A model generated the notes under the pieces. That model was not told where the DNA came from and ran no database searches. It worked only from the letters and a program-made list of their open reading frames with translations. Below are positions 1 to 64,000 of a stretch of 64,000 nucleotides of DNA, in pieces; position 1 is the stretch's first letter, and each line of letters opens with the position of its first letter. Position numbers and translations under genes: made by a program. This DNA is from an uncultured Porphyromonadaceae bacterium (GTDB taxonomy: Bacteria > Bacteroidota > Bacteroidia > Bacteroidales > UBA11471). The stretch is from contig URHG01000007.1 of NCBI GenBank assembly GCA_900547555.1, positions 454 through 64,453 on the forward strand, in the 5' to 3' direction.

Positions 1-1395
1 AAAGAAAATCCCGGTATCACACCGCAAACTCTACCGGTAGGAGAAGTAATACGCATTGCCTCCGACAATAAAGAATTGACAAAACCTCAACCTAAACCGG
101 AAATCTTTTATTACAAGATAAAAGGCCGCAAAGAAACCATCGAAAGCATTGCCGAAGAATTCAATGTAACGGTCGATGAAATACTCGCTGTAAACAATGG
201 AAAGAACAAAGTACAACGAGGAAATACGATCGCCATTCCCAAGAAAAATACCCAAACCGAAGTTTCTCAAACGCCCCCTGTCCAACTCAAAAGAAAAGAA
301 AAAGCCGAAGGAGCGCCTTATAATATAGCTCTTATCCTGCCATTCATGACAGATAAGCCTCTCGATACAAGATCAACACTCTATACCGAATTTTATCAGG
401 GTTTCCTTCTGGCAGCCGACAGTATGAAAAGAGCCGGTATGTCTCTCAATATCTACGCCATAGACACCCGTGGCAATCATCAATATGTCAAATCGCAACT
501 TGACTTGCTGGCCGATAAAGATCTCGATCTGATTATCGGCCCGGTCGAAGATGACGACATCTCTTCCGTCGCACAATTTGCAAAAAAGCACGATATCAAT
601 ATGGTAAATCCGTTTGCCGTAAAAAATATAGAAGCAGAACGCAATGACAAAGTATTCCAATGCAACATACCGCATGAGAACCTATATACGCAAAGCCGAG
701 AAAAAATCATCGAAGAAATAAACGGCCGATATGTCGTCTTCATTATCGACGACAGCGGAAAAGAAAACAGTAAAAACAGTTACCTCGACCTCATCAAAAA
801 AAGCCTCTTGCAACAAGAACGAGATTTTGTCGAAATCTCCCTGGGACAAGACCCATATATGGAGACTTTCAGCGAAATGGTTCCGGGTGCAACCGACATC
901 ATGTTCCTCACCAACGCATCAAGTCGTAGTTCGGTAGGAAAAGTATTGGCACCTTTAAGTAAACTGAAAGAAGAAAAGCCTTACCTGAATATTTCGCTTT
1001 ATGGATATCCCGAATGGCAACTCTATACCAAAGAATATATCAACCAGTTCCACCAACTGAATACCACTTTCTTCTCCCGTTTCTATACCCTACCTACCGA
1101 CTCGGCTTCGATGGAAATACAAGACAAGTTCTTGTTTTGGTTTCACAGGGATATGTTGCCGGCCAATCCCCAACATGTCTTGTTGGGCTACGATACGGGA
1201 CTTTTCTTTATGACGGCCCTGCAACAGCTCGGCCGCTGTTTCGATCGGGAGATACAGACATTGGCATATCCCGGAATACAAACGGGATATCACTTCCAAC
1301 GTATCAATAATTGGAGCGGATTCAACAACAACAATATCTACTTCATACGCTTCAAACCTTCACTCGAAATCGTACGAGAAACGATCACCGAATAA
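1..1395 (+). CDS. LysM domain / periplasmic-binding-fold protein (5' end outside window)
   Basis: Frame 1 is open from base 1, so the listed Met at 76 is probably internal. YYKIKGRKETIESIAEEFNVTVDEILAVNNGKNKVQRGNTIAIP is a LysM repeat, and bases 1-75 encode the tail of another (LPVGEVIRIAS). The remainder looks like a type-1 periplasmic binding fold. Confidence 0.7.
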   Translation, partial: KENPGITPQTLPVGEVIRIASDNKELTKPQPKPEIFYYKIKGRKETIESIAEEFNVTVDEILAVNNGKNKVQRGNTIAIPKKNTQTEVSQTPPVQLKRKEKAEGAPYNIALILPFMTDKPLDTRSTLYTEFYQGFLLAADSMKRAGMSLNIYAIDTRGNHQYVKSQLDLLADKDLDLIIGPVEDDDISSVAQFAKKHDINMVNPFAVKNIEAERNDKVFQCNIPHENLYTQSREKIIEEINGRYVVFIIDDSGKENSKNSYLDLIKKSLLQQERDFVEISLGQDPYMETFSEMVPGATDIMFLTNASSRSSVGKVLAPLSKLKEEKPYLNISLYGYPEWQLYTKEYINQFHQLNTTFFSRFYTLPTDSASMEIQDKFLFWFHRDMLPANPQHVLLGYDTGLFFMTALQQLGRCFDREIQTLAYPGIQTGYHFQRINNWSGFNNNNIYFIRFKPSLEIVRETITE

Positions 1396-1404
1396 TATCC
1401 ACTC

Positions 1405-2103
1405 ATGAAACGACTATCCAGCATCGGATTCCTTCTCATCTTATTCCTGTCTCTCTGTGCACAGTCTCATGCCCAGAGACGATACAACAACTACCGTTCG
1501 TTATCGGTCGGTGTCAAAGGCGGTGCAACTTTTTCGAAAGTCAATTTCAGACCATCGGTACGGGAAAGTTTTCTTCCCGGCATGACCGCTGGCGTATCGG
1601 TACGATATATCGAAGAAAAGTTTTTCGGTATCATAGGGGAAGTAAATTTCTGTCAGTTCGGCTGGCAAGAAGACTTTTCCAAACAAATTCCGAATACTTA
1701 CGAATACAGTCATACGATGAACTATATTACCGCCGCCATGCTCTCTCATATCTTTTTCGGAAATGAACCCATTCGGGGGTTCATCAATATGGGACCGCAA
1801 ATCGGTGTATACGTATCCGACAACTATTCTTCCAATTTCGATATTTACGAGTTACCGAATTTTTCCGAAAGTTGGGAAACGGGACAATATTACGAACCGA
1901 TTCAAACAAAATTCGATTACGGTATAACCGCAGGTATCGGCCTCGAACTAAAACTGAAAAAACACAGTATCATTCTTGAAGGCCGTTACTATTACGGGCT
2001 GAACGACTTTTTCGAGAACAGTAAAGGCAAAGACGCCTATTTTTCCGCTTCGGCGCACCAACAAATATCGGCAGCCATCTCCTATATGTTTCATATCAAA
2101 TAA
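1405..2103 (+). CDS. outer-membrane beta-barrel (PorT/porin-like) protein
   Basis: Signal peptide MKRLSSIGFLLILFLSLCAQSHAQ. Alternating hydrophobic beta-strand pattern, with an aromatic residue close to the C terminus (YMFHIK). About 230 aa, as in the PorT-like family. Confidence 0.6.
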   Translation: MKRLSSIGFLLILFLSLCAQSHAQRRYNNYRSLSVGVKGGATFSKVNFRPSVRESFLPGMTAGVSVRYIEEKFFGIIGEVNFCQFGWQEDFSKQIPNTYEYSHTMNYITAAMLSHIFFGNEPIRGFINMGPQIGVYVSDNYSSNFDIYELPNFSESWETGQYYEPIQTKFDYGITAGIGLELKLKKHSIILEGRYYYGLNDFFENSKGKDAYFSASAHQQISAAISYMFHIK

Positions 2104-2127
2104 GAAGCACAATAAAAATAAAACGAT

Positions 2128-2160
2128 AAAGGAGGGCAGTATTTTATACTGCCCTCCTTT
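2128..2160. terminator. bidirectional intrinsic terminator hairpin
   Basis: AAAGGAGGGCAGTA / TACTGCCCTCCTTT 14-bp stem flanked by A/T runs, between convergent genes. Confidence 0.6.
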
Positions 2161-2181
2161 ATCATTTTTTATTATCCCTTA

Positions 2182-3543
2182 TTATTGTACCGACAAATGC
2201 TGACGAGTCATTTTGCGTATATGGTACAACAAAGCAACAACGGCTATAATAAATGCAACTGTATCGGCTGCAGGAATACTCCACCAAACACCGTTGGTCC
2301 CATAAAAACGGGGTAATATCAACAGACAAGGTATCAAAAACAACAACTGCCTCGAAAGAGACAAGAAAATAGAAATCTGCGATTTTCCGATCGATTGGAA
2401 AAACTGTGTTATTACGATCTGCAAACCGACAATAGCAAATGCAGCACTCATTATACGCAAACCGTTGCGGGAAACGACCAACAACTCGGGGCTGTCGGTA
2501 AAGAAACCTACGATCACGCCGGGAATCAACTCATTTGCCAAAAAACCGATTGTTGTAATACAACCGCCGAAAATCAATCCATAATGCAATGTCTGCCTTA
2601 CTCTGTCAAAACGGTTGGCCCCATAATTATAACCGATAATAGGTTGCATACCTTGCGTCAACCCCATAACGACCATGACGAAAAGAGTAAGCATACGATT
2701 GACAATACCGTAGGCTCCAATCGCCATATCTCCACCATAATTCTGTAATGTCGTATTGATGATTATTACCACGATACATGCGCAAGAATTCATGAGAAAG
2801 GGCGACATTCCGATACTCAAAATAGAGGCTATAATACGACGGTGAAGTTTGAAACAACCTTTTTTAAAGGAAATGAAACTCTTTTTATTCAAAAAATGCG
2901 CCAAAACCCAAACCAAACCTGTCAATTGCGCTATGGCCGTCGCCATAGCTGCACCGCGAATTCCCCAATCCATGACAAAAATGAATATAGGCGCAACAAT
3001 CACATTGACCGCAACTGTAAGAAAGGACGAAAGCATCGCTTTCTTAGGATAACCTGTCGCACGCATCAGGTTATTCAGTCCGACAAACAAATACGCAATA
3101 GGATTGGCTATCAGTATAACCTGCATAAAATCCCGAGCATAAGGCAATGTTTCGTGGCTCGCCCCAAAAAACAGCAAAATAGGGTCAAGAAAAATAAGGG
3201 TTACAATTGTAACAAGCAACCCGTTCGCAAGCAACAAAATAGCCGCATTATGCAAAACAAAGGTCGCCCTTTGAATATCTTTCTGTCCCATATATATGGA
3301 ACTTATCGTTGCAGCTCCTACCCCCACAAGGGTACAAAATGCAATAATGAGATTCATCAAAGGAAAAGTAATGGCAAGACCGGCGATAGCCATCGCCCCC
3401 ACGCCATGCCCGATAAAAATACTGTCGATAACATTATACAACGACACTACGGTCATGGCGATGATAGCCGGTAAAGAATACTCTACCAATAATTTTCCGA
3501 TAGGAGCCGTACCCAATATTTGAGGAGACTGTTTATTCGACAT
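2182..3543 (-). CDS. MATE family efflux transporter
   Basis: 453 aa, about 12 hydrophobic helices. N-terminal GKLLVEYSLPAIIAMTVVSLYNVIDSIFIGHGVG is typical of the MATE/NorM family. Confidence 0.85.
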   Translation of the reverse strand: MSNKQSPQILGTAPIGKLLVEYSLPAIIAMTVVSLYNVIDSIFIGHGVGAMAIAGLAITFPLMNLIIAFCTLVGVGAATISSIYMGQKDIQRATFVLHNAAILLLANGLLVTIVTLIFLDPILLFFGASHETLPYARDFMQVILIANPIAYLFVGLNNLMRATGYPKKAMLSSFLTVAVNVIVAPIFIFVMDWGIRGAAMATAIAQLTGLVWVLAHFLNKKSFISFKKGCFKLHRRIIASILSIGMSPFLMNSCACIVVIIINTTLQNYGGDMAIGAYGIVNRMLTLFVMVVMGLTQGMQPIIGYNYGANRFDRVRQTLHYGLIFGGCITTIGFLANELIPGVIVGFFTDSPELLVVSRNGLRIMSAAFAIVGLQIVITQFFQSIGKSQISIFLSLSRQLLFLIPCLLILPRFYGTNGVWWSIPAADTVAFIIAVVALLYHIRKMTRQHLSVQ

Positions 3544-3652
3544 AAATCATCTTTTTCTTTAAATCCTTTAACGGCCGCAAAGGTACAAATTATTTGTGTA
3601 GTCGGGCGATTTTTATTTCCTTTGCAGCGTTAAACAAATACAATAAAGTCCG

Positions 3653-4288
3653 ATGGATACGACTATCGCCGCCCTTTTCGATTTAGACGGAGTCATTATC
3701 GACACCGAGCCTCAATACAGTGTTTTTTGGGATAAGACCGGTGCCGAATATTTACACGACACCGACCATTTCGGCATGAAAATCAAAGGAAATACGTTGC
3801 GCCAGATTTTCGACCTTTTTTTTGCCGGGCATGAAGATTGGCAAAAACAAATAGCCTCGGATCTTCTGAAATGGGAGAAATCCATGCATTTCGACCTGAT
3901 ACCGGGAATTCTCGAATTTTTAAAAGCATTACGTGATAATCATATCCGCACTGCGATTGTTACCAGTTCGGACAACGAAAAATTAGACAGCCTGTGGCAG
4001 GCACACCCCGAACTTAAAGGATATTTCGATACAATTATATCGGCCGATGACATTACCCGTTCGAAACCCGATCCCGAAGGTTATCTTTTGGCCGCACACA
4101 GATTGGGAGTGAAACCTGAAAAAGCTTTCGTTTTCGAAGATTCCCGAGCCGGATTGCAGGCTGGTCGCGCAGGCGGCATGACGGTCATCGGCGTAGCAAC
4201 CACCCTCTCTGCCGATGAAATAATACCCCTCGCCGATCGCGTCATCAATGATTTTACAGGAATATCTCCTCAGGAAATTTTAGTATAA
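3653..4288 (+). CDS. HAD-superfamily hydrolase (beta-phosphoglucomutase-like)
   Basis: Motif I DLDGVIIDTE, motif II VTSS, C-terminal FEDSRAGLQAG. Confidence 0.8.
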   Translation: MDTTIAALFDLDGVIIDTEPQYSVFWDKTGAEYLHDTDHFGMKIKGNTLRQIFDLFFAGHEDWQKQIASDLLKWEKSMHFDLIPGILEFLKALRDNHIRTAIVTSSDNEKLDSLWQAHPELKGYFDTIISADDITRSKPDPEGYLLAAHRLGVKPEKAFVFEDSRAGLQAGRAGGMTVIGVATTLSADEIIPLADRVINDFTGISPQEILV

Positions 4289-4331
4289 CGTTTCTCCTGT
4301 TTATCCGGGAAAATTCTTCACCACTCAAAAA

Positions 4332-5102
4332 TCACGGACAATCGGGGTGATGATAACGACCTTTCTTTTCTGAAATACGGCCATATTCAATAGCCCTCAC
4401 GGGACAACGGTGTATACAAGCCAAGCATTGAACGCACCCTTTCTTCTTCCATCGGGGACGACCTTCCCGATCTCCCGAAATCGTTTTTGTAGGGCATATT
4501 CGGATACATTTTCCACATGCCGTACAAGCATCGGTTACACGAAACGAATTTCCCGAACAAACGTATTTCCTGAACAATGGATATACGAGACTTTTCAATC
4601 CCGGTAACTTTCCCGAACCGTACAACCGATGCGCTCCCCCTCGTCTTACTGCTTCGACTATGGCTTGTACACGGGCAGAAGCCGCATTTAACTTTTCCTC
4701 TGCAACAGACGGTGCGTCGACATCGAACCCGGGCAGTAAAATATAATTATTCGGCATCTGTACAGAAAAAGCGGATGTCAGCCGCAAACCTTTACGATGC
4801 AACATTTTATCGACGATTTTATCTGTCCGACCACAATCGTCCCCACATACGCATACTATATATATCGGTTGACCGGTATAATCATCGGTAACAAATCCAT
4901 CGATAAAATCAAACATTGGGACAGCCGGCCCCCATGAATGGACGGGGAAAACAAGAAACAACGGTTCTTTATCCGAAAAAACAGATAAGCGACTCCCCTC
5001 TTCTTTCCGAGATACCACCGAATGTAACGACATGCCGAAAGCATCGGCCAACTGCCGGGCGACCCACAAAGAATTTCCTGTTGCCGAAAAATAAAAGACC
5101 AT
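4332..5102 (-). CDS. flavodoxin-like / 2x[4Fe-4S] ferredoxin-domain protein (EFR1-type)
   Basis: N-terminal flavodoxin-like MVFYFSATGNS. Two CxxCxxCxxxCP clusters (CTACGKCIRICP, CVQCLACIHRCP). Confidence 0.7.
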   Translation of the reverse strand: MVFYFSATGNSLWVARQLADAFGMSLHSVVSRKEEGSRLSVFSDKEPLFLVFPVHSWGPAVPMFDFIDGFVTDDYTGQPIYIVCVCGDDCGRTDKIVDKMLHRKGLRLTSAFSVQMPNNYILLPGFDVDAPSVAEEKLNAASARVQAIVEAVRRGGAHRLYGSGKLPGLKSLVYPLFRKYVCSGNSFRVTDACTACGKCIRICPTKTISGDREGRPRWKKKGCVQCLACIHRCPVRAIEYGRISEKKGRYHHPDCP

Positions 5103-5104
5103 AA

Positions 5105-5932
5105 CTACTCGATAGCAAAAGTATTCACAACCTTCCGCAAGGCAACCAAGCGACTCAGCAAGGAATCCAATCGATGAAGAGGTAGCATATTGGCGCCATC
5201 GGATTTCGCTTTTTCAGGCTCCGGGTGCGTTTCCATAAAAAGACCATCTACCCCGACCGCCACACCGGCCCGGGCTATCGTCTCGATAAGACGGGGCATT
5301 CCGCCGGTTACCCCGCACGTCTGATTGGGTTGCTGCAAAGAGTGCGTTACATCAAGCACTACGGGGAAACCGCTCGCCTGCATTTCGGGAATACCTCGGT
5401 AATCGACAATCAAATCCTGATAACCGAATGTCGTACCTCGTTCGGTAAGCATGACATGATTATTGCCGGCTTCGACGACTTTATCTGCTGCAAACTGCAT
5501 GGCTTCGGGCGAAAGGAACTGTCCTTTTTTTATATTCACTATTTTCCCCGTTCGAGCCGCAGCCAGCAACAAATCGGTCTGTCTGCATAAAAATGCGGGT
5601 ATTTGCAACACATCGACATATTCGGCTGCCATAGCAGCTTCATCGGCCGTATGAATATCGGTTACCACCGGAATACCGAATGTCTCACGTATCTTACGCA
5701 ATATGCGCAACGCCTTTTCATCGCCAATACCCGTGAATGAATCGATACGGGAGCGATTGGCTTTACGGTATGAACCTTTGAATATATAGGGAATCTTCCA
5801 CTTATCGGTAATTTTTACGATAGTCTCGGCTATATGCATAGCCATTTCTTCTCCTTCGATAACGCAAGGACCGGCCAATAGAAAAAACATTCCGGAACCG
5901 GTATGTTTCAGTTGTTCGATTTGGGGATACAT
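5105..5932 (-). CDS. kdsA: 3-deoxy-8-phosphooctulonate (KDO-8-P) synthase
   Basis: FFLLAGPCVIE, KGSYRKANRSRIDSFTGIG and DVTHSLQQPN are hallmark KdsA segments. 275 aa. Confidence 0.9.
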   Translation of the reverse strand: MYPQIEQLKHTGSGMFFLLAGPCVIEGEEMAMHIAETIVKITDKWKIPYIFKGSYRKANRSRIDSFTGIGDEKALRILRKIRETFGIPVVTDIHTADEAAMAAEYVDVLQIPAFLCRQTDLLLAAARTGKIVNIKKGQFLSPEAMQFAADKVVEAGNNHVMLTERGTTFGYQDLIVDYRGIPEMQASGFPVVLDVTHSLQQPNQTCGVTGGMPRLIETIARAGVAVGVDGLFMETHPEPEKAKSDGANMLPLHRLDSLLSRLVALRKVVNTFAIE

Positions 5933-5938
5933 CGTTTT

Positions 5939-6658
5939 TTATTTAACTATGTTATTTTTCATCATATTCATCACATGTAACGTATGGCAAGCAACCAATC
6001 CTGCTGTTTCGGTACGTAAACGGGTATCGCCCAACGATATGGGGCGAAAACCGTTTGTCACGGCCAAATCAACTTCTTCGGGACTGAAATCGCCCTCGGG
6101 TCCTATCAATATCACGGCATCGTGCCCCGGCTTGTAACAATCGGTCAACAATACCCGTTCATCGTCCCGGCAATGAGCGATATATTTTTCGCCATCGAAC
6201 GGACGTTCGACAAAATGTCGAAAATCGGTCATTTCATCGAGACGGGGGCATACGGCTTTGAGCGATTGCTTCATCGCCGAAACGAGTATTTTCCGCAACC
6301 GATCGGTTTTCAGTTCCTTCCTCTCGGAAAAACGACAAAGCAACGGCGTTATCGAGTCGATACCTACCTCGGTACATTTCTCGGCAAACCATTCCATACG
6401 ATCGATATTCTTGGTTGGGGCAATAGCGATATGCACCTTAAATTTCCATGACGGAGGCGTCGGAATCGTCTCGACAATTTCTACGGCACAACGCTTCGGG
6501 TGAGCCAAAGATATAACCGCTTTATAAAAAGTTCCCATGCCATCGGCCAGTAATATTTCCGCTCCTTCGGGCAACCGCAACACTTTTACGCAGTGATGGG
6601 ATTCTTCTTCGGGCAATTCACGGACAATGGCAATATCCGGGGTATAAAATATATGCAT
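5939..6658 (-). CDS. rsmE: 16S rRNA (uracil1498-N3)-methyltransferase
   Basis: N-terminal PUA-like HIFY..., C-terminal IGPEGDFSPEEV and LG.TRLRTETA SPOUT knot motifs. Confidence 0.85.
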   Translation of the reverse strand: MHIFYTPDIAIVRELPEEESHHCVKVLRLPEGAEILLADGMGTFYKAVISLAHPKRCAVEIVETIPTPPSWKFKVHIAIAPTKNIDRMEWFAEKCTEVGIDSITPLLCRFSERKELKTDRLRKILVSAMKQSLKAVCPRLDEMTDFRHFVERPFDGEKYIAHCRDDERVLLTDCYKPGHDAVILIGPEGDFSPEEVDLAVTNGFRPISLGDTRLRTETAGLVACHTLHVMNMMKNNIVK

Positions 6659-6848
6659 CTTTCTATTTTTTGAGATATGCTATTCCGGCTTTCCAAACCG
6701 AGCAAGCTCCGATAATGCTTACTGCGCAAAGATACGAAATAGTACCGATTATTTTCAGAAATACAGAGTGATCTTTCACGGGATACACCCTACCCCTTAT
6801 CGGGAAAGAGATTTTCCAACAAGTACAAATCATACTCCCTCTCTTCAC

Positions 6849-7457
6849 TCATGATGGAAGCGAATCCTCTCCCGAGCGCCGTTTCAGTTCCTGCTGTATG
6901 CGAGAAGCCTGCTCATATTCTTCTTTATCGACGGCTTGTTGTAAACGCCTTTTCAATTCTTCCGTACTATACGACTCGATAGAAAATTTTTTTACCGGAA
7001 TATCTGTCTCCGTATCTGTATTTTTTCCCGACGATATTTCTATGGGATCGGGGGTAATTCCCGCACTATCCAATATAGAACGTGTCGTAAATATAGGCGC
7101 ATGCATACGCATGGCCAATGCTATCGCATCGGACGCGCGAGCATCGATATGTACTTCTCTGTCTCCATCATTAAAAATCATTTCGGTCGAGAATAGTCCG
7201 TCCTCGTAATGATATATAAATATCTCTTGCAACTGTATACCGAAAGCCTTGGAAAACGAAGAAAACAAATCATGCGTAAGAGGTCGTTGAGGGACAACCC
7301 GCTGTATGAACGCCATAATAGATTGAGCCTCGGCCAGCCTAATGGCAATAGGCAGCTGCCGTACACCGCCCTCCTCTATCATTATCAAAATATAGGTTTC
7401 GGGGTGCGTTCGATTATATGTAATGCCTAAAACGTTTAACGCCACTTTTTCATTCAT
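6849..7457 (-). CDS. bifunctional nuclease (DUF151) family protein with C-terminal UVR motif
   Basis: The LPIAIRLAEAQSI...THDL and DARASDAIALA pattern fits DUF151. C-terminal EEYEQASRIQQELKRR is UvrB/C-like. Confidence 0.7.
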   Translation of the reverse strand: MNEKVALNVLGITYNRTHPETYILIMIEEGGVRQLPIAIRLAEAQSIMAFIQRVVPQRPLTHDLFSSFSKAFGIQLQEIFIYHYEDGLFSTEMIFNDGDREVHIDARASDAIALAMRMHAPIFTTRSILDSAGITPDPIEISSGKNTDTETDIPVKKFSIESYSTEELKRRLQQAVDKEEYEQASRIQQELKRRSGEDSLPS

Positions 7458-7535
7458 ATCGGTTTCGTTTTTCTTTATAACGATTTTATCCCGTAATCAG
7501 TTGTAAAAGAGTATATAATAAAACTCCGACTCATC

Positions 7536-8045
7536 TCATTGTACCGTATCTTTCTCGATTGTAACCAAACAACCTACCGTAACAAGGTCTACCAACTTTT
7601 CTACATCTCTGTTGTGAAGACGTATGCAACCTTCGCTACAACGAGTCCCGATCGACTCGGGAAAACAAGTACCGTGTATCCCTATTCCTGTAAACCCTCT
7701 CACACCTAATCTGATAAAATAAGGGCCATAAGCTTTTTCGATAAGACCTTTACCATCACAGAAATCATGAGCCCAACGGGAAGAGTTCTGTATCTGAGTA
7801 ATCGGGAAACAGCCTTCGGGAGTACGATTGTCGCCTTTCTTCTGCTTGTTTCCCAGTTCCTTGCCACAACCTATCATACAACGCAACAATACTTGCCCGC
7901 CGACACTATAAACCGTAAGTTCCATATCCGATTTCGATATGTGAACATAATTCGATGACTTTTCCTGTGCCGACAGATTTATTCCGCACACAGACAAAAG
8001 CAGTGCCAGCATACACAGATATATCGCTCTCGAATAAAAAGCCAT
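7536..8045 (-). CDS. L,D-transpeptidase (YkuD) family protein
   Basis: Signal peptide, plus catalytic IGIHGT....SEGCIRL motif. Confidence 0.8.
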
Positions 8046-8150
8046 AACCTTCCTAAATTTACAAATTTATTTTCGTGTGTAAATATAGCAATAATATTTA
8101 CCCTCTACTCAATATTTCGCCTTTATTCACCCCTATTTTCTCTTTTTTAT

Positions 8151-8158
8151 TACCTTTG
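8151..8158 (+). promoter_or_regulatory. Bacteroidota -7 promoter box (TACCTTTG) upstream of metH
   Basis: Exact TAnnTTTG match 26 nt before the ATG at 8184. Confidence 0.4.
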
Positions 8159-8183
8159 TCTTCTTAAATATTTTATTCCGATA

Positions 8184-11100
8184 ATGCACGTTAAAGAAAT
8201 TCTCGACAACAGAATTATGGTTCTCGACGGAGCCATGGGAACCATGATCCAGCAATACGGCCTTACCGAAAAAGATTTCAGAGGAGAAAGATTTTCCGAT
8301 ACCGGCATTTTGCAAAAAGGGAACAACGACCTGCTTTGCCTCACCCAACCGCAAATCATCACAGCAATACACAAGGCATATCTCGATGCCGGAGCAGACA
8401 TCATCGAAACCAACTCTTTCAACTCCACACGCATATCGATGGACGACTACGGAATGCAAGAGCATATTGCAGAAATAAATTTCGAAGCGGCTCGAATTGC
8501 CCGAAATATCGCAGACGACTATACAAGAAAAACTCCTGACAAACCCCGATTCGTTGCAGGCTCGGTTGGCCCGACCAACAAGACTTGTTCCATGTCTCCC
8601 GACGTCAACAATCCGGCTTTCCGCGCATTGACATTCGACGATCTCGCCGAGGCATATCGGGAACAAATAACGGCACTTATCGATGGCGGCGTAGATTTAC
8701 TCCTCATCGAAACGATTTTCGATACCCTTAATGCCAAAGCCGCATTGTACGCAGCCGCCGAATCCATGCAAGAAAGAAAGAAAAATATCCCCATCATGCT
8801 CTCGGTTACTCTCTCCGATATAGGTGGACGTACTTTATCGGGGCAAACGCTGGACGCATTTCTCGCCTCGGTACGACATGCAGATATTTTATCGATAGGA
8901 CTGAATTGTTCTTTCGGTGCCCGAGACATGAAACCTTTCCTGAAACAACTGGCAGAAACAGCACCATACTACATCTCGGCCTACCCCAATGCAGGATTGC
9001 CCAACCGTTTCGGGCAATACGATGAAACACCCGAAACAATGGCTGCTCAAATCAAGGAGTTCATAGATGAAGGTCTGGTCAATATCATCGGAGGCTGTTG
9101 CGGAACGACACCCGAACATATCTCCGCCATCGCTCAACTGGTAACAGACGCCACTCCCCATCGTCCGCATATAAAGGAAAACATACTCTGCTTATCGGGC
9201 TTGGAGGAATTGAAAATTATTCCCGAGAATAATTTTATCAATGTCGGTGAACGGTGCAACGTGGCCGGTTCTCGTAAATTCTTACGACTGATTTCGGAGA
9301 AAAAATACGATGAAGCTCTGGGGATAGCCCGCAAACAAGTGGAAGACGGAGCACAAATCATCGACATCAATATGGACGACGCCATGCTCGATGCACAAAA
9401 CGAAATGGTAACGTTCCTGAATCTCATTGCTTCGGAACCCGAAATTTGCCGTGTTCCGATCATGATAGATTCTTCGAAATGGCCAGTCATTCTCGCCGGA
9501 CTGAAATGCATACAAGGAAAAGGTATCGTCAATTCCATCAGTCTGAAAGAAGGTGAAGAAACATTCCTCGCTCATGCCCGCATCATACACAGGCTCGGAG
9601 CCGCTATGGTCGTAATGGCTTTTGACGAAACAGGTCAGGCCGACAGTTACGACCGTAAAATTGCCGTTTGTAAAAGAGCTTACGACTTGCTCGTACACAA
9701 TGGAATCAACCCCAATGATATTATTTTCGACCCCAATGTTCTGGCTCTCGCCACCGGTATCGAAGAGCACCTCAATTACGGCACGGACTTTATACGAGCC
9801 GTAAAATGGATAAAAGAAAACCTCCCGGGAGCAAAAGTAAGCGGGGGTATCAGCAACTTGTCTTTTTCATTCCGAGGCAACAATTACATACGCGAAGCCA
9901 TGCACGCAGTCTTTTTGTTCCATGCCATACGCGCAGGAATGGATATAGCCATCGTCAATCCCGCAACGACAGTCGCATACGCCGATATTCCCCGGGAACT
10001 GCTCGCCTGCATCGAAGATGTCATCTTCAACCGACGCCCCGACGCGACTGAACGGCTAATAGAGGCTGCGGAATCTCTTAAAAACGAATCGGTACAAAGC
10101 ACCCATACCCCACAAACCGACATACGCGACGAAATGTCTCTCGACGAACGGCTCGAATACGCTCTCGTCAAAGGCTCGACAGACCGACTCGACGCCGACC
10201 TGCATGAAGCCCTGTCGGTATACGGTAATGCCGTAAAAATCATCGAAGGGCCGTTGATGAACGGAATGAACCGAGTGGGGAAACTTTTCGGTGAAGGAAA
10301 AATGTTTCTTCCGCAAGTGGTAAAAACTGCTCGTACCATGAAACAGGCCGTTGCTATTTTGCAACCCTATATTCCCATACAAAAAGAGAGTTCCCGGAAA
10401 AACGGTAAATTTCTCTTGGCTACCGTCAAAGGAGATGTGCATGACATAGGAAAAAACATCGTCGCCGTCGTACTCGGTTGCAACAACTACGACATTATAG
10501 ATCTCGGCGTCATGGTTCCTGCCGAAACAATCATAGAAACCGCCATACGGGAAAAAGTAGATATAATAGGTGTAAGCGGTCTTATTACTCCGTCTCTTGA
10601 AGAGATGTGCCGCATTGCCGAAGCCATGGAAAAAGCGGGGCTGCAAATTCCGCTTATGGTCGGAGGCGCAACAACCTCGAAATTACACACCGCCGTAAAA
10701 ATAGCCCCATGTTACAGCGGCCCTGTAATCCATACACGCGATGCCGCACAAATTCCTACTGTTGCGGCCCAATGGCTCAATCGGCAAACACGAGAAAAAT
10801 TCTTATTGGAATTGCGACGTGAACAAGCCGAATTACGCCACTCTATCGAAAACCGGCAAGAAGCGTTGGTTTCTTATCCGGAGGCCAATGCAAACGCATT
10901 TGTCGCCGAGTGGAAAAATTACAAACCGACAGAACCTCAATATCCCGGAATAACAAAGGAAGAAAGGATTTCGATACAAGAGATACGGCCTTACATCAAC
11001 TGGAAATATTTTCTACACACATGGAAGCTAACCGGAAATCAACTCCCGGACGATTGCAGTTGCGAACACTGCAAGGCTCAACTCCCCATAACAAAGACGG

Positions 11101-11864
11101 CCGGAGAAACTGACAAATCTTATGAAACGCATCGTCTCATAACCGATGCGGAATCGCGGCTCGACCAACTTGAAAAAGAGAAGGATTCGATGTTCCTGCA
11201 AGCCCGTTTCGGAATCTATCGAGCTAACAGCGAGGGAAACCGAATTATTTTTCAGACCTCCGAAGGAGAGATAAAAATTCCTTGTTTACGACAACAAAAA
11301 CAAAAACCGGAGGGGAAATTTCTTGCTTTGTCGGACTTCGTTATGCCACAAAGCGAAAACCATACCGACTATGTCGGCGCATTCGTTGTAACGATAAGTC
11401 CGGAATTAGCTGCAAGAATCGAACATCTCAAACGGTGCGATGACCATTACGAGACCTTGATGCTGCAATCACTCTGCGACAGAATGGTCGAAGCCGCAAC
11501 AGAATGGCTGCATTATCGTATCCGAACCCGTCACTGGGGATATAACCCTATGGAAAAACCGCATATCCCGTCGTTGCTTTCCCAGCACTATCAAGGCATA
11601 CGTCCGGCCATAGGATACCCTTCCTTACCCGACCAGTCGCTCAGTTTCGTACTTGATGAAATTCTCGATTTCAAAAAAATAGGTGTTTCTATAACCGAGA
11701 ACGGAGCCATGTACCCCACCTCTACCGTCTCGGGAATTCTCATTGCACACCCACAATCGACCTATTTCCATATCGGGAGTATCGATGAAACACAACGAAA
11801 GGCATATTGCCGGGAACGCGGATATGCGATCGAGGATTCTTTCAAATGGCTCTCTGTCTCATGA
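8184..11864 (+). CDS. metH: cobalamin-dependent methionine synthase
   Basis: 1226 aa with all four modules. Hcy-binding ([11 protein letters not shown]), pterin-binding, B12-binding DxHxxG ([10 protein letters not shown]) and the AdoMet reactivation domain. Confidence 0.95.
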
Positions 11865-11933
11865 ACCAAAAATCCGATCATTCTGTTTACTTATAATAAG
11901 TAAAATATTAACTAACTTCAAATCAGACAAATT

Positions 11934-12434
11934 ATGGCTACTGTAACTTTCAAAAGCACACCGGTACACACCGCCGGAGAATTACCCAAAGTCGGAACAA
12001 AAGCTCCGAAATTCGAATTGGTCAAAGGCGATCTTTCCACTCTCAAAAACGATGATTTAGCGGGCAAACGTGTTGTTCTGAATATCTTCCCGAGTCTCGA
12101 TACGAGTGTATGCGCCACCTCGGTACGCAAATTCAATCAACTGGCCGCAAAAATGGAAAATACGGTCGTACTGGCCGTATCGAAAGACCTGCCTTTTGCA
12201 CAAGGCCGCTTCTGTACGACCGAAGGTATCGACAATGTAATTCCCGTATCGGCTTTCCGTTCTGCGGAATTCGGTACAGGTTACGGTGTGGAACTTATCG
12301 ACGGCCCTCTCGCAGGACTTCTTTCCCGCGCCGTTGTCGTTCTCGACGAATCGGGTCAAATCATCTATGAAGAACTTGTTCCCGAAATTACTCATGAACC
12401 CGACTACGATGCAGCTGTCAAAGCATTGAAATAA
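11934..12434 (+). CDS. tpx: thiol peroxidase
   Basis: 166 aa. [12 protein letters not shown] carries the peroxidatic Cys context, with overall Tpx layout. Confidence 0.9.
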
Positions 12435-12448
12435 ATAAATAAATAAAC

Positions 12449-12484
12449 AACCGGCCCGATAGAAACATTTCTATCGGGCCGGTT
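12449..12484. terminator. intrinsic terminator hairpin between convergent tpx and nitroreductase genes
   Basis: AACCGGCCCGATAGAAA / TTTCTATCGGGCCGGTT, a perfect 17-bp stem. Confidence 0.7.
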
Positions 12485-12501
12485 CCCTATCAGAGCAATC
12501 T

Positions 12502-13104
12502 TCAACGGAATATTTTCAATCGGTAATCCAGCGGAGAAACTTCTTTTTCTCCGGGTTCTTGCAACGGATTGCCAAACGGCATTTGCGCATTCAACAACCA
12601 CGTTTGCGGCAGCCCCCATTCTTTACGAACCGCCTCATCTACCAACGGATTATAATGTTGCAATGATGCCCCGAAACCTACATCTTCCAACATCGTCCAC
12701 ACTGCCAGTTGGTGCATAGCAGCGGTTTGTTGCGACCAAACGGGAAAACGCTCGGCATAAGTCGGAAAAGATTTCTGCATCTGCTCTATAACTTCCGAAT
12801 CCTCAAAAAACAAGACAGTCCCGCAACCGGCAGCAAAAGACTTATCGATTTTCTGCTCGGTTTTCCTAAAACTTTCCGGCGGAACGATCTCCCGCAACGT
12901 CTCTTTGGTTATATTCCAAAAACGACGATGAGCATCGTCTATCAACAACACCAAACGGGTAGACTGGGTATTGAATGCCGAAGGAACATAAGTCAAGGCA
13001 TCATCAAGTATTTTTTTTACAACATCGTGCGACACAGGCGATTCATTTCCTATCGCATAATAACTCCGTCGATGTCGTAAGGCTTCTTCAAAATTTCGTT
13101 TCAT
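12502..13104 (-). CDS. nitroreductase family protein
   Basis: N-terminal RRSYY motif and a 200-aa nitroreductase-fold pattern. Confidence 0.8.
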   Translation of the reverse strand: MKRNFEEALRHRRSYYAIGNESPVSHDVVKKILDDALTYVPSAFNTQSTRLVLLIDDAHRRFWNITKETLREIVPPESFRKTEQKIDKSFAAGCGTVLFFEDSEVIEQMQKSFPTYAERFPVWSQQTAAMHQLAVWTMLEDVGFGASLQHYNPLVDEAVRKEWGLPQTWLLNAQMPFGNPLQEPGEKEVSPLDYRLKIFR

Positions 13105-13424
13105 AATAATTATTCTTATATCGTTTTATATAAACAAATAACCCTCTTCGTTGTTTCGATTATTCTCCATAAAGAAACAGATTTTATTTCAAAAAGCAAT
13201 TATCAACCACCATTTTTTTCAAAATAGTTTTTCCAATTCCGTACCATAAAAATTATGAAATCCCTATTTTACAGTCCATTAGTTCTTTCTTCAAGAATAT
13301 TTCCCATTTGATATACAACCAAAAATGCTCTTTCCCTGTTTATAATATAATAGTTCCTACAATAAAGGCGGAACTATCGGACAGATACTCATCTTACTGT
13401 CCCACTAAAAGAAAGAAAACAAAC

Positions 13425-14303
13425 ATGAAAAAAAGAAACGTAGAACTGGTAGCACTTCCGCCGGAAGCCCACTGGGTAGGAAACGGTTTCAGGGTACACA
13501 ACTTTATTCCGGGCGGTTATCATCTGGAAATGGAACGCATGACACCTTTTATCTTACTGGACTATAATTCCAAATATTATTTTCCGCCCTCCGAAACACC
13601 GCAAGGAGTAGGTGTCCATCCGCACCGAGGTTTCGAAACGGTAACCATCGCTTACAAAGGAAAAGTCGAACATCATGACAGTCACGGAGGTGGAGGTATC
13701 ATAGGAGAAGGCGATGTGCAATGGATGACGGCTGCCTCGGGTGTATTGCACAAAGAATATCACGAGAAAGCGTGGAGCCGTAAGGGCGGTGATTTCCACG
13801 TAGTGCAACTCTGGGTAAACCTGCCGGCCAAAGACAAAATGTCCAAACCGAAATATCAAGCCATTACAAACGACATGATGGGAAAATTTCCCCTCCCGGA
13901 AGGAAAAGGAGAAATAGATGTCATTGCCGGCGAATACCACGGAGTAAAAGGGCCTGCATTCACCTTTACACCCATACATCTGCTGAATGCCAAATTGAAA
14001 AACGGAGCGGAAATAGATTTTGCATTTCCCGAAAACTATAATACCGGAATGCTCATTATCGAAGGGAAAATACGTGTAAACGGCGACACCGATGTTCCTA
14101 CCGACAATTTTGTATTGATGGCCAATGACGGAGAAAAATTTTCGGTAAAAGCGACAGAAGATGCTATTGTATTGGTATTAAGCGGTGAGCCAATTGATGA
14201 ACCGATAGCCGCACACGGACCGTTTGTAATGAATACCCGCCAAGAAATATTACAAGCTTTCGACGATTTCAATAAAGGAAAATTCGGACATTTGGAAGAG
14301 TAA
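13425..14303 (+). CDS. pirin family protein
   Basis: HPHRGFETVT metal-binding motif. I prefer the ATG at 13425 (MKKRNVELV) over the TTG at 13308 given in the ORF track. Confidence 0.85.
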   Translation: MKKRNVELVALPPEAHWVGNGFRVHNFIPGGYHLEMERMTPFILLDYNSKYYFPPSETPQGVGVHPHRGFETVTIAYKGKVEHHDSHGGGGIIGEGDVQWMTAASGVLHKEYHEKAWSRKGGDFHVVQLWVNLPAKDKMSKPKYQAITNDMMGKFPLPEGKGEIDVIAGEYHGVKGPAFTFTPIHLLNAKLKNGAEIDFAFPENYNTGMLIIEGKIRVNGDTDVPTDNFVLMANDGEKFSVKATEDAIVLVLSGEPIDEPIAAHGPFVMNTRQEILQAFDDFNKGKFGHLEE

Positions 14304-14334
14304 CCATCTGCAATCCCAAACTATTTCGATGAAC

Positions 14335-14369
14335 AATAAGGGCGAAACTCTTTGTGTTCCGCCCTTATT
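14335..14369. terminator. hairpin between convergent genes
   Basis: AATAAGGGCG ... CGCCCTTATT 10-bp stem. Confidence 0.5.
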
Positions 14370-14405
14370 CATTTGATACCTTTCTGGGTGTAGTATTCTA
14401 ACCGA

Positions 14406-15329
14406 TCAGAAATAAAACATCAGATAAAGTTTTCCTCCCAAATTTTCTGTACCGAAAGAAAAACCTTTATTCCCGGGAGAAATAAGATCGGTACGGGTCT
14501 CCACCTGATTGTTCAATGTATTGAACCCCTCGATCTTACGGTATGATTCAGGACTCCAATGCCAAATAGCATTGATACTAACCTCCCCTCCCAACGAAAA
14601 ATGCGACGCCAAAAAGACCTCGACTCCGATATGGGCTCCAAAACCCAAATATTGGGTCGAACCGGAATTATAAGAATCAAGCAGATATGCTCTTGTCCAA
14701 TACGAAGGAGGAGCCGGAGTTGTTACTGCAATCTCATTTCCGGAAATACGGGTCGGTGTTTGGTTTATTTCGGTAATGGCATTGCCGTAAGACACATGGC
14801 GATTACTTTCTCCGAAAGCATAAATAAGGTTACCGCCCACAAAGCCTTGTATACGCCGATATCCGCGCCGATACTCCACACCGGCCGAGAACGCGGCTCC
14901 GGTATTATTTGTTACATTCTCATCGGTAACTTTGGCCTCGGAAAGCGGATTGGCCATACGAGCCGCATCATCGATATTATAAGTACGTTCATTCTCATGC
15001 CTATAAAGAATACCTACATTCATGCGTGCAGCCAGATTATCGGTAATCATGTATTTTCCCATTATCGAAACGGTCGGATTGTTTATGGCGTTCTCATGGG
15101 GAGCTATAACAGGTTCCCCCCCGAAAGAGTTATAACTGTTATCGGTATTCCCATTAAATAAATTACCCATATATTTAAACATCGGGACGACATCGATACC
15201 GAGCCCTATGTCTCCGGCCTTAGGTAATTCTACCGTCCTTCTTTTCTTAGCAGGCTTTTCTTCTTGTGCCGACAATCCCTCTCCCATAACGGTAAACAGC
15301 AGCATAAAAGCCATTATTTTATATTTCAT
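14406..15329 (-). CDS. outer-membrane beta-barrel protein, function unknown
   Basis: Signal peptide MKYKIMAFMLLFTVMGEGLSAQ, alternating beta-strand pattern, C-terminal LYLMFYF. Confidence 0.5.
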   Translation of the reverse strand: MKYKIMAFMLLFTVMGEGLSAQEEKPAKKRRTVELPKAGDIGLGIDVVPMFKYMGNLFNGNTDNSYNSFGGEPVIAPHENAINNPTVSIMGKYMITDNLAARMNVGILYRHENERTYNIDDAARMANPLSEAKVTDENVTNNTGAAFSAGVEYRRGYRRIQGFVGGNLIYAFGESNRHVSYGNAITEINQTPTRISGNEIAVTTPAPPSYWTRAYLLDSYNSGSTQYLGFGAHIGVEVFLASHFSLGGEVSINAIWHWSPESYRKIEGFNTLNNQVETRTDLISPGNKGFSFGTENLGGKLYLMFYF

Positions 15330-15350
15330 AACTCAATTTTTATCGGATTA

Positions 15351-17780
15351 TTACTCGTCAATATTCTTATCCCACAGATAATTACCCCAACCATCGGGCT
15401 CAATTTCCGGCACAAACTCCATTTTGGCACACGGAGCAATTATATTTATTGACGACACATCGGGAGAAAAATATCGGTTACTGATATTTTTAGAAGACTT
15501 ATACTTACCTGTAATAACAGTCTGTATATCGCTTGTTATATCGGAATAATGTACAAACGATACATTTTTGGGATCGTCGGTAGGTTGTACAGAAATTCTA
15601 TAATTGGGGACTATTTCTGCAACCTGAACATGGAATATAAATTGCCCGTTGCTCGATGTTACAACATCATAAGTCCGACCATCTACCACCACGCTTACCA
15701 TGCGATTGGGGTCATTTTCCCACTTGGGAGCCCATACCATACCGACCTTTTTCTCCACAGCCCGTTTTACATATCCACCGACTGTCAATGTTTCGGTACA
15801 TCTACCTGCCACACGTAAACTGTCATTTATCCAACCGGCAAGATTACGAGACCAATTTGAAACACTTTCTTCATCAGAAACCGATTTAACAGTATAATAA
15901 TCGGCTCCTCTGTTGTTCCAACGACTGATACCTTCTACATAAGAAGTAAAAGCCGGTCCGTCTCCGTAAGATACCTCTATCTCTTCTGTCGAAGTGCTGC
16001 CCGGCTTACGATAATGAGTTAGATTTGACAAAGGCTCTTTTTCTCCATTCCTTGGAATAGCAAATGCGGGTCTGACAACCAAGCTGCTTGGCTCCTCATC
16101 GGCATAACGCATACGCACATCGATACTGTATGCACCATTAGCATCTGTTGCTCCGACAAAAGAAGTCGCCTTGCCACTCTCAGTAATCGTTATCATTACC
16201 GGCTCATAAGCAGCTCCTTGATATGTACCGTTACGGAATCCTGTCTCAACAGCTTTATAAATAGTTCCCGTAATTGTATTTTTCTGGGTAAGATTTTCAT
16301 CGACAACCCAACCGGCTAAATCTTCAAACCAATCGGTATTATCGGTCAGGGTAAATTTATTATAAACAGTACCCAGTTCGTTCCAAGAAACACCTCCCGT
16401 ACTTGCTCTTTCCTCATATTTACCTGCCCGGGCTTCGGTTTTGCCATTACTTAAATAATGAGTGATATTCTTTTTAAGAGTTCCGATAGTTATTTTCGGA
16501 TTTTCACCATTTTTTACCGGCAATTCAAACGAGAAATTACCCTCGGCATCGGTATTCACATATACAGCCTTCAACCCCGATGAATACTGCACATTCAAAT
16601 AGGCCTCTTGATAAGGATTGGAATAAGTTCCTTCACAAAAACCGGTTTCCACGGCAAACAGACATTTTCCTGTTACCGTTACTTTTTGCGGGTAGTCGGC
16701 ATCGGTATGCAGCCAGCCTGCCAAAGTCGCTCCATCTTCGGGCCAAGTAGCCGGTTTAGTTGTAGGATTGAAGCCGTCGTTATACTCGGGATTGAACATC
16801 ATGTACATATTTTGCATCGTATATTCCTGCTCAGCAAAATTTTTCAAGGGACCCTTGCTTATATTTTCCTCTATTTCATATTTACCTGTCAATTGCACAG
16901 ATTTTCCGGAAGCAGTAAAATGCTCATACGATGAAACTACCTCCCGAGGCGTTATTTCCAACTTTTCAAAACCCTCTTCATAAGAACGCAATGGTAAAGC
17001 TATAACATAATTTCCTTGTTCATCGGTCGTCGCACCAAATGTAATATCCTCCGTTATATCTTCATCTTTATATGTAACTTTGAAGTCGATCGCCATATTA
17101 GCTGCCGGCATATAAGCCCCCTGACGGTATCCCGATTCGTATGCCTGTTGTACATTACCTTTCAATGTAATGCGCTCATCGAAACCATCGAAACCCGACA
17201 CTTCATTTCCCGTAAGACTTTCATCCAGGATCTCGACGGTTCCGGGCTTCAATGTCAGGTTATTTGAACTATATGTATATTCATATAATGTGGTCTTAAA
17301 TACGGGAGTAGCACCGTCCATCTTCACATATTCCGATTTAAGCGCTCTGAAATCCTGAATACGTACCGTTGCATTAATCCCTTCCGATTTCGTCGGGACT
17401 TCAAATGCCCAATGTCCTTCGGCATCAGTTACAGTTTCATATACCTTATTCCCCTTATTTTTTTCTGCATCAGGCGTGCTAGCATTACCACTGGTATTCC
17501 CCGGTGCACTTATTACAGATACAGAACTTCCATCGCTTCCCAAATATTCGCTGTAAGGGATTTCGAGATATACTTTCTGTCCCGCAACAGGTGCATATTT
17601 ATTTACCGTATAATCGGTACCGGAGATATCGACTCCGGCATCGTAAACAAATGTTCCCGAAACAACAGCTTTTTCGGTAATAGAATCGAGACTTAACTCC
17701 GACTGCTCGGGATCACAGCCCGACAATGCCAACAAACCCGTCGTGGCAATCAATGAGCATAATAGATGGTTGATTTTCAT
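15351..17780 (-). CDS. surface lipoprotein with repeated CarboxypepD_reg/Ig-like beta-sandwich modules
   Basis: Lipobox LALSGC. An internal repeat LAGW(x)...T(V/I)TG..(x)AVETGF..GTY occurs three times. Confidence 0.5.
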   Translation of the reverse strand: MKINHLLCSLIATTGLLALSGCDPEQSELSLDSITEKAVVSGTFVYDAGVDISGTDYTVNKYAPVAGQKVYLEIPYSEYLGSDGSSVSVISAPGNTSGNASTPDAEKNKGNKVYETVTDAEGHWAFEVPTKSEGINATVRIQDFRALKSEYVKMDGATPVFKTTLYEYTYSSNNLTLKPGTVEILDESLTGNEVSGFDGFDERITLKGNVQQAYESGYRQGAYMPAANMAIDFKVTYKDEDITEDITFGATTDEQGNYVIALPLRSYEEGFEKLEITPREVVSSYEHFTASGKSVQLTGKYEIEENISKGPLKNFAEQEYTMQNMYMMFNPEYNDGFNPTTKPATWPEDGATLAGWLHTDADYPQKVTVTGKCLFAVETGFCEGTYSNPYQEAYLNVQYSSGLKAVYVNTDAEGNFSFELPVKNGENPKITIGTLKKNITHYLSNGKTEARAGKYEERASTGGVSWNELGTVYNKFTLTDNTDWFEDLAGWVVDENLTQKNTITGTIYKAVETGFRNGTYQGAAYEPVMITITESGKATSFVGATDANGAYSIDVRMRYADEEPSSLVVRPAFAIPRNGEKEPLSNLTHYRKPGSTSTEEIEVSYGDGPAFTSYVEGISRWNNRGADYYTVKSVSDEESVSNWSRNLAGWINDSLRVAGRCTETLTVGGYVKRAVEKKVGMVWAPKWENDPNRMVSVVVDGRTYDVVTSSNGQFIFHVQVAEIVPNYRISVQPTDDPKNVSFVHYSDITSDIQTVITGKYKSSKNISNRYFSPDVSSINIIAPCAKMEFVPEIEPDGWGNYLWDKNIDE

Positions 17781-17886
17781 AAAAAAACTATTAAATAAAT
17801 TTTAGGTCAAATATTTCCAATCCTAACCTCGCAAATGTAAATATATTGAAATAAAAAACCAAAATGTTATATATTTATTTTAAGGT

Positions 17887-17933
17887 TATAGATAGGAAAA
17901 GGACGGGAAATTCCCGTCCTTTTCCTATCTATA
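17887..17933. terminator. long perfect palindrome / terminator after the OPT gene
   Basis: TATAGATAGGAAAAGGACGGG AAATT CCCGTCCTTTTCCTATCTATA, checked base by base. Confidence 0.7.
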
Positions 17934-17946
17934 ATATAACTTTCAA

Positions 17947-19926
17947 TCATTCTTTTTTCGCCTTCAAACTGGTTCTTGCCAAATAAATGATAAGCGACAA
18001 ATAAAGAAGCAGTCCAAGCGACTGGGATACGGTCTCGTTCGTGGTATAGGAATATTCGAATCCGGCAAACCGGATAGCAGCACTCACAACACCCATCAAT
18101 GCTCCCCCCGCAATAAATCCCGAGGCCAGCAACGTACCTTTTTCGAGACGCGCCTTATTGAGAGCCTTATCGGTAGAACGGGTCGATACATACCAACTGA
18201 TAAGCCCGCCGATGACCAACGGAGTATTCAACTCCAAAGGAATGAACATACCCAAAGCAAATGCCAAAGCCGGAACTTTCAGGAAGGTCAGCACCAACGC
18301 AATCAAAGCCCCCACGCCATAAAGCAACCACGGTGCTCCTTGCCCCGACATAAGGGGCTGTATAACTGCCGCCATAGCATTGGCTTGCGGGGCAGCCAAC
18401 GCATTTTCGCCTGTAAAGCCGTAAGTCTTATTCAAAATGATCATGACACCCCCCACTGTCGCTGCCGCAACCAATGTTCCGACAAACTTCCATGTTTCCT
18501 GCTTGGCCGGCGTCGTACCCAGCCAATACCCGATTTTCAGGTCGGTAACCAGACCTCCGGCAATCGACAACGCTGTACACACGACACCGCCTATAATCAA
18601 CGCCGCAACCATACCTTCTTTACCAGACAGACCAGAAGCCACCAAAATAACCGACGCCAAAATCAACGTCATCAGTGTCATACCCGAAACAGGATTGGTT
18701 CCCACTATCGCAATCGCATTGGCTGCAACCGTCGTAAACAGAAAAGCGATAACCGACACTACAACAAACGCAATAAGGGCCTGCATGAAGTTATGAATGA
18801 CACCGAAATAGAAAAAGAGGAATATGGCGATAAGCGTTACCACGATAGAGAAGAAAAGTATTTTCATACTGATGTCCCTCTGTGTACGCTTTACCCCCGA
18901 CCGTACAGCCGAGGTTTTCCCTTTCAATTCTTTCGATGCCAAGCCTACGGCACTGCGTATCACTCCCCACGAACGGACAATACCTATAATACCGGCCATC
19001 GCAATACCACCGATACCTATATATCGGGCATAGGTCGTAAATATTTGCTCGGGGCTCATTTGGGAAACCGTCAAAGCCGTATCGCCACTATTAAGTTGTA
19101 ATACCGTATCCCCCCAAAAAAGATCGAAACCCGGTATAATCAAAAACCAAACAAAAATAGAACCGGCACAAATGATAAGACTATATTTCAATCCTACGAT
19201 ATAACCGAGTCCCAAAACCGCTGCTCCGGTATTGACCTTGAAAACGAGTTTCGCCTTTTCGGCCACCATATCTCCCAAAGGCAATATACGAGTCGTCAAT
19301 ACTTCACTCCACCAGCCGAATGTCGACAACAAAAAATCATAAATTCCACCCACAAGGCCGGCAAAAATAAGCGGACGCGCCTGACTTCCTCCTTTGTGCC
19401 CCGATACGAGAATCTGCGTCGTCGCAGTCGCTTCGGGGAAAGGATACTTACCGTGCATATCCGAAACAAAATATTTGCGGAAAGGAATCAAAAACAATAT
19501 GCCCAAAACACCTCCGAGCAACGAACTTAAAAATACTTGTAAAAAACCGGCCGACAAACCGGGAATAATATACAATGCCGGTAACGTGAATATCACACCC
19601 GCAACGACCGTTCCCGAACAGGCCCCGATAGATTGTATAATCACATTTTCACCCAATGCATTTTTCCGCTTGAACCCAGTAGAAAGTCCTACCGCTATAA
19701 TGGCGATAGGTATGGCCGCTTCGAATACCTGACCGACTTTCAATCCCAAATAAGCCGCAGCAGCAGAAAAAAGTACGGCCATGACGATACCCCATGAAAC
19801 CGACCACGGAGTAACCTCCCGATACTCCTTCCCGGGCGACATTATGGGGTTATACTCCTCACCTTCCTCCAACTCGCGAAAAGCATTTTCCGGCAAATCT
19901 ACCGGCTCTTTCTCGTTTTCTTTCAT
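17947..19926 (-). CDS. OPT family oligopeptide transporter
   Basis: 659 aa polytopic membrane protein. N-terminal E-rich cytoplasmic tail then EVTPWSV...; pattern typical of the OPT/YgjT type. Confidence 0.8.
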   Translation of the reverse strand: MKENEKEPVDLPENAFRELEEGEEYNPIMSPGKEYREVTPWSVSWGIVMAVLFSAAAAYLGLKVGQVFEAAIPIAIIAVGLSTGFKRKNALGENVIIQSIGACSGTVVAGVIFTLPALYIIPGLSAGFLQVFLSSLLGGVLGILFLIPFRKYFVSDMHGKYPFPEATATTQILVSGHKGGSQARPLIFAGLVGGIYDFLLSTFGWWSEVLTTRILPLGDMVAEKAKLVFKVNTGAAVLGLGYIVGLKYSLIICAGSIFVWFLIIPGFDLFWGDTVLQLNSGDTALTVSQMSPEQIFTTYARYIGIGGIAMAGIIGIVRSWGVIRSAVGLASKELKGKTSAVRSGVKRTQRDISMKILFFSIVVTLIAIFLFFYFGVIHNFMQALIAFVVVSVIAFLFTTVAANAIAIVGTNPVSGMTLMTLILASVILVASGLSGKEGMVAALIIGGVVCTALSIAGGLVTDLKIGYWLGTTPAKQETWKFVGTLVAAATVGGVMIILNKTYGFTGENALAAPQANAMAAVIQPLMSGQGAPWLLYGVGALIALVLTFLKVPALAFALGMFIPLELNTPLVIGGLISWYVSTRSTDKALNKARLEKGTLLASGFIAGGALMGVVSAAIRFAGFEYSYTTNETVSQSLGLLLYLSLIIYLARTSLKAKKE

Positions 19927-20062
19927 CGTATTATTTCAAATTTTTCTATTAAAATCCTAAAATAGTGCGCAAGATAGCCATTTTTATAGAAATCTACCGC
20001 ATAAAGCCGGGAATATCAAAAAAAATATATACATTCGTAGAGAGAAATAAGCCTTTTTTAGC

Positions 20063-20728
20063 ATGAAAGAAATTTTACATTTTTTGAGAGAATTGCGTAT
20101 GCATAATAATCGGGAATGGTTCAATGCACACAAAAACGAATACACCCAATTACGCAAGACTTTTGAAACATACGTCAACCAACTCATTGCCTTAATCGGC
20201 GAAAAAGACGAGGAACTGCACGGTCTTGAAGCATCGGCCTGCCTTTACCGGATATATCGTGATATCCGTTTTTCTCCCGATAAGACTCCTTATAAAACCC
20301 ATTTTGCCGCATATATGGCCCGGGGCGGGAAAAACAGTCCGCGTGCCGGATACTACTTACATATCGAACCCGACAACTGTCTCCTTTGCGGAGGAATTTG
20401 GTGTCCCGACCCACCGTTGTTGAAAGCGCTTCGCCAATCGATATACGACAACTGCGACGAATTCAGAGAAATATTGGAAGAACCGGCATTTAAAAAACTT
20501 TATCACGGACTCGATAACGAACGGGCGCTGAAAGTCATGCCGCGCCCCTTTCCCAAAGATTTTCCTTATCCCGAACTGCTCAAACAACGGGATTATCTGA
20601 CATACGCTTCTAAAAAGGAATCTTTTTTTGAAAACGATGACTGGTTGTACCAAACGGCCGAAGAATTATCGATCCTATACCCGTTCAACCGATTTCTGAA
20701 CTATACCTGCGATGAAATGAACGAATAA
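20063..20728 (+). CDS. DUF2461 (TIGR02453) family protein
   Basis: NNREWFNAHK and YRIYRDIRFSPDKTPYKTH signatures. Confidence 0.75.
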   Translation: MKEILHFLRELRMHNNREWFNAHKNEYTQLRKTFETYVNQLIALIGEKDEELHGLEASACLYRIYRDIRFSPDKTPYKTHFAAYMARGGKNSPRAGYYLHIEPDNCLLCGGIWCPDPPLLKALRQSIYDNCDEFREILEEPAFKKLYHGLDNERALKVMPRPFPKDFPYPELLKQRDYLTYASKKESFFENDDWLYQTAEELSILYPFNRFLNYTCDEMNE

Positions 20729-20833
20729 TACCCATTTATACCTATTTCTACACTTATATGAAACAATTTTGCACTTTTAGGATGTAATTTATGTCTATCT
20801 TTGGAAACATTTTTAACCCATAACCCACAAATC

Positions 20834-22375
20834 ATGAAAAAACTTTTTCTGTTTGCTCTATGCCTCACCCTTACACATCTCTCCTGGGCAAAAACGTATG
20901 ACATAAAAAAACTGGGAGCCGATGCAACAGGTAAAAAGGCGTGTACGGAATTAATAAACAAAACCATTGACAAAGCTGCCCAAGAAGGGGGAGGTACGAT
21001 TTATTTTCCGGCCGGAACTTATCTTACCGCCACCATCGAAATGAAAAGCAATATCACGTTACATATCGAATCGGGTGCGACCATACGTTTCTCCGATAAC
21101 TTCGAGGATTATCTTCCTTTCGTAAAAATTCGATGGGAAGGCACTGTCATGAATACACTCTCTCCGCTTATTTACGCTCACGATGCCGATAACCTGACCA
21201 TCACCGGTCGCGGAACACTCGACGGGAACGGCTTTAAATGGTGGGCTTGGGAAGGTGAAACCAAGAAGATCATAAAAGATAACGGCGGGAGACTCCCCGA
21301 CAACAAAAAAAGCAAATTGCAACGTATGTGGGAAGATGCCAACGTAGGACTGGAAGTTTCGGATTATTACAAAGGGTCGCTGGAACGCCGTATGTTCCGC
21401 CCTCCTTTCATTCAATTTTTCGAGTGTAGCAATATTCTCATCGAAAACGTAAAAATCATCAACTCTCCATTTTGGACCGTCAATCCTGCATTTTGCGATA
21501 ATGTCGTAGTTCACGGTGTTACCATTAAAAACCCTGATAAAAATCCCAAAGGCCCCAACACCGACGGCATCAACCCCACCTCCTGCCGTAATGTACGCAT
21601 CTCCGATTGCTTTATCAGTGTAGGAGACGATTGCATCACCATCAAATCGGGTCGAGATGCCGACGGACGTAAATACGGGAAAGCCTGCGAAAACATCACG
21701 ATTACCAACTGTGTCATGCTCTCAGGGCACGGCGGTGTAGTCATAGGAAGCGAAATGTCCGGAGGGGTAAAACGTGTTACCATTTCTAACTGCGTCTTCG
21801 ACGGTACCGATGCCGGTATCAGACTGAAAGCATCTCGCGGCCGCGGCGGTGTGGTAGAGCAAATCCGTGTCGATAACATTGTCATGCGGAATATCCAACG
21901 TAATGCTTTCATCTTTGACCTTTTCTACGACAAAACATCAAAAGTCGAGCCTGTCAGCGAACGTACACCCATTTTCAGAAACATACATCTGAGCAACATT
22001 ACCGGACGAGAAATCAAACAAATCGGCTACATCAGCGGTATCGAAGAAATGCCGGTACAAAATCTTTCGTTCAACAATCTCAACATGGAAGCCGAGAAAG
22101 GATTCATTGTCAATACGGCCAAAGATATTTACTTTAATAATGTGGAATTTTCGGCAACGAAAGGTTCGCCATGGGTATTTGAAGACAGTGAAAAAATCAT
22201 TCTCAACAATGTACGTACGAAATATCCGACCGAAGGGACTCCGGTCATCACATTCGACCATGTAACCGACGCATATATCAACAACTGTGTACAGATAGAA
22301 CCGGTAAGTATTTTTTATCGGGAAACAGACAGCCAAGTAAAAGACGGAGGAAATAACCAAATCTCCATAAAATAG
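20834..22375 (+). CDS. glycoside hydrolase family 28 (polygalacturonase-like)
   Basis: GH28 motifs NTDGINP, GDDCITIKSG, GHGGVVIGSE, IRLKASRGRGG. The ATG at 20834 gives signal peptide MKKLFLFALCL; the ORF-track start at 20801 is TTG. Confidence 0.85.
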   Translation: MKKLFLFALCLTLTHLSWAKTYDIKKLGADATGKKACTELINKTIDKAAQEGGGTIYFPAGTYLTATIEMKSNITLHIESGATIRFSDNFEDYLPFVKIRWEGTVMNTLSPLIYAHDADNLTITGRGTLDGNGFKWWAWEGETKKIIKDNGGRLPDNKKSKLQRMWEDANVGLEVSDYYKGSLERRMFRPPFIQFFECSNILIENVKIINSPFWTVNPAFCDNVVVHGVTIKNPDKNPKGPNTDGINPTSCRNVRISDCFISVGDDCITIKSGRDADGRKYGKACENITITNCVMLSGHGGVVIGSEMSGGVKRVTISNCVFDGTDAGIRLKASRGRGGVVEQIRVDNIVMRNIQRNAFIFDLFYDKTSKVEPVSERTPIFRNIHLSNITGREIKQIGYISGIEEMPVQNLSFNNLNMEAEKGFIVNTAKDIYFNNVEFSATKGSPWVFEDSEKIILNNVRTKYPTEGTPVITFDHVTDAYINNCVQIEPVSIFYRETDSQVKDGGNNQISIK

Positions 22376-22616
22376 CCCCATACCCCAGACAAAGCTCTAA
22401 GCCCCTCTCAAAAAAGAGGGGCTTTTGATTTATCAATCTCCCCCTTTTCAAAGATATACTCCTCGACCTTATTTTATCCCAAATTTCACCAAAATGAAAA
22501 ACTCCTTTTTCGTTTTGAAAAAATCTCATTTATAAATAGGAAGAAATAAAAACCTAATAATAAGGCACTTATAAAAACGTAAATTTTTGGTATTCAATTT
22601 GCTTTTTTCAAAATGT

Positions 22617-24878
22617 ATGAAGCTATATATTATATCGAACAGACTACCCGTCAAGGTAACAGGAGAAGCCGGAGCATTTATTTTTTCCAGAAGTGAAGGA
22701 GGACTGGCCACCGGTCTGGATTCCTTGAATACAGCTTACGAAAAACATTGGATCGGTTGGCCGGGAATATGCGTCGAAAAAAAAGAGGAACAAGCCGAAA
22801 TCGGTTCCCAACTCGAAAAACTCAATTTTCACCCCGTATTCCTCACAGACTCACAAATTACGAATTACTATGAGGGATATAGCAACAGTACGATATGGCC
22901 TTTATGCCACTATTTTTACGTTTATACATTATACAGAAACAGTTTTTGGCAAGCCTATCAGGAAGTAAACCGTCGTTTCTGCGAGGAGATATGCAAACTG
23001 GTCCAACCCGATGATAAAATATGGGTACAAGATTACCAACTCATGTTGCTTCCGGGTATGTTGAGAGAGGTGATGCCACATCTTTGCATAGGATATTTTC
23101 ATCATATACCATTCCCCTCTTACGAACTCTTCCGCATTTTACCCGAGCGGGCAGAAATATTGCGGGGTCTTTTGGGTGCGGACTTTATAGCATTTCACAC
23201 GCCCGATTATATGCGACACTTCATCAGTGCCGTGCAACGTATATTACGTATCGACTTTCAACTCGACGAATGTATGCTTTCCAATCGGGTAGTCCGAGTC
23301 GATGCTCTTCCTATGGGAATCAACTATGATCTTTATCATGAGGCTGTATCGAAAACAACCGTACGAGAAGCCATCGAAAAATATCGAAAACTCTTCGGAA
23401 ATAGAAAATTGCTATTATCGGTAGATCGGTTGGATTACAGCAAAGGTATTCTGCATCGTTTGCAAGGATTCGCCGCATTTCTCGAACATCACCCCGAATA
23501 TCGCGGTAAGGTCTCTTTATCGATGGTTATTGTCCCGTCCCGGGATCATGTCGGCAGTTATGCCGAATTAAAAACCAAAATCGATGAAGAAATAGGCTCT
23601 ATCAACGGCCGATATTCGACAATGGACTGGACGCCGGTATGTTATTTTTATCACGGATTCCCTTTTGAAGAATTGGTAGCGTTATATTACGTAGCCGATG
23701 TTGCGGTGGTTACGCCCTTGCGGGACGGAATGAACCTCGTCGCCAAAGAATATATTGCCGTCAAAGACGGGAATCCCGGTGTACTCATACTGAGTGAAAT
23801 GGCTGGTGCTGCTGTAGAAATGACCGATGCCCTGCTGGTCAACCCGAACGATACGGATCAAATCGAAAATGCAATTTATCAAGCTCTCGAAATGCCCGAT
23901 TTAGAACAACAATGGCGTCTTAATCGTATGCAAAAACTTATCTCTACGCAAACGGTCGAACGATGGGCCGGAAATTTTATCGATGAATGGGAACAAACTT
24001 ACATAAAGAACAGAGAGTTGTATGAGAAATGCCTCTCTAAATCGGCCGTCAATACAATCAAGCAAAGCTACCGCCAAGCGAAAGAACGTCTTATTTTATT
24101 AGACTATGACGGTACATTGGCTCCGATATGCAATAAACCTGAAGAGGCAAAACCTACAACCGAACTCATGGCAACACTGCGGCAACTGACCGATGACCCA
24201 TCTAATAAAGTGGTTGTCAACAGCGGTCGGGATCACGGTACACTCGAAAAATGGCTCGGGAATTTACATATTTCACTGGCCGCCGAACATGGTGCTTATT
24301 ATAAAGAAAACGGGGAGTGGATAAACAAAGTACACCAGAACGAGTGGAGTTCCGGATTACTGTCGATATTGAAATTATTCGTCGAAAAAACACCCCATTC
24401 CCACTTAGAAATCAAAGATACGGCGTTGGCATGGCATTACAGGGAATGCGATGCTTGGCTCGGCACCCTTAGGGCCCAACAACTTACCAATGCTCTTATT
24501 TCTATTTGCCTGAAACAAAAACTGGAAATCATACAAGGCAATAAAGTTATCGAAATAAAATCACCCGATTATAATAAAGGATCGGAAGTCGCCCGACAAT
24601 TACAACACGGGAACTACGACTTCATCATCGCTATGGGCGACGATACCACCGATAACGACATGTTCGAGGCTCTGCCGCAAAAAGCGTTCACCATAAAAGT
24701 CGGTAATGTTTCCGAGACGGCCCGGTATAACATACCGGAACAAAAAGATGTATTGCCATTTTTACAAACATTGGCTGATGAAAAAAGTGTTCATCAATAT
24801 AGAGAGCCTAAGGTACAACTGAAATCGGCAATGGATTTTTTCAAAGGATTACTGAAAACCTATAAAAAAGAATCGTAA
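22617..24878 (+). CDS. otsAB: bifunctional trehalose-6-phosphate synthase / phosphatase
   Basis: N-terminal GT20 (IISNRLP, GGLATGL, GWPG). C-terminal HAD phosphatase ([18 protein letters not shown]). Start taken at ATG 22617. Confidence 0.9.
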
Positions 24879-26669
24879 ATGAACAATCTGAATTACGGAA
24901 TTATCGGTAATTGTCGCACAGCGGCACTTATTTCAGAGAAAGGAAATATCGAATGGTTGTGTTTCCCTGAATTCGACTCTCCCTCGGTATTCGCCGCATT
25001 GCTCGACCGTGAAAAAGGCGGTTGTTTCGGGTTCGAAGTTTCTGAAAAATATCATACCGTACAATCATATATCCCCCATACCAATATTCTTTCTACCCAA
25101 TTCATATCGGACGAAGGAGAATTTGTCGTCTTAGATTTCATGCCGTACTACCGTTCCGAAAACAACGAACATTATTTACCAGCAGAATTATATCGCTATA
25201 TCCATAAAATCAAAGGAGAACCTCGATTCAGAATCAACTACTCCCCTGCCCCGAATTATGCACAAGGGAAAGTTATCCATAATATCACTCCCGATTTTAT
25301 CGAAAGCTATTGCTCTCTCGATAATGCCGACCGGCAATATCTTTATTCCTCACTTCCCCTGAAAGAGATCGAGCAAAAGAAAGAATTTCTTCTTGAAAAA
25401 GATGAATTTCTCTTATTATCCTATAATGAAAAAGTAATACCCGTCGACCTCGAACGGGAAAAACTCGAATATTGCCGTACGCTGGTACACTGGCTCAACT
25501 GGAGCAGCCGCACAAAGAAATACTCCCTATACAACGATGTCATAGAAAGAAGTCTGTTGGTTCTCAAATTGATGTCGCATTACAACGGTGCAGAATTAGC
25601 AGCTATCACAACGAGTATTCCCGAAACAATAGGTGAAGTACGTAATTGGGATTATCGGTTTTGTTGGTTGAGAGATGCTTCCATGTCCATAGAAACACTT
25701 TTCCAAATAGGTCATGCCGGAGCCGCTCGACGCTTTATGAAATTTATACAATCGACTTTTACCGCCAAGCATGAATCGTTCCAAATCATGTACGGTATCA
25801 GAGGAGAACGGCACTTGACAGAAGTGATTCTCGATCATCTTTCGGGATATAAAGATTCCAAACCCGTACGTATCGGAAACGATGCTTACCATCAGAAACA
25901 AAATGATTCTTTCGGATATTTGATGGATCTGATTTATCAATATTACCGATTGATGCCGGGTTCGCTCGATGAGATAGAAGATATGTGGGAAATGGTGAAA
26001 AGTATTTTGTACACTGTTTCCAACGATTGGCGCAAGCCCGACAAAGGTATTTGGGAGATACGCGGAGAAGAGCACCATTTCGTATCATCGAAAGTCATGT
26101 GCTGGGTAGCTTTGGACAGAGGAGCCAAGATTGCCCAAATGTTGAACAAAGGCAGTTTTCGAGAACGATGGCAACAAGAAGCCGACAAAATACGAAAAGA
26201 CGTATTTGAAAACGGATGGAAAGAAAATATCCAAAGTTTTACCCAAACATACGACAACGAAGCTATGGACGCCTCTTTACTTCTCATGGAACCTTACGGT
26301 TTTATAGGAGCAGACGATATACGTTATCATAAAACGGTAAAAGCGGTGAAAAAAGCTCTGTTGCACAAAGGTTTGATGTACAGATATAACAGCAAAGACG
26401 ACTTCGGATTACCCTCTTCGGCTTTTACCATCTGCACATTTTGGCTCGTACGGGCACTCTTCGTCATCGGGGAAAAAGCCGAAGCCCGATGCCTATTCGA
26501 CGAAATCCTCAAATATTCCAATCATTTAGGTCTATTCAGTGAAGATTTGGATTTCGATACAAAAGAGCAATTGGGAAATTTTCCCCAAGCTTATTCCCAT
26601 TTGGCCTTAGTAAATACGGCAATTCTCTTTGCCGAAGAAGACAAAACACAACAATTCATTCGATCATAA
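24879..26669 (+). CDS. glycoside hydrolase family 15 (glucoamylase/trehalase-like)
   Basis: YGIIGNCRTAALI at the N terminus and a WLRDAS motif. The ATG abuts the otsAB stop codon. Confidence 0.85.
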   Translation: MNNLNYGIIGNCRTAALISEKGNIEWLCFPEFDSPSVFAALLDREKGGCFGFEVSEKYHTVQSYIPHTNILSTQFISDEGEFVVLDFMPYYRSENNEHYLPAELYRYIHKIKGEPRFRINYSPAPNYAQGKVIHNITPDFIESYCSLDNADRQYLYSSLPLKEIEQKKEFLLEKDEFLLLSYNEKVIPVDLEREKLEYCRTLVHWLNWSSRTKKYSLYNDVIERSLLVLKLMSHYNGAELAAITTSIPETIGEVRNWDYRFCWLRDASMSIETLFQIGHAGAARRFMKFIQSTFTAKHESFQIMYGIRGERHLTEVILDHLSGYKDSKPVRIGNDAYHQKQNDSFGYLMDLIYQYYRLMPGSLDEIEDMWEMVKSILYTVSNDWRKPDKGIWEIRGEEHHFVSSKVMCWVALDRGAKIAQMLNKGSFRERWQQEADKIRKDVFENGWKENIQSFTQTYDNEAMDASLLLMEPYGFIGADDIRYHKTVKAVKKALLHKGLMYRYNSKDDFGLPSSAFTICTFWLVRALFVIGEKAEARCLFDEILKYSNHLGLFSEDLDFDTKEQLGNFPQAYSHLALVNTAILFAEEDKTQQFIRS

Positions 26670-26758
26670 AAATTTATTAATAATAAACCCAAACTTCATT
26701 CATTTTTTCTACCGAATGGTATAATTTCAATTTTTTACATTGCTCCATTTGCTTTCCA

Positions 26759-26799
26759 GACACGGCTCATTTGTGATAAATCAGCCGTGTCGCTTTTTT
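26759..26799 (+). terminator. rho-independent terminator after GH15
   Basis: GACACGGCT ... AGCCGTGTC stem followed by GCTTTTTT. Confidence 0.7.
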
Positions 26800-26880
26800 A
26801 TGTATATCCTAAGAAAACGACAAAAACACAAGCCTTCATCACTTTCTATCAAAAAAAAGAACAGACTCGAAAGTTTTTTC

Positions 26881-26888
26881 TACCTTTG
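26881..26888 (+). promoter_or_regulatory. -7 promoter box TACCTTTG driving the riboswitch leader
   Basis: Exact TAnnTTTG match 5 nt before the first riboswitch stem. Confidence 0.45.
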
Positions 26889-26892
26889 CACC

Positions 26893-27069
26893 TGAATTGG
26901 TTTCGGGAATTCATTCGGGTTCTCGAATTAAAAGGGAATCGGGTGCAAATCCAGAACAGTCCCGCTGCTGTGAAGCTCCGCTCGAATTTTCCGAGATAAT
27001 ACCCCATGCCACTGATCAAATCGGGAAGGCATTCGGAAAAAAGGAGTCAGTCAGAAGACCTGCCATTCA
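26893..27069 (+). promoter_or_regulatory. cobalamin (B12) riboswitch
   Basis: Core AAAAGGGAATCGGGTGCAAATCCAGAACAGTCCCGCTGCTGT. GCCACTG...GGGAAGGC. B12 box AGTCAGTCAGAAGACCTGCC. Closing helix TGAATTGG / CCATTCA. Confidence 0.85.
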
Positions 27070-27259
27070 TTAAATGCTGCTTTTAACTCGTGGGATTAGG
27101 AAAGCTGTCAAAAATATTATCGAACTTGCATAGCCATATATCCCCGCCAAATTCCAAAAGAAAAATGGCGGGTAGGGAATGTCATAATTTTACCGATTGT
27201 CCTATATCGAAATACGGACAATATTCATTTAGAGTCAATTTCAATTTAAATAAAATTTT

Positions 27260-28771
27260 ATGATTCAGAAAATTTTGATTGCCAACCGAGGAGAAATTGC
27301 CGTACGCATCATGCGTTCGTGCAAAGAAATGGGCATTCGCACCGTCGCAGTCTTTTCGGAAGCCGATCGTACATCGAAACACGTCATGTACGCCGACGAA
27401 GCTTGCCTGATCGGGCCTGCTGCCTCTCATGAAAGTTACCTGAACATCGACAATATCATCAAAGCAGCCAAACTGCACCACGCCGATGCCATACACCCGG
27501 GCTACGGTTTTCTATCGGAAAATGCCGAATTTGCCCGCCGTTGTAAAAAAGAAGGTATCATATTCATCGGCCCGGCGGCTGAAACGATGGAAGCAATGGG
27601 CGATAAAATTTCGGCCCGTAAACGCATGATTGCGGCGGGAGTACCTGTCGTCCCGGGAACCGAACAACCGCTGCAAAGCGGAGAGGAAGCCGTGCGTATC
27701 TGCAAAGAGATAGGTTTTCCCGTGATGCTGAAAGCATCTATGGGTGGAGGCGGTAAGGGCATGCGCCTTATCCACAGCGAAGACGAAGTACTGGAAGCCT
27801 ACAACACAGCACGTTCGGAGTCGATGTCGTCATTCGGCGACGATACGGTATATCTCGAAAAATTCGTAGAAGAACCCCACCATATCGAATTTCAGATTTT
27901 AGGAGACAATCACGGCAACGTGATACACCTTTTCGACAGGGAATGCTCGGTGCAGCGTCGACACCAAAAAATCGTAGAAGAAAGCCCTTCCCCATTCCTC
28001 ACTCCCGAACTGCGGAAAGAGATGGGCGAAAAAGCCGTAGCTGCAGCCAAAGCCGTGAATTACTCCGGAGCGGGAACCATCGAATTCCTCGTAGACAAAC
28101 ATCGGAATTTCTACTTCCTCGAAATGAATACCCGCCTGCAAGTCGAACACCCCATTACCGAAGAGGTTTGCGGTGTAGACCTTGTAAAGGAGCAAATACG
28201 TGTCGCCAACGATGAAGTATTGCATCTCAAACAAGAGGATCTCCTGCAACGCGGTCATGCTATCGAGTGCCGTATATGCGCCGAAGACACCGAAAACAAT
28301 TTCCTTCCGTCGCCGGGTATCATCAAACAACTCACCGAACCGAACGGTATCGGTGTACGCATCGACAGTTATGTATATGAAGGGTACGAAATACCTATTT
28401 ACTACGATCCGATGATAGGAAAGCTGATCGTATGGGCCACTACCCGCCAATATGCCATAGAACGTATGCGCCGCGTATTGTACGAATACAAAATCACCGG
28501 ATTGAAAACCAATCTCAGTTATCTGAAACGCATCATGCATACTCCCGACTTCGTACGAGGCGAATATAACACGCTCTTTATCGAAAAGAATGCCCGCATG
28601 TTGCAACGGAACAACAGCAACAATGAAGAAATCGAGAATCTGGCCATGATCGCCGCCTATATCGATTACCTCATGAACTTGGAGGAGAATACTCCTGCGC
28701 AACTGACCGATGCGCGCCCCATCAGCCGATGGCGCGAATTCGGACTACAAAAAGGTGTTTTACGTATCTAA
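27260..28771 (+). CDS. accC: biotin carboxylase subunit of an acyl-CoA carboxylase
   Basis: ILIANRGEIAVRI, KASMGGGGKGMR, EMNTRLQVEHP; ATP-grasp layout. Confidence 0.9.
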   Translation: MIQKILIANRGEIAVRIMRSCKEMGIRTVAVFSEADRTSKHVMYADEACLIGPAASHESYLNIDNIIKAAKLHHADAIHPGYGFLSENAEFARRCKKEGIIFIGPAAETMEAMGDKISARKRMIAAGVPVVPGTEQPLQSGEEAVRICKEIGFPVMLKASMGGGGKGMRLIHSEDEVLEAYNTARSESMSSFGDDTVYLEKFVEEPHHIEFQILGDNHGNVIHLFDRECSVQRRHQKIVEESPSPFLTPELRKEMGEKAVAAAKAVNYSGAGTIEFLVDKHRNFYFLEMNTRLQVEHPITEEVCGVDLVKEQIRVANDEVLHLKQEDLLQRGHAIECRICAEDTENNFLPSPGIIKQLTEPNGIGVRIDSYVYEGYEIPIYYDPMIGKLIVWATTRQYAIERMRRVLYEYKITGLKTNLSYLKRIMHTPDFVRGEYNTLFIEKNARMLQRNNSNNEEIENLAMIAAYIDYLMNLEENTPAQLTDARPISRWREFGLQKGVLRI

Positions 28772-28783
28772 GAGAAAATAACA

Positions 28784-29299
28784 ATGGAAATACATATAGG
28801 AAACCGGGTGGCCGACGTTTCGCTGGTCAACAAAGAAGGCAACAAAGTGCAGCTTACCATCGACGGAAAACCTTATGATGTCGATATCGTCATGGCCGAA
28901 AACGGCAGTTGCTCTATTCTGCACGAGGGTAATTCCTACAATGCAGAACTCATTCAAAAAGAAAGCAAGAAAAGTTACGATGTGAATATTTTCTACCGTT
29001 CGTACCGAATAGATATTGTCGATACTCAGGCAAAATATCTGCGTATGAAAAAAGGCGACGATACCCGCCAAGATGATAAAATCATCGCCCCGATGCCCGG
29101 TAAAGTAGTAAAAATACCGGTACAGAAAGGCGATCATCTGCAAGCCGGCGATATTGTCATCGTACTCGAAGCGATGAAAATGCAAAGCAATTACAAGGTG
29201 AATTCGGAATGTATCGTCAAGGACATTTTGGTGAACGAAGGCGATTCGGTAAACGGAAATCAGACATTGATTCTATTGGAAATCATAAATAACGACTAA
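28784..29299 (+). CDS. biotin carboxyl carrier (biotin/lipoyl attachment) protein
   Basis: C-terminal biotinylation motif EAMKMQ. Confidence 0.8.
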   Translation: MEIHIGNRVADVSLVNKEGNKVQLTIDGKPYDVDIVMAENGSCSILHEGNSYNAELIQKESKKSYDVNIFYRSYRIDIVDTQAKYLRMKKGDDTRQDDKIIAPMPGKVVKIPVQKGDHLQAGDIVIVLEAMKMQSNYKVNSECIVKDILVNEGDSVNGNQTLILLEIINND

Positions 29300-29304
29300 A
29301 AGCA

Positions 29305-30837
29305 ATGGAAAGAGAAAAAATATACGAAGAATTCGAGGACCTCGATAAAAAAGCTTCTCAGGGCGGAGGTCTCGACAAAATAGAAAAACAGCATGAATCG
29401 GGACGTATGACCGCCCGCGAACGTATCGATATGCTGCTCGATAAAGGGACGTTCAACGAACTCGATAAATTCGTTACGCACCGGTGCACCCACTTCGGAA
29501 TGGAGAAAAAACAAATTCCCGGAGACGGTATGGTTACAGGATACGGAAAAATCGACGGACGTCTGGTATTCATCTATGCCTATGATTTCACGGCACACGG
29601 AGGTTCTCTCAGCGAAAGCAATGCCGCCAAAATCGTGAAAGTCCAACAACTGGCCTTGAAAAACGGAGCACCCATCATCGCGCTCAACGACTCGGGGGGA
29701 GCTCGCATACAAGAAGGTGTAAACAGTCTCTCGGGATATGCCTCGATTTTCTATCAAAACACGATCGCTTCGGGGGTTATTCCTCAAATCTCCGCTATTC
29801 TCGGTCCTTGTGCCGGAGGTGCTTGCTACTCTCCCGCCCTCACCGACTTCATCTTCATGGTAAAAGAGAAGAGCCACATGTTCATCACCGGCCCTGATGT
29901 TGTAAAGGCCGTTACACACGAAGAAGTCGGTAAAGAAGAGTTGGGCGGCGCATATACACACAGCAGTAAAAGCGGTGTTACCCATTTCATGTGCGAAACC
30001 GAGGAAGAAACGCTCATGCACATCAAGGAATTGCTCAGCTTTCTCCCATCGAACAATATGGAAGATGCTCCCATCGTCGCTTGTACCGATGATGTACATC
30101 GCCAAGTCGAAGAGTTGCAGACCGTCATACCCGAAGACTCGAACATGCCTTATGACATTAAAGACATTATCGAACCGGTAGTAGATGACCAGTATTTTTT
30201 CGAAATCATGCCGCATTTCGCAAAGAACATCGTTATCGGATTTGCCCGTTTGGGTGGACGGACGGTAGGTATTGTCGCCAATCAACCGGCTTATCTTGCA
30301 GGAGTCCTCGACATCGACGCATCGGACAAAGCAGCTCGCTTCATTCGTTTCTGCGACTGTTTCAATATTCCTATCATTACTTTCGAAGACGTTCCCGGAT
30401 TCCTTCCCGGAACCATACAAGAGCATAACGGTATCATACGCCACGGAGCCAAAATCGTCTACGCTTATGCCGAGGCGACTGTTCCCAAAGTAACGCTTAT
30501 CACTCGAAAAGCATACGGAGGTGCTTATATCGTCATGTCGAGCAAGCAGACGGGGGCTGATGTCAATCTGGCTTACCCGCAATCCGAAATTGCCGTCATG
30601 GGAGCGGAAGGAGCCGTCAATATTCTTTATCGGAAAGCTACTCCGGAAGAAAAAGCCGAAAAAATCAAAGAATACGAATCGGAAATCTCAAATCCCTATC
30701 GGGCGGCCGAACGCGGATATATCGATGAAATCATTATGCCGCGCGATACCCGTTGGAAACTTATACAGGCTTTGAATATGTGTTCGAACAAGAATCAGAG
30801 CAATCCTCCCAAGAAACACGGGAATATGCCTTTATAA
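29305..30837 (+). CDS. acyl-CoA carboxylase carboxyltransferase (propionyl-CoA carboxylase beta / methylmalonyl-CoA carboxyltransferase type)
   Basis: 510 aa with DSGGARIQEG and the typical duplicated crotonase-like halves. Confidence 0.9.
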   Translation: MEREKIYEEFEDLDKKASQGGGLDKIEKQHESGRMTARERIDMLLDKGTFNELDKFVTHRCTHFGMEKKQIPGDGMVTGYGKIDGRLVFIYAYDFTAHGGSLSESNAAKIVKVQQLALKNGAPIIALNDSGGARIQEGVNSLSGYASIFYQNTIASGVIPQISAILGPCAGGACYSPALTDFIFMVKEKSHMFITGPDVVKAVTHEEVGKEELGGAYTHSSKSGVTHFMCETEEETLMHIKELLSFLPSNNMEDAPIVACTDDVHRQVEELQTVIPEDSNMPYDIKDIIEPVVDDQYFFEIMPHFAKNIVIGFARLGGRTVGIVANQPAYLAGVLDIDASDKAARFIRFCDCFNIPIITFEDVPGFLPGTIQEHNGIIRHGAKIVYAYAEATVPKVTLITRKAYGGAYIVMSSKQTGADVNLAYPQSEIAVMGAEGAVNILYRKATPEEKAEKIKEYESEISNPYRAAERGYIDEIIMPRDTRWKLIQALNMCSNKNQSNPPKKHGNMPL

Positions 30838-30854
30838 AAACAAGGGAATTCTAT

Positions 30855-30894
30855 AAAACAAGAAGGGTAGGCTTTTGCCTACCCTTCTTGTTTT
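30855..30894. terminator. bidirectional terminator hairpin
   Basis: AAAACAAGAAGGGTAGGC TTTT GCCTACCCTTCTTGTTTT, a perfect 18-bp stem. Confidence 0.75.
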
Positions 30895-30928
30895 ATAACT
30901 GAACATCTATTCCCATGAAAATCTGTTG

Positions 30929-33112
30929 TTACCGAAGAAGTTGGGAGCGGAAGAAATCGATAAATCGCTTATACAAATGCGGACGGGAATTTCTCCCGTA
31001 AATACTGTGATTACGATCGGTGTACATCTGCATTTCAAATTGTTTGTCGGCAGCCACCAAAGCCTCGATATAACGGAGCATATTGGTATAATGCACATTA
31101 TCATCGGCCGTACCGGCAACAATCAAAAGATTGCCTGAAAGATGCTTCGCCCGGCACAACGGAGATGCGGCATCATACCCCTCGGCATTATCTTGCGGGA
31201 CAGACATATACCGTTCGGTATAGACCGTATCATAAAAACGCCAGTCGGTTACGGGAGCGATAGCGACTCCGGCCTTATACACATCTTTACTCATCGACAT
31301 CGACATGAGGGTTGTAAATCCACCGAAACTCCACCCCCAAATAGCGATACGCTCCGGATCTACATAAGACTGCGATGCCATATATCGGGCAGCGGCGATT
31401 TGATCTTGCGCCTCCAAAACCCCTAATCGACCGTATGTACAACTACGGAATGCCGTGCCCCGCGCACCGGTTCCCCGGCCATCGACGCAAGCGACAATAA
31501 ATCCCTGAGGCACCAATACCTGTTGCCAATCGGCCGAACTCCACGTATCGAGAACTTGTTGAGAACCGGGGCCGCTATATTGCATCATCACAACGGGATA
31601 ACGACGTGTAGAATCGAAATCGGCAGGTTTCATTATAAAACCGTTCAACACGATGCTATCGGCTGTCGTCATCGTAAAAAATTCTTTCCCGATAAAATCT
31701 TCGACCGGATAATCTGCATTATCTTCGAGAACACGGACAACCCGTTTCCTTTTTACATCATTGAGAGCGTACACCGGCGGTGTAGAGGTATTGCTGTATT
31801 GACTGATGTAGTAAGTACAAGAGGGATTAAACCAAGCCGAATTATTTCCTTTACGCACTGAAAGCTTCCGGCAACGCCCCTTTTTATCGACACAATACAC
31901 GGTCCGATATAACGGGCCTTCTTCGGTCGACTGATAGTAAATATTCCCTTTTGCATCACGACCGTAATAATCGGTTACCTCCCAATTTCCCGCCGTAACC
32001 GTACGCTGCAATTTCCCATCATAACCATATTGATATATATGACGATACCCCGTTTTCTCAGAGAAAGCCATGAAACAGTCGGGATAAAATACAGCCGACG
32101 TAATATCTTGTTCATTGATATACGTGTCGGACTTGTCTTCGTACAATAATCGGGAAGTATTGTCCTGTATATCCACCGCCAACAACCGAATGTGATTTTG
32201 CAGCCGGTTTATGGCGGTAACGACCCATTCTCCCGTCTTGGGTATAATTGTTATCGCCGGCAGATAGGTATCAACATCGACCGGCAAAACGACCGTTTCC
32301 AAATTTCCGGTATCTTCTTTCCATACTCGAAAAGAGACCTTACTGTTATCGGCTCCCGCCACGGGATATTTAAATCCGGCATATCGGGGATATACCTCTT
32401 GCGGTTCGCTATATGCCCCCGAAGACGAACAAAACATCTGCATGGGATATTCCTGCACTCCACTCTCATCGGTACGCACAAAAGCCAACGCCCGACTATC
32501 GGGCGACCATGCCATCAACCGGGTCTGGGCAAACTCCTCTTCATATACCCAGTCAGTAACCCCATTGAGTATCTTGTTTTTTTCTCCGTCCCGAGTAACC
32601 TGCGTTTCTGTACCGTCGAGCAAATTCTTTACATATATATTGTTTTCATGCACAAACGCCACCCGGGAACCATCGGGCGAAAGTGTTGCGATTTGCTGTT
32701 TGGGAAATCGCTCCGAAAGGGGTTGCAGCTTATTGCTTCCTACCGAGGTAAAATAGTAAGCCGCCCGAAACGAACGACGGTATATCATCTCCACATCGGT
32801 ATATACCAGCATACGATCTTCTTTACTGCCGAACGAATATCCCGCTATTGCTTTTACCGGTCTCCCGGGAACTTTTCCTACATTCAACAACGTATCGACG
32901 GCCTCTCCCGTCGCATAGGCATAGCGAACGATGCATGTACGGTCGGGCGACAAACATGTATAGTGCACACCGTCGGCAGAGGGGCGTATTCCCGCAACCG
33001 ATTTCACACGATATTTTCCCGAAAAGAGATCGTCTATTTCCATAGAGGAGAGCGGAACAACACTCATGGTCAAACCGACAAGCCACAAAATTTTAGGTAT
33101 ATTCAACTTCAT
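30929..33112 (-). CDS. S9B family dipeptidyl-peptidase IV
   Basis: Signal peptide, beta-propeller N-terminal half, catalytic GWSFGG serine, and DDNVH. Confidence 0.9.
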   Translation of the reverse strand: MKLNIPKILWLVGLTMSVVPLSSMEIDDLFSGKYRVKSVAGIRPSADGVHYTCLSPDRTCIVRYAYATGEAVDTLLNVGKVPGRPVKAIAGYSFGSKEDRMLVYTDVEMIYRRSFRAAYYFTSVGSNKLQPLSERFPKQQIATLSPDGSRVAFVHENNIYVKNLLDGTETQVTRDGEKNKILNGVTDWVYEEEFAQTRLMAWSPDSRALAFVRTDESGVQEYPMQMFCSSSGAYSEPQEVYPRYAGFKYPVAGADNSKVSFRVWKEDTGNLETVVLPVDVDTYLPAITIIPKTGEWVVTAINRLQNHIRLLAVDIQDNTSRLLYEDKSDTYINEQDITSAVFYPDCFMAFSEKTGYRHIYQYGYDGKLQRTVTAGNWEVTDYYGRDAKGNIYYQSTEEGPLYRTVYCVDKKGRCRKLSVRKGNNSAWFNPSCTYYISQYSNTSTPPVYALNDVKRKRVVRVLEDNADYPVEDFIGKEFFTMTTADSIVLNGFIMKPADFDSTRRYPVVMMQYSGPGSQQVLDTWSSADWQQVLVPQGFIVACVDGRGTGARGTAFRSCTYGRLGVLEAQDQIAAARYMASQSYVDPERIAIWGWSFGGFTTLMSMSMSKDVYKAGVAIAPVTDWRFYDTVYTERYMSVPQDNAEGYDAASPLCRAKHLSGNLLIVAGTADDNVHYTNMLRYIEALVAADKQFEMQMYTDRNHSIYGRNSRPHLYKRFIDFFRSQLLR

Positions 33113-33204
33113 AATTACATGGTATTATCACTACACAAAAGTAACGAATCATCGGCAAAGAGAAAAATTTCGAATGCAAATTGGCAGGAAGCTGTGAATT
33201 TTTC

Positions 33205-33212
33205 TACTTTTG
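33205..33212 (+). promoter_or_regulatory. -7 promoter box TACTTTTG upstream of nadE
   Basis: TAnnTTTG match 21 nt before the ATG at 33233. Confidence 0.4.
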
Positions 33213-33232
33213 CACATCTTGATACATTGACT

Positions 33233-35158
33233 ATGAATTACGGATTTATAAAAACGGCAACCGCCATACCCGATTGTAAAGTGGCCGATTGTCTATATAA
33301 TAGCGGACAGATCATCGAGTTATTGCAGGAAGCCGACCGGCAGGAAATCGAAATCATCGTATTTCCGGAACTTTGCATCACCGGATATACATGCGGAGAC
33401 CTTTTCGGGCAATCGCTTCTGCTCGATGAAGCAGAAGCGGCACTATCCCGCATCGTAAACGCCACACAACAGACAAAAGCGCTGGCCATCGTCGGGTGTC
33501 CGCTGAGACAAGGCAACCGGCTCTTCAACACGGCTGTCGCCATAGGAAACGGAACTATTTACGGTATCGTACCCAAAAGTTTTCTGCCCAACTACAAGGA
33601 ATTTTACGAAAAACGGTGGTTTTGTCAAGCCGATGAAACCGATAGGGAAAGTATCACCTGCTGCGACATGGAAGTTCCTTTCGGCTCCAGACTGCTTTTT
33701 ACATCGGGAAAAGTGGCATTGGCCATAGAGCTATGCGAAGATTTATGGGTCGCCATACCTCCGGCATCATACCATGCCCTACACGGCGCCAATATTATCG
33801 CCAATCTCTCGGCCAGCAACGAATTGGTAGGGAAACACAATTACTTGCGCCAACTCATCGCGCAACAATCGGCCCGTACGGTATCGGCCTATCTTTACGC
33901 ATCGGCCGGACTCGGCGAGTCATCGACAGATGTGGTATTCGGAGGTAACGGCATCATAGCGGAAAACGGTCTCATACTGGCTGAAAGCCGCAGATTTTCT
34001 GACTCTTCGCAATTGATCATTTCCGAAATAGATATTGAGCGCCTCATGTGCGAACGGCTCGGAAATACAGGTTTTACCGATTGTATCGACAAAAATTCGT
34101 ACCGTACCATACCGGTCGAACTACCCTGTTATTCGATCACCCGACTCTCCCGTAAAATAGATCCGTACCCCTTTATTCCCCATATCGAACAACTGCTAAA
34201 CGAACGTTGCGAAGAAATCTTCAATATACAAGTCTCGGGGCTGGTCAAACGGTTTAAACACACAAACGCCCAAACCGCCGTTGTAGGAATCTCGGGAGGA
34301 CTCGATTCGACACTGGCTTTACTGGTGACGGTACGGGCTTTCGACCGATTGAACCTTTCCCGTAAACAAATACGGGGTATCACCATGCCGGGTTTCGGAA
34401 CAACCGACCGTACCTACAATAATGCTCTCGACCTCATGCGGTCACTGGGAGTAACGATACAGGAAATCGGTATCAAAGAGGCTTGTCTTCAACATTTCAA
34501 AGACATCGGGCACGACGTTACCGTACATGATGTTACTTACGAAAACAGCCAAGCCCGTGAACGAACCCAAATACTGATGGATATAGCCAACCAATCGAAC
34601 GGATTGGTGATCGGTACAGGCGATTTATCGGAACTGGCTTTGGGGTGGGCTACTTATAACGGCGACCACATGTCGATGTATGGTGTAAACGCCGGCGTGC
34701 CTAAAACACTGGTACGCCATCTCGTCAATTGGGTGGCTTCACAAGAGAATGATGAAAAAACCCGCGCCACACTACTCGACATCGTCGATACTCCCATCAG
34801 TCCGGAATTGATTCCGGCCGACGAGCAAGGTAACATCAAACAGAAAACCGAAGATCTTGTAGGGCCTTATGAACTGCATGACTTCTTCCTTTACTACTTT
34901 CTGCGTCATGGCTGCCAACCCGAGAAAATCTACTTCTTGGCACAAGAAGCCTTCGGTACGCAGTATGATCGCAAGGCCATAAAAAAATGGCTTACGACGT
35001 TTTTCCGTCGATTCTTCGCCCAACAATTCAAGCGGTCTTGCTTACCCGACGGCCCCAAAGTAGGATCGGTAAGTCTTTCTCCCAGAGGAGACTGGCGTAT
35101 GCCCAGCGATGCCTGCGCAACGTCATGGATACAAGCATGCGAAAGCCTTGAAATATAA
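33233..35158 (+). CDS. nadE: glutamine-dependent NAD+ synthetase
   Basis: CN-hydrolase half (FPELCITGY, ELCEDLW) plus PP-loop SGGLDS. The ORF-track start at 32192 is an antisense run-on through the DPP-IV gene; the ATG at 33233 is in frame. Confidence 0.9.
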   Translation: MNYGFIKTATAIPDCKVADCLYNSGQIIELLQEADRQEIEIIVFPELCITGYTCGDLFGQSLLLDEAEAALSRIVNATQQTKALAIVGCPLRQGNRLFNTAVAIGNGTIYGIVPKSFLPNYKEFYEKRWFCQADETDRESITCCDMEVPFGSRLLFTSGKVALAIELCEDLWVAIPPASYHALHGANIIANLSASNELVGKHNYLRQLIAQQSARTVSAYLYASAGLGESSTDVVFGGNGIIAENGLILAESRRFSDSSQLIISEIDIERLMCERLGNTGFTDCIDKNSYRTIPVELPCYSITRLSRKIDPYPFIPHIEQLLNERCEEIFNIQVSGLVKRFKHTNAQTAVVGISGGLDSTLALLVTVRAFDRLNLSRKQIRGITMPGFGTTDRTYNNALDLMRSLGVTIQEIGIKEACLQHFKDIGHDVTVHDVTYENSQARERTQILMDIANQSNGLVIGTGDLSELALGWATYNGDHMSMYGVNAGVPKTLVRHLVNWVASQENDEKTRATLLDIVDTPISPELIPADEQGNIKQKTEDLVGPYELHDFFLYYFLRHGCQPEKIYFLAQEAFGTQYDRKAIKKWLTTFFRRFFAQQFKRSCLPDGPKVGSVSLSPRGDWRMPSDACATSWIQACESLEI

Positions 35159-35216
35159 TAATATACCCACGAAACAAACAACAGCCCCACCAATTAGCGG
35201 GGCTGTTGTTTTATAA

Positions 35217-36056
35217 TCATTGTTCGGTGAGACGAATGCCATCGTCGAGAATAACTATTACCCGCTTTTTATAAAGCGCCCCGATCGCCTTCTTGAAATT
35301 TTTCTTGCTGCAACCGAACGTCGACATAATCTCTTCGGCATCGGATTTATCATTGAGAGGTATAAACCCTCCTCTCTCCTGCAAAACAGCGAAAATTTCC
35401 CGAGAAAGCGGATCTACTCCCTGATAACCGGCCGGCTGCAATGCCACATCGATTTTTTCATCGGCCCGAATGTGGGTAACATATCCTCTCAACCTATCAC
35501 CCCGATGTACCGGCTTAAAAATCTCATTATGATAGATCATACCCCAATGGGCATTATCGACAATCACTTTAAAACCCAATTCGGTTTCCTGCGTAACCAA
35601 AATATCAACTTCCTGATTGAAGGTATAATCGACCGGTTTCCGCTGCAAGTAACGATTTAACTTGGCCGTTGCTACGATACGTCCGCTAACCTCATCGAGA
35701 TAGAGATACACGGCATAATATTTACCGGGAAACATTTCGGCCCGTTGTTCCCTAAAAGGGACAAGCAACTCTTTCGAAGCAAGTCCCCAATCGAGAAAAA
35801 CGCCTACGGAATTGACCGAATTGACTTTGAGTACGGCAAACTCGCCCACCAACGCGTAAGGACGTTCGGTCGTGGCGATAATGCGATCTTCGCTGTCGTA
35901 ATAAACAAAAACATCTATTTCATCACCGATTTTGCAATCCTGTGGGACATAGCGCAAAGGCAAAAGTATATCTCCTTTTTCCCCACCATCGAGATAAACG
36001 CCGAAATCGACAGCCCGAAGGACTTGCAACGTATTGTAATTTCCGATATTAACCAT
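35217..36056 (-). CDS. S1-like RNA-binding domain protein (CvfB/YitL family)
   Basis: Three S1-like repeats and a C-terminal winged-helix tail (KKNFKKAIGALYKKR). Confidence 0.75.
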   Translation of the reverse strand: MVNIGNYNTLQVLRAVDFGVYLDGGEKGDILLPLRYVPQDCKIGDEIDVFVYYDSEDRIIATTERPYALVGEFAVLKVNSVNSVGVFLDWGLASKELLVPFREQRAEMFPGKYYAVYLYLDEVSGRIVATAKLNRYLQRKPVDYTFNQEVDILVTQETELGFKVIVDNAHWGMIYHNEIFKPVHRGDRLRGYVTHIRADEKIDVALQPAGYQGVDPLSREIFAVLQERGGFIPLNDKSDAEEIMSTFGCSKKNFKKAIGALYKKRVIVILDDGIRLTEQ

Positions 36057-36163
36057 AAAAAAATCTTAACCTGCACAAATATACGACAACTATTCGGTTT
36101 ACCGTTTTTTTTCTATACATTTGTCGATAATAATCCGTACTCAAACCTCAAATCTACATCTTT

Positions 36164-37054
36164 ATGAGACGTTATAAAATAACCCTTGCTATCGCATGTA
36201 GCCTCTTTTGGGCAACATCGTGCCAATGGAACAGCGAAAACAAGGAAAAAACAGAAACTCCCGCCGTAGAAACAAAATCGTCTTCCGAGAAGCAACCGAT
36301 CAAACAGGCGGAGAATCTCTCATTCTCGAAATACAACTATTTCAAAAAAAGCCATATCGACGACAACACGAAACTTCCCGGCTGTACCATAGATATACAC
36401 ATCTCTTATCCTTCGGGAGGAAACACCGGAAACATGTCCTTAAATAAATTACAAACTCTCTTCCTCGCCTCTCTGCCCGACGGTATGCAAGAAAGCAACT
36501 CGCCCCGTACCGCCGTCGAACACTTCGCAAAAAATTATATCGCCGATTATCAGGCCGAGATAAAACCCTATCTCAAAAAACACAAACACCGCGATGAAGG
36601 GTGGATGAATTACGAAATAATCGTAAAAAGCGAGAACTTGTATAATTCCGATCTTTTTTGGGGATACAGTATCGAGACATACACGTTTACCGGTGGAGCA
36701 CACGGTATGACCACGACCTCATATAATGTTGTGGATCTGAAAAGCGGAAAAGCGCTATCGCTAAAAGACCTATTTGCCGAGAACGATTACAACCTGATAA
36801 ACCGCATGCTGTGTCAACAACTTGCCGACGATCTGGGTACAAGTGTCGATAAACTCGGTGAGAAAAGTTATGAAACCGAAAATATCATTGCCGATGACAA
36901 TTTCATGATAAGCGACAAAGGCATCACTTGGTTGTTCAATCCTTACGATATTGCACCATACTCGACCGGAACAACGCGCATCACGCTGCCCTACCGGGCT
37001 ATCGTGGGCTACCTCATCGCCAACTCTCCTTTGAAACGTATTGCATCGAAATAA
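36164..37054 (+). CDS. DUF3298/DUF4163 domain lipoprotein
   Basis: Lipobox-like WATSC. YTFTGGAHGMTT is the DUF3298 hallmark. Confidence 0.65.
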   Translation: MRRYKITLAIACSLFWATSCQWNSENKEKTETPAVETKSSSEKQPIKQAENLSFSKYNYFKKSHIDDNTKLPGCTIDIHISYPSGGNTGNMSLNKLQTLFLASLPDGMQESNSPRTAVEHFAKNYIADYQAEIKPYLKKHKHRDEGWMNYEIIVKSENLYNSDLFWGYSIETYTFTGGAHGMTTTSYNVVDLKSGKALSLKDLFAENDYNLINRMLCQQLADDLGTSVDKLGEKSYETENIIADDNFMISDKGITWLFNPYDIAPYSTGTTRITLPYRAIVGYLIANSPLKRIASK

Positions 37055-37067
37055 CCGAAAAGCGACC

Positions 37068-37688
37068 ATGCAGATCATCGAAAAATATTTTCCGAATCTG
37101 ACAAGTCGGCAACACGACCAGTTTGCCGCCCTGCAAGAGTTATATAACGACTGGAATGCCAAAATCAATGTGATTTCACGTAAAGACATCGATAACCTTT
37201 ATCCCCATCACATATTGCATTCCCTCGGTATAGCCAAAGTGATACAGTTCACACCCGAAACAACCCTCCTCGACGTAGGAACAGGAGGAGGATTTCCCGG
37301 CATACCCCTCGCCATACTCTTTCCCGAGTGCCGGTTCCATCTCATCGATCGCATCGGAAAAAAAATCAAAGTGGCACAGGAAATAGCACAAGCCATCGGA
37401 TTGCAAAATGTTACGTTTGCCCATTGCAGCGTCGAAGAAAACAAGAACAAATACGACTTCATCGTAAGCCGTGCCGTCATGCCTTTGGGTGATTTGTTGA
37501 AACTGATTCGCAAGAATGTGGGCAACCATCAACACAATGCCATGCCCAACGGCTTGATATGTCTTAAAGGAGGTGAAATACAGGGTGAAATAGCCCCAGT
37601 CAGACGCACAGCCATGATATTCGAACTGAAAGATTTTTTCGACGAAGAATTCTTTCAAACAAAAAAAGCCGTATACGTACCTATTTAA
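37068..37688 (+). CDS. rsmG: 16S rRNA (guanine527-N7)-methyltransferase
   Basis: DVGTGGGFPGIPLAI SAM motif. Start taken at ATG 37068; the ORF-track start at 37041 is TTG. Confidence 0.85.
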   Translation: MQIIEKYFPNLTSRQHDQFAALQELYNDWNAKINVISRKDIDNLYPHHILHSLGIAKVIQFTPETTLLDVGTGGGFPGIPLAILFPECRFHLIDRIGKKIKVAQEIAQAIGLQNVTFAHCSVEENKNKYDFIVSRAVMPLGDLLKLIRKNVGNHQHNAMPNGLICLKGGEIQGEIAPVRRTAMIFELKDFFDEEFFQTKKAVYVPI

Positions 37689-37699
37689 CCGACTGCGAT

Positions 37700-38344
37700 A
37701 TGTTGAAAATCAAATGTTTCGTATTCAATCCGGTGGCCGAGAACACATATATCGTATGGGACGACGAGTCCCTCGAATGCGCTGTCATCGATGCCGGTTG
37801 TTACTCGACAGAAGAAAAAAAAGAATTGCAAGAATACATCGAACATGAAAATCTGAAAGTCAAATACCTTTTGGCCACTCACCTGCATTTCGATCATATA
37901 TTTGGTAATACGTTCGTTTCCGAGACATTCGGAGTCGGACTATCGGCACATCATGATGATGAATTTATGCTCGACCAATTTTCAGAATGCACAGCCTTGT
38001 TCGGACTACAATCGACAGAAACTCCCGTACACGTAGACAGACACCTCACCGAGAGCGATATATTATCGGTAGGCCGTTACGATTTCTCGGTAATACATGT
38101 GCCGGGACACTCGCCGGGCAGTCTCGTATTTTACTGTGCCAAAGCCGGTGTAGCATTCTCGGGAGATGTTCTTTTCCAAAACAGCATAGGTCGTACCGAT
38201 CTTTGGGGAGGCAATTACGAAGTACTCATTTCGGGTATCCAAGAGAAACTATTTATCCTACCCGATTCCACCGTTACCTATCCGGGACACGGGCCGAGTA
38301 CGACAATCGGTTATGAAAAAACACATAATCCCTATTTGCAATAG
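37700..38344 (+). CDS. MBL-fold metallo-hydrolase (glyoxalase II-like)
   Basis: THLHFDH motif and PGHSPGS. Confidence 0.85.
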   Translation: MLKIKCFVFNPVAENTYIVWDDESLECAVIDAGCYSTEEKKELQEYIEHENLKVKYLLATHLHFDHIFGNTFVSETFGVGLSAHHDDEFMLDQFSECTALFGLQSTETPVHVDRHLTESDILSVGRYDFSVIHVPGHSPGSLVFYCAKAGVAFSGDVLFQNSIGRTDLWGGNYEVLISGIQEKLFILPDSTVTYPGHGPSTTIGYEKTHNPYLQ

Positions 38345-38359
38345 CCGGGCTATCGGATA

Positions 38360-38397
38360 AAAGAAGACCGCAGGGAAAATTCCCTGCGGTCTTCTTT
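38360..38397. terminator. bidirectional terminator hairpin
   Basis: AAAGAAGACCGCAGGGAA AT TTCCCTGCGGTCTTCTTT. Confidence 0.75.
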
Positions 38398-38410
38398 ATC
38401 AATAAATTCC

Positions 38411-39979
38411 TCAATTCACAAGAACTTTTTGCGTCGCAATAACTTGTCCTTGCGCACCGACCACCCTCACGATATAACGACCGGTAGAAACAGCCGCTGT
38501 CGAAAGACGATCTCCATACACATCAGCAATACACTGCCCCGATATGCTGTACAGTTGCATACGGACACCTTCTCCTGCATCAAATACTCTGACAGATGAG
38601 TAATCTACAACAATACGGACTTCACACTCTTCTTTCTCTTCGGCCGTTACACCCGAGGAGAAAGAGGACTCATAACAACCCAAATCGGGCGCCGTTCCCT
38701 TATACGGATAACCGCAATCGATACCGGCATCGATAAGACGACTGCCGCTCGACAAATGCAACAACGATGTTTCGGGCAGAGAACCGTCTTCGTTACGAGC
38801 GGCAATAGCTTCGGTTACATCAAGACCGACAAAATCGGCATCGCTACACGTAATACCCAAATTCCAAGTATTGTTTTTTGCATCGACCGACTTGCACGAC
38901 AATGCATTACTATTCTCGGAACGATAAGAAATGCAGTTACGGATTATCAAGGAACCATAAGACTTATTGGAAAAACCGTAATCGCGATTGTTTTTATAAG
39001 CCGTACAGTTATAAATTTTCATGGTTCCGGCATTATTGTTTTGGTCAAACCCTTTGGAAGGATTAGCAACCGCCAGACAGTTGACAAGCGTTACATTATG
39101 CTCGGTATTTTTTCCGCCCAACTTGAAGCCGTTTCCGTTGCCATAACAAGGATAGCTGGTCAATTCCTGTTCGGTAAATTGATCGAACCACTCCTTGTCG
39201 ACTTCATATCGGGGGTGATCATACATATCATATTCTTTCGGGCCATTGTCGTAACAAATACAATTTTCCATGACAGTATTGCCTACACGTTGAAAGAAAT
39301 CCCAGCCGTCATCGCCATTCGCCCAAGAGCGGCAACCGATATAAGTATTCGGTTCGGAGTTTTCATACTGTTTATCGGCAAAACCATCGGCATTTTCTCC
39401 ATAATTGGGAGATTCTATTCCCCCGTTTTTATAATCGAAATTATGGTGAGAATCGCAGTTTTTTATCGTATTTCCACCACCCGTCTTATGTTGTATGCCA
39501 GAATCGCCGCAACCATATACTTCGAGATTCTCGACAAGACAATAACTGGCATAATTGAGTAAACCGTTCTTTCCGGCGTAACGAATCGTAAAATCTTTCA
39601 AGTGAAAATAGACTCCGCCTTCCGACAAGCAAAGGCCGATATTGTTTGTACCCGATACTTCACTTCCGTATGGCTGTTTACGGTAATCAAGAATCGCTTT
39701 TTCACCCGGATATCCCGCAATAACAGTCCTTTTCGAACTCGTTCCTGATTTACCTTTTCCTACATTCACACGAGCTGAAAGATCATATTGTCCGCCCAAT
39801 AGATAAAGTGTATCTCCCGAAGAAATCTTATTGATACCGGAAGTAAAGGAACAAGGTTTCTCATAAGACGAACCATCGCCCGTCCCCACAGGGGAAGCAT
39901 AATAGACCTTACCGGCGGCATAAACCGACACCGACGGAAAAACGGTCGCAAATATTAATAAAAGTAGTATTTTCTTCAT
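38411..39979 (-). CDS. right-handed beta-helix (pectate-lyase-like) protein with T9SS C-terminal sorting domain
   Basis: Signal peptide MKKILLLLIFATVF when started at 39979. Repeated beta-helix turns (NCxxxxN). The C-terminal ~80 aa, ending GRYIVRVVGAQGQVIATQKVLVN, resembles a type A T9SS CTD. Confidence 0.6.
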   Translation of the reverse strand: MKKILLLLIFATVFPSVSVYAAGKVYYASPVGTGDGSSYEKPCSFTSGINKISSGDTLYLLGGQYDLSARVNVGKGKSGTSSKRTVIAGYPGEKAILDYRKQPYGSEVSGTNNIGLCLSEGGVYFHLKDFTIRYAGKNGLLNYASYCLVENLEVYGCGDSGIQHKTGGGNTIKNCDSHHNFDYKNGGIESPNYGENADGFADKQYENSEPNTYIGCRSWANGDDGWDFFQRVGNTVMENCICYDNGPKEYDMYDHPRYEVDKEWFDQFTEQELTSYPCYGNGNGFKLGGKNTEHNVTLVNCLAVANPSKGFDQNNNAGTMKIYNCTAYKNNRDYGFSNKSYGSLIIRNCISYRSENSNALSCKSVDAKNNTWNLGITCSDADFVGLDVTEAIAARNEDGSLPETSLLHLSSGSRLIDAGIDCGYPYKGTAPDLGCYESSFSSGVTAEEKEECEVRIVVDYSSVRVFDAGEGVRMQLYSISGQCIADVYGDRLSTAAVSTGRYIVRVVGAQGQVIATQKVLVN

Positions 39980-40142
39980 AGGCATAAATTTTGTCAAAGT
40001 ATTACATATCATGGCAAATATAGAGAGAAAAACCATAGATTAGATGTTAAACGACAAAATATTAACACTTAATCTACCTTATTCCGAATTATTTAATACA
40101 GTAAAAACGACGGAACAGAGTCAGAGGGGCACATTGCGTCTC

Positions 40143-40745
40143 CTACAAAAAGCCTTCCTGCCCAAACATAGAAGCATAGACCTCTGCTTTCTTTGACAAG
40201 GCCAATGGATATGCCCGGGAAGACGATGGCATACGATAAAATCGCACCTCTCTATCCTCAAAGTCAAACGGTGTGCAATACCCTATACGCGGCTCATCGA
40301 TTCCTGCGGAAAGACAGAATGTATCGGTGGCTTTCTGACCGGTCGCAACAACTGCAACACATTGCGGGAGACGACGCAACAAATCCCGCCAATCGGTAGG
40401 ACTCACCACTTCGAGAAACTTATCCGATGCATTATCTTTGAGGCGACGCACTTCTGTTGCCGTATCATATAATGCGATGCCTTTTTCCCGCAAAAAGATT
40501 TCGATACGACTCCTATCAAAACGTTTATGATCGGGCAACTCTGTAAAATAATCCTTATCCGCATAGAAAATTTTCCCCATAATGCGCCACATATCGTTGA
40601 GCCAATTCGGATAGAAAAAATCCATACACCAACGCTCCGGCTTCGGAGGAAAACTGCCTAACATCAAAACCCGGGCATTCGCCGGCAAAAAAGGCGGCCA
40701 CGGGTGTTTCTCAACAGGAATTTCACGGATAGGAACCATAATCAT
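40143..40745 (-). CDS. uracil-DNA glycosylase superfamily protein (deoxyinosine/hypoxanthine glycosylase-like)
   Basis: LMLGSFPPKPERWCMDFFYPNWLNDMWRI matches my recollection of the family-6 UDG signature. Start chosen at an internal Met. Confidence 0.6.
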   Translation of the reverse strand: MIMVPIREIPVEKHPWPPFLPANARVLMLGSFPPKPERWCMDFFYPNWLNDMWRIMGKIFYADKDYFTELPDHKRFDRSRIEIFLREKGIALYDTATEVRRLKDNASDKFLEVVSPTDWRDLLRRLPQCVAVVATGQKATDTFCLSAGIDEPRIGYCTPFDFEDREVRFYRMPSSSRAYPLALSKKAEVYASMFGQEGFL

Positions 40746-40872
40746 AAAATCTGCCGCTAAATTACGAAAAATACCCTTTGAAACAATATCGGGACAAAGG
40801 GTATTTCGTCTTTTGGAAAAACGAAGAAAAAAAATTTTCTCCAACAATCTTTGCAAGTATAAAAAATGATAC

Positions 40873-40880
40873 TATCTTTG
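40873..40880 (+). promoter_or_regulatory. -7 promoter box TATCTTTG upstream of tRNA-Asp
   Basis: TAnnTTTG match about 41 nt before the tRNA 5' end. Confidence 0.4.
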
Positions 40881-40921
40881 CACCGCAATTCGGTAGAGAT
40901 GCCGGTTGCAGACCCAGAAAA

Positions 40922-40995
40922 GGTGCGGTAGTTCAGCTGGTTAGAATACATGCCTGTCACGCATGGGGTCGCGGGTTCGAGTCCCGTCCGCACCG
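40922..40995 (+). tRNA. tRNA-Asp (GTC)
   Basis: Acceptor GGTGCGG / CCGCACC, D-arm TAGTTCAGCTGGTTAGAATA, anticodon loop CTGTCAC, T-arm GGGTTCGAGTCCC. CCA is not encoded. Confidence 0.9.
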
Positions 40996-41020
40996 CAAAA
41001 GCAAACAACAAATTAAAGCA

Positions 41021-41050
41021 AAGCTCTGAAATTCAAGGATTTCAGAGCTT
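41021..41050 (+). terminator. terminator after the tRNA
   Basis: AAGCTCTGAAAT ... ATTTCAGAGCTT followed by TTT. Confidence 0.65.
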
Positions 41051-41361
41051 TTTCTTCTTCCCCGCTTAGGCAAAAAATAGCGGTTTAAAGCAGTTCTCAC
41101 GAAACTTATTCACAGAACTTTTAGCATAGATTTTGTCCCACACATAGGAATAATTAATATTTGATAATCAGCGTTTTATATAGATATTTATACATAAAAA
41201 CCGATTCTATTCCACAGCAAAATACACAGCATAACATCATACATAAATGCCGCTTTTTATCTCCCCTTCGATACAAAACAAAGAGGGTAAGAATGCACTA
41301 TCGACTCCCCCTTATTTATGTTTTTCACCTGTAATAAATATTCTATATTCCGTAATTCATA

Positions 41362-41369
41362 TACCTTTG
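41362..41369 (+). promoter_or_regulatory. -7 promoter box TACCTTTG
   Basis: 30 nt before the ATG at 41399. Confidence 0.4.
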
Positions 41370-41398
41370 TAACAACAATTTTCCATAGATTTGCATTT

Positions 41399-42532
41399 AT
41401 GGAAAAGAAATACAAAAAGGTCATGATTATCATTTTGGTGCTCATCATATTGGGCTGTACATTCTTTACCCTCCTCAGACACCCATCTTTCGGCCGACTA
41501 CCGCACGGCGACCGGCAAGACCGTATCGAACGCTCTCCCCATTATAAAAACGGTCAATTCAGGAATCGTCTCCCGACGCCTACCATGACTTCCGAAAAAA
41601 GTCCTCTGCGTAATTTCTGGAATCTTTTCTTCGGTAAGAATCGGGACAGGAAACCCTCATACGCCCTCCCTGCTGTAAAGACCAATCTGCACGCTCTGAA
41701 CATAAATGATGATATTATCGTATGGCTGGGACATTCATCACTTTTTATCCAAAACGGCAGAAAACGATTCCTTGTCGACCCAGTATTGACCAATCGATTC
41801 CCCATGTCATTGATGTTCAAACCTTTTGAAGGAACAAATGTGTACACGCCAGAGGATATTCCGGCCATCGACTATCTGATAATCACCCATGACCATTGGG
41901 ATCATCTTGACTATTATACGGTAAAAGAATTGAAAAACCGCACGGGGAAAGTTTTTTGCGGTCTCGGTGTAGGCGAACATCTCGAATATTGGGGATTCTC
42001 TCCCGAACAAATCTGTGAAATGGACTGGAACGAAAATATGCATATTAACGACAGCCTTACGATCTACTGTTTACCGACACGGCATTTTTCGGGAAGGTGG
42101 CTTTCACGCAATAAAACGCTATGGGCATCGTTTCTTATCGAGGGTCGGCACAAAATTTATCTGTCGGGAGACGGTGGTTATGACAGTCATTTTGCCGAAA
42201 TAGGAAACCGTTTTCCCGACATAGACTGGGCGATTATGGAAAACGGCCAATATAATGCCGATTGGAAATACATACACATGATGCCCGACGAACTGCCTAA
42301 CGCCATAAAAGAGATCGCTCCCCGCAATGTTCTTACGGTACATCATTCGAAATTTGCTCTAAGCCGTCACAACTGGTACGAACCCTTATCGTCCATCAAA
42401 AAAGCCTCCCGAAACCAAACCTACCGTCTTTTTACCCCATTGATCGGGGAAGTCGTACCCCTTACCGGTGCAACGGAAACAACAGACCGCTGGTGGGAAA
42501 ATACGAATAATGTACCTTCCACCAAACAATAA
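41399..42532 (+). CDS. MBL-fold metallo-hydrolase (NAPE-PLD-like), membrane anchored
   Basis: N-terminal TM helix VMIIILVLIILG. ITHDHWDH motif. Confidence 0.75.
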   Translation: MEKKYKKVMIIILVLIILGCTFFTLLRHPSFGRLPHGDRQDRIERSPHYKNGQFRNRLPTPTMTSEKSPLRNFWNLFFGKNRDRKPSYALPAVKTNLHALNINDDIIVWLGHSSLFIQNGRKRFLVDPVLTNRFPMSLMFKPFEGTNVYTPEDIPAIDYLIITHDHWDHLDYYTVKELKNRTGKVFCGLGVGEHLEYWGFSPEQICEMDWNENMHINDSLTIYCLPTRHFSGRWLSRNKTLWASFLIEGRHKIYLSGDGGYDSHFAEIGNRFPDIDWAIMENGQYNADWKYIHMMPDELPNAIKEIAPRNVLTVHHSKFALSRHNWYEPLSSIKKASRNQTYRLFTPLIGEVVPLTGATETTDRWWENTNNVPSTKQ

Positions 42533-42541
42533 AGAATAAGA

Positions 42542-44944
42542 ATGAAAATTTTCCATAGAAACGATTTTATGAAAACATTTTGCCTTTCAAGTCTGCTCCT
42601 TATTTTTATCATCGGTACATCAAAAGCCGATACATTCACGTTCGATCCCGATGGTCGTCCTCTCACCATCTATGTGGACGAAGAATCACCATCGGTCGTA
42701 CAATGCGCTCTCACCATGTTCTGCGACGACTACAAATGCGTTTTCGGTGATTCTCCACAAAGAGTGAACCGAGACAAAGCCGACATCATCGTAGAATGCA
42801 GTGAAAACGGCAATTGGGAACATTTCGACATCTCCGTCTCCCGACAAGGACGGCTCTATGTAAAAGGCAGCGATCCTCGCGGAACAGCATACGGCATACT
42901 GGAACTCTCACGCCTCATCGGTATATCTCCCTGGGTATGGTGGGCCGATGTTCCTCCGCAAAAGCTCAACAGTTACACTTTGCCCGACGGATACCACAAC
43001 AGCCAACAACCGTCGGTACAATACCGGGGAATTTTCATCAATGACGAAGACTACGGACTGAATCCGTGGAGTTGGAAAACACACGAACCGGAATCGGACA
43101 AGGGAAAAATAGGCCCTCGTACTTATGAACGGATATTCCAACTGCTGCTACGTTTACGCGCCAATATGCTCATGCCAGCCATGCACGATTGCAGTGTCCC
43201 GTTCTATATGGTCGAGGGAAACAAAGAAATGGCAGAAAAATATCAAATCGTCATGGCGACCTCCCACTGCGAACCGCTCATGCGCAACAATGTCGGAGAG
43301 TGGGACGACTCCCGACGCGGCCGATACAATTACATCTCCAACAGAGACTCGGTATTGGCTTACTGGCGGGAAAGACTGGTAGATATAGGGAAATCCGAAA
43401 ATATTTACACCATCGGTATGCGGGGAAAACACGACGGGAAAATGGAGGGGTGCAAAAACACAGCAGAGATGGCGCAAGTCATGCCCCGGGTTATCGAAGA
43501 CCAGCGTTCCCTCCTTTCCTTGTATGCAGACTCGCCGATCGATCAAGTTCCACAAGTATTCGTCCCCTATAAAGAGTTGCTCGACGTTTACAACAAGGGT
43601 ATCGACCTGCCCGATGATGTAACCCTCATGTGGTGCGACGACAATTACGGACACATCACCCGCCTGAGCAACAAAGAAGAACGCCAACGCAAAGGCGGTG
43701 CGGGAATTTATTACCATATATCTTATTGGGGGCGTCCTCACTCCTATCTCTGGTTATGTACGACCGCACCGGCACAAATCTATTACGAAATGCGTCGGGC
43801 ATGGGATTACGGAGCCCGCAAGATATGGGCGCTCAATGTAGGCGATATAAAGCCGGCCGAATACGACATAGAATTTTTCATGGACATGGCATGGAATATA
43901 GATGCCATACGCCCTGATAACATCTACCAGCATCTCCACGATTTCATGAGTCGCACTTTTACCCCGCAATCGGCACAAGAACTGACCGACATCATGAACG
44001 AATATTATTATCTGGCAAACATACGCCGTCCCGAATTCATGGGTTGGAGTCGCGAAGAAGAATATTCCAAAATCAAAGGTGGAAAAACGCCTGTTACCGA
44101 TACCGAGTTCTCGCCCGAAGAAATAGAGCAACGCATTACTGCTTATCAAAATCTCGAAAAACGGGTAAAAAATATCAAGAAACAGATTCCCAAAGAATTA
44201 CATGATTCATTTTTTCAACTTGTCGAATATCCGGTTTGTGGAGCAGCCAACATGAATTATAAATGGTTATATGCTCAAAAAGCCCGCCATGCCGATACTT
44301 ATGAAGAGGCACTCCGATATGAAACAGCCAGTATCAACGCCTACAACGCTATCGCAGCGCTCGACCGCCACTACAACTTCGACATGAACAAAGGAAAATG
44401 GAACGGCATCATCAGTATGAAAAACAACCGTCTTGTTTTTGAAAAATTCGAACTTCCGGAAAATTTTTCGCCACTGTCGCCGACAAAATATGCCGGAAAA
44501 GAAAAGTATATTTCCTGCGACGCAGCCGAACATAGCGGAAAAACGCCCCGGGGAGCATATAGCATCGAAGGGTTGGGATACAGTCGCCGGGCCATTGTAC
44601 TTCCGGCCGGAAAAACGCTTTCGTACCCATTCGAAACCAAAGAAAAAGGCGACGCAACAATATGGGTATCGCTTCTTCCCACCCACCCTGTAAACGGTGG
44701 CGATTTACGCTATGAAATATCGGTCGACGGAGGGACACCACAAATCGTTTCTTTCAAAACGACAGGACGATCGGAGCAATGGAAAATCAATGTACTCCGT
44801 AATCTCGTTCTCACATCGACCCGACATATACTACGAGATACAAACACACATACTATTCGGTTGAAAGCTCTCGACGAAGGCGTCGTCGTAGATCAACTCA
44901 TGCTCGACTTCGAACCGGAGAAGCCTTTCTATCGCATATTATAA
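42542..44944 (+). CDS. glycoside hydrolase family 115 (alpha-glucuronidase-like)
   Basis: 800 aa with signal peptide. The YRGIFINDED and HCEPLMRNN segments match my recollection of GH115. Confidence 0.75.
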   Translation: MKIFHRNDFMKTFCLSSLLLIFIIGTSKADTFTFDPDGRPLTIYVDEESPSVVQCALTMFCDDYKCVFGDSPQRVNRDKADIIVECSENGNWEHFDISVSRQGRLYVKGSDPRGTAYGILELSRLIGISPWVWWADVPPQKLNSYTLPDGYHNSQQPSVQYRGIFINDEDYGLNPWSWKTHEPESDKGKIGPRTYERIFQLLLRLRANMLMPAMHDCSVPFYMVEGNKEMAEKYQIVMATSHCEPLMRNNVGEWDDSRRGRYNYISNRDSVLAYWRERLVDIGKSENIYTIGMRGKHDGKMEGCKNTAEMAQVMPRVIEDQRSLLSLYADSPIDQVPQVFVPYKELLDVYNKGIDLPDDVTLMWCDDNYGHITRLSNKEERQRKGGAGIYYHISYWGRPHSYLWLCTTAPAQIYYEMRRAWDYGARKIWALNVGDIKPAEYDIEFFMDMAWNIDAIRPDNIYQHLHDFMSRTFTPQSAQELTDIMNEYYYLANIRRPEFMGWSREEEYSKIKGGKTPVTDTEFSPEEIEQRITAYQNLEKRVKNIKKQIPKELHDSFFQLVEYPVCGAANMNYKWLYAQKARHADTYEEALRYETASINAYNAIAALDRHYNFDMNKGKWNGIISMKNNRLVFEKFELPENFSPLSPTKYAGKEKYISCDAAEHSGKTPRGAYSIEGLGYSRRAIVLPAGKTLSYPFETKEKGDATIWVSLLPTHPVNGGDLRYEISVDGGTPQIVSFKTTGRSEQWKINVLRNLVLTSTRHILRDTNTHTIRLKALDEGVVVDQLMLDFEPEKPFYRIL

Positions 44945-44960
44945 TATAGTAAAATTATCA

Positions 44961-44995
44961 AAGAGGCGGCTTTGTATTTCCCAAAGCCGCCTCTT
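44961..44995 (+). terminator. terminator hairpin after GH115
   Basis: AAGAGGCGGCTTTG ... CAAAGCCGCCTCTT. Confidence 0.65.
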
Positions 44996-45190
44996 ATAGT
45001 GATACATTTCCTCTACCTTTCAAATCATCTTTGAATCATAAAGACATCTCACAGTTTACATTGTACAAAAATGTTGCAAAAACGTGTAATTTTTATCCAA
45101 TATTTGGTATAAAATAATTCATCCGTTAGATTTGTGAATCTATCATCCAATATATACGTCGCCTCCTGAAATTTAATAATACCACGAAAC

Positions 45191-46304
45191 ATGAAAAAAA
45201 ATTCTTATTGCATTCTCATTTTGTACTTCCTGTTTGTTTCTTTCAACGTATTCAGTATTAATGTATTCGACCAGGATAGAAAAAAGTTTTTCTCTTTTGA
45301 TGAAAAAATAATCAATGGTACTACCGGAACGCCCCTGGGTGGATTCGGTTGTGGCGGAATAAAATTCAATGCCAATACAGGTACGTTTGCAGTCATGACA
45401 GCCCCTCCGGCCGACGCTTACGATTTTATGGAGAAAAAGGGGACATACTTTCAACTATACACCGAACGAAACGGAAAAATAGAAACAAGAAAAATCTTAA
45501 CCGCCTCAAAAACAAATGATCGTCCGAACGACGATGCGATTTGGCCTTTGCACTTCGTAGATTTCGGTTGCATCAACGGCATACAAATATCATTGACCGG
45601 TATCTCACCATTGGATAACCAAAACTACGAAAACATGCATCTGCCCTATGCCCTATACGAAATCAGCCTCACCAATACAGGAAACACAGATGCGACAACG
45701 TCATTTGCTTTCCAATGGAACGACGATAAAACGCCTTTCATTAACCTACATAAAAAAGGATTTTACAATGACGAATGGTGTATTTTAGTGAAAAGCAATA
45801 TCGGAAAAGCAAAAATATCGATCGGCGATGATACCGACAACCACTTCTTATCCGACGGAGAATGTTCTCTATCCGACACCTCATCTCCGACAAGAAAAAT
45901 CGCTGTAAAAGCGACTTTAAATGCACATGAAACACAAAAAATACATCTTGTATTGGCTTGGTACAATCGAACGGATCCCGAAATAGCATTCTATAAAAAC
46001 AAATACCAAAATCCGAAAGGTATAGCAGAACATGGTATGAAGGTGTTCTCCTCCTTAAAAAACAATGCCGAAAAATTGGTAAACGGTATTCGAGAATCGA
46101 ACTTGCCCGATTGGTTAAAAAATCAGGCATTGAACACACTGGTCAATATCGTTACAAATTCCATGTACAAAAAAGACGGAAGAGTTGCATTCGCAGAAGG
46201 TCAATGGACCTGTTTTGGAACAATGGACCAAATGTGGTTATCGAGACAAATCATAAACATGTTGATACCCTATTATGCCTGGCAAGAACTCCACTACTGG
46301 GCAA
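45191..46304 (+). pseudogene. GH116-like (GBA2-type) glycosidase, 5' fragment interrupted by mobile element
   Basis: GTPLGGFGCGGIKFN resembles the GH116 N-terminal domain signature. The frame reads ...QELHYWA, then runs into foreign sequence and stops at 46322-46324. It continues in frame at 63281. Confidence 0.7.
46298..46304. repeat. left copy of 7-bp direct repeat TGGGCAA (target duplication / att core)
   Basis: An identical heptamer lies at 63281-63287, in the same reading-frame phase of the split gene. Confidence 0.65.
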
Positions 46305-46631
46305 CAAGATATAAAATTATATAACAAACTGATTTACTATATTTTATGGCGTGAATAAAAGAGTAGTTTTGTAATTTAGTACCATTTTAGCATCACTATT
46401 TAGCCATCGTAAATAGAATCAAGGGATGGCGCAAATGGCATAGGACAATTAACTTCTTTGGCTGCATAATCCACATTCGTTTACCGTCCTCAAATCAGTC
46501 AACACCTTCCGGAGATAATCAGACGGTTAATTTATAGCCACAACAAATAGATATTCGCTGATTTTATATTTGTATTGCGTAGTTTTTCTACAATAATCGT
46601 GTTTATAATTTGTTGTATGAGATTTTATTTG

Positions 46632-46639
46632 TATCTTTG
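46632..46639 (+). promoter_or_regulatory. -7 promoter box TATCTTTG upstream of the ATPase gene
   Basis: 29 nt before the ATG at 46668. Confidence 0.4.
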
Positions 46640-46667
46640 CACCATACAATAGATAAAATCAACGATT

Positions 46668-47966
46668 ATGATAGCAGAGTTCAGCATTGAGAATTTTTTC
46701 TCCATTAAGTCGGTTCAGAAAATCAGTTTTGAACCATCGGCAGATACTTATATGTCTGATGAGTACTCGTATGAAGTTAAGGACGGTGTAAGATTGCTGA
46801 AAGTGGGCATCATCTATGGTGCCAACGCTTCCGGTAAAACGAATATATTAAATGCCATTGAATTTTTCAAGATGCTGGTTTTGAGAATGCCTAAAGACAG
46901 GACTGAGAAAACCGGGGTTGTCCCTTTCATGTTAGATGACACTTCAAGAAACGAAAAGACAAAGATGTCAATGGTGTTCTATATCAATCAGTCGAAGTAC
47001 ATTCTTAGTTTTGAATTGGATGCAAAGCATATCTATTCCGAGACATTGATTGTTTATGATTCCATTCGCCCGACCAAGCTGTACAACCGAAGTTATGATG
47101 CCGCAACAGATTCCACGACCATTGACTTTGGCGTAAACCTGAAAATGACAAAGAAAAGCCAGGATGTGATTTCCGGCAACACTATCAATAATTGCAGTGT
47201 GCTTGCCGCATTTGGCAAAAGCAACGTGGAACGGACAAGGCTGAATGATGTGTACGATTATTTTGCCAAGCAGGTAAAAGATGTATTGGCTCCCGGTATG
47301 TTGCTTTCGGGATATGTCAAATCACGATTGGATAAAGACGAGGCAGGAGATTTGAAGAAATTCATTTTAAATTTCCTGAAAGCGTCCGATTTCAATATAG
47401 AAGATGTGGTATTACATGAAGAGGAAGAGCTGATTACACCTGAATTGGAACAACTGATTCAGAATGCCCCTATTGATAAAGATGCAAAGGCTGAAATGCT
47501 TAGAAAGGGGAAAATTACAAATACGGAACTGACCTTCAAGCATAAGGCAGGCGATAAAGTATATGATTTGTCGGAAGAATACGAGTCCAATGGCACCATG
47601 AGGTTCTTGGGAATGGCGGTGATACTGAATTTCTTGTTAAAGACCAATCGGTTTGTGCCCATTGATGAAGTGGAGACAAGTATTCATTATGAACTGTTGG
47701 CTTATTTCCTGAAAGTCTTTCTGGCAAACAGTAACGGAACATCCCAAATGCTTCTGACCACACACGACATCAATCTTCTCAACGAGGATTTCATTCGCCG
47801 TGATACGATATGGTTCACCGACAAAGACGAACTTGGCGAAACTAAAATAGTACGCCTATCTTCTTTGGGACTGCATAAGAATCTTTCCCCATACAATGCT
47901 TACAAGCAGGGAAAATTGGTAAAGTTGCCGTTCTTGGGTAGTCAGTATATCAACCTGAATGACTAA
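46668..47966 (+). CDS. AAA_21/ABC-type ATPase (AbiLi-like)
   Basis: Walker A GANASGKTN, Walker B-like VPIDEVETSIH, and LLTTHD (H-loop region). Confidence 0.75.
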   Translation: MIAEFSIENFFSIKSVQKISFEPSADTYMSDEYSYEVKDGVRLLKVGIIYGANASGKTNILNAIEFFKMLVLRMPKDRTEKTGVVPFMLDDTSRNEKTKMSMVFYINQSKYILSFELDAKHIYSETLIVYDSIRPTKLYNRSYDAATDSTTIDFGVNLKMTKKSQDVISGNTINNCSVLAAFGKSNVERTRLNDVYDYFAKQVKDVLAPGMLLSGYVKSRLDKDEAGDLKKFILNFLKASDFNIEDVVLHEEEELITPELEQLIQNAPIDKDAKAEMLRKGKITNTELTFKHKAGDKVYDLSEEYESNGTMRFLGMAVILNFLLKTNRFVPIDEVETSIHYELLAYFLKVFLANSNGTSQMLLTTHDINLLNEDFIRRDTIWFTDKDELGETKIVRLSSLGLHKNLSPYNAYKQGKLVKLPFLGSQYINLND

Positions 47967-48573
47967 TGATATGGGACGGACAGTAACAAAAAGTATCGCC
48001 ATCATAGGCGAAGGAGAAACGGAATGGTTCTATTTCGATTCTCTGAGAATTGCGTGTCGCTATCCTTTCAAGGTCGCTCCGGATTTTCCGCAGCATAGCG
48101 ACATCAATCATATACTGAAACTGGTAGAATCTTATTTGAACAAGCAATATGATTATATTGTATGCCTGTTTGATATGGACAGGCTGTATCAATATCCTTC
48201 CGAAATGCAGTTGTATCAGCGGGCAAAGAAAGAGTATAGCAAGAAGAAATATGCCGGAAAGGTGATGTTTATAGAAACGAATCCTTGCACGGAATTTTGG
48301 TTCTTGCTCCATTTCTTGCCTAATGTGGCCTGTCGGCGATATGAAAGTTACGACCAACTGCTTCCCGAATTGCAGAAATACATGCCGGGATATGAAAAGA
48401 CAAAACGATATTTCATACGCATCAACCTCTATAAATACCTGACAGAGAATGGTAATTTGGAACGGACGATGTTAAACTCAGAAAAGTTGTGCCAACTCTG
48501 CAAGGAATCGCCGGAGGATTTGAAGGCGTATTCGGAGGTACATAAGGTTATAAATCTGTTGAATAACGTGTAA
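47959..48573 (+). CDS. RloB-like protein (AbiLii-like)
   Basis: IAIIGEGETEWFYF matches the RloB N-terminal (C/G)EGxxTEx.YF motif. It overlaps the ATPase stop by 8 nt. Confidence 0.7.
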   Translation: MTNDMGRTVTKSIAIIGEGETEWFYFDSLRIACRYPFKVAPDFPQHSDINHILKLVESYLNKQYDYIVCLFDMDRLYQYPSEMQLYQRAKKEYSKKKYAGKVMFIETNPCTEFWFLLHFLPNVACRRYESYDQLLPELQKYMPGYEKTKRYFIRINLYKYLTENGNLERTMLNSEKLCQLCKESPEDLKAYSEVHKVINLLNNV

Positions 48574-48641
48574 AAGAGGTATTATATATTTCACTAATAA
48601 ATGCTAAATAGAATATTAACACCATATAAATAAAAGCAAGT

Positions 48642-50345
48642 ATGTCAAATAAAAATCTTACAAATAATCAACTTCTACTCAAAGAAATAATATCTCAAGA
48701 ATATGAAGACAACAATCAATTTGCCTCACTTGATACTTTTTTTGAATTATTTTCAGCGGGTCAAATATTAAAAGATTACGCATTTAGTAATGAAGAAATA
48801 GAAAGTGGCCTTACAGGCGGAGGAAATGATGGCGGTTGTGATACTGCCTACGTTCTCTTAAATAATGAAATTATTACTTCTGACCAAATAGAATCTCTTG
48901 ACTGTCCCAAGGGTTCATCTTTGCAGTTTATTATAATCCAGTCTAAGAATACATTGGGTTTTGGTGAAGATGCTATTATGAAATGGAAAACAATATCAGA
49001 TAATTTGTTAGAAATGTCTAATGACATAAACCAATATAAAGAAAGATATAGCGAGGGAATCAGAGATGTTTTCGTTTTGTTTCGCGACGCAATGACAAAA
49101 TTAATCACTAAGCAACTTAAAGTTTCTTTTAAGTATTATTACGTAACCTTGGGAATTGAAGTACATCCAAATGTATTGGCTCAGGCAGACGAACTTAAAG
49201 ATATTGTCCGAAAGAAATACCCTAGTGCTACAATTTCTGTACAGTTTGTAACAGCAGACGAACTAATGTTATTATATAATAGTGAACCTGATGTTAACAT
49301 AACTATAACTTTAGCCGACCAAGCTATTACACTTGGTAAACAGAATGAATATGTGACACTAATAAATATAGCAAACTACTATAAATTCATTACAGACTCC
49401 TCTGGTAATCTATTAAAAGGTATTTTTGAATCTAATGTTCGTGATTACCAAGGGAATAATTCGGTAAATTCATGCATAGCAAACACCTTAAAGAATAAAA
49501 ACGCAGAGGATTTTTGGTGGTTAAATAATGGTATTACCATATTGTCTGATAAAATCACGCCAATTACAAGCAAACAGTTATCTATTGATAATCCTGAAAT
49601 CGTTAATGGACTTCAAACGTCCACGGAGATATATAATTATTTTTCAGAAAACAAAGATAAGTTAGATAGTGAAAATAGGAATGTGCTTGTAAGATTTATA
49701 GTTCCAGATACAGAAGAGGTTCGTGATGATATTATATTTGCAACTAATAATCAAACCAATATCCCAAAATCTTCACTCAGAGTTACAGATGCAATACATC
49801 TCCAAATAGAGATGTTCTGTAAAACGAGAGGTTTATATTATGATAGGAGAAAGAATTATTATAAAAATCTCAAGAAAAAAGCTACAGATATTATTAGTGT
49901 ATCTTTCTTGGCTCAGTGTCTAATAACCCTATTATTAAGAAAACCAGATTTTGCTCGAGCACGACCATCAACATTGCTTACGGATGATAGAACATATAAT
50001 CAATTATATGCTGAGAATGGTAATTTATTAGTCTATTATAATGTTGGCAAACTCGGAAAGAAGGTGCAAGGCAATTTACGCAAGACGCCAGATTGGACCT
50101 CATCTGAAAAAAATGATGTACTATTTTATGTGCTATATGGTGTTGTTATAAAATTATTAGGTAAAACAGATATTAAACCTGTTGATATTGTAAACATAGA
50201 CTTAAATACAGTATCAGAAGAATTTATTGATTCAATAAAATGGAAGGTATATCATAAATACAAGGAATTGGGAGGCGATGGCCGTATTGCTAAAAGTCCT
50301 AATTTTATAACCTATATAGATAAAATTATAGGGGATAACGAATAA
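48642..50345 (+). CDS. AIPR (abortive infection phage resistance) family protein
   Basis: NVRDYQG...N, WWLNNGITI and IVNGLQTS motifs are typical of the AIPR C-terminal domain. Very AT-rich gene. Confidence 0.7.
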   Translation: MSNKNLTNNQLLLKEIISQEYEDNNQFASLDTFFELFSAGQILKDYAFSNEEIESGLTGGGNDGGCDTAYVLLNNEIITSDQIESLDCPKGSSLQFIIIQSKNTLGFGEDAIMKWKTISDNLLEMSNDINQYKERYSEGIRDVFVLFRDAMTKLITKQLKVSFKYYYVTLGIEVHPNVLAQADELKDIVRKKYPSATISVQFVTADELMLLYNSEPDVNITITLADQAITLGKQNEYVTLINIANYYKFITDSSGNLLKGIFESNVRDYQGNNSVNSCIANTLKNKNAEDFWWLNNGITILSDKITPITSKQLSIDNPEIVNGLQTSTEIYNYFSENKDKLDSENRNVLVRFIVPDTEEVRDDIIFATNNQTNIPKSSLRVTDAIHLQIEMFCKTRGLYYDRRKNYYKNLKKKATDIISVSFLAQCLITLLLRKPDFARARPSTLLTDDRTYNQLYAENGNLLVYYNVGKLGKKVQGNLRKTPDWTSSEKNDVLFYVLYGVVIKLLGKTDIKPVDIVNIDLNTVSEEFIDSIKWKVYHKYKELGGDGRIAKSPNFITYIDKIIGDNE

Positions 50346-50419
50346 TATAATATTGTGGATTTTCCTATAAATTGTATCAAGGAATGTACTCTATATTATT
50401 TATGAAGCAAATGAGTTTT

Positions 50420-50452
50420 AACGAGGGCAATAGTATGACGCTTGCCCTCGTT
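50420..50452. terminator. bidirectional terminator between the convergent AIPR and fusion genes
   Basis: AACGAGGGCAA ... TTGCCCTCGTT followed by TATTTTT. Confidence 0.65.
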
Positions 50453-50457
50453 TATTT

Positions 50458-53400
50458 TTACATCGGTTTTATCATTGATTCTATGAAAGTAATTTCTTCT
50501 TCTGAAAGTTCGTATTTCGCATAGAGTTGTCGGTCAATTTCGGCAACACTCTTTTCCCAATCAATGTCGGATTTTGAGGTAAAGTCTTGCAACGGAACAA
50601 AACGCCACGTTTCTTTACTATTATCTTGTGTAACTTTCAATATTCCAAGCAATGTTCTGGCAAATTTAGATTTGACATATTTCAGAGCAGCCATAGCTTC
50701 TGTTTGTTCATTAAATGTACCAATCCCTATAAAGGATTGCGTATAACCGATTAACGGTTCACCGATTAACGGAGTTGACAGCACCTCTCCTATAGCTCCA
50801 GTACCATTACTTTTAGGAACTATAACTTTCCATTTACCTAAACAAGGATGGTCTTCGATGAATGACGAATTTATCCATCTAATCTCTCTGACATTCTTTA
50901 TCAAACCAAGCATTTCAATATCCTCAGCCTGCATTTTTTGCACATGGAATATTTCACTAAGCCCAAAAATGGAAGTAGTTAAACGACGTTCATTACCATT
51001 GCTGCCAATTCTCGATTTTAATTCTGGATGTTCTTTATAAAGAATGCTTAAATCAAATTTGTTTTGCGGATATATAATGTTGCTTAAAGGAGTAAAGGTC
51101 TCATTATTAGCGACCACCTTTCGGTAAATACCATTAAGTTCTGAATATGCTGTAAATGAGCCAATCTTTCCAAAAGAGTAATTAGCGTCACGATAGCATA
51201 CAGCAACACCTCCTTTTATATCAACATTTGGGAAAACATCTGTACTTTTTGCTTTATACCATATTATCTTAAAATGCTCATCGTTAAGCATTTTAAGATT
51301 CCAATCATGGGGTGTCTTGCCTGCATCAAACAGATAACGTGCGGGAGTAATAAGAGTAGCCTTGTCTGATATTCTAAATGAGACATCCATAAAATAGTTG
51401 TAAACTGGAGTGTCGCTTGTCCGTTCTGTTATTATCTGATACGGTGGATTCCCCACTATCGCATTGATTTTCATATTCTTTATTCCTGTTCTGTCCGTAA
51501 TAAATTTATCTACCTGCTTGATAAAATGTTCCGGTTTGTTTTTGATTTGATTGATTAAGTCCTCGAAGTATCGGGTGTTTACCTTTGCTTTTCGGAAACC
51601 TATAAGGGTGCGTTTGGTAATGCTCTTTGCCATCGGAGTTTTGCAGATGACAAAGATGTTTTCAGCCACTACCTTGTCCCATATTCGTTGTTCATCTTCG
51701 ATACTTGACACCGAAAATAATGAGTTCTTGACCCTTGTGCGATAAATGCTATATGCCATATAAAGAGGATATAATCCAGACTTTGAATTTATTTCAAGGA
51801 TTCGTGAATCTGGGGCAAACACATTGGCTGTCACTTCGCCACGGTCAATGAAACGAGGGTCGGACAAGGTGGTTTCATAGTCCTTTTCAAAGAAGTTATA
51901 TCCTCCCAAACAATCGCCAAGGTGCATGTTCACCACACGCCAAGGCGTAAGCACCGTTTCCTTGTCGGGATTGCGGAACGTGCTGAATATATCCGTTATA
52001 CGCTCGATGCGTTCCTCCACACTAAGTTTGTCCGCGGCACGAGCCATGGCACGGATGCGCTTGCCTGCCGCACAGAATATCTCCGGATCGTAATATTTCT
52101 TTATGCTGTTGAACTTCTGTTTGGTTACGCCTTTGGGCATGAACTCCTCCCATGACTGAGAGTCAATGAGGGAAGCGAAGTTGTCAATGGTTATCTCTTG
52201 TGATTCATCTTGTAACTCTGCACCGTAGATAAGCAACGGCATACGGATGGAGATACCCCGAAGAATGGAGATGGCAGCCTCGCGGTTCTCCTTTTTCTTC
52301 TTTAGTTCCGCGAGACGCTGCTTTTCTTCCTCTGTCAATGGTTGCTTGTCCCTGCCTCTCTTCTTGGATTTCTTTTCAAGGTCTTCAAGTTCCTCGTATT
52401 GCTCATCGGTCAGTCCTTGGTTGTTGATGTCCACCTGATTGGTCTTTGGCATTGCCTTGGTTTGGCCGATAATCTTTTTCAGGTCGTCAAACTCCTGCAA
52501 TTCCAAGTCGTTGAGCTTCATCAACTCGTCATTATACAGGCTCCTGTCCTCGAAACCGTTGCGGACAACCCTTTCCACATAAACACGTTTAAGCTGTTCC
52601 AACATCTTGGGTACATCGAACTGGCTCATCTTGGAGCCTTCGATGGAGATAATCGGACAGAAGTTCAGGAACTCGCCCATAATCTTACGGTCGTTGCCGC
52701 TGGTCTTTCCTGCCTTGGCAGAAATCTTTGCTGTCTCGGCAATGACTTTCAGTGTTCTGTCAGGAGCGAAGTCAAACACATAACACTGCTCTTTGACCCT
52801 TCCGTTGATGGTGGCAGGTGTCTGCACACGGAAGATGGTCTGCATATAACTTGATGTGGCGGTATTATAAGAGCCGGACAACATGAATACGCCCGTCCAC
52901 GCCTTGACACTGACACCCGTGGTCAATCGTCCGCAAGACAAGGTAATGGTACGGGTGGCATCAGGGTCTTTGCCGATGGCTTCTTCCACCGCAGCAAGAG
53001 CATCCTTGCTCTCTTCGTCCTCGTCACCGTCTCCTGCCACATTCACCACCTTGAAATGCTGGAATACAGGATGTGATTGTAGTAAAGCACTCATGGCACG
53101 AGCCTCCTTCACACCCGGCAACATCCATAGCGTATGACGGAAGATGTTGCGGTATTCCTCGTTGGCAAACGGATAGCAACTGTCCTTGTCCTCCTTGGAG
53201 ATAAGATTCAAAAATGCCTTCACATCTTTTTCATGGATGAAAGTTCCGTTATCATTGACCCGAAAAAACTCTCGGAAGTTGAAAGCCACATCTTCATCCA
53301 CGAACTCATGGAGTAAGCGTCCAAGGTCGTAGGTATAGATGTTCATCGTAGGTAGAGAGGCGTATGGATTCGGATCACCGAAATGGGTCAAATCCCATGA

Positions 53401-54426
53401 AGCCTTTGCCCGTTGCTCCATCACATAGTCCCAAGTGTAAATCTCGTCCTCCTTGAAGTCGTCCAACAGGTTGAACGGAGTGCCGGAAAGTCGCAGTATC
53501 TTTGTATTTGCTTTTGTCAGTTCCTGCATGACAGCCTTGCCGAGTTCCGTCTGTGTCCCTTCGTGCGCCTCGTCCACGATGATGCAATCCCAAGCTGTGG
53601 CAAACACTTCATTGTTCTTGTCGAAGTTGCCGCCCACAAGTTCAGAACCGCGCAAATCCTGCATGGAAGCGAAATACACATATTGGCATTTGCCCTGTTT
53701 TGCTCTCGCTTCAAGTGAAGCATGGCTGTCACCATTGTTCTTTGAGCCGTATGCAAAACAGGGACAGTCATAGAATATCTTGCCGAAATCCTCGAACCAG
53801 CCGCTATCCACCACAGGGCGATGAGTAAGAATCAAAGTGCGGCTGAAATCCATGTCTTTCACCACCTGCAAGGCCGACAATGTCTTGCCGAAACGCATCT
53901 TGGCGTTCCAAAGCATCTGGTTACTTTTCCTGAATTGCTTCTTGGTCTTTTCGATGGCTTCCCGTTGTTCGGGACGGAACACAATCGGTGTTTGGTCGTG
54001 TGAGACTTCGGCAGAAGACAACGATTCCCGACCTTCCTTTACGGCTGTTATTGCCCGCTTGACGGTTTCAAGGTCGGTGATGAACCACTCGTTGGCTTTG
54101 TTCTCGGTATCGAATATCTTTTTCCTAATGCCGGAACGTTCCAAAACGCTATGTACTTCCTTGTCGTTGAAAGAGCACAAGCCCTTTTTGCTGTTGTATA
54201 TCGTAAGTTCCGTATATAAGAGGTCGTATGCAATGCCTGCCGTTTGCGTATATTGGTTGATACGTTTCTTCGCGGACTCGTTGAGAGCCTTGCTGTTCGG
54301 AGCAAGACCGAAGACATTGTCATTGTCACAAGTGGCCTCGCCCACTTTCAGGCATCCCCTGTGTGCAGCATCATTGATGCGGAACACATATATCAGTTTT
54401 AATTTTAGTGAAGATGTGAATTTCAT
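50458..54426 (-). CDS. fusion protein: T5orf172/GIY-YIG-like domain, SF2 DEAH helicase, K/E-rich linker, TaqI/Eco57I-like N6-adenine methyltransferase, TaqI_C-like TRD
   Basis: aa 11-30 LIYVF...LKVGE and aa 112-115 NEWF fit T5orf172. Helicase: AKMRFGKT (175-182), DEAH (285-288), SGTP (314-317), QTIFRVQTP (529-537). Charged linker about 675-716. MTase: motif X-like ETVLTPWRVVNM (823-834), motif I-like ILEINSKSGLYPL (876-888; compare M.TaqI VLEPACAHGPFL), NPPY (993-996). C-terminal LYAKYELSEEEITFIE resembles TaqI_C-type TRD ends. Confidence 0.8.
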   Translation of the reverse strand: MKFTSSLKLKLIYVFRINDAAHRGCLKVGEATCDNDNVFGLAPNSKALNESAKKRINQYTQTAGIAYDLLYTELTIYNSKKGLCSFNDKEVHSVLERSGIRKKIFDTENKANEWFITDLETVKRAITAVKEGRESLSSAEVSHDQTPIVFRPEQREAIEKTKKQFRKSNQMLWNAKMRFGKTLSALQVVKDMDFSRTLILTHRPVVDSGWFEDFGKIFYDCPCFAYGSKNNGDSHASLEARAKQGKCQYVYFASMQDLRGSELVGGNFDKNNEVFATAWDCIIVDEAHEGTQTELGKAVMQELTKANTKILRLSGTPFNLLDDFKEDEIYTWDYVMEQRAKASWDLTHFGDPNPYASLPTMNIYTYDLGRLLHEFVDEDVAFNFREFFRVNDNGTFIHEKDVKAFLNLISKEDKDSCYPFANEEYRNIFRHTLWMLPGVKEARAMSALLQSHPVFQHFKVVNVAGDGDEDEESKDALAAVEEAIGKDPDATRTITLSCGRLTTGVSVKAWTGVFMLSGSYNTATSSYMQTIFRVQTPATINGRVKEQCYVFDFAPDRTLKVIAETAKISAKAGKTSGNDRKIMGEFLNFCPIISIEGSKMSQFDVPKMLEQLKRVYVERVVRNGFEDRSLYNDELMKLNDLELQEFDDLKKIIGQTKAMPKTNQVDINNQGLTDEQYEELEDLEKKSKKRGRDKQPLTEEEKQRLAELKKKKENREAAISILRGISIRMPLLIYGAELQDESQEITIDNFASLIDSQSWEEFMPKGVTKQKFNSIKKYYDPEIFCAAGKRIRAMARAADKLSVEERIERITDIFSTFRNPDKETVLTPWRVVNMHLGDCLGGYNFFEKDYETTLSDPRFIDRGEVTANVFAPDSRILEINSKSGLYPLYMAYSIYRTRVKNSLFSVSSIEDEQRIWDKVVAENIFVICKTPMAKSITKRTLIGFRKAKVNTRYFEDLINQIKNKPEHFIKQVDKFITDRTGIKNMKINAIVGNPPYQIITERTSDTPVYNYFMDVSFRISDKATLITPARYLFDAGKTPHDWNLKMLNDEHFKIIWYKAKSTDVFPNVDIKGGVAVCYRDANYSFGKIGSFTAYSELNGIYRKVVANNETFTPLSNIIYPQNKFDLSILYKEHPELKSRIGSNGNERRLTTSIFGLSEIFHVQKMQAEDIEMLGLIKNVREIRWINSSFIEDHPCLGKWKVIVPKSNGTGAIGEVLSTPLIGEPLIGYTQSFIGIGTFNEQTEAMAALKYVKSKFARTLLGILKVTQDNSKETWRFVPLQDFTSKSDIDWEKSVAEIDRQLYAKYELSEEEITFIESMIKPM

Positions 54427-54432
54427 ACTGCA

Positions 54433-55449
54433 CTATTTTATGAGGTCGATAAATCGGATTCGTTTTCCCATCTTTCCCGCTTCAGGGTCTTTGGCCCGCC
54501 AGTCCTTGATTTGGCAATAGATACCATTATGCCTGCGGATGTCATCTTTCTGACAGCCTTCGCATTGACTGACTTCTTCCCTTGTCCCGAACAAGTCGGC
54601 TACAATAGTCCGGCGTTCACCGCAACTGTTTGGGATGACACCTTTAAGCCCGTCCATCTGCCAGACGTTCCATGAAATGATGTAGGCGATATAATTGATG
54701 GATTTCAACAAGGGTCGCTTGCCGAACTTTTGTTGATAGTATTCGATAAAGGAAATAAGCATGGATTCACGGGCAATCAGCAAGTTATCGCCTTGCCATT
54801 CGTAAGCGTAAATGCTCTTATACGCTTCCTGTACCCATTCCAACCATTTGCCGGAAGTTTCCGTATTTTCGCCTACAATCCGCAACTTGCGGTCAAGCAG
54901 CCCGATACGCTGTTCTAAGGGAATAGCCTCCCCCGTTGTGGTGTCATATCTGCTTATAATATACGGGGCTTCCCCGCAGGTTATCTCCAATCGGTTGTCA
55001 CGTACATAATCTTTCCAAGTCTTACCTTCCGGAAATTGAATTTTCTCTGAGTTGGGTCTCCACCGATGACAACCCTGTTCGTCGGTGTACTCCGTATTGA
55101 ACACATCCTTTCTTCCAAACCATGCTTCATCGATCAGGTTGTTCTGCGCATTGCATATCCATGACGGAGTGAACACCTCTGCCATTTCTCGCGAACGTGC
55201 GGTTTGGGTGTCACGACTTTTGAGAATACGCGGCATGATGACATGCCCGTTATCTCCAGTAATAAGACAGGGAAGAATTGGCGAATCATATTGATACCCT
55301 TCGCCCAGATATTCATAATCGGAAGTAGCCCAAAAGATATTGCGCTGAATATCCTCCTTGCTCGTCGTATGGTCTTTGAGCAGGATATTCAACAGTTCGG
55401 GCGAAAGCCGAAAGATACTATCTTCCAATATATCAACTTCAACAGGCAT
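54433..55449 (-). CDS. methyltransferase N-lobe-like protein lacking the NPPY catalytic motif, with a C-terminal Cys cluster
   Basis: AEVFTPSWICN (90-100) resembles motif X. LEITCGEAPYI (154-164) aligns with M.TaqI LEPACAHGPFL. IYAYEWQGDNLLIARESML resembles motifs II/III. No (D/N)PP(Y/F/W). C-x19-C-x2-C-x12-C at 276-312. Its stop is 6 nt from the start of the fusion gene. Confidence 0.5.
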   Translation of the reverse strand: MPVEVDILEDSIFRLSPELLNILLKDHTTSKEDIQRNIFWATSDYEYLGEGYQYDSPILPCLITGDNGHVIMPRILKSRDTQTARSREMAEVFTPSWICNAQNNLIDEAWFGRKDVFNTEYTDEQGCHRWRPNSEKIQFPEGKTWKDYVRDNRLEITCGEAPYIISRYDTTTGEAIPLEQRIGLLDRKLRIVGENTETSGKWLEWVQEAYKSIYAYEWQGDNLLIARESMLISFIEYYQQKFGKRPLLKSINYIAYIISWNVWQMDGLKGVIPNSCGERRTIVADLFGTREEVSQCEGCQKDDIRRHNGIYCQIKDWRAKDPEAGKMGKRIRFIDLIK

Positions 55450-55469
55450 TTTATATCGGGTTTATGAGT

Positions 55470-55485
55470 ATCTCTTGATAAGAGA
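55470..55485. repeat. left inverted repeat ATCTCTTGATAAGAGA
   Basis: Perfect reverse complement of 55646-55661, checked base by base. Confidence 0.9.
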
Positions 55486-55645
55486 GCCATCCCGAAGAAA
55501 TAAGCACTAATAATCAGTGCTATAAGAACCCGATTTGACGGATTTACAAAACAGATCCTCGCAAAATACCTTTCATATATCATTATAAATGAGGATTGAA
55601 CACGGTTTTTGAAATATTATGCGTACCTTTGCGAAATAAACTATA

Positions 55646-55661
55646 TCTCTTATCAAGAGAT
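55646..55661. repeat. right inverted repeat TCTCTTATCAAGAGAT
   Basis: Reverse complement of 55470-55485. Confidence 0.9.
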
Positions 55662-55700
55662 TCGTCTTTTCGCTCAACACATTTCACCATAAATATCCGG

Positions 55701-56912
55701 TCAAAAATCTTTCAGGATAAGGCTGTTCGCCTTGTCCACCACGCTTGTGTCAAGCGATGCGAGATAGATGCGCGTGGTCTCTTCCGAATCATGTCCCATG
55801 CCCTCACTGATGACAGAAAGAGGGATGTTCTTGCTCTTGGCAACGCTCGCCCAACAATGCCGGGCAACGTGCATGGTCAGCGGTATGTTCAATCCTGCCA
55901 GACCAGCGACTTCCTTCAACGCCACATTGATGCGGCAGATGGCGTTACGGTATTGTGTCCGCTCATCGGAGCATGGGTTGGTGATTATCGGCAGGAGGTA
56001 GCGGGTGGCCGTATTCTCGCCGTACTTGGCGATGATGTCTTCCATGCACTTCTCCCATTTGACTGTGAGCTGCTGCCCGGTCTTTCTTCTACGGTACGTG
56101 ATTATTCCGTTCTTCAAATCCGATTTTTTCAGATAGGCCATATCAATGAATGACATGCCACGGGTATAAAAGGAGAAGAGGAACATATCCCTTGCATAGT
56201 CCAGATGCGGTTTCAGAGTCAAATCAAGTTCCTTAATGTGCTTGATGGACTTCAATGGAATGGCGCGTTTTACCGTCTTCCCGATGCCAGTGTAAACGTG
56301 CTTGAAAGGATGCTTCTGTTCCGTCAGTTCCTTTTCCACGGCACGGTTGTAAACGGCACGGAGTATGCGCATATAAAAGGAAACCGTGTTGGGGCAGATG
56401 CCCTTGCCTTTGAGCCAGGCCTCGTAAAGCATCATGGTGTTGCCGTCTATCTCGCACAAGAGTATGTCCTGCCCCTCACGGAACTTCATAAAACTGCCCA
56501 ATGCCGCCGTATAGGTTTCTGATGTGCGGACTTTGCCAAGCTGCTTCAACTGTCCTATGATGCCTTGCATGAAACGGAACAGCGATTGTTCGCCCGTTTG
56601 CCCGTTGAACTTCTCGACGATGCTGTCAGCGGAATAAATTCCTCCCTGCCTGTCGCATTGGGCGACTATGGCTTTCAACCGTCCGGTGTCCCAGTCGATA
56701 TGTTCCGCCACTTCACGGAGATACCGTTTTCTATTTTCGCCGATTTCGGGCAGGATTTTAACAGAGGAAGTTCTCTTGTCCCATTCCGTATCAAATATGC
56801 GGTAGTCCGTCTTGACTTGGCGGACTATGCGCCCGTGGATTACCTGATAATATATGCTGCCCTCCCTGCCGCTCGCGGTGGAAGGACGAAATTTCACTTT
56901 TATGGATGCCAT
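55701..56912 (-). CDS. tyrosine-type site-specific recombinase (Bacteroidales integrase family)
   Basis: N-terminal arm-binding-like MASIKVKFRPS...GSIYYQV. Catalytic HVARHCWAS...GH...TRIY. Confidence 0.85.
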   Translation of the reverse strand: MASIKVKFRPSTASGREGSIYYQVIHGRIVRQVKTDYRIFDTEWDKRTSSVKILPEIGENRKRYLREVAEHIDWDTGRLKAIVAQCDRQGGIYSADSIVEKFNGQTGEQSLFRFMQGIIGQLKQLGKVRTSETYTAALGSFMKFREGQDILLCEIDGNTMMLYEAWLKGKGICPNTVSFYMRILRAVYNRAVEKELTEQKHPFKHVYTGIGKTVKRAIPLKSIKHIKELDLTLKPHLDYARDMFLFSFYTRGMSFIDMAYLKKSDLKNGIITYRRRKTGQQLTVKWEKCMEDIIAKYGENTATRYLLPIITNPCSDERTQYRNAICRINVALKEVAGLAGLNIPLTMHVARHCWASVAKSKNIPLSVISEGMGHDSEETTRIYLASLDTSVVDKANSLILKDF

Positions 56913-56917
56913 TCACT

Positions 56918-57706
56918 TTATTTTTGTTGTTTGGATTGTTTTTCTTCCTCTCTCACTGTCTTGACTTGCCGGTTGAATATGGCCAGCGTGGAGTCCACAC
57001 CGACAACATCCACCAGTTTCTCGTAAGCCCCGACAGTTACTGCCAGTTCCGGGTACAGTTCGTTGAGCATGACCGTGGTCACATGGTGTTTGTCTGCAAC
57101 CGTTCTCAACCGCCTGTTTTCTTCCCGGTACTCATGCCATTGTACCCAACTGACGGCAAACAGGACAAAGAATACGAGCGTACAGCCCATGCCAGTCCAT
57201 ACATATGGGTTCTTGTGCCAGCCATCGGGAACTTTGCTCCATAACAGCCTTATTGCATTTATTGCCTTGTCCGAGCGGATTATCTGCCATAGTTCCGATA
57301 TGACACTTTGCTTTTGCCGCACCTGTTCCGAAGTCTGCTTGTCTTTTTCCACATGGGCAGTCAGCATTTCCAATATTTTGTTGAGCAGTTCCTTGATAGT
57401 GGGAACTCCGTGCTTACGCATATCCTTCTCGTTGGCTTCGGTGTATAACCGCAGACTTGCTACCGCTTCATCACCTATTGATTGCTTGTATTCCTCGATG
57501 GTCTCTTTGCTTCCGAAAATGTCATTGACATTTTCCGGGGCATTGCCATTGAAGAACCGTATAACAGGCTCCAACTTCGCTTCCAGTCTTTTCAATGCCT
57601 CGTTCTTGTCCGGGCTATCCTTTGCGTCCAGTTTTTTCTTGATTTCCTCGATGTCCACTGCCAATGCCCCGATAAGGTCGGTTAAGTTCTGCTTGTTGTC
57701 CTTCAT
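56918..57706 (-). CDS. hypothetical coiled-coil / membrane protein in the mobilization operon
   Basis: Overlaps the relaxase stop by 4 nt. One hydrophobic helix (GMGCTLVFFVLFAVSWV). No recognisable motif. Confidence 0.4.
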   Translation of the reverse strand: MKDNKQNLTDLIGALAVDIEEIKKKLDAKDSPDKNEALKRLEAKLEPVIRFFNGNAPENVNDIFGSKETIEEYKQSIGDEAVASLRLYTEANEKDMRKHGVPTIKELLNKILEMLTAHVEKDKQTSEQVRQKQSVISELWQIIRSDKAINAIRLLWSKVPDGWHKNPYVWTGMGCTLVFFVLFAVSWVQWHEYREENRRLRTVADKHHVTTVMLNELYPELAVTVGAYEKLVDVVGVDSTLAIFNRQVKTVREEEKQSKQQK

Positions 57707-58755
57707 CTTTTTCTCCTCCTTGGTTTATGTTTGTCCTTTTCGTTGTCATTCTCGCCCCAGCCGCTTTCGTTTCTTCCACCTCCGCCGCCGGATGACACCT
57801 TGGCTTGGTGCGGTTGCACGCACAACTCCATGAGTGTGCCGATGGTCACTTGAACGATGTTTGAACTGGGTTCAGCAGGGATGCTTCCGTTGCCGTCCAC
57901 TTCCGCTTTGGCCGGTGACGGCTCTCTTATAAAAGTATCAGCCGTATTGTTGTGGAATCCCACATCCTGCCGGGTCGGTTGTGGCTGTTCTTGCACACGG
58001 GGCTTCCATTCCATGCCCTCTGCGATTTGGTTCCCGAAGAGCCTGTTCAACTTATAAAAACTCATACTCCGGTCTATCTGTGAGCCACTGAACGAGATTT
58101 CATTCTTCGTGAACGATACTCCGATGATTTTACCTTCGTTTCTATTGTATTTGAAATTCACCCCGATACCCTGTTTTGCCAGCCTGTCACACAAATCCGA
58201 CCAGCAGTTGCAATGGGGTAATGCCGCCTTGATAGCATCATAGATTTGGTATTTCACCTTGTCCTTGCCACGCAGACGGTCACGCTTCACGTTCATCTTG
58301 CCCTTGGAGAAGTGCAGTCCGTATTCCCTCGTGAGAGCTTTGCATACTTTTACATTACGCACATTATCGTTGCTGTCACTGATGGTGTTCCCGTCATTGT
58401 CCACCCTGTTGGCCACGATATGCAGATGCTGGTGTTCCCTGTCGGTATGACGGCACACGATGTACTGGGTGTTCGTTATGCCCATGCGCCGCATATATTC
58501 ACGGGCAATTTCGACCATCAGGGCATCCGTCAGCTTGGGTGCATCCTCGTGTGCGAAGTCCAGCGAAATATGGTACACCGGATTTTTCAGCTTGCGTCCC
58601 GGCTTGTCATCCGCCTGTCCCTGCATACTCCTTGCGATGGTGGTGTTGTCATCCTGTCTCACGTCCTTACTGTCGATAAGCCTTGCCTTCTTCGGGTTGT
58701 TCACGTAGTTCACCACTCTGGCGAAACTCGCCCGTTTTTTCAAATCGCCCATCAT
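57703..58755 (-). CDS. relaxase / mobilization nuclease
   Basis: HISLDF and the histidine triad HTDREHQHLHIVANRV. Overlaps MobC by 4 nt. Confidence 0.85.
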   Translation of the reverse strand: MMGDLKKRASFARVVNYVNNPKKARLIDSKDVRQDDNTTIARSMQGQADDKPGRKLKNPVYHISLDFAHEDAPKLTDALMVEIAREYMRRMGITNTQYIVCRHTDREHQHLHIVANRVDNDGNTISDSNDNVRNVKVCKALTREYGLHFSKGKMNVKRDRLRGKDKVKYQIYDAIKAALPHCNCWSDLCDRLAKQGIGVNFKYNRNEGKIIGVSFTKNEISFSGSQIDRSMSFYKLNRLFGNQIAEGMEWKPRVQEQPQPTRQDVGFHNNTADTFIREPSPAKAEVDGNGSIPAEPSSNIVQVTIGTLMELCVQPHQAKVSSGGGGGRNESGWGENDNEKDKHKPRRRKR

Positions 58756-59102
58756 ATCCTCTCGATGATTTTATTGAACTCGTCCAGCAAGTCCATGATT
58801 TTGCCTTTCAAAAGAGAAAAGCCCTGTTGGTGCGCCATCTTCGTCAGTTGGTTCAGGTTGTTGCATCCTCCCTCCAGCATCCTTATCTGCTGCCTGTCTT
58901 CCTGTGTCCGTGCAGACACAACCTTGCCGTATAATAACAAATCACGCAGGAAGTGTGACGGTTTCTTTCCTGTATCTGTTATCCGTTTCATGACCGCTTT
59001 CCATTCGGCAAGCGTGAGCCGTGTGGATATGGTCTTTGTCCGCGCCTTGCCTTTCACCGTTTTTGGGCGGCCTCCCTTGTTCCTGTTCTCCTGATATGTC
59101 AT
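58752..59102 (-). CDS. MobC-family relaxosome accessory protein
   Basis: RHH-like ISTRLTLAEWKAV and GGCNNLNQLTKMAHQ (the MobC NxNQ motif). Confidence 0.8.
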   Translation of the reverse strand: MTYQENRNKGGRPKTVKGKARTKTISTRLTLAEWKAVMKRITDTGKKPSHFLRDLLLYGKVVSARTQEDRQQIRMLEGGCNNLNQLTKMAHQQGFSLLKGKIMDLLDEFNKIIERI

Positions 59103-59134
59103 ATCCGTTTTCTTTTATTCGTTAAACCGTTCTG

Positions 59135-59238
59135 TTTTTTAGGGCTGAATTTGCGGCTTGCCGTTTCCTGTGTGGCCGGATCGCCGTTTGTGGCGTGGTT
59201 TTCGTGGACGAAAACATTAACTTGCCAGCCCTAAAAAA
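59135..59238. other. candidate oriT region
   Basis: 13-bp IR TTTTTTAGGGCTG / CAGCCCTAAAAAA (59135-59147 / 59226-59238) enclosing the hairpin GTTTTCG TGGA CGAAAAC (59198-59215). Immediately upstream of mobC. Confidence 0.35.
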
Positions 59239-59278
59239 TATCCCTTCTAAAACATTGTCGCTTGCCATTCCTGCCGCT

Positions 59279-59998
59279 TCATTCCTGTGGCTGTTTCCAT
59301 TCCCGTGAACCGGACAGTGTGTTGCCATCCTCTAAGACAGGTGTGTCGTCGGCATCCACGGCTGCATTTTCCGCAGTGCTTTCCATTCCGCTTTCGGTTG
59401 TTGCTGCCGTTTCGGTTTCCGCTGTACCTGTTTCTTCTATAATAGGATTGGAATGGGTCGGATTCATGGACGGCAAGCCATCTATTCCCTCTGCCGTTTC
59501 TTCTATCGGTTTTTCTTTCTTCTTCCTTGCCGAACTGCGGCGCAAGGTCTCTAATTGTTGCCCGTTGAAAAGGAATACACGTACCCCTTCGTATGCCTTG
59601 ATTGTCTGGCGGTATGTCGGATTCTCGATGAGCCGCCCTGCTATCATCCACGACTTCACGCACACCATGTCTATGATGGAAGTCACGGGATTGGAATCAA
59701 CACGGATTAGCCCGCGTTCCGAGAAATCCTCCAACAGGCGGGACACCGCCTTGCGCCCGATGCCCCATTCCTTGGCCAGTACCAGCATGGAGCTGTCCAC
59801 CTGTCCGGGATGGACGGCATAGCCCAATCCACGTTTGGTGTTCTGCACTTCCGATACTGTCATCTTCGACAAAAGGGAAAGAAGATAGGTAAGGTTGCAT
59901 ATCCCGTCCGTGCTCCCGTGCAGGAAGTACCATGCCTCCACGGACATTGCCATCTCCAATTTGTAGCACGGCAAAACAAGCTGCTTCAAATTCTTCAT
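59279..59998 (-). CDS. hypothetical winged-HTH protein with an acidic T/E-rich tail
   Basis: LAKEWGIGRKAVSRLLEDFSERGLIRV looks like a wHTH. No family recognised. Confidence 0.4.
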   Translation of the reverse strand: MKNLKQLVLPCYKLEMAMSVEAWYFLHGSTDGICNLTYLLSLLSKMTVSEVQNTKRGLGYAVHPGQVDSSMLVLAKEWGIGRKAVSRLLEDFSERGLIRVDSNPVTSIIDMVCVKSWMIAGRLIENPTYRQTIKAYEGVRVFLFNGQQLETLRRSSARKKKEKPIEETAEGIDGLPSMNPTHSNPIIEETGTAETETAATTESGMESTAENAAVDADDTPVLEDGNTLSGSREWKQPQE

Positions 59999-60032
59999 AA
60001 GTCTTGATTTTTTTTGTTGTGCGTCTTGTAAA

Positions 60033-60344
60033 TTATCCCTTGGCGTTCTTGTCGGCCTTCCTGTTGGTGGCTTTCAGGCTCTTGATGCGGTCTATCTGTT
60101 CCTTGGGAAACAGGACACGCCGTCCTATCCGCTGTCCTTTGATGTGTCCCAGCTTCTCGTGCCGCCAGATGGTCGCTATGCTCACGCCCCATTTCTCCGC
60201 CAGTTGCCGGATGGTGTAATACTCCGATGTGTCCTGTGGTGTCTGTTCCTGCCGGTATTCCTCAAACGCGCACCTCACGCTTGCGCCGATAAGCTGTTGA
60301 AGCTCGTCGCGCGATACCAGTACCATTTCTGTCTTATCTGTCAT
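60033..60344 (-). CDS. excisionase-family / MerR-like HTH DNA-binding protein
   Basis: YYTIRQLAEKWGVSIATIWRHEKLGHIKGQRIGRRVLF is the HTH_17 Xis pattern. A CAAAGGTA box (TACCTTTG on the minus strand) lies at 60372-60379. Confidence 0.75.
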   Translation of the reverse strand: MTDKTEMVLVSRDELQQLIGASVRCAFEEYRQEQTPQDTSEYYTIRQLAEKWGVSIATIWRHEKLGHIKGQRIGRRVLFPKEQIDRIKSLKATNRKADKNAKG

Positions 60345-60431
60345 AATCCACTGATTTTAAGTTCATGGCGGCAAAGGTAGGGCAATAATGAAACCTGTGA
60401 ATTTGTGGTATTCTGTGAAATGACACCGAAT

Positions 60432-60467
60432 GAAAAAAGCCGTCAAACAACTGGTGCTTAACGGCTT
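60432..60467 (-). terminator. rho-independent terminator of the integrase plus 398-aa unit
   Basis: On the minus strand, AAGCCGT ... ACGGCTT followed by TTTTTCA. Confidence 0.55.
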
Positions 60468-60517
60468 GTGGAAGTCTGTGGGTTGTGGTGAATTGTAGCC
60501 ACCTGTGGGTTATGTCA

Positions 60518-61714
60518 CTATTTTATCATGGGAAGCAGCTCTTTGAGCTTCGTTATAAAGGTTTTCTCCACGTTATACTTGGCGAGGCTTTCGGGTGTCA
60601 GCCCCATGGAACGGGCTGCGGATGCCCTGTAACCTTTCCAGTCCTTGAAGTAGGCTTTGGACAGCAGGATGGCGACACAGCGCATCTTGCCTTTCACGCA
60701 ACTACCGTATATCGTGGAATAGTCGGCACGCATGACGGCACGGAGAAAGTCCCGGTCGGAAACGGCATTGCCGTCCAATAGCGACTTACCCTTGTCGGGG
60801 CCGCTCTGTACGGTGAAGGTGGTAAGGAAACGGTACAGCCTTAAAACGGGAACCTGCGCGGTCGTGCTGAACGCACCGCCTTGCATTGTATCTGTAGCGG
60901 TAAAACCGGATGATGCTTCTTCTGTACAAGAGGGTATTGTTTTGGATGTTGCCAACTTGGATGCGCTTTCATGCAGTACGTTCCTCTTGACATATCCCAT
61001 CGTCATGGCGATATGGAACATCTTTATTCCGGCAGACTGTGCTTTCACATCATCATTTTGGGACAGCATGGAAAGGTGGATGGCTTCTGCAAAATATTCC
61101 GTGAAAAGTTGTGCCAAATCCTTGTCGTTGGCATTGACAATATACTCCTTGACGGCTTGGATTTTCGCCTTATCCACTTTGGCAAGCATGGCATACATTT
61201 CTTTCCCTCTGTTCCCGTCTGAATCCTTTGCACACTTCCGTATGGCGGAACGGATGGTGTCGATGCAGTCGGTGGCTTCGGTACGTGTCATTGGCTTGGG
61301 AGAAATATCAGAACCTTCCGGCGATACTTGCTCCTGTTCTTTTTCGGGAAAGAAGTATTGCCTTATGACTTCCATGCTCAGGTAAGCCACCCCTGTACGG
61401 AAAGCCGCCTTGTCCAAGTCCGCATATTTGGAGCAGATGCCATGAAGCCTTTTCGTGTCATCGTGCAGCCCGACGAATTTCCGTGCCAGATCCTTATCCT
61501 CGTGTTCGGTGACATATTCCCTGATGCCGGCCAAAAGAAAAGGCAGGGGCTTCAGGCTGTATCTGATGTTCCGGCAAATATCCTTGCAATCCGTTTCGTC
61601 ACTGCCGGAAGACTTGTCGGCAAGCGATTCCGCAAGTTTCAGGCTCCCACTGATTACGTTGGACAGCTTGAACAGGTCGCTAATGATGTCAAATCTTGAT
61701 TTTTCCATAAGCAC
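60518..61714 (-). CDS. hypothetical protein co-transcribed with the terminal integrase
   Basis: 398-aa ORF starting 4 nt after the integrase stop codon. No motif recognised. Confidence 0.4.
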   Translation of the reverse strand: MLMEKSRFDIISDLFKLSNVISGSLKLAESLADKSSGSDETDCKDICRNIRYSLKPLPFLLAGIREYVTEHEDKDLARKFVGLHDDTKRLHGICSKYADLDKAAFRTGVAYLSMEVIRQYFFPEKEQEQVSPEGSDISPKPMTRTEATDCIDTIRSAIRKCAKDSDGNRGKEMYAMLAKVDKAKIQAVKEYIVNANDKDLAQLFTEYFAEAIHLSMLSQNDDVKAQSAGIKMFHIAMTMGYVKRNVLHESASKLATSKTIPSCTEEASSGFTATDTMQGGAFSTTAQVPVLRLYRFLTTFTVQSGPDKGKSLLDGNAVSDRDFLRAVMRADYSTIYGSCVKGKMRCVAILLSKAYFKDWKGYRASAARSMGLTPESLAKYNVEKTFITKLKELLPMIK

Positions 61715-61718
61715 CTTC

Positions 61719-63089
61719 TTATATTTTGATGATACCCTTGAAGTCCTTTAATGCTATGACGGCCTTTTCCTCCGCATCCAGTTTCAGGTAGCGGCGCAGT
61801 TGCGCCTCGCTGCTGTGTCCGGTGATGGCTTGGATGGAAGGCAGAGGGACGCCAGCCTTATACGCGTTGGTGGCGAAACTCCTTCGGGCTGTATGGGAAA
61901 GGAGCATGTCGCAGAACCTCCTTCCCCGTTTGGGGTTGAGACGCTTCTCGTCAAAACCGCAGTCATGTGTCCAGCCGAGCAACAGGCCGATGGTCTTCAC
62001 CAGCTTGTTCATTTCATTGGGATGAACCGGGGGCAACTTGCCGTCATACTTGGCAAGTATGGCTCTCACGCGCCTGTCAACGGGGATATAGACTTTCTTT
62101 TCCGTCTTCTGTTGGGTGATGAGTATGAACTCAGTGCCGCCGATTTCCGTTATCATGTCCTCGCATATCCTTGAATAGTCGGAAACACGCTGCCCGGTCA
62201 GGCAGCCCACGACGAAAATGTCCCTCACGTGCTCCAGTGTCCTGATATGGGTGATGCGGCATTTGGAAAGTTGTGCCAATTTCTCGTCCTCGCTGATGTC
62301 AAGTGATTCCAGTCTCTTTTTCACAGCTTCCTTGGTGGAAAGGTCAAGGTCAAGCATTTCCTGTATCTGTTCCGGCGTGAGATAGATGTTGTCCACTTCC
62401 TCCTTTTTCGGCACGAAGTCGGAATGACGGAAATCATCGCATTTGGTCAGCTTGTCCTCGTAAGCCGCCTTTGCCACCGTGCGGACATCGGTCATATACG
62501 AGTTGATGGCGTTGGGCATCAAGCCCCGTTCCTTCCAGTAACCGACAAGGCTGTTGCGTGTCTCCATCGTCATGTCATCCAGTCCGAGTTTGCGGTGGGT
62601 TTCCTTTTGGTAGTTAAGAATCTGTTTTTGGATAATGCGCAGACCTTTTATATAGGCAGGTGATACTTTCACGGTACGGCCTTTCTTGGTGCGCCGTCCG
62701 GTTTCCATGTCTTCTATATAAGAGGTAAGGAAATCCTCGAACAGCATCCTGCCTTTGGGCTTGACCTCCACAATCTGTATCATTCCGTTGAGCACGTCGT
62801 GTTTCACGCTCTCGATGATGTTCTTGGCCTCCTTGGGGTTGAAGCCTTCCGCCTCGAATGCCGCCTTTATCCTCGCGAGGACTTGGGCGAACTGCCCGTA
62901 CTTTATCCCGATACTCGACATCAGGGCTGACGAGGTGTATTGCAGGCTGCGGTACTTTTCCCATTCAAGCTGCTTGATGGTGAAGCCCGTCACGACTTTC
63001 ATGTTCGCCTTTCCGGTGCGCACACGGGCATAGATGGAACCGTAGTCCTCCTTTCCGGCCTTGGATGATTTGATGAAGATGAAATCCAT
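61719..63089 (-). CDS. tyrosine integrase at the right end of the element
   Basis: Arm-binding-like N terminus MDFIFIKSSKAGKEDYGSIYARV. Catalytic HTARRSFAT...GHSS...LRRYLK. Start at ATG 63089, with TACCTTTG (minus strand) at 63117-63124. The ORF-track start at 63260 is an upstream run-on. Confidence 0.85.
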   Translation of the reverse strand: MDFIFIKSSKAGKEDYGSIYARVRTGKANMKVVTGFTIKQLEWEKYRSLQYTSSALMSSIGIKYGQFAQVLARIKAAFEAEGFNPKEAKNIIESVKHDVLNGMIQIVEVKPKGRMLFEDFLTSYIEDMETGRRTKKGRTVKVSPAYIKGLRIIQKQILNYQKETHRKLGLDDMTMETRNSLVGYWKERGLMPNAINSYMTDVRTVAKAAYEDKLTKCDDFRHSDFVPKKEEVDNIYLTPEQIQEMLDLDLSTKEAVKKRLESLDISEDEKLAQLSKCRITHIRTLEHVRDIFVVGCLTGQRVSDYSRICEDMITEIGGTEFILITQQKTEKKVYIPVDRRVRAILAKYDGKLPPVHPNEMNKLVKTIGLLLGWTHDCGFDEKRLNPKRGRRFCDMLLSHTARRSFATNAYKAGVPLPSIQAITGHSSEAQLRRYLKLDAEEKAVIALKDFKGIIKI

Positions 63090-63280
63090 ACGCGATATAT
63101 CTTGGTTACTGTGATGCAAAGGTACAAAATATATCCCGAAATATGGTATCAAATAGTACCAATATTTTCTAAAACCGTGAAATTTCGTGAGTATGCAAAC
63201 CAAATGAAAACATCTACAAATAACTGATATACAAAGATAACCTATAAAACGGAATTTCACTGAATATATTTAGTGAATAG

Positions 63281-63287
63281 TGGGCAA
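63281..63287. repeat. right copy of 7-bp direct repeat TGGGCAA
   Basis: Identical to 46298-46304. Confidence 0.65.
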
Positions 63288-64000
63288 GGACTCAAATGAA
63301 TAACGGACAAATACATCATGATTTCAATATCATGAATGTCAAAGACAAGCGGGAGCGTTCGGCACTTGTTTCGTGGGACGACACTGAACATGCGGATTAT
63401 AGAAACATTCAAAAGTGGGTAGACTTAAATTGCGGTTTCATTATATCAGTCTTCGAGATATATCAAGCAACAGGAGATCAAAAACAATTTGACAAATTAT
63501 GGCCGTATGTAAAAAAAGCTGCTCAACGAATTCTCGATCAAGTAGAAAAATATGGAAGTAAAAAATATCCTTATACATTCGATGGCTCCGAAAATTCTTA
63601 TGACGCCGGAGGTAATCCCGACCCCTATAATGCAAACATATCGGCCGTCGCATATAAAATCATGACGATACTGGCGCAAGAAAAAGGTGAGTCCGAAATT
63701 ATCAAACAGTACGATTATGCCTACAAAACCGTTGTCAATTCATTCCATAACCGTTATATCAAGGATGGCCTATTTACAACCGGAAAACATTGTGAATCGG
63801 TATTTGCGGGACAATGGCTATCCCAACATTTAAAATTAGGAGAAATATGGCCGGCAGAAGATACCGATACCATACTAAACATTTTGGAAAATTACTACTA
63901 TCCTTACTATCTCGGACTCGGTTATCCGCAGGGGACCTACGATGAATGGACTCCATACATATTGACACATTACGGAGGTTTACTGCTCCAAACAGGACGC
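63281..64000 (+). pseudogene. GH116-like glycosidase, 3' (catalytic DUF608-like) fragment, runs off the window
   Basis: My own translation from 63281: WARTQMNNGQIHHDFN...WVDLNCGFIISVFEIYQATGDQKQFDKLWPYV..., open to base 64000. A stop (TAG 63278-63280) lies immediately upstream. Joining 46304 to 63288 restores the frame. Confidence 0.7.

Follow-up and report, generated by a model that had tools for sequence, protein, structure and literature searches.

The locus raises the question of what is encoded by two adjacent minus-strand genes, one for a protein of 338 aa and one for a fusion protein of 1322 aa, in a 64,000-nucleotide stretch of DNA (further referred to as the window), and whether they form a system of a known kind. 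The original prediction regarded them as a candidate new defence operon that could be placed in no named system. This part of it has to be given up: PADLOC HMMs assign the large protein to a Type IIG R-M model and the small one to a Type II MTase model, and uncharacterised relatives of MmeI and Type ISP enzymes that contain helicase and GIY-YIG parts had already been noted in 2009-2012 (PMC2731913, PMC3553950). Because of these PADLOC and NCBI labels, the abundance of both families and the previously noted relatives, the pair belongs to a kind of R-M system that is recognised yet unstudied. The genes 54433-55449(-) and 50458-54426(-) are, with moderate confidence, two subunits of one phase-variable, ATP-dependent, Type ISP-like R-M enzyme. 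As for the rest of the original prediction, its architecture, partner protein, co-conservation and genomic setting stood.

Conservation and setting of the gene pair

Both ORFs are found as predicted (Table 1), separated by a gap of 6 nt (the junction reads TAG-TGCAGT-ATG), and the quoted motifs and the domain order are all present in the ORF translations. Of 80 genome loci, 74 have the fusion gene downstream of the small one, and four of the other six break off no more than 200 nt from the latter. Conversely, the small gene is found upstream in all 74 evaluable metagenome loci, which were retrieved using the nuclease-helicase part alone. The pair is thus an obligate module, in which the small subunit would be functionally required. 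Enterococcus and Pediococcus plasmids carry the same pair, with the Enterococcus fusion being 41% identical to the large protein of the window over its full length. Homologue searches with each protein returned at least 8000 candidates per family, and an enzyme of this type is common in gut Bacteroidales.

Table 1. Coordinates of the two genes, their domains and motifs, and the flanking regulatory features
Feature	Position	Strand	Evidence
Stem-loop ACGAGGGCAA ... TTGCCCTCGT, right after the stop codon	50421..50451	-	Read from sequence
Large subunit gene, 1322 aa	50458..54426	-	ORF, motifs, Pfam, PADLOC
Target-recognition region and conserved C-terminal helix, residues ~1091-1322	50458..51156	-	P0320 homology
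Catalytic half, residues ~986-1090: beta4 KINAIVG, NPPY 993-996, PARYL 1028	51157..51471	-	Homology to P0315
Lobe N', residues ~717-985	51472..52278	-	Conserved in 54 relatives; R-subunit homology; Pfam; hhalign
Lys/Glu-rich linker, residues ~670-716	52279..52419	-	Read from sequence
SF2 helicase/translocase, residues ~149-640: GKT 180, DEAH 285-288, SGTP 314	52507..53982	-	ResIII, motifs
T5orf172/GIY-YIG-superfamily nuclease domain, residues 8-128	54043..54405	-	Pfam on relatives, invariant residues
Small subunit gene, 338 aa	54433..55449	-	ORF; PADLOC match; collinear with single-chain methylases; dN/dS
Cys/His cluster C276, C296, C299, H307, C312	54514..54624	-	Invariant in alignment A1
Motif III region, WNVWQMDG, residues 260-267; D266 after beta3	54649..54672	-	Alignment, P0320 model
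Motif II region, YAYEWQGD, residues 214-221; E217 ends beta2	54787..54810	-	Alignment, P0320 model
Motif I, LEITCGEAPY, residues 154-163, beta1 and glycine loop	54961..54990	-	Alignment, P0320 model
Motif X, AEVFTPSW, residues 90-97	55159..55182	-	Alignment conservation
Invertible promoter segment (inverton)	55470..55661	.	16-bp perfect inverted repeats 55470-55485 and 55646-55661, 160 nt between
Bacteroides-type -7 box TACCTTTG inside the invertible segment	55624..55631	+	Pattern scan

The small gene is under strong purifying selection, with dN/dS values of 0.05-0.11 in nine comparisons. Its ORF is intact, at 330-340 aa, in nearly all of the 160 loci, about 130 alignment columns are invariant among small proteins down to 69% identity, and the gene is kept alongside two or three divergent fusion lineages. 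Small proteins remain 66-83% identical while their fusion partners share only 23-24% over the helicase part (L011, L052, and L056). A B. longum plasmid, in which IS256 splits a methylase (M) gene into an ORF for the N lobe and an ORF for the NPPY catalytic half with the target-recognition domain (TRD), would fit the view that the small ORF is functionless and decaying, having been left over when the rearrangement truncated a methylase gene. The selection and co-occurrence data, however, effectively refute this view, leaving it extremely improbable.

The predicted inverton control is supported, since the 160-nt segment is seen both ways round in other assemblies: it has the orientation of the window in L001, L039, L094, L100, L105, and L152, and is flipped between the same arms in L096 and L101. 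The -7 box TACCTTTG points away from the operon, so the window represents the OFF orientation; the homologous box TATCTTTG points toward the small gene in L007 and L052. A promoter function of TACCTTTG is suggested by its sequence, with a non-canonical spacing to the upstream TTTG. At the other end of the operon, the stem-loop, which is not listed by the automated terminator scan, is likely a terminator shared with the convergent AbiU gene. It had also been proposed that the operon lies in a defence island carried by a mobile element. This is confirmed: the operon is flanked by AbiLi/AbiLii and AbiU in one direction and by an integrase, a relaxase and a MobC/NikA-like protein in the other, and it belongs to the cargo of a mobilizable element.

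The small subunit as an AdoMet-binding lobe

The original prediction took the 338-aa protein for the SAM-binding lobe only. This is confirmed and can be put more precisely: the protein is collinear with the first ~320 aa of single-chain methylases of 650-711 aa and constitutes lobe N, the canonical AdoMet-binding lobe (motifs X, I, II, and III; strands beta1-beta3), of the gamma-class N6-adenine methyltransferase family. It matches the PADLOC model MTase_II PDLC03390 over its full length (4e-124), and the NCBI name for its relatives is "restriction endonuclease subunit M". In motif X, E91, V92, F93, T94, P95, and W97 are invariant in alignment A1, and most of them also in alignments A2 and A3, which include full-length methylases. 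In motif I, E155, C158, G159, E160, and P162 are invariant in small proteins and full-length methylases alike, and in the motif III region N261, Q264, M265, and G267 are invariant, and D266 nearly so, across both gene arrangements.

The motif assignments also draw on the AlphaFold model of the single-chain relative P0320, a complete gamma-class methylase (pLDDT 85.5, pTM 0.83), the best structural matches of which are CamA, BrxX/PglX, BpuSI, M.BseCI, MmeI, and TaqI. In this model, the motif I segment maps to strand 144-147 and the next loop, E217 corresponds to P0320 E208, the last residue of strand 204-208, and the motif III region corresponds to strand 253-255. The residues of motifs I, II, and III are invariant or nearly invariant in free and fused lobes, and the small protein is predicted to bind AdoMet. 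The free small protein itself, however, yields a low-confidence model (pLDDT 64) without a meaningful structural match, which speaks against the explanation favoured here.

The C-terminus of the small protein falls just before strand beta4 and NPPY. Catalytic motif IV, (D/N/S)PP(Y/F/W), is therefore missing, while full-length relatives go on with KFDxVIGNPPYQ, and the protein cannot be a methylase on its own. The Cys/His cluster before the lobe end is probably an inserted zinc ribbon, and zinc binding may be expected from its residues; it occurs in most full-length relatives and is missing from the Enterococcus plasmid version. That the small protein is the actual endonuclease is very unlikely. 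The sole support for it is that NCBI names the plasmid copies from Enterococcus and Pediococcus "restriction endonuclease", whereas the protein lines up collinearly with the AdoMet lobe in complete methylases, profile searches return no nuclease family match for it, and the large subunit already carries a conserved nuclease domain.

The large subunit and its relation to two-gene M+R systems

The large subunit contains, in this order, a T5orf172 nuclease, an SF2 helicase, a linker, a second lobe (N'), the NPPY catalytic half, and the TRD. The T5orf172/GIY-YIG-like module of the original prediction is sub-threshold in the window protein and solid at the family level. Its motifs LIYVF, LKVGE, and NEWF start at residues 11, 26, and 112, respectively, and Pfam places sub-threshold matches to MUG113 and T5orf172 on residues 53-128, the T5orf172 assignment of the window protein reaching 19.7 bits against a cut-off of 20. 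Among the N-terminal domains of 16 relatives, T5orf172 matches 14 (best E 1e-7) and MUG113 matches 8. Y13, K27, G29, D88, H92, and E113 are invariant in the family. The helicase is detected by Pfam ResIII (149-318, 1e-13), and its motifs are nearly invariant in 54 relatives. As for the linker, its length differs among lineages.

Residues 983-1322 are 43% identical to the C-terminal half of the single-chain methylase P0315 (E 2e-83), and for the catalytic half, in which LITPARYL starts at residue 1025, hhalign gives E 3e-36 and PADLOC PDLC03375 matches along the whole length. A TaqI_C-like C-terminus, which had also been predicted, is not detected by Pfam; at the fold level, the model of P0320, which has the homologous C-terminal half, aligns whole-length to CamA and also matches TaqI. 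Similarity to several close relatives (L005, L009, and L017) stops at about residue 1080, a break that looks as it might after a TRD swap. The large protein as a whole matches PADLOC REase_MTase_IIG PDLC03626 in three stretches (1e-53); this model itself represents a sister fusion lineage, having full-length matches with E=0 to L011 and L056. A sequence search of the PDB gave no match to any chain, N' included.

Lobe N' comprises a helical part followed by X' (TVLTPWRVV, 824), I' (LEINSKSGLY, 877; the quoted ILEINSKSGLYPL starts at 876), II' (IFVICKT, 924), and a III'-like YFEDL at ~953. It is related to lobe N, with which hhalign brings X and I into register (E 0.002), and its homologue in the R subunits described below is their C-terminal part of ~250 aa. 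The Pfam Eco57I match (922-1065, 4.6e-23) places its positions 1-67 on residues 922-990 and runs unbroken across the N'/NPPY junction. Together with the NPPY half, N' shows the order X-I-II-III-IV with NPPY present; the canonical glycine loop and the beta2 acid, however, are absent. In every lineage the glycine loop has Lys (SKSG, SKQG, and MKSG), and no acidic residue follows beta2 (ICKT, AIPT, and GLAPT). Judged from these two motif positions, N' looks AdoMet-deficient in all three lineages.

An origin of this arrangement is suggested by uncharacterised two-gene M+R systems, which hold true homologues of every module of the window pair. Their M protein is an Eco57I-family methylase of 650-711 aa with lobe N fused to NPPY-TRD: residues 1 to ~320 resemble the small subunit (43-52% identity), then GNPPYQ follows, and then a C-terminal half like large-subunit residues 983-1322. 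Such single-chain M genes are followed by a ResIII gene of ~1100 aa in 6 of 6 cases. The R protein is 33% identical to large-subunit residues 1-633 and aligns via X'/I'/II' to residues 709-946, its end coinciding with the start of beta4. Pfam MUG113/T5orf172 is weak or faint in two of the six R proteins, and T5orf172 is confirmed in the N-terminal domains scanned. In the M+R systems, NPPY-TRD is located on lobe N (in M) and N' is the orphan lobe, whereas in the window pair NPPY-TRD is located on N' (in the large protein) and lobe N is the orphan. Since R ends at N' exactly where the window protein enters beta4-NPPY, the window pair corresponds to an M+R system with NPPY-TRD moved from M to R. 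The original prediction had not seen the pair as a rearranged two-gene M+R system.

Alternatively, the large protein could be a self-sufficient Type ISP-like enzyme with an active N'-NPPY methylase, the small protein being a structural or regulatory stub without an AdoMet role, for example the remains of a second methylase (compare M.Eco57I beside R.Eco57I) kept for docking or stabilising. We find this credible, if doubtful. The order and spacing of X'-I'-II'-III'-IV are canonical in all three fusion lineages, most clearly in the PDLC03626 type (IVTP, LDIASKQGEF, LYAIPTS, FSDF, and GNPPYQ), the Eco57I match is unbroken, and characterised Type ISP enzymes work without a partner (PMC4666363). 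In a self-sufficient large subunit an AdoMet role of the small one would not be needed, and the AdoMet deficiency of N' is read from two motif positions. On the other hand, the Lys in the glycine loop and the missing beta2 acid are shared with R subunits, where N' cannot be catalytic. Moreover, if the small protein were a mere docking stub, it would not be expected to retain all those AdoMet-motif residues that never vary in catalytically complete relatives, or to be conserved more strongly than any other part of the system.

Comparison with known systems and possible mechanism

The large subunit mirrors Type ISP enzymes, as was predicted: nuclease, SF2 motor, connecting region, gamma-class adenine methylase, and recognition domain follow in the same order, with T5orf172 (GIY-YIG superfamily) in the place of Mrr. 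The SF2 ATPase between nuclease and methylase and the C-terminal gamma-class N6A methylase with TRD are both present, the latter with a CamA/TaqI-like fold in P0320. In contrast to Type ISP, the N-terminal nuclease is T5orf172/MUG113 rather than Mrr/PD-(D/E)xK, the system has an obligate second subunit that is a free AdoMet lobe instead of being a single polypeptide, and the internal lobe N' deviates at motifs I and II. Type ISP enzymes are further defined by ATP-dependent translocation, cleavage upon collision, and methylation of one strand. The Type ISP family provides phage defence borne on plasmids or mobile elements (PMC4666363, PMC3553950).

Type IIG enzymes (Eco57I, BpuSI, and MmeI) resemble the large protein in having an Eco57I Pfam family methylase in one chain with a nuclease, and a PADLOC model of this type is matched. 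They lack an ATP-driven motor, however, and cut with a PD-(D/E)xK nuclease, whereas the window protein has a conserved SF2 helicase of ~500 aa; the biochemical definition of Type IIG thus does not apply. A separate methylase gene exists in the Eco57I system as well, but the separate "methylase" of the window lacks the catalytic motif.

The DnmA (YeeA)-YeeB-YeeC clusters combine the same three activities with a gamma-class, TRD-bearing methylase, a likeness proposed here as analogy and not as homology of the helicase and nuclease parts. They consist of three genes, with an MmeI-like methylase that has its own N-terminal domain and no free half-methylase, whereas the window system has two genes, an Eco57I/CamA-like methylase, and a fused nuclease and helicase. 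DnmA is the MmeI-like methylase and YeeB/YeeC are a helicase and a GIY-YIG/T5orf172 protein of clusters that lie in defence islands and are predicted to be R-M systems with single-strand modification (PMC2731913, PMC9973331).

In the favoured two-subunit explanation, the small subunit would dock onto the methylase part of the large one and supply the functional AdoMet site, either completing the active site or acting as an AdoMet-dependent control. One strand of an asymmetric site would probably be methylated, protecting host DNA, while an unmethylated site would trigger ATP-driven translocation and subsequent cleavage by the T5orf172 nuclease. The 160-bp invertible promoter would turn the operon on and off, with the window in the OFF state.

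The related DnmA-YeeB-YeeC cluster of B. subtilis gave neither restriction nor phage protection (PMC9973331), which weighs against this explanation and in favour of the operon being mainly a phasevarion-type epigenetic regulator, or a methylase whose motor does not serve restriction, instead of an anti-phage or anti-plasmid restriction system. Control by an inverton would suit such a role too, and numerous methylases carried by Bacteroides mobile elements seem to be silent in laboratory growth (PMC10333322). We nevertheless consider it unlikely: relatives show little or no variation in the nuclease residues and helicase motifs, the operon adjoins AbiL and AbiU in mobilizable-element cargo, and R-M arms races typically involve replacement of the TRD. 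In Vibrio, deletion of dnmA or yeeB homologues raised phage sensitivity, a finding that PMC9973331 cites. A targeted literature search found no experimental work on any member of the family of the window pair.

A detached AdoMet-binding methylase lobe as a separate small protein is apparently undescribed so far. M.AquI and M.EcoHK31I are naturally split DNA methyltransferases of the C5-cytosine type, with the fold divided over two polypeptides, and METTL3-METTL14 is an active/pseudo-methylase pair, an RNA methylase in which the incomplete partner is needed for activity. To our knowledge, none of them is coupled to a motor-nuclease, and in none does a catalytic half alternate between two paralogous AdoMet lobes. 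What is new in the present system is the module permutation, with the NPPY-TRD half carried by R rather than M. As a tentative proposal, less than probable but worth stating, the enzyme may be a split methylase with two AdoMet-type lobes taking turns: NPPY-TRD would pair with the free, AdoMet-competent N for methylation, and with the helicase-tethered, AdoMet-deficient N' to signal an unmodified site to the motor and start restriction. If true, modification versus restriction would be decided by lobe exchange, which would also explain why the catalytic half is tolerated on either lobe, as in M+R and in small-plus-fusion systems.

Domain content of the two proteins

The original prediction of two minus-strand genes separated by 6 nt agrees with the window sequence, which contains both open reading frames and the junction TAG-TGCAGT-ATG, and the motifs it quoted for the large protein (the fusion) were all found where it had placed them. 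According to Pfam, the large protein carries ResIII at residues 149-318 (1e-13) and Eco57I at 922-1065 (4.6e-23), while MUG113 and T5orf172 appear at 53-128 below threshold only. The small protein has no Pfam match, and NCBIfam reports nothing relevant for either. T5orf172 is found in 14/16 of the relatives' N-terminal domains and MUG113 in 8/16 (best E near 1e-7), and Y13, K27, G29, D88, H92, and E113 are invariant over three lineages, in agreement with the predicted T5orf172/GIY-YIG-like module. As a sequence-based prediction, the T5orf172 nuclease domain is firmly assigned once the whole family is considered. Among 54 relatives, the motifs of helicase and methylase are nearly invariant. PDB searches gave nothing useful with the small protein, the large protein, a profile of the small protein and its full-length relatives, or a profile of the sister-lineage methylase region.

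Features of the operon, its products, and its surroundings (nucleotide positions in the window unless residues are indicated)
Feature	Position	Strand	Details
AbiLi/AbiLii	46668-48573	+	AbiLi 7.6e-68, AbiLii 1.9e-18; Pfam AAA_21 + RloB
AbiU/AIPR gene	48642-50345	+	1e-187
Stem-loop	50421-50451		operon end
Large gene	50458-54426	-	ORF, 1322 aa
Small gene	54433-55449	-	ORF, 338 aa
Perfect 16-bp inverted repeats	55470-55485 and 55646-55661		between integrase gene and small gene
Bacteroides-type -7 box	55624-55631		TACCTTTG; points away from operon
Tyrosine integrase	55701-56912	-	Arm-DNA-bind_5 + SAM_5 domains
Relaxase	57703-58755	-	MobA/VirD2
NikA/MobC-like gene	58752-59102	-
Large-protein motifs, N-terminal part	residues		LIYVF 11; LKVGE 26; NEWF 112; GKT 180; DEAH 285-288; SGTP 314
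Large-protein motifs, C-terminal part	residues		TVLTPWRVV 824; ILEINSKSGLYPL 876; NPPY 993-996; LITPARYL 1025
Small-protein motif X	AEVFTP		precedes helix 93-108 (P0320 model)
Small-protein motif I	LEITCGEAPY		beta1 + loop (P0320 model)
Small-protein motif II	E217		final residue of beta2 (P0320 model)
Small-protein motif III	Q264-M265-D266-G267		D266 directly after beta3 (P0320 model)

As for the small protein, many of its relatives are 650-711 aa long. Their first ~320 residues align with it at 42-52% identity and are followed by KFDxVIGNPPYQ, PAR(W/F), and a C-terminal half that matches large-protein residues 983-1322 (43% identity, E 2e-83; hhalign E 3e-36). The AlphaFold model of one such single-chain methylase, P0320, built from 53 sequences, is confident (pLDDT 85.5, pTM 0.83). 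Its Foldseek hits in the PDB are gamma-class adenine methylases: CamA, aligned full length, and BrxX/PglX, BpuSI, M.BseCI, MmeI, and TaqI. Motif residues of the small protein are invariant or nearly so both in free lobes and in complete methylases; thus, the small protein is the AdoMet-binding lobe (N) of a CamA/TaqI-like methylase. Its end lies a few residues short of beta4, in the register set by the W-x3-K-x3-F pattern and the Enterococcus version. MAFFT had placed the terminal RFIDLIK at beta4, which was rejected on this register in P0320 and the Enterococcus small protein. The earlier description of a SAM-binding lobe only therefore stands, motifs X-III being kept and the chain ending before beta4. 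Since motif IV (NPPY) is missing, the small protein cannot methylate alone. Modelled on its own with 15 close homologues, it reaches pLDDT 64, and Foldseek on this model finds nothing below E 0.5, so the model was set aside as uninformative.

Neither a second copy nor a silent cassette of the recognition domain (TRD) was found within the window. Among the relatives' loci (L-numbers), some have further partial matches to NPPY/TRD or the fusion's C-terminal part close to the operon: L029 (15238-16275 and 19392-19769), L007 (2568-2873), and L067 (16335-16466). These may represent separate methylase genes or silent cassettes of the recognition domain.

Two wirings of the same modules

All six single-chain methylase genes looked up (M) are followed by a ResIII-bearing gene of ~1100-1130 aa (R). 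M and R mostly overlap or abut, and one pair has a PDDEXK_9 gene in between (L089: PDDEXK_9/AAA-ATPase_like). T5orf172 is confirmed in the N-terminal domains of the R proteins scanned, the Pfam MUG113/T5orf172 signal being weak or faint in 2/6. R is homologous to the large protein over residues 1-633 (33% identity, E 6e-95) and again over 709-946, where NQIFTPKW pairs with ETVLTPWR, KSGLY with KSGLY, and VYGLAPT with IFVICKT. Each of the 6 R proteins stops where the window protein goes on into KINAIVGNPPYQ, which, with the motifs aligned, defines the end of R as a second, diverged AdoMet-lobe-like domain (N'). BLASTP of the small against the large protein reports no significant similarity; the relation of N to N' is a remote one picked up by hhalign, at E 0.09 initially and 0.002 once sequences were added, and motifs X and I line up. 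In the window protein, positions 1-67 of Pfam Eco57I also extend over the final portion of N'.

Because the M+R system and the window pair share these modules, they represent two wirings of the same parts. In M+R, the first gene encodes N plus NPPY-TRD and the second nuclease-helicase-N'; in the window, the first gene encodes N alone and the second nuclease-helicase-N'-NPPY-TRD. Each wiring contains one lobe without a catalytic half that is conserved nevertheless.

The only adjacent pair of N-lobe and NPPY-TRD genes found is an M gene disrupted by IS256 in an M+R form on a Bifidobacterium longum plasmid (NZ_CP065398; L091, 6932-13747). Its pieces are annotated as 'restriction endonuclease subunit M' (lobe N) and 'Eco57I ... 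methylase' (NPPY-TRD), and the helicase gene comes next. Considered as a natural trans-complementing split, these neighbours were rejected on account of the disruption, and half-methylase entries in databases can thus arise in this way too.

In class I methylases beta2 ends in an acidic residue. All three fusion lineages and R lack it in N' (ICKT, AIPT, GLAPT), and the N' glycine loop carries Lys (SKSG, SKQG, MKSG), whereas in N both the loop and the beta2 acid are canonical or near-canonical. We lean towards the small subunit as provider of the functional AdoMet site of the holoenzyme, because it has lost none of the AdoMet-motif residues seen in the complete relatives, is conserved more strongly than any other part, and faces an N' that looks deficient in AdoMet binding. 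It may do so in two forms, completing the active site in trans or exerting AdoMet-dependent control while docked on an intact N'-NPPY. The fusion, which joins N', NPPY, and TRD in one chain, could alternatively be self-sufficient and its partner purely structural; given the state of N', this is considered rather unlikely. By analogy with Type ISP and related enzymes (PMC4666363, PMC3553950, PMC2731913), the TRD and NPPY pocket would recognise an asymmetric site and one adenine would be methylated for self-protection, while an unmodified site would start ATP-driven translocation and the T5orf172 nuclease would cut.

Pairing, spread, and mobile-element setting

The small-protein query yielded 80 genome loci (63-97% identical, nearly all Bacteroidota), in 74 of which the fusion gene lies directly downstream; in 4 of the 6 exceptions the locus stops <200 nt from the small gene. 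The gene downstream in four loci (L011, L052, L056, and L058) comes from a sister lineage that shares only 23-24% identity in the helicase part; the PADLOC profile PDLC03626 derives from that lineage. The reverse query, with the nuclease-helicase part of the large protein only, gave 80 metagenome loci, and the small gene is upstream of the fusion in 74/74 with enough upstream DNA, mostly at the same 6-nt spacing. The pairing is obligate, and the co-conservation expected for the two genes is borne out. The small gene has a dN/dS of 0.05-0.11 versus nine relatives; that its ORF is a decaying relic is hardly credible.

The sole clear orphan of the 80 genome loci is L061, a Capnocytophaga MAG, where an intact small-lobe gene (10001-10996) is followed by outer-membrane protein, DcuC, and rhomboid genes, with no fusion gene within 10 kb downstream. 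A Fic/DOC gene separates the small gene from the sister-lineage fusion in L056 (10998-12131) and L058 (7802-8890).

Plasmids of Enterococcus faecium and Pediococcus carry the pair too; the fusion from E. faecium shares 41% identity with that of the window over its full length. A neighbour-joining tree of N lobes, computed without bootstrap, separates Lactobacillales free lobes from Bacteroidota ones. On Enterococcus plasmids a DUF262 gene follows the pair (L092, E. faecium, 12125-13369), the small protein is without the Cys/His cluster, and ~118 aa are added at the N terminus of the fusion. In several close relatives fusion similarity ends near residue 1080, as after recognition-domain replacement.

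The operon forms the final cargo of a mobilizable element. The AbiL pair and AbiU directly adjoin it in convergent orientation, giving a three-system defence cargo, which together with the integrase, relaxase, and NikA/MobC-like genes upholds the predicted defence island on a mobile element. The element backbone (55701-59102, minus strand) includes a 262-aa protein without family match. Just ahead of the defence cargo, a 377-aa ORF (45191-46324, plus strand) adjoining GH115 has as its sole match the N-terminal portion of glycoside hydrolase family 116 and may be a gene truncated by element insertion.

Inverton control, also proposed originally, is supported by the 160-nt segment between the identical arms, which occurs in both orientations in other assemblies at ~95% identity: flipped with respect to the window in L096 and L101, and oriented as in the window in L001, L039, L094, L100, L105, and L152. 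The -7 box, a putative promoter with non-canonical spacing to the -33 TTTG, faces away from the operon in the window, and in L007 and L052 its homologue points towards the operon, so the window represents the OFF state. L002 (9794-9980) has the same 15-bp arms ahead of the small gene, placed around 157 nt of unrelated sequence, and a distance of 417 nt separates the arms in L003. What is conserved in the inverton is the arms, not the content.

Relation to known systems

Although the pair was originally placed in no named system, the PADLOC check returned existing restriction-modification (R-M) models. The large protein matches REase_MTase_IIG (PDLC03626, 1e-53) and MTase_II (PDLC03375, whose entire 348-position profile maps to residues 986-1322), and the small one matches MTase_II over its full length (PDLC03390, 4e-124). 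NCBI names relatives of the latter 'restriction endonuclease subunit M'. Both families are very large, with at least 8000 candidates in each protein search, 1728 clusters at 50% identity for the small family (E <= 0.001), and hundreds to thousands of sequences in certain 90%-identity clusters. Given these labels and family sizes, the locus would be filed under R-M by automatic annotation, and it does not stand outside the named systems.

The window enzyme resembles Type ISP enzymes in its presumed mode of working, and the predicted likeness in domain order holds, as do the two exceptions made for it: the Mrr nuclease and the single self-sufficient polypeptide that define Type ISP are both missing here. 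It matches a Type IIG model but has a motor, absent from Type IIG. Papers from 2009 and 2012 drew attention to MmeI/Type ISP relatives with helicase subunits or domains and GIY-YIG nucleases, calling them little studied (PMC2731913, PMC3553950). The DnmA-YeeB-YeeC cluster, called analogous to the window system, gives neither restriction nor protection in B. subtilis, while deletion of its Vibrio homologues increases sensitivity to some phages (PMC9973331). A mainly epigenetic role is improbable for the window system. Literature searches on the small+fusion family or a half-methylase partner found no study of any member, and those on 'split methyltransferase' in R-M and on DUF4041+T5orf172 found nothing relevant.

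We rate the window system as a very common, phase-variable ISP-like R-M enzyme of recognised kind, and mobile elements of gut Bacteroidales carry the small+fusion module as one of their more frequent R-M-like cargoes. Its unusual traits are the conserved free AdoMet lobe and a catalytic half that evolution has joined to one or the other paralogous lobe. Annotation pipelines name the small protein methyltransferase or restriction endonuclease, and judging by its motifs it can alone be neither; a nuclease function, suggested by the latter name and set against an AdoMet-lobe motif set, is very improbable. Defence-system censuses and methylome-to-gene assignments are therefore probably in error where they score the small protein as a methylase. 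The inverton offers a clean ON/OFF handle for experiments, and the two wirings a natural experiment on motor-nuclease/methylase coupling and the role of a conserved half-methylase. Should the active site be completed or gated by the small lobe, protection of the host would hinge on two-subunit assembly, a mode of control that has not been described in Type I, III, or ISP enzymes.

Follow-up and report, generated by a model that had tools for sequence, protein, structure and literature searches.

We describe a locus within a 64-kb stretch of DNA (the window) at which a GH116 gene is split in two, its N-terminal part lying at 45191-46324 and its catalytic region running from ~63.33 kb to the window end. 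Since GH116 is interrupted by a whole cluster of other genes, we interpret this cluster as a ~17-kb integrated mobilizable element that carries a small defence island. Specifically, the minus strand encodes, in order, an integrase (61719-63260), an HTH_17 (Xis-like) protein, a NikA-like protein, a MobA/VirD2 relaxase, a 262-aa ORF and a 403-aa recombinase; these are followed by a repeat-flanked segment and then by genes for proteins of 338 and 1322 amino acids. The opposite strand carries AAA_21 with RloB, and AbiU.

The two genes that follow the segment make up its putative cargo operon. The first (54433-55449, minus strand) encodes the 338-aa protein, which is methyltransferase-like by its match to PADLOC MTase_II (E 4e-124) and has relatives that NCBI names 'restriction endonuclease subunit M', although it found no match in Pfam, NCBIfam or PDB. 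The second (50458-54426, minus strand) matches PADLOC REase_MTase_IIG and appears to be a Type IIG-like fusion of a helicase, an N6-adenine methylase and a specificity region, with Pfam ResIII at residues 149-318 and Eco57I at 922-1065; NCBIfam and PDB sequence searches with it likewise returned nothing. Its N-terminus has a weak resemblance to T5orf172/MUG113 that falls below the cut-off and is the only hint of a nuclease. Alignment with a protein from another contig (L152) gives 75% identity overall, with near-identity through the first ~1000 residues and divergence in the C-terminal ~320 aa, which appears to be the pattern of specificity-domain swapping, as in restriction-modification (RM) enzymes. 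The prediction that the operon is RM-like is well supported, and the Eco57I, ResIII and PADLOC matches together with the NCBI names are in line with the original prediction of a defence (restriction) operon, whose products would presumably restrict phage.

Between the operon start codon at 55449 and the recombinase stop at 55701 lies a perfect 16-nt inverted repeat. Its operon-proximal arm (IRL) is ATCTCTTGATAAGAGA at 55470-55485 and its recombinase-proximal arm (IRR) is the exact reverse complement, TCTCTTATCAAGAGAT, at 55646-55661, starting 39 nt past the recombinase stop codon; 160 nt separate the two. The repeats, their spacing and the two ORF ends around them are all as originally predicted. 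This is the sole such pair within the 64-kb window, the repeat extends beyond 16 bp by zero bases in either direction, and a search of the window for further arm copies at up to 3 mismatches gave none except arm-arm overlap and one unrelated 3-mismatch match. A feature absent from the original prediction is that each arm is itself near-palindromic, with a core of TCTCT-TGATA-AGAGA in IRL (55471-55485) and TCTCT-TATCA-AGAGA in IRR (55646-55660). Read as direct repeats, the arms therefore also agree at 82%, and their polarity, which makes them 'inverted', comes from the asymmetric 5-nt centre alone.

The gene next to IRR (55701-56912, minus strand) encodes a tyrosine recombinase of 403 aa, the presumed invertase, with the Pfam domains Arm-DNA-bind_5, Phage_int_SAM_5 and Phage_integrase; NCBIfam gave sub-threshold Xer and integron matches only. 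It aligns over its full length, at 50% identity (E 4e-148), with the invertase of IP-ARG-1, which belongs to a set of Bacteroidales antibiotic-resistance genes described as being under invertible promoters (Yan, Hall and Jiang, 2022; PMC8748976). Inspection of the alignment indicates that the two enzymes have in common the catalytic residues R251 (YTRGMS), R351 (VARH), H374 (GHDSE) and Y383 (RIYL).

An alignment of recombinase homologues was used to collect 591 confirmed relatives in one-genome-per-species contigs, and the best 80 of the 591 were examined. These are 57-97% identical and come from Bacteroides, Phocaeicola, Prevotella, Alistipes, Parabacteroides, Muribaculaceae, Odoribacter, Dysgonomonas and others. 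An inverted TCTCT-N5-AGAGA pair follows the recombinase in 58 of the 80 loci, the first site lying 28-121 nt beyond the end of the recombinase match and the pair enclosing 149-239 bp, so that the recombinase adjacency remarked on in the original prediction proves to be conserved across Bacteroidales. About a dozen of the 22 loci that have no pair offer less than ~170 nt of downstream sequence, and at least 5 have 300 nt or more downstream and still no pair. Among the 58 loci the 5-nt spacer takes 33 values and is matched between the arms in 57. A tyrosine-recombinase core site consists of short inverted binding arms around an asymmetric centre, and the crossover region must be homologous. Conserved short arms with a locus-specific, arm-matched centre argue that the 16-bp inverted repeat of the window is two tyrosine-recombinase core-type sites, TCTCT-N5-AGAGA, in inverted orientation.

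Within the segment the octamer TACCTTTG (55624-55631, plus strand) has the form of a Bacteroides-type -7 box. Read as TACCTTTGC (55624-55632) it fits TAnnTTTG(Y), and it sits 14 nt inside IRR, facing outward and antisense into the 3' end of the recombinase gene. It is the sole TAnnTTTG in 55450-55700; a weaker box, TACCTTTC, is present at 55567-55574, and CAAAnnTA was sought in 55450-55661 and not found, so that both boxes face away from the operon, in line with the original prediction. When the segment is mirrored about its arms, the strong box comes to occupy minus-strand positions 55507-55500, 50 nt ahead of the operon's ATG at 55449 (14 nt plus the 16-nt site plus 20 nt), which is where inversion had been expected to put it. 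The octamer had also been reported to recur upstream of other genes in the window, and this too is borne out: the window contains 10 copies where shuffling predicts 1.6, a count of 10 being attained in 0 of 100 shuffles. Two of the copies, both on the minus strand (60372-60379 and 63117-63124), precede the HTH_17 (Xis-like) gene and the integrase. A scan for sigma-70 promoters found nothing, as expected for Bacteroidetes.

The reading of this box as a promoter gains from its position across the family. Of the 58 related invertons, 50 have a perfect, outward-facing TAnnTTTG within 12-17 nt (mode 14) of one site, on its inner side; it is directed at the recombinase (OFF) in 43 of these and at the cargo (ON) in 7, and the genes downstream are nearly always co-directional with the recombinase. 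The column consensus of 49 promoter regions is TTTgca.TATTTTg.GTA.cTTTGCA. In the window a TTTG element at 55608-55611 (plus strand), 12 nt upstream of the -7 box, occupies the sub-family consensus position and may form part of the promoter; no TTTG was found at the canonical -33 spacing of ~20 nt (19-21 nt upstream of the -7 box). The box is probably the main promoter of the operon, and from promoter geometry the operon would be expressed in an orientation-dependent manner; it is also because of this geometry that we call the window OFF.

Two further elements were noted in the segment. An internal motif, TTGTTTAGCAAA, is present with up to 2 substitutions and in a strand-specific manner in 44 of 51 related invertons, starting ~69-70 nt before the promoter-distal site in ~35 of them (dist_to_end 87-91). 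The window has a degenerate copy, CTGTTTTGTAAA (55543-55554, minus strand), at the same distance from the promoter-distal site as most TTGTTTAGCAAA copies, and since the invertase has an Arm-DNA-bind_5 domain, it is a reasonable guess that this is an arm-type or accessory binding site. On the operon strand, AGCACTGATTATTAGTGCT followed by the T-rich tail TATTTCTT (55493-55521, minus strand; hairpin at 55503-55521) forms a terminator-like structure that precedes the operon in the OFF orientation only. Some relatives have a related palindrome (CTGATTATTAG or CTAATAATCAG) in either orientation, so a terminator role is not established; a conserved directional terminator at 55503-55521 was unsupported, the scan having also been confounded by the palindromes of the recombination sites. 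Rfam returned nothing credible over 55300-55850.

The segment itself (55486-55645, 160 bp, promoter aimed at the recombinase gene in the window) inverts in nature, as is supported by its occurrence in both orientations in public assemblies. Metagenome contigs were scanned for IRL-N(145-175)-IRR, a pattern blind to the inner orientation, and a second sample was taken from contigs encoding the exact 338-aa protein; orientation counts were restricted to flanks 97-100% like the window. The window-like orientation was present in 39 contigs (30 metagenome and 9 from the exact-protein look-up) and the flipped orientation in 13 (12 metagenome and 1 from IMG/VR), with the breakpoints of all 13 coinciding exactly with the arms. 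Positions 55430-55701 of the window, once inverted in silico, match two flipped contigs (L013 and L046) at all but 2 bases, and both SNPs also occur in a contig with the window orientation (L076). Moreover, six alleles of the 160-bp segment were each found in both orientations, which indicates that inversion has happened repeatedly. In one contig (L122) the 3' end of the recombinase gene lies on either side of the segment, probably the path that an assembler would take through a sample containing both orientations. The two orientations, the exact breakpoints and the six two-state alleles thus establish the segment as a real invertible element, as the original prediction of an inverton had it. 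The window's own exact allele occurs in the public assemblies in the OFF orientation only, which counts against the reading; this particular strain would presumably switch too. That the segment had been caught OFF also agrees with the state that prevails among the relatives examined here (43 of 50) and among the published ones, of which 92 of 96 were OFF and which are mostly OFF in metagenomes as well (PMC8748976).

We consider it highly probable that the locus is a tyrosine-recombinase-driven invertible promoter giving ON/OFF phase variation of a two-gene RM-like operon, carried as cargo by the ~17-kb mobilizable element. In the mechanism that we propose, the 403-aa recombinase, encoded immediately upstream, would bind TCTCT-TGATA-AGAGA and its complement, whose asymmetric 5-nt spacers would set the two sites in inverted orientation; strand exchange inside the sites would then flip the 160 bp between them. 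The Bacteroides-type promoter of the segment, with its -7 box 14 nt inside one site, would fire outward through that site. In the window state it would read into the recombinase gene from its 3' end, leaving the operon OFF; inversion would bring it to 50 nt ahead of the operon's ATG (55449) and turn the operon ON.

One alternative, which we hold to be unlikely, accepts that the segment flips and attributes most operon transcripts to read-through out of the recombinase and mob genes, or to a promoter that escaped recognition. Flipping would then only adjust the level of expression, or would act chiefly on the recombinase by way of antisense transcripts made in the window orientation. The genes from the mob functions to the 1322-aa gene are all on the minus strand with short gaps, so that transcripts begun in the recombinase or mob genes would run in the operon's direction and could give some expression even in the 'OFF' state; the promoter in the window orientation does point antisense into the recombinase gene, and the hairpin able to shield the operon has no consistent orientation among relatives. 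However, that hairpin does precede the operon in the OFF state of the window, and published relatives switch resistance phenotypes with orientation (PMC8748976). In 50 of 58 relatives, moreover, the outward-facing box keeps to its 12-17 nt from one site although the cargo is unrelated, which fits a promoter built to drive whatever follows the site, as in the invertible-promoter reading.

Less likely still is that another recombinase, either the element integrase (61719-63260) or a host invertase, flips the segment in trans and that the 403-aa gene has another role. In metagenomes the exact IR pair of the window surrounds at least 8 unrelated inner sequences, and at 7 of these a recombinase homologue ends ~30-170 nt off. 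At a chromosomal surface-protein inverton the identical pair encloses a 172-bp promoter segment that was found flipped once (L080) and has no adjacent recombinase homologue, so that such a site pair can exist away from a recombinase gene. Bacteroides is also known to have global invertases, Mpi among them (cited in PMC11761130). Against action in trans at our locus, the recombinase homologue is linked to the site pair, at 28-121 nt, in 58 of 80 loci from many families, recombinase divergence is accompanied by changes in the site spacer, and adjacency of the invertase defines the published family (PMC8748976). The adjacent 403-aa recombinase, rather than another, is thus the probable agent of the flipping. 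Finally, the reading of the repeats as palindromic operator or terminator hairpins, with the flipped contigs being assembly artefacts or one ancient fixed inversion, can appeal to the 6-7 bp hairpin that each near-palindromic arm could form, but is effectively refuted by thirteen independent contigs from different studies that break exactly at the arms, by six different alleles in both orientations, by the co-varying arm spacers (33 variants) and, probably, by a 16-bp repeat being shorter than typical assembly k-mers.

Switches of this kind are already known, and it is the cargo that is the new part. In IP-ARG-type systems the invertase lies immediately upstream, the promoter has a -7 TAnnTTTGY and the IR motifs are similar across classes; the systems reside on ICEs with a hypervariable cargo region just downstream, and for IP-ARG-1 the IR motif, TCTCTCTTTAAGAGA, and the invertase sequence are given in Supplementary Data 2 (PMC8748976). 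The window switch is like IP-ARG-1 in having a full-length homologous invertase immediately upstream, arms that fit TCTCT-N5-AGAGA as TCTCTCTTTAAGAGA does, an invertible region of 160 bp (~165 bp in IP-ARG-1) with a TAnnTTTGY promoter, a mobile carrier element whose downstream cargo region is hypervariable, and a state that is predominantly OFF in metagenomes. It is unlike IP-ARG-1 in its spacer (TGATA in the window, CTTTA in IP-ARG-1) and inner sequence, in its carrier, which is a ~17-kb relaxase-only mobilizable element and not an ICE, and in its cargo, which is an RM-like operon and not antibiotic-resistance or glycan genes, with no downstream upxY remnant in the window. Of the features that mark IP-ARG-1-type switches, the window has the upstream homologous invertase, the IR motif with a short segment, the -7 box and both orientations; it lacks the canonical -33 TTTG spacing, which does not exclude membership of the family because the published promoter definition permits a 'close match'. 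With 50% full-length invertase identity and a fitting IR motif, we therefore place the window switch in the IP-ARG-1 invertase/inverton clade. The IP-ARG-1 invertible promoter on Bacteroidales ICEs is reportedly also to be credited to Jiang et al. in 2019.

Other recombinase-driven switches share parts of this design. In fimS of E. coli, tyrosine recombinases (FimB/FimE) likewise adjoin a short invertible promoter segment that turns a downstream operon ON or OFF, but these recombinases are unrelated, the IRs are of 9 bp, the promoter is of the sigma-70 type, and the locus is chromosomal and controls fimbriae. The capsule and surface-protein invertons of Bacteroides (Tsr family) also have a tyrosine invertase adjoining a promoter-bearing invertible segment, and IR arms with an internal palindrome around an asymmetric centre (PMC12118408). 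They differ in having their own IRs, such as GTTACTTCTTAGGTAAC, and longer segments (~280-345 bp), and in being chromosomal and controlling glycans or lipoproteins via UpxY/NusG-like genes. Recombinase-driven, phase-variable restriction in gut Bacteroides is known from the hsdS shufflons of Type I RM systems in B. fragilis (Ben-Assa et al., 2020; PMC7641763), where, however, inversion takes place inside the coding sequence and changes specificity, whereas in the window it is a promoter that inverts, which should turn the entire system ON or OFF.

The switch is found in front of other defence genes. Zorya II (ZorA2, ZorB2, ZorE2) follows an invertase of 98% identity and a copy of the 160-bp segment at 92-94%, OFF in one contig (L065) and ON in another (L075). 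In Phocaeicola plebeius DSM 17135 and in a B. xylanisolvens MAG, a full Type ISP RM enzyme follows an invertase of 97% identity; the 1322-aa protein was considered as a diverged Type ISP enzyme and has no significant similarity to these, so the cargo of the window is really different and not a diverged copy. Behind invertase relatives of 69-72% identity there is a trio of Hsp70, LysM and a 1471-aa protein, and other copies precede TerD pairs or a cluster of five genes without assigned function. When 100 downstream ORFs were scanned together, SNF2/HKD (DrmD-like), FHA and kinase, fimbrial and DUF3575 proteins were also found, as were NusG/radical-SAM genes. The wider proposition, for which we put the chances at about even, is that recombinase and inverton together form a portable phase-variation cassette in a cargo slot of Bacteroidales mobilizable elements, placing diverse anti-phage systems under stochastic, OFF-by-default control. 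In the searchable literature, a search that did not extend to subscription journals, we found no report tying invertible promoters to such defence cargo.

The original prediction had called a phase-variable defence system caught OFF biologically notable. This judgement is tempered, because antibiotic-resistance members of the same family on Bacteroidales mobile elements have already been published. Another Bacteroidales inverton would not surprise a specialist, and it is default-OFF control of diverse mobile anti-phage systems that would be timely. Restriction and other defence systems have costs, namely autoimmunity, a barrier to the uptake of useful DNA and the burden of expression. Phase variation might, as the original prediction speculated, lower the autoimmunity cost or allow the element to spread ahead of restriction. 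A promoter flip could serve as bet-hedging for the mobile element and its host, with a majority of cells OFF and a minority pre-armed against phage, and antibiotic-resistance switches of related type show such bet-hedging behaviour. If the pattern holds, the defence repertoire of a Bacteroidales genome would overstate the set that is expressed, methylomes would vary within a clone, and gut phage-host prediction and phage therapy would have to consider inverton state. The core-site grammar TCTCT-N5-AGAGA, with a -7 box 14 nt inside, offers a simple rule by which such switches could be found and oriented from sequence alone. Since the chromosomal surface-protein inverton has identical 16-bp sites without a recombinase of its own, the invertase of the mobile element may also flip host loci in trans.

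Comparison of the 1322-aa RM-like enzyme with the protein encoded at 8483-12487 of L152, one of the contigs drawn from public metagenomes, genomes and IMG/VR, shows that the two are nearly identical across about 1000 residues, whereas the last ~320 aa, encoded at 50458-51420 in the window, are unrelated. Judged from the sequences, this C-terminal divergence resembles specificity-domain swapping. Both the invertase upstream of the L152 copy (59% identity) and the inverted repeat (IR) there, TCTTTCTTGGAAAGA, are very different, which indicates that the RM-like cargo has passed from one switch module to another. The enzyme also occurs in forms of 1327 and 1337 aa (contigs L004-L006 and L008).

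The cargo behind the same or a related invertase also varies. In two contigs, L065 (790-4015) and L075 (78-4223), a GNAT gene and a Zorya type II system (ZorA2, ZorB2 and ZorE2) replace the RM-like pair behind a window-type switch, the invertase having 98% and the 160-bp segment 92-94% identity to those of the window; the inverton is OFF in L065 and ON in L075. Full-length Type ISP RM enzymes (~1660 aa), with Mrr_cat_2, ResIII, ISP_coupler, N6_Mtase and Type_ISP_C domains, are found downstream of invertases 60-97% identical to the window's (L127-L130, L135, L136, L176 and L185; about 7.4-12.4 kb in L127), in hosts that include Phocaeicola plebeius DSM 17135 and a B. xylanisolvens MAG. Here the last base of the promoter-proximal arm is the single mismatch. 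Downstream of invertases 69-72% identical, and with exactly the window's IR, are genes for a 756-aa member of the Hsp70 family, a LysM protein of 160 aa and a third protein of 1471 aa (L091, 5046-8024; also L101, L105 and L107). The last of these proteins has no match in Pfam or PADLOC, and the trio is a candidate for an uncharacterised phase-variable system.

The invertible segment itself often has 89-96% identity to that of the window, against 97-99% for the 300-bp flanks on either side (for example in L060, L072 and L084). On sequence grounds, this suggests that the segment either evolves faster or is exchanged between elements. Of 51 related invertons, 44 carry within this segment a conserved, strand-specific motif, TTGTTTAGCAAA, in most cases at a constant spacing, some 70 nt ahead of the promoter-distal site (L127-L206); the window has a degenerate copy at 55543-55554 on the minus strand. 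It could be an arm-type site or a site for an accessory protein. In the metagenome contig L122 (7560-7960) the 3' end of the recombinase gene flanks the invertible segment on both sides, a chimera that one would expect only from a sample in which the two orientations coexisted.

A 16-bp IR pair identical to that of the window brackets an unrelated, promoter-bearing segment of ~172 bp at a chromosomal locus (L016 4088-4291, L078 6611-6814, L097 6570-6773 and 58 further loci), which comprises an AraC-type 162-aa gene and a gene for a ~940-aa DUF4988 protein, adjoining kdtA and gltX. The promoter is directed away from the AraC operon in 60 contigs and is flipped in one (L080, 3298-3501). No recombinase homologue was found near this segment; invertases like the window's may act on it in trans and flip it.

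The ~17-kb mobilizable element of the window splits a GH116 glycoside hydrolase gene, with the N-terminal domain to the left (45191-46324) and the DUF608 catalytic region to the right (about 63330-64000); no flanking direct repeat of at least 14 nt was found. Two more defence-type cargo units, an AAA_21 ATPase and RloB pair (46668-48573) and AbiU, with an AIPR domain (48642-50345), lie on the element outside inverton control, both on the plus strand and convergent with the RM-like operon. The relaxase, the invertase, the inverton in the ON orientation (6261-6452) and the RM-like operon also occur together on L207, a contig catalogued as viral in IMG/VR (IMGVR_UViG_3300029690_000371), which is probably this mobilizable element rather than a phage.
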